Shown here: positions 1-19,401 of the stretch, one piece after another
Position numbering within the stretch: position 1 is the first letter of the stretch
Layout: each line of letters begins with the position of its first letter
Assembly (NCBI GenBank): GCA_016184305.1
Contig: JACPCX010000120.1
Coordinates: 1-19,401 of the forward strand
DNA length: 19,401 nt
Direction of reading: 5' to 3'
DNA from: Candidatus Rokuibacteriota bacterium
Lineage (GTDB): Bacteria; Methylomirabilota; Methylomirabilia; Rokubacteriales; CSP1-6
Position numbers and translations under genes: made by a program
Notes under the pieces: model-generated
What the model was told of the DNA's origin: nothing
The model's database searches: none
What the model saw: the letters and a program-made list of their open reading frames with translations, nothing else

Positions 1-1
1 A

Positions 2-3000
2 GGCTACAACGTGCGTGACCTCGAGATGACCTACCAGTATTCGAACTTTGGCGTGCCGGGCCTCGGGCTCCGACGGGGGCTCAGCGAGGACGTTGTCATC
101 GCGCCGTATGCCACGGCCTTGGCGGCGATGGTCGATCCGGCGGCGGCCGTTCGAAACTTCCGGCGTCTTGCGGAGGCGGGCGCGAGCGGGGCCTACGGCT
201 TCTACGAGGCCCTCGACTACACGCCGCCCCGGCTTCCGGAGGGGGCACGGGTTGCGGTGGTCCGAACCTACATGGCGCACCACCAGGGAATGCTGCTCGT
301 CGCGATCGCGAATGCTCTCCACGGAGGGGCGATGCGCGCCCGTTTTCACGGCGAGCCGATGGTCCAGGCGACCGAGCTGCTGCTGCAGGAACGGACCCCC
401 CGGGACGTTGCAGTCGCCAGGCCTCACGCCGAGGAAGTGCAGGCCGCCGCTGATGTCCGGGAGTTCATCCCGCCGGTCGTCCGGCGCTTCACCTCGCCGC
501 ACGGTTCCATGCCGCGCAGCCATCTCCTCTCCAACGGGCGATACGCGGTGATGATCACGGCCGCGGGCTCCGGATACAGTCGCTGGCGTGACCTGGCGAT
601 CACTCGCTGGCGGGAGGACGTCACGCGCGACGCGGAGGGAACCTACGTGTTCCTTCGCGACGCCGACAGTGGCGAGAGCTGGTCGGCCGGCTACCAGCCA
701 CGCGGAGCTGAGCCGGACAGCTACGACGTGGTGTTTTCGGAGGACCGGGCGACGATCGCCCGCCGGGACGGGGCGATCGCGACCACGCTGGAGGTCATCG
801 TGTCCCCGGAGGACGATGCCGAGGTGCGTCGGGTATCGCTCACGAACCTCGGGACGCGGACGCGGGAGATCGAGCTGACGTCCTATGCCGAAGTGGTGCT
901 GGCCCTGCCGGCGACCGATGCGGCGCACCCGGCGTTTTCCAACCTCTTCGTTCACACGTCGTTCGCGCCCGAGCTGGACACGCTGCTGGCGACCCGTCGG
1001 CCGCGGTCACGCGATGAGCGGCAGATCTGGCTGGCCCACGTGGTGGTGGTCGAAGGCGAGACGGTGGGCGGTGTGGAATGGGAGACGGACCGCGCGCGGT
1101 TCCTTGGCCGCGGCCGGGGGATCCGGACACCGCGTGCGGTGATCGGCGGCCAGCCTCTCTCCAGCACCGTCGGCGCGGTGCTCGATCCGATCGTCAGCCT
1201 CCGCCGCCGGGTGCGGCTTCCGCCGGGCACCACCGTCCGCGTCACCTTCTCGACGCTGGTGGCGCCATCGCGCGAAGAGGCCGTCGACCTCGCCGACAAG
1301 TATCGCGATCCAGCGACGTTCGACCGGGCCGCCACGCTGGCGTGGACCCAGGCCCAGGTGCAGCTGCACCATCTCGGCGTGGAGCGGGACGAGGCCCACC
1401 TCTTCCAGAGCCTCGCCAACCACGTGCTCTTCTCGGACCGGGCGCTGCGGCCCTCGGCGGGCGTGCTCACCCGGCACACCGGCAGCCCCGCGGCCCTGTG
1501 GGCCCACGGGATCTCGGGGGACATCCCGATCGTCCTCGTTCGGATCGACGAGCCCGAGGATGTGGGGATCGTGCGGCAGCTGCTCCGCGCGCACGAGTAC
1601 TGGCGCATGAAGCAGCTCCCCGTCGATCTGGTGATCGTGAACGAGCGAGCGCCGTCCTATATTCAGGATCTGCAGGCATTGCTGGAAACGCTGGTCCGGA
1701 CGAGCCAGTCGGCGGCGGCTCACGAGGGGCATGGCCCGCACGGCAGCGTGTTCATCCTGCGTGCGGACCGCATGGCGGCGCCGGAACGGGACGTGCTGCT
1801 GGCGGCGGCGCGCGTGGTGCTCTTGAGCCGGCGCGGGACGCTGGCCGAACAGGTCATCCACGCGCAGCGACCCGACAACGCGCCGGTCTCTCCGCAACGC
1901 CGGTGGACCGCCGCGAAACCGCTGGCGGACGTGCCGCTTCCGAGGCTGGATCTGGAGTTCTCCAACGGTGTCGGCGGGTTTGCGGCGGATGGACGGGAAT
2001 ACGTGACGATGCTCGGCGAAGGGCAGTGGACGCCGGCGCCCTGGATCAATGTGGTCGCGAATCCGGCCTTTGGCTTCCAGGTCTCCGAGTCGGGGTCGGG
2101 CTATACGTGGTCGATCAACAGCCGCGAGAACCAGCTCACCCCGTGGTCCAACGATCCGGTGAGCGACCCCTCGGGCGAGGCGATCTACGTCCGGGACGAA
2201 GAGAGCGGCGAGGTGTGGGGGCCGACGGCCCTCCCGATTCGCTCTGCGACGGGCGCATACATCATCCGGCACGGGCAGGGCTACAGCCGGTTCGAGCGTG
2301 TCTCGCACGGGATCTCGCTCGAGCTCCTCCAGTTCGTGCCGCTCGACGACCCGATCAAGGTGTCGCGGCTCACGCTGACGAACCAGTCGGCGCGGGCGCG
2401 GAAGCTGTCGGTGACCGCATACGTGGAGTGGGTCCTCGGCGTGTCACGGAGCGCCGCCGCGCCGTTCGTCGTGACCGAGATCGATTCGCAGACGGGGGCG
2501 ATGCTCGCGCGCAACACCTGGAGCCGCGACTTCGGGGCTCGCGTGGCGTTTGCCGACCTCGGCGGGGCTCAGACGGCCTGGACGGGGGACCGGGGCGAGT
2601 TTTTCGGACGTAACGGCACGCCCGAGCTTCCGGCGGCCCTCGAGCGAGGAGGTCGCCTGTCGGGACGGGTCGGCGCCGGCCTCGATCCATGCGGCGCCCT
2701 CCAGGCGACGATCGAGCTGCCGGCCGGAGGACGGGCCGAGGTCGTGTTCTTCCTCGGCGAGGCGGCGACCCGGGAGGAAGCCGGGGAATTGATCGGGCGC
2801 TACCGAACGGCCGACCTGGCGGCGGTCCTCCGGGCCGTCGCGGAGCGCTGGGACGACGTGCTGGGCACCGTCCAGGTGACGACGCCGGACCGGTCCATGG
2901 ACCTGCTCCTCAACCGCTGGCTGCTCTACCAGACGCTGGCCTGTCGTGTGTGGGCGCGGTCGGCGTTCTACCAGGCGGGCGGGGCATACGGCTTTCGCGA

Positions 3001-4366
3001 TCAGCTCCAGGACGTGATGGCGCTCGCGGTATCCGAGCCAGCGCTGGCGCGGGCGCATGTGCTCCGGGCCGCCGCGCGTCAGTTCGTCGAGGGCGACGTC
3101 CAGCACTGGTGGCACCCGCCGGCCGGCCGGGGCGTTCGGACGCGCGTCTCCGACGATCTGCTCTGGCTGCCGTACATGGTCAGCCGGTATCTCGAAGTCA
3201 CCGGCGATGGAGACCTCCTCGACGAGATGGTTCCCTTCCTCGAGGGGCCGCTGCTCGCGGCGGGGCAGCCCGAGTCGTACTTCGAGCCACGCGTGTCCGG
3301 ACCGCGCGGCACGCTGTTCGAGCACTGCGCCCGCGCCCTCGACCACAGCCTGCCGGTCGGGAGCCATGGCCTCCCGCTCATGGGCACGGGGGACTGGAAC
3401 GACGGGATGAACCAGGTGGGTGCCGGCGGGAAGGGCGAGAGCGTCTGGCTCGGCTGGTTCCTCCACGCGGTGCTCTCCGAATGGGCGAGGCTGGCCGATG
3501 TCCGCGGGGAGGGCCGGCGCGCCGAGACATGGCGGCGCCACGTTGACGCGCTGAAAGAATCGCTCGAACGCGAGGCCTGGGACGGTGACTGGTATCGGCG
3601 CGCCTACTTCGATGACGGGACGCCGCTGGGCTCCGCGGCCAACGAAGCCTGCCGCATCGATTCGATCGCGCAGTCGTGGAGCGTGCTCTCGGGAGCCGCC
3701 GACGCGGCTCGGGGGCGGCGGGCCATGGCGGCGGTCGAGGCGCACCTCGTGCGTCGAGAGGATGGCCTCGTGTTGGTGCTCGCGCCGCCGTTCGATGCGA
3801 CGCTGCTGGAGCCCGGCTACATCAAGGGCTATCTGCCAGGCGTCCGCGAGAATGGCGGGCAGTACACGCATGCGGCGATCTGGTCGGTCATGGCCTTCGC
3901 GGCGCTCGGTGATGGCGACAAGGCCGGCGAGCTGTTCGCGCTCGTGAACCCCATCAATCACACCCGCACGCGGGCCGGCGTCGACCGCTACAAGGTCGAG
4001 CCCTACGTCGTCGCGGCCGACGTGTACGGCGCGGCTCCGCACGTCGGCCGCGGGGGCTGGACCTGGTACACGGGGTCAGCGGGGTGGATGTATCGGACCG
4101 GGCTCGAATGGATACTCGGGTTCCGGCTGCGAGGCACCCGCCTCGTCGTCGACCCCTGTATCCCGCGTACGTGGGAAGGCTTCACGGTGGCGTTCCGCTA
4201 TCACTCCGCGCGGTACGATATCGTCGTCGAGAACCCCCGCGGCGTGACCCGGGGAGTGTCGTCCGTGGCGGTCGATGGGGTGCGTCTCGACGGCCTTGAC
4301 GGCCTGGGGGGCATCCCGCTCGCTGACGACCGCAAGACCCACCGGGTGCGAATCATCCTCGGCTGA
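2..4366 (+). CDS. ndvB: Cyclic beta-1,2-glucan synthase/phosphorylase (NdvB/ChvB/Cgs family), 5'-partial. The window holds the end of the glucoamylase-like transglycosylase region, two GH94 N-terminal beta-sandwich repeats and the GH94 catalytic domain
   Basis: The frame is open from base 2 (GYNVRDLEMTYQYSNFGVPGLGL), so the gene starts upstream. Motifs: APYAT, YGFYEALDYT, YMAHHQGM, LLSNGRY..MITAAGSGYS, TPAPWINVVAN, SRENQLTPWSNDPV, FYQAGGAYGFRDQLQD, GDWNDGMN, RENGGQYTH, GRGGWTWYTGSAGW. Confidence 0.93.
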   Translation, partial: GYNVRDLEMTYQYSNFGVPGLGLRRGLSEDVVIAPYATALAAMVDPAAAVRNFRRLAEAGASGAYGFYEALDYTPPRLPEGARVAVVRTYMAHHQGMLLVAIANALHGGAMRARFHGEPMVQATELLLQERTPRDVAVARPHAEEVQAAADVREFIPPVVRRFTSPHGSMPRSHLLSNGRYAVMITAAGSGYSRWRDLAITRWREDVTRDAEGTYVFLRDADSGESWSAGYQPRGAEPDSYDVVFSEDRATIARRDGAIATTLEVIVSPEDDAEVRRVSLTNLGTRTREIELTSYAEVVLALPATDAAHPAFSNLFVHTSFAPELDTLLATRRPRSRDERQIWLAHVVVVEGETVGGVEWETDRARFLGRGRGIRTPRAVIGGQPLSSTVGAVLDPIVSLRRRVRLPPGTTVRVTFSTLVAPSREEAVDLADKYRDPATFDRAATLAWTQAQVQLHHLGVERDEAHLFQSLANHVLFSDRALRPSAGVLTRHTGSPAALWAHGISGDIPIVLVRIDEPEDVGIVRQLLRAHEYWRMKQLPVDLVIVNERAPSYIQDLQALLETLVRTSQSAAAHEGHGPHGSVFILRADRMAAPERDVLLAAARVVLLSRRGTLAEQVIHAQRPDNAPVSPQRRWTAAKPLADVPLPRLDLEFSNGVGGFAADGREYVTMLGEGQWTPAPWINVVANPAFGFQVSESGSGYTWSINSRENQLTPWSNDPVSDPSGEAIYVRDEESGEVWGPTALPIRSATGAYIIRHGQGYSRFERVSHGISLELLQFVPLDDPIKVSRLTLTNQSARARKLSVTAYVEWVLGVSRSAAAPFVVTEIDSQTGAMLARNTWSRDFGARVAFADLGGAQTAWTGDRGEFFGRNGTPELPAALERGGRLSGRVGAGLDPCGALQATIELPAGGRAEVVFFLGEAATREEAGELIGRYRTADLAAVLRAVAERWDDVLGTVQVTTPDRSMDLLLNRWLLYQTLACRVWARSAFYQAGGAYGFRDQLQDVMALAVSEPALARAHVLRAAARQFVEGDVQHWWHPPAGRGVRTRVSDDLLWLPYMVSRYLEVTGDGDLLDEMVPFLEGPLLAAGQPESYFEPRVSGPRGTLFEHCARALDHSLPVGSHGLPLMGTGDWNDGMNQVGAGGKGESVWLGWFLHAVLSEWARLADVRGEGRRAETWRRHVDALKESLEREAWDGDWYRRAYFDDGTPLGSAANEACRIDSIAQSWSVLSGAADAARGRRAMAAVEAHLVRREDGLVLVLAPPFDATLLEPGYIKGYLPGVRENGGQYTHAAIWSVMAFAALGDGDKAGELFALVNPINHTRTRAGVDRYKVEPYVVAADVYGAAPHVGRGGWTWYTGSAGWMYRTGLEWILGFRLRGTRLVVDPCIPRTWEGFTVAFRYHSARYDIVVENPRGVTRGVSSVAVDGVRLDGLDGLGGIPLADDRKTHRVRIILG

Positions 4367-4502
4367 GCGGGCTCTCAGGAGCCCCGGCGGAACGAGGTGG
4401 CCTGAAACGACGGATCACACATGATATCCCGATCCACATCGCCGCGATCAACACGCACATGTGTCAGCTGGCCGGGGAAGCGTGCGACGGGATCCGGCCG
4501 CG

Positions 4503-6026
4503 TCAGTCGGCCTTCCTGTACTGTTCCTGCAGCACCCGCTTGAGGGTCTTCCCCGCCACGTTCCGCGGGAAATCGTCGACGATCATCACGTCACTCACGC
4601 GCTGGAACTTCGCCCCCACCCGCGCGTTGACCCATGCCACCAGCTCGCTGGCCGACACCGCAGCCGGTGAGCGAAGCACGACCGCGGCCACCGGGGTCTC
4701 CCCCCACCTCGGGTCCTGCACGCCGAACACCGCGGTCTCCCGCACCGCCGGGTGCTGGACGACGACCTCCTCGATGTCGCGCGGATAGACGTTCACGCCG
4801 CCCGAGATGATCATGTCCTTCTTGCGGTCCACGAGGTAGAGATAGCCGTCCTCGTCCACGTAGCCGAGATCGCCGGAGTGGAGCCAGCCACCGACGACGG
4901 CCTTGGCGGTCAGGTCGGGGCGCTTGTAGTAGCCGGCCATCATCATCGGCCCGCGGCCGCAGATCTCGCCGACCTGGCCGGGTGGCACGTCGCGGCCGCC
5001 GTCGTCGAGGATGCGCATCTCGTAGAACGCCAGCGGGACGCCCACGGAGCCCATCTTGCGGACGGCGTCGGTCTTGTCGAGCACGGTCACGAAGCCCTCG
5101 GTGAGGCCGTAAAGCTCGTAGAAGCGCCCGGGCAACGCGTCGTTCAAGCGCTGCTTGTGCTCGACGTGCAGGGGCGCGCCGACGGTCAGCAGCATCTCGA
5201 GCGACTCGAGGCGCTGTGGCGCGAAGCCGGGGCTGTTGAGCACCCCGACGATCTGCGAGGGCACCATGACAATGTGCGTGACACGGCTCCGCTCGATCTC
5301 CGCGATGACCGCGTCGGCGTCGAAGGCCTTGTGCAGGATGTAGGTGGCGCCCAGCATGAGCCACGGCATGAGGTCGATGAAGGCGCCGTTGAAGACGAGC
5401 GAGCCCGCGTGCAGGACCACGCTCTCCGGCGTCATGCGGCACGTGGAGGCGAGGAGCGTGCAGTACCCCGCGCGTACGTCGTGCGTGTGCACGATGCCCT
5501 TGGGCTCGCCGGTGGTGCCGCTCGAGTAGATGATATTGTACGGGTCGCTGCCGGTGATGCTCGCGTCGGGCGGCTCACTCTCCGGGGCCTCTGCCACCAG
5601 CGTCGCGTACGAGCGGAATCCCGGCTGCTCGCCGTCCACCAGGACGTACCGCTCGTCGCGGATCGCCGGAAGCTCGCCGCGCAGGCCGTCGAGCGTGCCG
5701 GCGAACGCGCGGGTGGTCACGACCATGACCGCGTCGGAGTTCTGGAGCAGCGACACGAGCCCGCGCTCCTGGAGCAGCGGGCTCAGCGGCACGGCGACGA
5801 CGCCGGTCTTGGTCGCGGCCAGGTAGATCTCGAGCTGCTCGAGGCGGTTGGGCAGCACCGTGGCGAGGGTGTCGCCCTTGCGCAGCCCCGCCGCGAGGAG
5901 CGCGTTGGCCAGGCGGTTCACGCGCGCGTCGAGCTGGCGGAAGGTCAGGCGGTCGTCGCCGCACACCAGGGCGAGGTGGTCGGGGCGGCAGCGGGCGTGC
6001 TTCGGGAGCAGAGTTCCGAGGTTCAT
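4503..6026 (-). CDS. Class I adenylate-forming enzyme (acyl-CoA synthetase / AMP-binding protein), substrate unknown
   Basis: 507 aa with P-loop [45 protein letters not shown] and C-terminal [10 protein letters not shown]. Confidence 0.93.
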
Positions 6027-6034
6027 GCCCCGGG

Positions 6035-6040
6035 ATTATA
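6035..6040 (-). promoter_or_regulatory. Consensus -10 box (TATAAT) 8 nt upstream of the acyl-CoA synthetase ATG; probable leaderless or near-leaderless promoter
   Basis: Minus strand reads GCTATAATCCCGGGGC-ATG, with no Shine-Dalgarno sequence between the box and the start codon. Confidence 0.6.
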
Positions 6041-6216
6041 GCGGAGGATCATGGGCGCCATACGCCGAATGCAGTGGACTGGGCGCACCCGGCATTCTAT
6101 CCTGCTCCGCGTCGGGAGTCGATTCCGGGGGCGCGTGCGCCTCGGCTGGCGGTGGACCCGTGGCTGGAGGGTGGGACGCGCGGCGCAGGATCAGCGCGCG
6201 AGAGGAGGGGGAACCG

Positions 6217-7476
6217 ATGGATCGGGCCGGCATCGAGCTGAATGGCACGCGGTACCGCTGGCCGTCGCGCCCGGTCGTCGTGGTATGCATCGACGGGGGC
6301 GACCCGGCCTACTTCGAGCGGGGCGTGGCGGACGGCATCGTCCCCAACGTGGAGCGGTTCATGACGACCGGATTCGGCGCCGTCGCCGACGGCGACGTCC
6401 CGAGCTTCACCTGCCCGAACAACATGTCGATCGCCACCGGCAGTCCTCCGGCGGTCCACGGCATCTCCGGCAATTTCTACCTCGACCGGGACACCGGCGA
6501 GGCGGTTGTCATGACCGGCCCGGAGCTCATCCGCTCGCGGACCGTCATGGCCGAGTTCTCGCGCCACGGCGCCACGGTCGTGTCCATCACGGCCAAGGAC
6601 AAGCTGCGCCAGCAGCTCGGCAAGGACATGGATCTCGCCGGGGGAAGCGTCAACTTCTCGGCGGAATTCGCGGGGCGGTGCACGCTGGAGGAGACGGGCA
6701 TCGAGAACGCGCTCGCGCTGGTCGGCCTGCCCCAGCCCCACATGTACTCGCCCGAGCTGTCCCTGTTCGTGCTCGAGGCGGGAATCACGCTCCTGGAGCA
6801 GCGGCGGCCTGACATCCTGTACCTGTCGCTCACGGACTACATCCAGCACAAGTACGCGCCGGGCGAGAGCGAGGCCGATCGCTACTACCGGAACCTCGAT
6901 GCCACGTTCGGACGGCTCGACGCGCTCGGGGCCGTGGTGGCGCTGACGGCCGACCACGGGATGAGCGACAAGTCCCACCCGGACGGCTCGCCGAAGGTCA
7001 TCTGGCTCCAGGACCTCCTCGACGCGCGGTTCGGCAAGGGCTCGAGCACGGTGATCTGCCCCATCACCGACCGCTTCGTCGCCCACCACGGCGCGCTCGG
7101 TGGGTTCGTGCGCGTCTACTGTCACGGCAGCCTGGCGCCGGAGGATGTGATGCGCATCGTCCGGGCCCTGCCCGGAGTGGAAGCCGTATACGACAAGCCG
7201 ACCGCCGCCCGGGTCTTCGAGCTTCCCCTGGACCGAGAGGGCGACGTGGTGGTCGTGGGCCGGACCGACACGTGCATCGGCGCGGCCGAGGCCGACCACG
7301 ACCTGTCCGGCCTCAAGGGCCATCGTCTGCGTACCCACGGCGGCATCTCCGAGCGCAAGGTCCCGTTCATCATCAACCGCCCGCTCCGTCCGGAGTACGC
7401 CGCAACCGCCGCGGCTGGCACCTTGAGGAGCTATCAGATCTTCGACTTCGCGATCAACGGCGTCGATCCGGCCTGA
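6217..7476 (+). CDS. phnA: Phosphonoacetate hydrolase (alkaline phosphatase superfamily), 419 aa
   Basis: SD-like GAGGAGGGG before ATG 6217. Motifs: VVVVCIDGGDP, PSFTCPNNMSIATG..P.VHGISGN, TAKDKLR, YLSLTDYIQHKYAPG, TADHGM, ICPITD..V.HHGALG, LRTHGG. The ORF-track start at 5848 overlaps the opposite-strand gene and is rejected. Confidence 0.9.
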   Translation: MDRAGIELNGTRYRWPSRPVVVVCIDGGDPAYFERGVADGIVPNVERFMTTGFGAVADGDVPSFTCPNNMSIATGSPPAVHGISGNFYLDRDTGEAVVMTGPELIRSRTVMAEFSRHGATVVSITAKDKLRQQLGKDMDLAGGSVNFSAEFAGRCTLEETGIENALALVGLPQPHMYSPELSLFVLEAGITLLEQRRPDILYLSLTDYIQHKYAPGESEADRYYRNLDATFGRLDALGAVVALTADHGMSDKSHPDGSPKVIWLQDLLDARFGKGSSTVICPITDRFVAHHGALGGFVRVYCHGSLAPEDVMRIVRALPGVEAVYDKPTAARVFELPLDREGDVVVVGRTDTCIGAAEADHDLSGLKGHRLRTHGGISERKVPFIINRPLRPEYAATAAAGTLRSYQIFDFAINGVDPA

Positions 7477-7566
7477 TCCGGCACAGGAGCAAGCCATGGG
7501 ACGCGTCGGGCGGGCAGCGATCGGCCTGGCCGACAGCGTGGGGATCCAGGGACTCGGCCTGCCGGG

Positions 7567-7788
7567 TCACTCCGAGCGGGGCGCCATCCGCTCTTGAATC
7601 TCGGCGGCGAAGAGATCGAGCGTGAGGGGACAGGGAGGCTCGTTCGCGTCGATGTACTGGCAATCCGATTCGCTGCACTGGACGAAGAGCTTGCCACTGG
7701 CGCCCAGCGACCTCCGCCGCCGCAGGGCAATGGATACCGTCTCGGAGATGACGGTGCAGCGGAATGACTTGGAAGGTGTACGGCTCAC
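7567..7788 (-). CDS. Small Cys-containing hypothetical protein (73 aa), possible metal binder
   Basis: Strong SD GGAGGGAG just before GTG 7788. Product is MSRTPSKSFRCTVISETV...FVQCSESDCQYIDANEPPCPLTLDLF with four Cys. A TATACT -10-like hexamer lies upstream on the minus strand at 7883-7888. Confidence 0.6.
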   Translation of the reverse strand: MSRTPSKSFRCTVISETVSIALRRRRSLGASGKLFVQCSESDCQYIDANEPPCPLTLDLFAAEIQERMAPRSE

Positions 7789-7945
7789 CGATCTCCCTCC
7801 CGGATCGAGGGGCTGCACGCGGAGACGAGAGAGGGTAACGGGACCGCCACGGCCCGCCAGTCTCTTCCACGAAGAGGCTTTCAGTATACAGGACCCGCCC
7901 GTCCCTCATGTCACTCACTCGCGCCTACCCCGGACGAGGATGTCG

Positions 7946-8008
7946 ATGCTCGCTGCCGTCGCGACGGTCAAGGTCCAGCCCGGGACGGAGATGGGGAAGC
8001 GTTTCTGA
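7946..8008 (+). pseudogene. Possible remnant of an ABM/putative quinol monooxygenase-like gene (N-terminal strand only)
   Basis: GAGGA SD 5 nt before ATG. The peptide MLAAVATVKVQPGTE resembles the typical ABM N-terminus (hydrophobic strand, then K-V-x-P-G) but stops after 20 codons. Confidence 0.3.
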
Positions 8009-8038
8009 GCCGTGCACCACTCACCAGGAGGATGCCCG

Positions 8039-8338
8039 ATGATCGCCGACCGCTATTCCAAGGCCGTGCTGACCGTCATCGCCGTGGCCCTCGCCGTGAT
8101 CACCGTTCGCCCATGGCTTCCCGAGTCCGGATGGCTCGAGGCGATGCGCCCGGGCCCGGCGCAGGCCCAGACCTCCGCCGCCAAGTACGAGGTCACCGTG
8201 CCCAGGGCCTGGGGCAAGTACGTCTCCTACAGCAACAATAATCTCCTGCTGGAGGCGCCGGACGGGATGCGCATCGTCGACGTCGAGGGGAAACCCCCCG
8301 AGTACCCGAAGGTGAAGGTGTTCATCCGCTGGCAGTAG
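8039..8338 (+). CDS. Hypothetical secreted or membrane-anchored protein (99 aa)
   Basis: SD AGGAGG before ATG 8039. N-terminal DRYSKAVLTVIAVALAVITVRP hydrophobic helix, an AQA-Q signal-peptidase-like site, then a short beta-rich domain. Confidence 0.75.
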   Translation: MIADRYSKAVLTVIAVALAVITVRPWLPESGWLEAMRPGPAQAQTSAAKYEVTVPRAWGKYVSYSNNNLLLEAPDGMRIVDVEGKPPEYPKVKVFIRWQ

Positions 8339-8380
8339 CGCCGTGCCGGCTCGGCACCCACGACGGACGAGGAGGCGCCA

Positions 8381-8695
8381 ATGCTCTACATGGTCGGCAG
8401 TTTCGACTTCAACCATGAGCGCTTCACCCTGGACGAGGCGGAGCGACACTACCGCGAGTACCACGTGCCGCTGGCCCGGCGCCTGCCCGGTCTCCGCCGC
8501 TATGTGATCGGCCCCCTCGTCGCGACGCGGACCGTCCCCGCCGAGCGCCATCGCGCCGCCATCCTCGGCTTCGACAGCCTGGAGGCCCTCCGGGCGGCCT
8601 ACGGGTCGCCGGTGGGCCAGGAGCTCCGGGTGGACGAGGGCAACCTGCTCGCCCAGCCGCGAGCCATCCTTCTGGCGGGGGAGGAGATCCTGTGA
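8381..8695 (+). CDS. EthD-family protein (dimeric alpha/beta barrel)
   Basis: SD GAGGAGG. The pattern HYREYHVPLARRLPGLRRY...FDSLEALRAAYGSPVGQEL..D is typical of EthD-family proteins. Confidence 0.85.
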   Translation: MLYMVGSFDFNHERFTLDEAERHYREYHVPLARRLPGLRRYVIGPLVATRTVPAERHRAAILGFDSLEALRAAYGSPVGQELRVDEGNLLAQPRAILLAGEEIL

Positions 8696-8746
8696 CGCAC
8701 TAGTGCGTTCGCCTCATTGTGAGCCCTCCACTCGGTCCTCTATCGT
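8695..8746 (+). promoter_or_regulatory. Putative sigma70-type promoter of the ior/kor operon with an upstream perfect 14-bp palindrome
   Basis: ACGCACTAGTGCGT (8695-8708) is its own reverse complement. TTGTGA (8717-8722), 18 bp, TATCGT (8741-8746). Confidence 0.4.
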
Positions 8747-8810
8747 GGGGAGCTAGTTGTCATATACGCCTGCTCGCCGTCAGGCCAGGCAGTCAGGACG
8801 AGGGGAGCGC

Positions 8811-10658
8811 ATGGCCGCACCCAAGGCATCGGCATCACCTGGACCCGCGACGGCCAAGTCCCCGGCGACGAGCCGGCCCCTCCTGCTCTCGGGCAACGAG
8901 GCCATCGCCCGGGGCGCCCGGGAGGCGGGCGTGCGCGTGGCGGCCGGGTATCCGGGGACGCCCAGCACCGAGATCCTCGAGACGCTTGTGCGGCTGGACC
9001 CGGGACGGCAGGTTTACGTCGAGTGGGCGACCAACGAGAAGGTCGCCCTGGATGTGGCGCTGGGCGCGGCCATGGGCGGGGCGCGGGCGCTGTGCGCGAT
9101 GAAGCACGTGGGGCTCAATGTCGCCGCCGACACCTTCATGACAGCGGCCTACACGGGCGCCCGCGCCGGGCTGGTCATCGTCACCGCGGACGACCCCGGC
9201 ATCCACTCCTCTCAGAACGAGCAGGACAACCGCCTGTTCGCCCGCTTCGCCGGCGTCCCGCTGCTGGAGCCCGCCGACAGCCAGGAGGCGCGCGACTTCA
9301 CCGTCGAGGCCTTCGATCTGGCCGAGCGCTTCGACGTGCCCGTGCTCATCCGCACCACCACGCGGGTGTCGCACGCGCGCGGCGTCGTCACGCCGGGCCA
9401 CCTCCAGGTCGCCCCCGTGCTCGGCTTCGAGCGCGCCCCCGGGAAGTTCGTCATGCTGCCGTCCAACGCGCGCCCGCGCCACCGGGCGCTGCTGGAGCGC
9501 CTCGAGGCCATGGCGCGGGAGGTGGAGGCCAGTCCGCTCAATCGCATCGAGTGGCGCGACCGGGCGCTGGGCGTGGTGACGAGCGGGATCACGTATCACT
9601 ACGTGCGCGAGGTCTTCCCGGAGGCGAGCGTCCTCAAGCTCGGCTGGACCCACCCGCTGCCGCAGGGCCTCTCGCGCGAGTTCGCGGCCGGTGTCGGCCG
9701 CCTCGTCGTGGTCGAGGAGCTGGAGCCCTTCCTCGAGGAGCAGCTCCGCGCCCTCGGCCTCGCCGTCGAGGGCAAGGCCTGGTTCCCGCGGGACGGCGAG
9801 CTCGCCCCGGAGACGGTGCGGCGCGGCTTCGAGCGCGCGGGGTGCCTTCCGGCGAGCGAGAGCAGGCCGCTCTCCTCCGGTCAGACGGCCACGCGGCCGC
9901 CTGTCCTGTGTCCGGGCTGCCCCCACGTCGCGCCGTTCGTGGCGCTTCGCCAGCTGGGCGCGGTGGTGGCCGGCGACATCGGCTGCTACACGCTCGCCGC
10001 CACCGAGCCGCTGCTGGCCATGGACTCCACCGTGGCCATGGGCTCGAGCATCGGGATGGCCATCGGCCTGGCGCGCTCGGGCGGCGCCACCGGGCCTGTC
10101 GTCGCCGCCATCGGCGACTCCACGTTCCTCCACGCGGGACTCCCCGCGCTCGCCGACGCCGCCTACAACGGGACGCGGGTGACTGTCCTCATCCTCGACA
10201 ACGCGACGACCGCCATGACCGGCGGCCAGGCCCACCCCGCCACCGGGACGACGATCCGCGGCGACGCGGCCTCCGTGGTGGACCTGCCGGCGGTCTGCCG
10301 GGCGCTCGGCGTTGCCTCCGTCCGCGTGGTCGATCCCTACGATCTCGCGGCCACGCATCTGGCGCTCGAGCAGGCCGTCGCCTCGCCCGGCGTGTCCGTG
10401 GTCATCACGAACCGCCCCTGCGTCGAGGCGCCCGCCAAGGTGCGGGACCATCCCTTCCACGTCATCGCCGAGCGCTGCACCGCCTGCCAGGCCTGCATGA
10501 ACCTCGGCTGCCCGTCCATCACCTGGAGCGAGGGGTGGCACGAGGGGCGGCGGAAGGTCCAGATCGACGTCGGCACGTGCACGGGGTGCACCGTCTGCGC
10601 GCAGGTCTGCCTCATGGAGGCGATGGTCCCGGTGCCCGGATGGAGCCCGAAGCGATGA
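8811..10658 (+). CDS. iorA: Indolepyruvate:ferredoxin oxidoreductase alpha subunit
   Basis: SD GAGGGGAG before ATG 8811. Motifs: LLSGNEAIARGA, YPGTPSTEI, NEKVA, MKHVGLNVAAD, DDPGIHSSQNEQDNR, RPPVLCPGCPH, GDIGCY, TPP motif IGDSTF..LDNATTAMTGGQ, and C-terminal 2x[4Fe-4S] (CTACQACMNLGCP; CTGCTVCAQVC). Confidence 0.93.
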   Translation: MAAPKASASPGPATAKSPATSRPLLLSGNEAIARGAREAGVRVAAGYPGTPSTEILETLVRLDPGRQVYVEWATNEKVALDVALGAAMGGARALCAMKHVGLNVAADTFMTAAYTGARAGLVIVTADDPGIHSSQNEQDNRLFARFAGVPLLEPADSQEARDFTVEAFDLAERFDVPVLIRTTTRVSHARGVVTPGHLQVAPVLGFERAPGKFVMLPSNARPRHRALLERLEAMAREVEASPLNRIEWRDRALGVVTSGITYHYVREVFPEASVLKLGWTHPLPQGLSREFAAGVGRLVVVEELEPFLEEQLRALGLAVEGKAWFPRDGELAPETVRRGFERAGCLPASESRPLSSGQTATRPPVLCPGCPHVAPFVALRQLGAVVAGDIGCYTLAATEPLLAMDSTVAMGSSIGMAIGLARSGGATGPVVAAIGDSTFLHAGLPALADAAYNGTRVTVLILDNATTAMTGGQAHPATGTTIRGDAASVVDLPAVCRALGVASVRVVDPYDLAATHLALEQAVASPGVSVVITNRPCVEAPAKVRDHPFHVIAERCTACQACMNLGCPSITWSEGWHEGRRKVQIDVGTCTGCTVCAQVCLMEAMVPVPGWSPKR

Positions 10659-11518
10659 TGCAGGATGGCGGCAGCCTCCTGCTCATCGGCGTGGGCGGGC
10701 AGGGGGTCGTGCTGGCCAGCGCCATCGTGGCGGATGCCGCCCTGCGGGCCGGCTGGGACGTGAAGCAGAGCGAGGTGCACGGCATGTCGCAGCGGGGCGG
10801 CGTCGTCTCCTCGCATCTGCGCTTCGGCCGCCGCGTGCACTCGCCGCTCATCGAGGCGGGACAGGCCGACGCGGTGGTGGCGATGGAGTGGAACGAGGGC
10901 CTCCGCGCCCTGCCGTATCTCCGCCGGGGCGGCCCGCTCGTCATCAACCTGCAGCGCACGGTGCCGCCGGGCGCCTGCCGCGATCGGATCGGGGGCGCCT
11001 CGGGCTACCCCGCGCTGGCCCTCGACGCCCTGGTCACCGAGGTGGGCGATGTGCGGGCCTGCGACGCCATGGAGATCGCCGCCCGGCTCGGGAGCCCCAA
11101 GGCCCAGAACAGCGTGCTGCTTGGCGTGCTGGCGCCGCTCCTGCCGTTTCCGGACGCGGCGTGGCTCGGCTCCCTGGACGATCACGTGCCGCGCGCCACG
11201 GTCACCGCCAACGAGAAGGCGTTCGAGGCGGGGCGCGCGCTCGAGTTCCCCGCCGAGACGCTCGCTCAGGCCGCCCGCGCCGCCGCGGCGACGAACGGCC
11301 ACGTCCACGGGCGCGGCCGGCCGGCGCGACTCGAGATCACCGCGGCATGGTGCAAGGGCCGAGCCTGCGAGATCTGCGTGCGCGTCTGCCCCGAGCGGTG
11401 CCTCGGGATCAACGGGATCGACAAGGTTCGGGTCACGCGCGCCGAGGCCTGCACCGGGTGCCGTCTCTGCGAATTGCTCTGCCCGGACTTCGCCATTGTC
11501 GTCCACGAGGAGGCCTGA
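10655..11518 (+). CDS. iorB: Indolepyruvate:ferredoxin oxidoreductase beta subunit fused to a C-terminal KorD-like 2x[4Fe-4S] ferredoxin (287 aa)
   Basis: ATGA overlap with the iorA stop. GVGGQGVVLAS...DVKQSEVHGMSQRGGVVSSHLRFG..VHSPLI is IorB-like. After an Ala-rich linker comes WCKGRACEICVRVCP...CTGCRLCELLCPDFAI, a KorD/OorD-type ferredoxin. Confidence 0.88.
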   Translation: MMQDGGSLLLIGVGGQGVVLASAIVADAALRAGWDVKQSEVHGMSQRGGVVSSHLRFGRRVHSPLIEAGQADAVVAMEWNEGLRALPYLRRGGPLVINLQRTVPPGACRDRIGGASGYPALALDALVTEVGDVRACDAMEIAARLGSPKAQNSVLLGVLAPLLPFPDAAWLGSLDDHVPRATVTANEKAFEAGRALEFPAETLAQAARAAAATNGHVHGRGRPARLEITAAWCKGRACEICVRVCPERCLGINGIDKVRVTRAEACTGCRLCELLCPDFAIVVHEEA

Positions 11519-11519
11519 G

Positions 11520-12671
11520 GTGACGGCGCGGGTCGAGCTGGTCCAGGGCAACCAGGGTTGCGCGCGGGCCGCGCTCGACGCGGGGTGCCGCTTCTATGCC
11601 GGCTACCCGATCACGCCCTCCTCGGAGATCGCGGAAGTCCTGGCGGCGGCGCTCCCCGGGCTGGGCGGCGTGTTCCTCCAGATGGAGGACGAGATCGCCT
11701 CCATGGGGGCGGTGCTGGGGGCCTCCCTCGCCGGACGCAAGGCGATGACGGCCTCCAGCGGACCCGGCTTCTCGCTCATGCAGGAGCATATCGGCTACGC
11801 GGCCTTCACCGAGATCCCCTGCGTCATCGTGAACGTGATGCGCGGTGGCCCGAGCACGGGGCTGCCCACGAGCCCGGCCCAGGGCGATGTGATGCAGGCG
11901 CGCTGGGGCACGCACGGCGATCACCCGATCATCGTGCTGGTGCCCGCCTCGGTCGCCGAGGTGTACGGGCTCACCGTGCAGGCCTTCACCCTGGCCGAGC
12001 GCTACCGGACGCCGGTCGTGCTTCTCTACGACGAGGTGATCGGGCATGTGCGCGAGCGCGTGACGCTGCCCGATGCGGCGGCGCTGCCGCTCATCGAGCG
12101 GCCGCGCCCCGCAGGCCCGCCGGCGGGCTACCGTCCCTACGCCGCCACGCAGACGGGCGTGCCCCCCATGGCCGACTTCGGCTCGGGCTACCGCTTCCAC
12201 GTGACCGGGCTTGCCCACGACGAGCGTGGCTATCCGACTCAGGACGCTGCCGTCGTCGCGCGCCTGCACGCGCGCCTGCACGCCAAGCTCGAGCGCGGGC
12301 GGGACGACATCGTCTCCTGGGAGGCGGCAGGCCTGGACGATGCCGAGACGGTTGTCGTGGCCTTCGGCATCGCGGCACGGGCGGCACGGCAGGCCATGAC
12401 CCTGGCGCGGGCGCGCGGCGAGCGGGTCGGCGTCTTCCGGCCACGGACGCTCTGGCCTTTCCCCGACCGCGAGCTGAAGGACATTGCCGGTCGGGCGCGG
12501 CGGATCGTCGTGGCGGAGATGAACATGGGGCAGATGCTCCTGGAGGTCGAGCGCTGCGTCGCCGGGCAGGCGCCCGTGGTGCCGTGCCTGCGGGCGGACG
12601 GCCTGCCGCTGACTCCGGAGGACGTGCTGGCACGGCTCGAGGCGCCGGCGCGGGCGGGAGCGATCCGATGA
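11520..12671 (+). CDS. korA: 2-oxoacid (2-oxoglutarate-type):ferredoxin oxidoreductase alpha subunit (383 aa)
   Basis: GTG at 11520 with SD GAGGAGG inside the end of the previous gene. Motifs: QGNQGCARAA..AGCRFYAGYPITPSSEI, QMEDEIAS, ASSGPGFSLMQE, RGGPSTGLPT, QARWGTHGDHP, HVTGLAHDERG, LWPFP, EMNMGQ. Confidence 0.9.
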   Translation: MTARVELVQGNQGCARAALDAGCRFYAGYPITPSSEIAEVLAAALPGLGGVFLQMEDEIASMGAVLGASLAGRKAMTASSGPGFSLMQEHIGYAAFTEIPCVIVNVMRGGPSTGLPTSPAQGDVMQARWGTHGDHPIIVLVPASVAEVYGLTVQAFTLAERYRTPVVLLYDEVIGHVRERVTLPDAAALPLIERPRPAGPPAGYRPYAATQTGVPPMADFGSGYRFHVTGLAHDERGYPTQDAAVVARLHARLHAKLERGRDDIVSWEAAGLDDAETVVVAFGIAARAARQAMTLARARGERVGVFRPRTLWPFPDRELKDIAGRARRIVVAEMNMGQMLLEVERCVAGQAPVVPCLRADGLPLTPEDVLARLEAPARAGAIR

Positions 12672-14158
12672 CCACGGCGGCCGCGAGCCAGATCGACTAC
12701 CGCGAGTACCTGCGGCTCGACATGATGCCGCACATCCTCTGTCCGGGCTGCGGACACGGGATCGTGCTGAAGGCGATCCTGCGTGCCATCCACCGGCTCG
12801 GGCTCCGGCGCGAGGAGGTGGCCTTCGTCTCCGGCATCGGCTGCTCGAGCCGCATCGTCGGCTACGTGGACTTCTGCACGCTGCACACGACCCACGGCCG
12901 GCCGCTCACCTTCGCCACGGGGCTCAAGCTCGCGCGGCCGGCTCTGCACGTCATCGTCATCACTGGCGACGGCGACGGGCTCGCCATCGGAGGCAACCAC
13001 CTGATCCACGCGGCCCGGCGCAACGTGGACCTCACCTGCCTCCTCCTGAACAACGCCATCTATGGCATGACGGGCGGGCAGGGGGCGCCCACGACGCCCG
13101 AGGGGGCGCGCAGCAGCATCACGCCCGGCGGGGCCATCGAGCCCGCCTTCGACGCCTGCCGGCTCGCCCTCGGCGCCGGCGCCTCCTTCGTCGCGCGGGG
13201 GCTCACGGCCCAGCCGCTCCAGCTCGACGACCTGATCGTGCAGGCGATGGAGCACAAGGGCTTCTCGTTCCTCGAGGTGCTCAGCGATTGCCCCGAGTTC
13301 TTCGGCCGCTACAACGACCTCGGGCGCGGACCGGAGATGCTCCAGGCGCAGCGGAGCCACGTCGAGTGGATCGGCGCCGCGCTCGCGGAGAAGACGTACG
13401 TCCCCGGGCTCGGATCCGATACGCCGTCCCACGGGGCGGCTCCGGCCTTCAACGCCGGAGTCCTCCACCGCGAGGCGCGCCCGGATCTCGGAGCACAGCT
13501 CGCTCAGCGGGCGACGGCGGCGCCGACTGCGCGGGCGTGGCACCCCGAACCGGCTGCCACGCTCCCGGGCGCGGTGACCGGGACAGTCTCCAACGGGATC
13601 GTCGCCGCCGGGCCCATGAGAATCCGGCTGGCGGGCGCGGGCGGCCAGGGCATCGTGCTGGCGGGGCTGCTCCTGGCCGAGGCCGCCGTGGCCGCAGGCC
13701 GCAACGCAACCCACGCCCAGGCCTATGGACCGGAGTCCCGAGGGGGAGCGAGCAAGGCGGAGGTCATCATCAGCGACGGGGAGATCGAGTTCCCCTGCGC
13801 CGACCGCGTGGATGCGCTGGTGGCGCTGACCCGGGAAGCGTACGACCGCTACGTGTCACTGCTCGAGCCTGGCGGCACGCTCGTCGTGGACCGCGACCAG
13901 GTGCCCGTGGAGTCGACGAATGGGTTCGCCTGCCACGCGCTCCCCATCGCTGCCACGGCCCAGCAGGCTCTCGGCACCACGATGGGGGCGAATCTCGTGG
14001 CGCTGGGCGCCATCGTCGGGCTCACCGCCGCGGTGCCCGTGGAGGCCGTGGAGCGCGCCGTCGCCGCCCGCCGCCCCGGCGGCAGCGCCGAGCGCGCCCT
14101 GACCGCATTCCGCGCCGGCCTCGCCCTGGGGTCAGGTCTTGCATTACGACATCGGTAG
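12668..14158 (+). CDS. korB: 2-oxoacid:ferredoxin oxidoreductase beta subunit fused to gamma subunit (KorB::KorC, 496 aa)
   Basis: ATGA overlap with korA. Beta motifs: PHILCPGCGHG, SGIGCSSR, LHTTHGR, GDGDGLAIGGNH, NNAIYGMTGGQ. After a Pro/Ala/Thr linker, the gamma domain from 13616 reads MRIRLAGAGGQG...QAYGPESRGGASKAEVIISD. Confidence 0.9.
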   Translation: MTTAAASQIDYREYLRLDMMPHILCPGCGHGIVLKAILRAIHRLGLRREEVAFVSGIGCSSRIVGYVDFCTLHTTHGRPLTFATGLKLARPALHVIVITGDGDGLAIGGNHLIHAARRNVDLTCLLLNNAIYGMTGGQGAPTTPEGARSSITPGGAIEPAFDACRLALGAGASFVARGLTAQPLQLDDLIVQAMEHKGFSFLEVLSDCPEFFGRYNDLGRGPEMLQAQRSHVEWIGAALAEKTYVPGLGSDTPSHGAAPAFNAGVLHREARPDLGAQLAQRATAAPTARAWHPEPAATLPGAVTGTVSNGIVAAGPMRIRLAGAGGQGIVLAGLLLAEAAVAAGRNATHAQAYGPESRGGASKAEVIISDGEIEFPCADRVDALVALTREAYDRYVSLLEPGGTLVVDRDQVPVESTNGFACHALPIAATAQQALGTTMGANLVALGAIVGLTAAVPVEAVERAVAARRPGGSAERALTAFRAGLALGSGLALRHR

Positions 14159-14294
14159 GGTACGGTCTTGCATTGTGATACGGGTCAGGGGCCTGATCAT
14201 CGTGCACCGCTGGGAGCGCAACGGCGGCGGGGCTGGGGCCACGTGTCGGATTGCAAGACCTGACCCCTAGCGCTCTACGCGCCGGCCTCGCCCT
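14111..14294 (+). repeat. 17-bp direct repeat flanking the inverted-repeat element
   Basis: CGCGCCGGCCTCGCCCT occurs at 14111-14127 and again at 14278-14294. Confidence 0.9.
14128..14267. mobile_element. 140-bp MITE/REP-like element with 24-bp imperfect terminal inverted repeats
   Basis: GGGGTCAGGTCTTGCATTACGACA (14128-14151) matches the reverse complement of 14244-14267 (GGGGTCAGGTCTTGCAATCCGACA) at 22/24, with the outer 16 bp perfect. An internal degenerate copy GGGTACGGTCTTGCATT lies at 14158-14174. No transposase is present. Confidence 0.7.
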
Positions 14295-14314
14295 CGTCGC
14301 CAAGCGCTGAGCGG

Positions 14315-15397
14315 CTAGCTCACCCAGTCGCAGATGAAGACGTCGAGGTCGCGGGGGGCCGCGGCGCCTCGATTGCTGCAGAAGACGAGCTGGCTGCCGT
14401 CGCGGGAGAACATCGGAAAGGACGCGAAGGACTCGGTCCAGGTGAGCCGCTCGAGCCCCCCGCCGTCGCGGTCGATCAGGTAGAGAGCGAAGCTCCGGCC
14501 CGACGGGTCGTGCAGGTTCGACGAGAACACGACCTTCCGGGAGTCCGGGTGCATGAACGGCGAGAAGTTCGCGGCGCCGTTGCGCGTGACCTGGGTGAGC
14601 CCGCTGCCGTCGGCTCCCATGGAGAAGATCTCGAGCCGCCGCGGCCGCACCAGGCTCTGGCCCAGGAGCGACCGGTACTCGTCGAGATCGGCCCCCGCTG
14701 CAGGCCGGGCGGCGCGGAAGACGACGTACCGCCCGTCCCAGGAGAAGAAGGGCCCGCCGTCGTAGCCGATCCCGTCCGTCAGCCGGCGCAGGTTCCCGCC
14801 GTCGGCGTCCATCGCGTAGAGGTCGAGATCGCCGTCCCTGAGCGAGGTGAAGACGATGCGCTTGCCGTCCGGCGAGACGGCGCCCTCGGCGTCGTAGCCG
14901 TCGTTGTCGGTGAGGCGGGTCAGCGCGCCGCTGGCGAGATCGGCGGCGAAGATCTCGTAGGAGCGGTAGATGGGCCAGACATAGCCCTGGGAGCGGTCGG
15001 GCGGCGTCGGGCAGTCGGCGCCGCCCAGATGGGTCGAGGCGTAGATGATGCGCCGGCCGTCGGGAAAGAAGAAGGCGCAGGTGGTGCGCCCCTTGCCCGT
15101 CGAGACCAGGCGGACATCCCCGCCGTCCGCGCGCATGGTGAAGATCTGATCGCAGCCGAAGGGCGGCCTCGTGGACTGGAACACCAGGCGCGTGCCCGTC
15201 CAGTCGAAATAGGCCTCGGCGTTCTGGCCGCCGAATGTGAGCTGCCGGAGGTTCGCGAGCCGGCGCTCGCGGGGATCGGCGGCCGGTCCCGCGGCCCGCG
15301 CCTTCCTGAGGCGGGCCTGGATGGACTCCGCGAGCGCCCAGGCGGAGCCCGTGAGACCGAGGCGCAGCATGGTCCTGCGGTCGAGGCGCCATGCCAT
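14315..15397 (-). CDS. TolB-like beta-propeller (PD40-repeat) protein with a putative Tat signal (360 aa)
   Basis: ATG 15397 overlaps the peptidase stop (TGATG). N-terminal LDRRTML..G..GSAWALA. Repeats: RQLTFGGQNAEAYF, GRTTCAFF.PDG, GYDAEGAVSPDGKRIVFTS.RDGDLDLY, GYDGGPFFS, FPMFSRDG. Confidence 0.88.
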   Translation of the reverse strand: MAWRLDRRTMLRLGLTGSAWALAESIQARLRKARAAGPAADPRERRLANLRQLTFGGQNAEAYFDWTGTRLVFQSTRPPFGCDQIFTMRADGGDVRLVSTGKGRTTCAFFFPDGRRIIYASTHLGGADCPTPPDRSQGYVWPIYRSYEIFAADLASGALTRLTDNDGYDAEGAVSPDGKRIVFTSLRDGDLDLYAMDADGGNLRRLTDGIGYDGGPFFSWDGRYVVFRAARPAAGADLDEYRSLLGQSLVRPRRLEIFSMGADGSGLTQVTRNGAANFSPFMHPDSRKVVFSSNLHDPSGRSFALYLIDRDGGGLERLTWTESFASFPMFSRDGSQLVFCSNRGAAAPRDLDVFICDWVS

Positions 15398-17199
15398 CAC
15401 TGGCGCCGCTCCTGCAGCACGGCCTCCACTCGCTGCTGCGCGCCGTCGCGCAGGAGCCACAGCTCGACGCGGTCGCCGGGGCGCTGGCCGCGCAGCGCGA
15501 AGGTGAGGTCGTTGAGCGTCGTCACGGTGACGGGACCGAGCTTGACGATGACGTCGCCGGCGCGGACTCCCGCCTGCTCCGCCGGGCTGCCGGGGCGGAT
15601 GCCGTTGATCTTGACGCCGGGCTGGGCGGACTCGCCGAACTCGGGGATCACGCCGAGGTAGGGGCCGTAGCCGGAGGCCCGGGATCCTCGCGCGGGCGGC
15701 GCCGCGATCTTGACGTAGGCGGGCGCGATCGGAGCCGCGGCCACGTCCCCGATGACCCGCGCGGCGAAGGTCGCGACCGTCTCGAGCCCGGCGGCGTCGA
15801 TCTTGTCCCAGGTGTCCGAGGGGCGGTGGTAATCGGCGTGGGCGCCCGTGGTGAGGAAGAGCACGGGACGCCCGGCGGCATAGAAGGACGTGTGATCCGA
15901 GGGCGAGTGCGGATCGCCCTGGAGCTGGAGATCGAGTGGCAGCCCGCGCGCGGCATCCGCGACGAGGGCGCGCAGGCCGGTGCCGCTGTCCACGCCGGCC
16001 GCGTAGAGCTTTCCCTCGCGCAGCCGCCCGACCATGTCCAGGTTGACCATCAGGGCGGTGCGATCCAGGGGAGAGGCGGGGTGAGCGACATGGTGGGCCG
16101 AGCCGAGAAGCCCCATCTCCTCCCCAGCGAACGCGACGAAGACGAGGGTGCGCGGCGTCCCGCCCGCGGCGGCGAAGGCCCGGGCCAGCGCCATCACGCC
16201 TGCCGTGCCCGAGGCATTGTCGTCGGCGCCCGGGTGGATCGCGCCGAGGAGATCCGGGGCGAGCGAGCCCTCGCCGCCGCGCCCCAGGTGGTCGTAATGC
16301 GCGCCCACCACGATGGCTTGCTCTCTCAGCGCGGGGTCAGTCCCGGGGAGGATGCCGACCACGTTGGCGGCCGTGCCGCGCTCGCGGGTGAGGCTCACCT
16401 CGAGGCCGAGGCGGGTCCCGGGGACGGCGAAGGACTGCGGCTGGAGCGCCTGATCGATGGCCGCGGCCAGGTCGGCGATCCGCTTGCCAGAGGGAGGGAG
16501 TAGCGAGTCGGCGACCGCCCGGGTGACGAAGGCCGCGAGGATGCCCCAGGGTTGGCTGATGCCGCCGAGATGGGGCAGGTGCTCCTTCTCGGCCGCGGGG
16601 TGCTCCACCAGGAGGATGCCGCGGGCGCCGTGCTGGCGCGCGTTGATGATCTTGTGGCTGCGCTCCGAGTAGTGGTAGGCCTCGGGCCGCCGGAAGGGGC
16701 TCGCCGGATCCTGCGAGCGCGGCTCGCGGCTCAGCACCAGCACGATCTTCTCCCGCACGTCGAGCCCCGCATAGTCGTCGTAGCCGAGGTCGGGGGCGGT
16801 GATGCCGTAGCCGGCGAAGACGAGATCCCTTTCCGCGGCGCCGTCAGCCGAGACCGCCAGCGGCGTGAACTCGCGGCCGAGCGCGAGCGTGCGCGGAGAG
16901 GGCGCGACGACCTTCAGCGAGTTGGCCGCGCCGAGGCGGATCCCCGTCGCGACCTGGAAGGGCTGGAGATAGCGCCCGGCGTCGCCGCCGGGTCTCAGGC
17001 CCGCCTGCTGGAAGACGGACACGATGTGGGCGGCCGCGCGGTCGGCGCCCTGGGTGCCCGAGGCGCGCCCCTCGGTGTCGGGGGCGGACAGGGCCTTCAC
17101 CTCTTCGAGCAGCCACTGCTGGGGCGGCAATGCCGGCGGGGCGGCGTCGGCGCGGCTTGCCGCCAGGGCCAGCACGAGGACGAGCGCGCGGAGGCTCAC
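15397..17199 (-). CDS. Secreted M28-family metallopeptidase with PA and C-terminal PDZ domains (600 aa)
   Basis: Sec-type signal MSLRALVLVLALAASRADA. PA region LVFAGYGI.AP..GYDDYAGLDV. Zn-ligand motifs GAHYDH, GADDNASG, FAGEEMGLLGS, NLDMVG, HADYHRPSD. PDZ region YLGVIP...GSPAEQAGVRAGDVI. Confidence 0.92.
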   Translation of the reverse strand: MSLRALVLVLALAASRADAAPPALPPQQWLLEEVKALSAPDTEGRASGTQGADRAAAHIVSVFQQAGLRPGGDAGRYLQPFQVATGIRLGAANSLKVVAPSPRTLALGREFTPLAVSADGAAERDLVFAGYGITAPDLGYDDYAGLDVREKIVLVLSREPRSQDPASPFRRPEAYHYSERSHKIINARQHGARGILLVEHPAAEKEHLPHLGGISQPWGILAAFVTRAVADSLLPPSGKRIADLAAAIDQALQPQSFAVPGTRLGLEVSLTRERGTAANVVGILPGTDPALREQAIVVGAHYDHLGRGGEGSLAPDLLGAIHPGADDNASGTAGVMALARAFAAAGGTPRTLVFVAFAGEEMGLLGSAHHVAHPASPLDRTALMVNLDMVGRLREGKLYAAGVDSGTGLRALVADAARGLPLDLQLQGDPHSPSDHTSFYAAGRPVLFLTTGAHADYHRPSDTWDKIDAAGLETVATFAARVIGDVAAAPIAPAYVKIAAPPARGSRASGYGPYLGVIPEFGESAQPGVKINGIRPGSPAEQAGVRAGDVIVKLGPVTVTTLNDLTFALRGQRPGDRVELWLLRDGAQQRVEAVLQERRQ

Positions 17200-17205
17200 G
17201 CCGAC

Positions 17206-17211
17206 ATTCTA
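17206..17211 (-). promoter_or_regulatory. -10 box (TAGAAT) 6 nt upstream of the peptidase GTG; probable leaderless promoter
   Basis: Minus strand reads GTGTAGAATGTCGGC-GTG AGC, with no SD upstream of the start. Confidence 0.55.
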
Positions 17212-17269
17212 CACGCGGCCCAGCCGACGCCGGCACCCGTTGCGTGCGTGCGTGAGGAACCCTCGCCCC

Positions 17270-17755
17270 ATGGGGGCACGGCTGTCCCACCCTCGCATCC
17301 CCAGACAGGCGACCTTCAAGAAGGGGCTCGAGAACCTCGGCTACGGGGTGAAGGACACCGACGGGTACGCGGCTCAACCGCCCGGCTGGGCCGCCTGCAA
17401 GCCGTTCGCCGACCAGGCACAGGCCATGTCCTTCGACGACTACCGGGCCTTCCTCGAGACGTACACGCCGGAGTACGCCGCCGAGGTGTCCGGCGTCCCG
17501 GCCGGCCAGATCGGGGAGATCGCCCGTCTCTTCGCCAATCCCAAGCGCAAGGGCATGTCGCTCTGGACCATGGGCTTCAACCAGCACGTGAGGGGGACGT
17601 GGATCAACAACCTCGTCGATAACCTCCACCTCCTCACCGGGAAGATCTCCGAGCCCGGCAACGGCCCGTTCTCGCTGACCGGCCAGCCCTCCGCGTGCGG
17701 CACGACGCGGGAGATTGGGGCGCTACCGCCCTTCGAGAAGACGCGCCCGAAGTAG
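17270..17755 (+). pseudogene. napA: Internal fragment of periplasmic nitrate reductase catalytic subunit
   Basis: About 17315-17719 encodes FKKG..NLGYG...MSFDDY..F...Y......SGVP...SLWTMGFNQHVRGTWINNL..NLHLLTGKISEPGNGPFSLTGQPSACGTTREIG, a characteristic central NapA segment. It has no Tat signal, no N-terminal Fe-S motif and no C-terminal half, and no other nap genes flank it. Confidence 0.82.
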
Positions 17756-17781
17756 CCGCCCGCGTCCAGGGGGCGCGCCGA

Positions 17782-18375
17782 TCACATGCTCGAGGGGTTC
17801 ATGGCGGCGACGAGGGTCGCCAGGCCGGCTCCGACGTTGATGTACTGGTGGGGGGCGGCGCGGTCGAGCGTGATGCTGTCCCCTTCCTCGAGGCGGTGAC
17901 GGCTGTCGCCCACGACCACCTCCACCGTCCCGGCGAGCACCAGCGCGCACTCATCCCCGGTGCTGGAGCCCGTCGGCTCCTCACAGTTCCTCCCGCCCGG
18001 CTCCAGGCGCATGAGGACCAGCTGGAGGTTCGTCCGATCGTCTGGCGAGACGAACTCGTAGGTGACTCCCAGGGCCGGCCACCGGATCTCTTTCCGGTGC
18101 GAGCGCCGGAGGACCGCGCCGACCGCGTTCTCCGTCGACAGGAGGTGGGAGATCGGCACCTGGAGGGCGTACGCGACCTTGCGCAGCGAGGTCAGGGAAG
18201 GGCTCGCGATCCCGCGCTCCACCTGGCTCAGCAGGCTCTTGGTCAGCCCCGTCGCGGCCGCGACCTGGCCGAGTGAGAGACTTCGGGAGGTCCGGGCCGA
18301 TCGGATCCGGCGTCCCAGGCCGAGCTCGTCCACAGCCGGAATTCTCCCGTTTCGGTTCAGCATGGCTTTACCCAT
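17782..18375 (-). CDS. XRE-family HTH + cupin transcriptional regulator (PuuR/SutR-like architecture)
   Basis: HTH LGRRIRSARTSRSLSLGQVAAATGLTKSLLSQVERGIASPSLTSL. Cupin GDECALVLAGTVEV...LEEGDSI.....PHQYIN. ATG 18375 has GGAG upstream; 18363 and 18387 are alternative starts. Confidence 0.9.
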   Translation of the reverse strand: MGKAMLNRNGRIPAVDELGLGRRIRSARTSRSLSLGQVAAATGLTKSLLSQVERGIASPSLTSLRKVAYALQVPISHLLSTENAVGAVLRRSHRKEIRWPALGVTYEFVSPDDRTNLQLVLMRLEPGGRNCEEPTGSSTGDECALVLAGTVEVVVGDSRHRLEEGDSITLDRAAPHQYINVGAGLATLVAAMNPSSM

Positions 18376-18461
18376 AGCTTTTACCACTCCATTTCACGCC
18401 GAGTCAATTCCAGAAAGCGCCATGATGGCGGGTCAGTACGTGATACAGAGCCAAAAGGGTA

Positions 18462-18513
18462 CTTGACAGTTCAAGCCGGGTAGCTGTATTGAATCCGTTA
18501 ACTGTAGCTTAAC
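18462..18513 (+). promoter_or_regulatory. Putative promoter/operator of the divergent oxidase operon
   Basis: Consensus TTGACA at 18463-18468 and weak -10 TATTGA at 18487-18492. Inverted repeats CTTGA-N4-TCAAG (18462-18475) and GTTAA-N7-TTAAC (18497-18513) lie in an AT-rich intergenic region. Confidence 0.5.
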
Positions 18514-18541
18514 CACGAAGTCTGGGACAGGGGAGGCGGAC

Positions 18542-19039
18542 GTGGCGGTCCCTGATGTGCTCATCGTAGGTGGAGGCGTGATCGGGTGCGCGGTCGCCTA
18601 TGAACTGGCCCGGCACGGTGTGAAGGTTCGCCTCCTGGAGGGTGCGGGCCTCTGCTCCGGCGCCTCCGGGGCCAACGGGGCGTTGGTCTGGCCGCAGGCG
18701 ATGGCTCGTGGAATCGGCCTCACGTTCTCGCTGGCGAACTTCCGCCTCTTCCCGGCGCTCGGCGAGGAGCTCGGGGTGGACCTCGAGTATCGCCGCACCG
18801 GGGGCCTTGTCGCCGTCGGGGCCGACCAGTGGGAGCGCATGGTGGCGTACGCGGCCGCCCAGCGGGAGATCGGGCTTCCGGCCGAGTTGCTCGACGGCGC
18901 CGCGGCGCGCGCCTACATCACCATCGCCTGGTGGCTCACCACGTTCCCCGGCGCGACCATCATGCTCACGGTGCTGGGGATCAACTTCATGGGGGACTGG
19001 CTCCGGGACCTGTTCGACCCGCGGCTGGAGTCACTCTGA
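18542..19039 (+). pseudogene. Chimeric ORF: N-terminal ~122 aa of an FAD-dependent DAO-family oxidoreductase fused in frame to the C-terminal ~43 aa of a DppC/OppC-type ABC permease
   Basis: SD GGAGG. DVLIVGGGVIGCAVAYELA...GASGANG..YRRTGGL is a DAO/glycine oxidase N-terminus. From ~18908, RAYITIAWWLTTFPG..IMLTVLGINFMGDWLRDLFDPR is the canonical DppC C-terminus. Confidence 0.85.
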
Positions 19040-19061
19040 TCGCATACTCGAGGAGGCACGC

Positions 19062-19382
19062 ATGAGGACGTGGTCCGGTCGCATCGCCGCCGGCGTCGAG
19101 AGGGGGAGCCCGTTCACCTTCACGCTGGACGGCGAGCCCGTGGAGGCGTATCCGGGAGAAACCGTGGCTGGGGCCTTGCTGGCAAGCGGGCGCCGCATCG
19201 CGCGGCGGTCCCCGCGGCGCGGGGAGCCCCGGGGGCTCTTCTGCGCGATGGGCATCTGCCATGACTGTCGCATGCTGGTGGACGGGGAGCCGAATGTCAG
19301 GACATGCCTGGCGCCCGCCCGCCCCGGCATGGTGGTCGAGACGCAGATCGGGCTCGGGCCCGTCCGGGAGGTGGCGCAGTGA
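19062..19382 (+). CDS. [2Fe-2S]-binding subunit (HcnA / sarcosine oxidase alpha N-terminal / opine oxidase-like), 106 aa
   Basis: SD AGGAGG. FTLDGEPVEAYPGETVAGALLA...PRGLFCAMGICHDCRMLVDGEPNVRTC gives C-x4-C-x2-C-x12-C. Confidence 0.88.
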   Translation: MRTWSGRIAAGVERGSPFTFTLDGEPVEAYPGETVAGALLASGRRIARRSPRRGEPRGLFCAMGICHDCRMLVDGEPNVRTCLAPARPGMVVETQIGLGPVREVAQ

Positions 19383-19401
19383 CGTCCTTCGACGCGGTGG
19401 T
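19379..19401 (+). CDS. Start of the next gene, probably an FAD/NAD(P)-binding oxidoreductase (HcnB-like); 3'-partial
   Basis: GTGA overlap with the previous stop and SD GGAGG upstream. It reads MTSFDAV(V), resembling the strand that precedes a GxGxxG motif. Only 7 full codons are visible. Confidence 0.5.

Follow-up and report, generated by a model that had tools for sequence, protein, structure and literature searches.

OFORs, the 2-oxoacid:ferredoxin oxidoreductases, are usually viewed as stand-alone enzymes, linked to the rest of the cell through free ferredoxin. For the indolepyruvate:ferredoxin oxidoreductase (IOR) of Pyrococcus and Thermococcus, the work cited is reportedly that of Mai and Adams in 1994. 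The accessible part of one article gives this IorAB enzyme an alpha2beta2 composition and describes the nearest precedent for the locus reported here: in Thermococcus kodakarensis, one gamma subunit (TK1978) serves both POR and VOR, which in the absence of sulfur are purified together as a hetero-complex (PMC12016516). A second point of reference is the 2-oxoglutarate:acceptor oxidoreductase OorDABC of Helicobacter pylori (PDB 8YS5), described in the accessible part of PMC12307629. A third is given by chains on which a domain III is followed by a two-cluster domain V, namely the gamma-delta chain of oxalate oxidoreductase (5c4i, 5exd) and the one-chain PFOR with domains III-IV-V (1b0p, 6cin); in these, both domains serve the same core.

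In the window, by which we mean the whole 19,401-nt stretch of DNA analysed, four co-directional and tightly packed genes span positions 8811-14158 on the forward strand. Their products are IorA (g1, 8811..10658), an IorB fused to a KorD/OorD-type two-cluster ferredoxin (g2, 10655-11518), KorA (g3, 11520-12671) and a KorB fused to KorC (g4, 12668-14158). The ATG of g2 overlaps the stop of g1 as ATGA, as does the start of g4 at the end of g3, and a single base pair separates the TGA of g2 from the GTG start of g3, which has GAGGAGG upstream; the open reading frame listing and the junction reads thus bear out the four closely joined frames of the original prediction. This architecture is hidden in public annotation, where it goes under generic names, among them 'IorB' and '2-oxoacid:acceptor oxidoreductase family protein'. 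The reading we prefer, with a probability of roughly 0.6, is that the four genes represent one lineage's version of a conserved module in which two complete OFORs are tied together through g2, with their electron-exit modules near each other. The conserved form would comprise five genes (iorA, iorB::korD, korA, korB and korC), an IOR-type enzyme 1 being built from IorA and the IorB half of g2, and an OorDABC-type enzyme 2 from the KorD half together with KorA, KorB and KorC. Our literature search found no description of an IorB::KorD fusion, and the tie appears to be unstudied. As far as the accessible account of POR and VOR goes, the likeness is that two OFORs are interlaced in one cluster and linked at the level of a subunit; there, however, the gamma subunit is shared, the link is non-covalent and the host archaeal, whereas here, in bacteria, a gamma-type subunit of one enzyme and the delta subunit of its partner form one covalent chain. 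The POR/VOR pair is physically associated through its subunit-level link.

The first gene encodes an IOR alpha subunit of 615 aa, with domains I, II, VI and V on a single chain. It scores 698.2 bits against the IOR_alpha model TIGR03336 (cut-off 650.9), which covers residues 25-605, and Pfam recognizes POR_N, TPP_enzyme_C and Fer4. The TPP motif (GDST...N464), the four cysteines of the proximal cluster (C367, C370, C392 and C537) and the eight cysteines of the two-cluster domain (residues 556-600) are all present and invariant in 35 IorA sequences from loci with the fusion. This one-chain layout of TPP domains with their own two-cluster ferredoxin is that of the Pyrococcus/Thermococcus IorAB, as is the translationally coupled gamma-type IorB gene after iorA; a sequence search of the PDB found no IOR structure. 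The difference lies in IorB, which here bears the delta subunit of a second enzyme at its C terminus, so that in place of a separate beta subunit of ~190-200 aa scoring above an IorB cut-off there is a protein of 287 aa with an extra ferredoxin.

Residues 1-196 of this fusion protein (10655..11242, +) are IorB-like, a gamma-type domain III (Pfam POR, residues 14-194); residues 197-231 (11243..11347, +) form a variable linker rich in A, P, R and E; and residues 232-287 with the stop codon (11348..11518, +) form a KorD/OorD-type 2x[4Fe-4S] ferredoxin domain. Although g2 falls below the cut-offs of all IorB models (the best, NF005322, gives 193.8 bits against 237), every top NCBIfam match of its N-terminal part is an IorB model, with E-values down to 2.6e-57 against 1.5e-7 for PorC_KorC, and this part shares 40-50% identity with the IorB of plain iorAB loci. 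For the C-terminal part, which the domain scans place at about residues 232-285, the named models that score best, OorD (39.7 bits, cut-off 93) and OGOR_delta (37.5 bits, cut-off 125), likewise stay below their cut-offs; the domain is 37-57% identical to the small separate korD frames ahead of korA in non-fused loci, and its best solved relative is the H. pylori OorD (8ys5_D, E = 4.2e-8). Seven of its cysteines (C233, C238, C241, C245, C266, C269 and C276) are invariant in 73 sequences and the eighth, C272, is conserved in at least 90%. An eight-cysteine domain thus stands where a four-subunit OFOR would have a free-standing delta before alpha, but fused to IorB. Since a separate korD precedes korA-korB-korC in the non-fused relatives, the fused ferredoxin is the delta subunit of the KOR-type enzyme, and the single chain of g2 belongs to two enzymes.

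Might the ferredoxin instead be an extra electron carrier tethered to IOR, with KorA, KorB and KorC running without a delta subunit? Its scores below the cut-offs of all KorD/OorD models would allow this, and two-subunit OFORs without delta exist, for example 6n2n and 5b46 among the structural matches. Against it, the domain matches in both position and sequence the separate korD directly before korA in non-fused relatives, OorD is its nearest solved relative, and IorA already has its own invariant two-cluster domain; we consider such an accessory carrier very improbable.

A different pairing of subunits would do away with the covalent inter-enzyme link in most phyla: g2 would be a gamma-delta subunit wholly of the KorA/KorB enzyme, following the gamma-delta-alpha-beta order of porCDAB, and the trailing KorC would serve IorA. 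Within a single OFOR, domain III naturally precedes domain V on a chain, and the 26-43-residue linker of the family is roughly as long as PFOR domain IV. In its favour there are also whole-length fold matches of g2 to oxalate oxidoreductase chains (5exd_B, 5c4i_E) and to PFOR, and a weak match to NF045790 (OxalOxreddelta). These two-domain fold matches, however, lie at ~15 Å rmsd; the top family matches of the N-terminal part are to IorB rather than PorC_KorC; and its relatives in plain loci are IorB proteins for which IorA is the sole possible partner. The KorC of ~67 non-fused korDABC loci, moreover, follows korB and is 34-59% identical to the C-terminal part of g4. We also modelled a complex of IorA and g2 residues 1-198, the scored partner, with the KorC domain as competitor. 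The model seats the g2 segment on IorA despite the KorC domain, with an ipSAE of 0.75 against 0.00 for the best of three controls, passing a mark that 116 of 157 solved complexes and 2 of 215 mismatched pairs reach; all confident contacts are between IorA and the g2 segment, the runs share at least 85% of contacts, and the partner pLDDT is at least 86. The model was built on custom alignments, the three-chain job is unlike those of the calibration, and solved OFOR complexes resemble the IorA/g2 pair, so that the pass may reflect likeness only. On this evidence taken together, the alternative pairing seems to us very improbable, if a shade less so than the accessory carrier. As a candidate gamma-delta chain of a single OFOR, g2 was set aside, its halves being orthologous to IorB and KorD; unlike the domains of oxalate oxidoreductase and PFOR, they are assigned by orthology to two cores. 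The claim that one polypeptide carries an IOR subunit and a subunit of a second OFOR accordingly holds up, on the likeness of the two halves to plain-locus IorB and separate KorD, on the retained gene order, on the IorA clade described below and on the placement of the N-terminal half on IorA in the model.

The remaining genes supply the rest of the second enzyme. KorA (383 aa), the alpha subunit (domains I and II) of an OorDABC-type 2-oxoacid:acceptor oxidoreductase, scores 566 bits against the alpha model NF006412 (cut-off 411) and contains POR_N and PFOR_II. The 496-aa product of g4 begins with KorB (residues 1-252; 12668..13423, +), the beta subunit with TPP and the proximal-cluster domain VI, continues through a KorB C-terminal tail and linker to the gamma domain (residues 253-316; 13424..13615, +), in which the Pfam and NCBIfam scans matched no family model, and ends with KorC (residues 317-496 and the stop; 13616..14158, +), the gamma domain III. 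Pfam places a KorB-like TPP_enzyme_C at residues 58-204 and a gamma-like POR at 325-485, so that gamma follows beta, here in the same chain. The KorB part aligns with OorB (8ys5_C) at 1.7e-71, and its C25, C28, C59, C208 and GDGD...NN motif are invariant in 40 KorB sequences of fused loci; the KorC part aligns with a gamma subunit, 3on3_A, at 6.8e-42. Judged by their cofactor motifs, both OFORs are predicted to be catalytically intact. Enzyme 2 shares the D-A-B-C gene order and the four domains of H. pylori OorDABC, the nearest solved relative of both the g2 ferredoxin and the KorB part, but differs from it in having delta fused to IorB and, in this lineage, beta fused to gamma. It differs also in specificity scores: the beta models NF007207 (286 bits against 364) and TIGR02177 (207.9 against 261.9) stay below cut-off, as do the 2-oxoglutarate models NF007206 (428 against 579) and, for OorC, NF006275 (84 against 216). 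With every 2-oxoglutarate-specific NCBIfam model below its cut-off, strict OGOR membership is not supported and the 'KOR' label is not established; 2-oxoglutarate is the leading guess for the substrate.

That missing stops or frameshifts, from assembly or gene calling, merely make six genes seem four is a concern with a metagenome-assembled source of 239 contigs and 88.8% completeness, and spurious long open frames are common at its ~73% GC. We regard this as practically negligible, because these fusions recur in further genomes of the genus (g2 is full length in 4 of 4) and in the complete genome of the cultured Rhodopseudomonas palustris BisB18, and because independent runs cover the junctions and linkers without gaps. 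Contigs from independent soil and groundwater runs bridge the three junctions and both linkers in this way, one soil contig spanning 13325-13780 across the g4 linker, and 17 independent runs hold at least half of the sampled words. RNA-library contigs 97-100% alike map to all four genes, which is weak evidence because of possible DNA carry-over.

We then followed the fusion through other genomes. Among 80 loci found with g2-like proteins, 41 carry iorB and the ferredoxin in one frame; korA lies directly behind in 40 of them, the contig of the last stopping inside the ferredoxin, and korB and korC continue in 38, the contigs of the other three ending early. The ferredoxin is absent from all 39 plain iorAB loci. 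Occurrence in this assembly alone, which the original prediction had named as telling against it, can be discarded because the arrangement is widespread: its carriers include Rokubacteria, Actinomycetota, Acidobacteriota, Dormiibacterota and many Pseudomonadota, among them the cultured R. palustris BisB18, Blastochloris (B. sulfoviridis DSM 729) and Rhodovulum (R. tesquicola). In clusters at 50% identity, a handful hold the full-length fusion against many of plain IorB of ~195 aa. In the IorA tree, the sequences from fused loci fall into a single clade with an SH-aLRT of 100, which comprises 36 fused rows and the truncated fused locus L030. The 38 KorA sequences of fused loci group with 2 changes, a result that none of 500 shuffles equals, with a support of only 47 for the deep branch joining them. 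The iorB::korD fusion is thus conserved and probably of single origin. By contrast, the korB::korC fusion is a separate, lineage-level event (seen in G001-G003, L011 and L014): of the 38 fused loci that extend to korC, 35 encode it separately and 3 in one frame with korB, and the same architecture is common elsewhere, so it has to be taken out of the conserved design to which it had been assigned.

Loci without the fusion mostly have a small separate korD followed by korA, korB and korC (~67 of 80 loci found with KorA). One of them, L049 from an uncultured anaerobe, represents the unfused state of the whole module, iorA-iorB ... korD-korA-korB-korC: it has the six protein families in the same order, and L047/L049 are sister to the IorA clade of fused loci, but 3.5 kb of DNA with three frames separates its iorB gene from its korD gene. 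By eye, those intervening frames read as acyl kinases and a phosphate acyltransferase. The KorA of L049 lies on a long branch.

How closely does the fusion bind the two enzymes? Because ~35 flexible linker residues connect a gamma-type subunit of enzyme 1 to the delta subunit of enzyme 2 in one polypeptide, both enzymes would be produced in a constant 1:1 ratio and would stay no more than tens of angstroms apart. Both halves of g2 would be docked on their cores simultaneously, and IorA domain V and KorD might be kept so near that electrons could be exchanged between the two TPP sites or pooled. The linker itself measures 26-43 aa (median 35) across 73 family members and has a column identity of 0.42 against 0.62-0.83 in the flanking domains; the AlphaFold2 model of g2 has a helix at residues 200-211 and a pLDDT below 50 at 214-219, and predicts no defined orientation of the two domains. 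No insertion or deletion sets the IorA or KorA of fused loci apart, and the residues that discriminate fused loci number only 5 in IorA and none in KorA, giving no sign of a dedicated inter-enzyme interface. A variable linker without fusion-specific insertions establishes a tether, and does not thereby support a rigid super-complex or the shared Fe-S wire that had been proposed, for which that linker is the only link found.

The same observations lend some weight to a plainer account, in which a stop between adjacent operons was lost, the iorB-korD fusion was retained as harmless or as fixing stoichiometry, and the enzymes work independently, each feeding free ferredoxin, with no electrons passing between them. 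The linker is low in complexity as well as variable, interface signatures are lacking, korB::korC fusions arise readily and look neutral, and in the unfused L049 iorAB and korDABC sit in one amino-acid fermentation-type cluster, where a shared pathway could suffice. However, a return to split genes is seen in none of the 41 fused loci, across at least 6 named phyla; the clade of IorA is both deep and firmly supported; and a neutral fusion would be expected to split occasionally, whereas korB::korC is limited to a few lineages within the same module. We therefore judge mere co-expression unlikely, though it is the most serious of the alternatives. That every locus of this deep clade, which extends over several phyla, retains the covalent OFOR-OFOR link suggests that selection maintains the two enzymes as a unit.

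The IOR half of the tied pair would interconvert arylpyruvate and arylacetyl-CoA, arylacetate-CoA-ligase genes often being neighbours; the arylpyruvates that define an IorAB enzyme are indolepyruvate, phenylpyruvate and 4-hydroxyphenylpyruvate. A PaaK-like ligase adjoins 10 of 43 fused loci and 13 of 39 plain iorAB loci; being as frequent beside plain iorAB, it supports the chemistry of IOR and not coupling. Within the 19,401-nt window itself there is no PaaK-like neighbour; in BisB18 the module lies within the phenylacetate (paa) cluster, in the order paaD, paaC, paaA, paaX, module, PaaK-like ligase. A bolder version of the two-enzyme reading, which we think rather doubtful, makes the pair a ferredoxin-independent 'oxoacid exchange' enzyme, in which electrons released by oxidative decarboxylation at one TPP site would travel by way of IorA domain V and the tethered KorD directly into reductive carboxylation at the second site (2-oxoacid-1 + acyl-CoA-2 <-> acyl-CoA-1 + 2-oxoacid-2), with no free low-potential carrier. 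It might turn phenylpyruvate and succinyl-CoA into phenylacetyl-CoA and 2-oxoglutarate, in which case the amino acceptor needed to transaminate phenylalanine would be restored from an end product of the paa pathway; or it might run in reverse, salvaging arylacetates into aromatic amino acids. Such coupling would account for the distribution of the two forms, which we take to be mostly aerobic or phototrophic lineages for the fused form and anaerobes for plain iorAB. If electrons do pass between the sites, oxidation of a 2-oxoacid could power the fixation of CO2 by reductive carboxylation with no need for a low-potential ferredoxin pool, with a bearing on amino-acid salvage, on aromatic catabolism (the Rhodopseudomonas paa pathway) and on engineered C-C bond formation from CO2. 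The cultured carriers R. palustris BisB18, Blastochloris sulfoviridis DSM 729 and Rhodovulum tesquicola are tractable and make the idea directly testable.

The 3' end of g4 has a history of its own. A repeat finder located there a 140-bp element with 24-nt terminal inverted repeats (14128..14267), inserted so that it provides the last 9 codons and the stop of the gene. Eight more full-length copies, at 79-87% identity, occur in the same genome, and the C termini of g4 differ among relatives.

The operon at 8811–14158 encodes an IOR (IorA plus IorB) covalently coupled to an OorDABC-type 2-oxoacid:ferredoxin oxidoreductase (OFOR), an arrangement that is conserved and apparently unstudied. Its four co-directional genes, in DNA of ~73% GC, are g1 (iorA, 8811–10658, 615 aa), g2 (iorB::korD, 10655–11518, 287 aa), g3 (korA, 11520–12671, 383 aa, with a GTG start) and g4 (korB::korC, 12668–14158, 496 aa). 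Re-reading recovered the junctions described in the original prediction, namely ATGA overlaps at g1/g2 and g3/g4 and a one-base gap between the TGA of g2 and the GTG of g3; GAGGAGG stands upstream of that GTG. An EthD-domain gene lies upstream of g1 across a 116-bp gap, a PD40-repeat gene is convergent downstream of g4, and a promoter and terminator scan of 8300–14400 returned no match, which at 73% GC carries little weight.

Domain searches covered all four products. The g1 product scores above the cut-off of the IOR_alpha model TIGR03336 (698 versus 650.9 bits), while residues 14–194 of g2 form a gamma-type POR domain for which the top NCBIfam matches are without exception to IorB (E 2.6e-57; 193.8 bits, short of the 237-bit cut-off). 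Past a linker, g2 ends in a two-cluster ferredoxin; the named models that match it best, OorD and OGOR-delta, both score below their cut-offs. The g3 product exceeds the cut-off of NF006412 (2-oxoacid:acceptor oxidoreductase alpha; 566 versus 411 bits), and g4 joins a KorB-type TPP domain to a gamma-type POR domain. Every 2-oxoglutarate-specific model scored below its cut-off across the operon proteins, so ‘KOR’ serves here as a provisional name and is not an established identity. Sequence search of the PDB yielded no solved IOR structure; the closest solved relatives are H. pylori OorD for the g2 ferredoxin (8ys5_D, 4.2e-8), OorB for the N-terminal part of g4 (8ys5_C, 1.7e-71) and a Geobacter gamma subunit for its C-terminal part (3on3_A, 6.8e-42). 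Both IorA and KorB have invariant TPP motifs and cluster cysteines throughout, and in g2 seven of the eight ferredoxin cysteines are invariant, the eighth being at least 90% conserved; as far as motifs show, both enzymes appear intact.

We rejected an assembly artefact as the source of the fusions, since they recur in genomes of the genus and in other loci, and independent contigs span the junctions. Full-length g2 is present in all four genomes of the genus (89–100% identity) and in 8 of 201 sampled genomes of the phylum, representing three genera (both tallies include the unpublished genome G012); the same query found no full-length g2 in 37 other relatives. The g4 fusion occurs likewise in three relatives’ genomes (G001, G002 and G003) and two database loci (L011 and L014). 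Among public DNA runs, 17 from soil and groundwater samples contain at least half of the region’s sampled words, and contigs from two of these span the three gene junctions and both linkers gap-free. With junctions and domains re-read and the fusions found in other genomes, the predicted set of four coupled, fused ORFs is borne out. Short contigs from two RNA libraries, 97–100% alike, lie on all four genes; too few and too short to reveal co-transcription, they give only a weak hint of expression.

How widespread is the arrangement? A search of 5.8 billion proteins returned at least 120 near-full-length relatives of g2, named in their sources only as ‘indolepyruvate ferredoxin oxidoreductase beta subunit’ or ‘2-oxoacid:acceptor oxidoreductase family protein’; among 1.84 billion cluster representatives, the full-length fusion occupies only a handful of 50%-identity clusters and plain IorB clusters of ~195 aa are many. 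When an alignment of g2-like proteins was run against a set with one genome for each prokaryotic species, 80 loci came back, and each was compared with the six domains of the window. In 41 of these loci iorB and the ferredoxin share one open frame, with korA immediately 3' of the fusion in 40 (the remaining contig stops inside the ferredoxin) and korB and korC next in 38 (the other three contigs are truncated). By record title the fused loci belong to Pseudomonadota (29; alpha, beta and gamma), Actinomycetota (3, plus 2 Microthrix), Rokubacteria (2), and Sysuimicrobiota, Dormiibacterota and Acidobacteriota (1 each); 2 have no assignment. Strains in culture that carry the fusion include R. palustris BisB18, R. 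telluris, Blastochloris sulfoviridis DSM 729 and Rhodovulum tesquicola. Plain iorA–iorB pairs that lack the ferredoxin make up the remaining 39 loci, and just one of these, L049, has a korA-like gene at 40% identity or more. The gene order originally proposed thus holds widely for iorB::ferredoxin followed by korA, but korB and korC share a frame in only 3 of 38 loci (two Rokubacteria and one frame-broken long-read MAG), and the beta::gamma fusion is therefore a lineage trait added to an older module. As an architecture, beta::gamma is common: full-length homologues above 65% identity number in the dozens, and many others lie at 41–54%.

Among loci L011–L090, the fused form is found mostly in Pseudomonadota, Actinomycetota, Rokubacteria, Dormiibacterota and Acidobacteriota, and plain iorAB chiefly in Thermodesulfobacteriota, Nitrospirota, Zixiibacteriota, Bacillota and comparable groups, which may point to a division by oxygen lifestyle. 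Five MAG loci (L023, L026, L038, L043 and L051) have iorA or korA matches broken over at least two reading frames, which could reflect either errors of sequencing or genuine frameshifts; L051, the most broken, is also the one locus in Pseudomonadota where korB and korC share a frame.

Which enzyme each half of g2 serves was judged from its relatives and from a complex model. The IorB-like half (g2N, residues 1–196) is 40–50% identical to the IorB of plain loci, where IorA is its sole partner, which argues against taking the whole of g2 as the gamma–delta subunit of the KorA/KorB enzyme and leaving KorC to serve IorA, even though gamma-then-delta in one chain is the natural order within a single OFOR (as in the oxalate oxidoreductase chain, PFOR domains III–V and the gene order porC-porD-porA-porB). 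That pairing is made unlikely also by the ~67 of 80 loci, from a scan with a KorA alignment, in which a separate small korD precedes korA, korB and korC, and by L049, where a single cluster has the genes unfused, in the order iorA, iorB, three ORFs, korD, korA, korB, korC. A joint model of IorA, the KorC domain and g2 residues 1–198 also speaks against it: the g2 part scored 0.75 and the best of three controls 0.00, where in calibration the mark was attained by 116 of 157 solved complexes and by 2 of 215 mismatched pairs. The model was built from custom alignments and, having three chains, differs from the calibration. Confident contacts were exclusively between IorA and g2N (at least 85% shared between runs; partner pLDDT at least 86), and the pass may reflect mere likeness, as solved OFORs resemble the IorA/g2N pair. 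The separate korD proteins of non-fused loci are 37–57% identical to the g2 ferredoxin; its closeness to OorD and the position of separate korD ahead of korA in those loci and in L049 make it unlikely that this domain is a tethered carrier for IOR only. We thus favour assigning g2N to IorA and the ferredoxin to the OorDABC-type enzyme. The L049 cluster (619–9075), from an uncultured anaerobe, encodes an IorB of 192 aa, a KorD of 108 aa and, between them, ORFs of 374, 360 and 308 aa that, read by eye, look like two acyl (butyrate-type) kinases and a phosphate acyltransferase.

The two halves are joined by a linker of 26–43 residues (median 35) rich in A, P, R and E, with a column identity of 0.42 versus 0.62–0.83 in the domains. 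An AF2 model of g2 (pLDDT 89.5, pTM 0.75) has a helix at 200–211 and low confidence at 214–219, and a fold search with this model, testing for an intra-enzyme orientation, matched over both domains only at ~15 Å rmsd, a result that says nothing of how the real assembly is arranged. No fusion-specific insertions or deletions were found in IorA or KorA of the fused loci. Of the earlier proposal that the two TPP enzymes may form one super-complex through the fusion, the covalent link between IOR and OorDABC-type OFOR stands, but what is seen is a flexible tether and no fixed super-complex. Judging from linker length, the electron-exit modules, IorA domain V and KorD, would be confined within tens of ångströms, and such closeness would favour direct electron exchange; the boldest reading, that the two TPP sites exchange electrons independently of ferredoxin, we regard as rather improbable.

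Phylogenies were compared for both enzymes. In the IorA tree (71 rows, LG+G4, quick search), the fused loci are gathered in a single clade (SH-aLRT 100) of 36 fused rows and L030, whose contig is cut within the ferredoxin; its sister is L047/L049. In the KorA tree (110 rows), 38 KorA of fused loci and L140 lie on one side, with support of only 47 for the uniting branch, and grouping by fused state takes two changes, with none of 500 shuffles as good. Both trees contain a Pseudomonadota subclade and a mixed subclade of Actinomycetota, Dormiibacterota, Sysuimicrobiota and Rokubacteria, a pattern consistent with a module that was inherited in one piece and to some extent transferred between phyla. 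The Acidobacteriota locus L031 falls in the mixed subclade for KorA and beside Pseudomonadota for IorA. L140 (1400–4380), a short alphaproteobacterial contig, carries a korD-like ORF, korA and korB::korC in one frame, with no ior match; its KorA is 63% identical to g3 and is placed by the tree beside those of the fused loci.

A PaaK-like arylacetate-CoA ligase gene (AMP-binding plus AMP-binding_C_2) adjoins 10 of 43 fused and 13 of 39 plain loci. In R. palustris BisB18 (NC_007925.1, 751003–763824), the five-gene module (iorA, iorB::korD, korA, korB, korC) lies inside a phenylacetate catabolic cluster, with paaD, paaC, paaA and paaX, which encodes the repressor, located upstream in the opposite orientation and genes for a PaaK-like ligase and a PLP-dependent enzyme downstream. 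Liv-type ABC transporter genes occur in seven loci, and Actinomycetota neighbours include HMGL-like, CoA-transferase III, enoyl-CoA hydratase, SDR and thiolase genes, the HMGL-like neighbour recurring in the Sysuimicrobiota locus L012. These neighbours support arylpyruvate/arylacetyl-CoA chemistry for the IOR side and indicate nothing firm about the second enzyme, for which a paper on H. pylori Oor, concerned with a drug, supplied no substrate-binding residues. A recent paper (PMC13285125) remarks that an IOR encoded next to an AMP-forming ligase may work biosynthetically.

Full-text literature searches and the accessible portion of a 2026 PFOR review (PMC13768988) yielded no description of an IorB–KorD fusion, and the OFOR subunit fusions catalogued in the available part of PMC13285125 include none between two enzymes. 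R. rubrum Rru_A1977/78, considered as a possible characterized member, was set aside, as the papers on it treat it as a plain IorAB pair. The nearest precedent is the POR/VOR pair of Thermococcus kodakarensis, which has one gamma subunit in common and co-purifies as a hetero-complex without sulfur (PMC12016516). The parts of the operon are ordinary; the join between them is not described in anything we found.

The 3' end of g4 contains a 140-bp element (14128–14267) that has terminal inverted repeats of 24 nt and is flanked on either side by a direct repeat of 24 nt (14104–14127 and 14271–14294; 88% alike). The element provides the last nine codons and stop of g4, so that AGLAL is followed by GSGLALRHR; relatives end in AGLALVAPS or AGLALVP, and G003 has a shorter version of the element. 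The same genome holds eight more full-length copies (79–87%) and many arm-only matches, and many contigs of other runs join across the element’s variable middle. Elsewhere in the window, at 18542–19382, a 165-aa ORF that covers a DAO-type FAD oxidoreductase for no more than its N-terminal third is overlapped in another frame by a 246-aa ORF ending in a Fer2_4 2Fe-2S domain, which could be a frameshift or two miscalled genes. A very large gene with an open 5' end (2–4366, at least 1454 aa) has an N-terminal part resembling glucoamylase, GH94 supersandwich and catalytic domains and, at its C-terminus, a GH65 domain.
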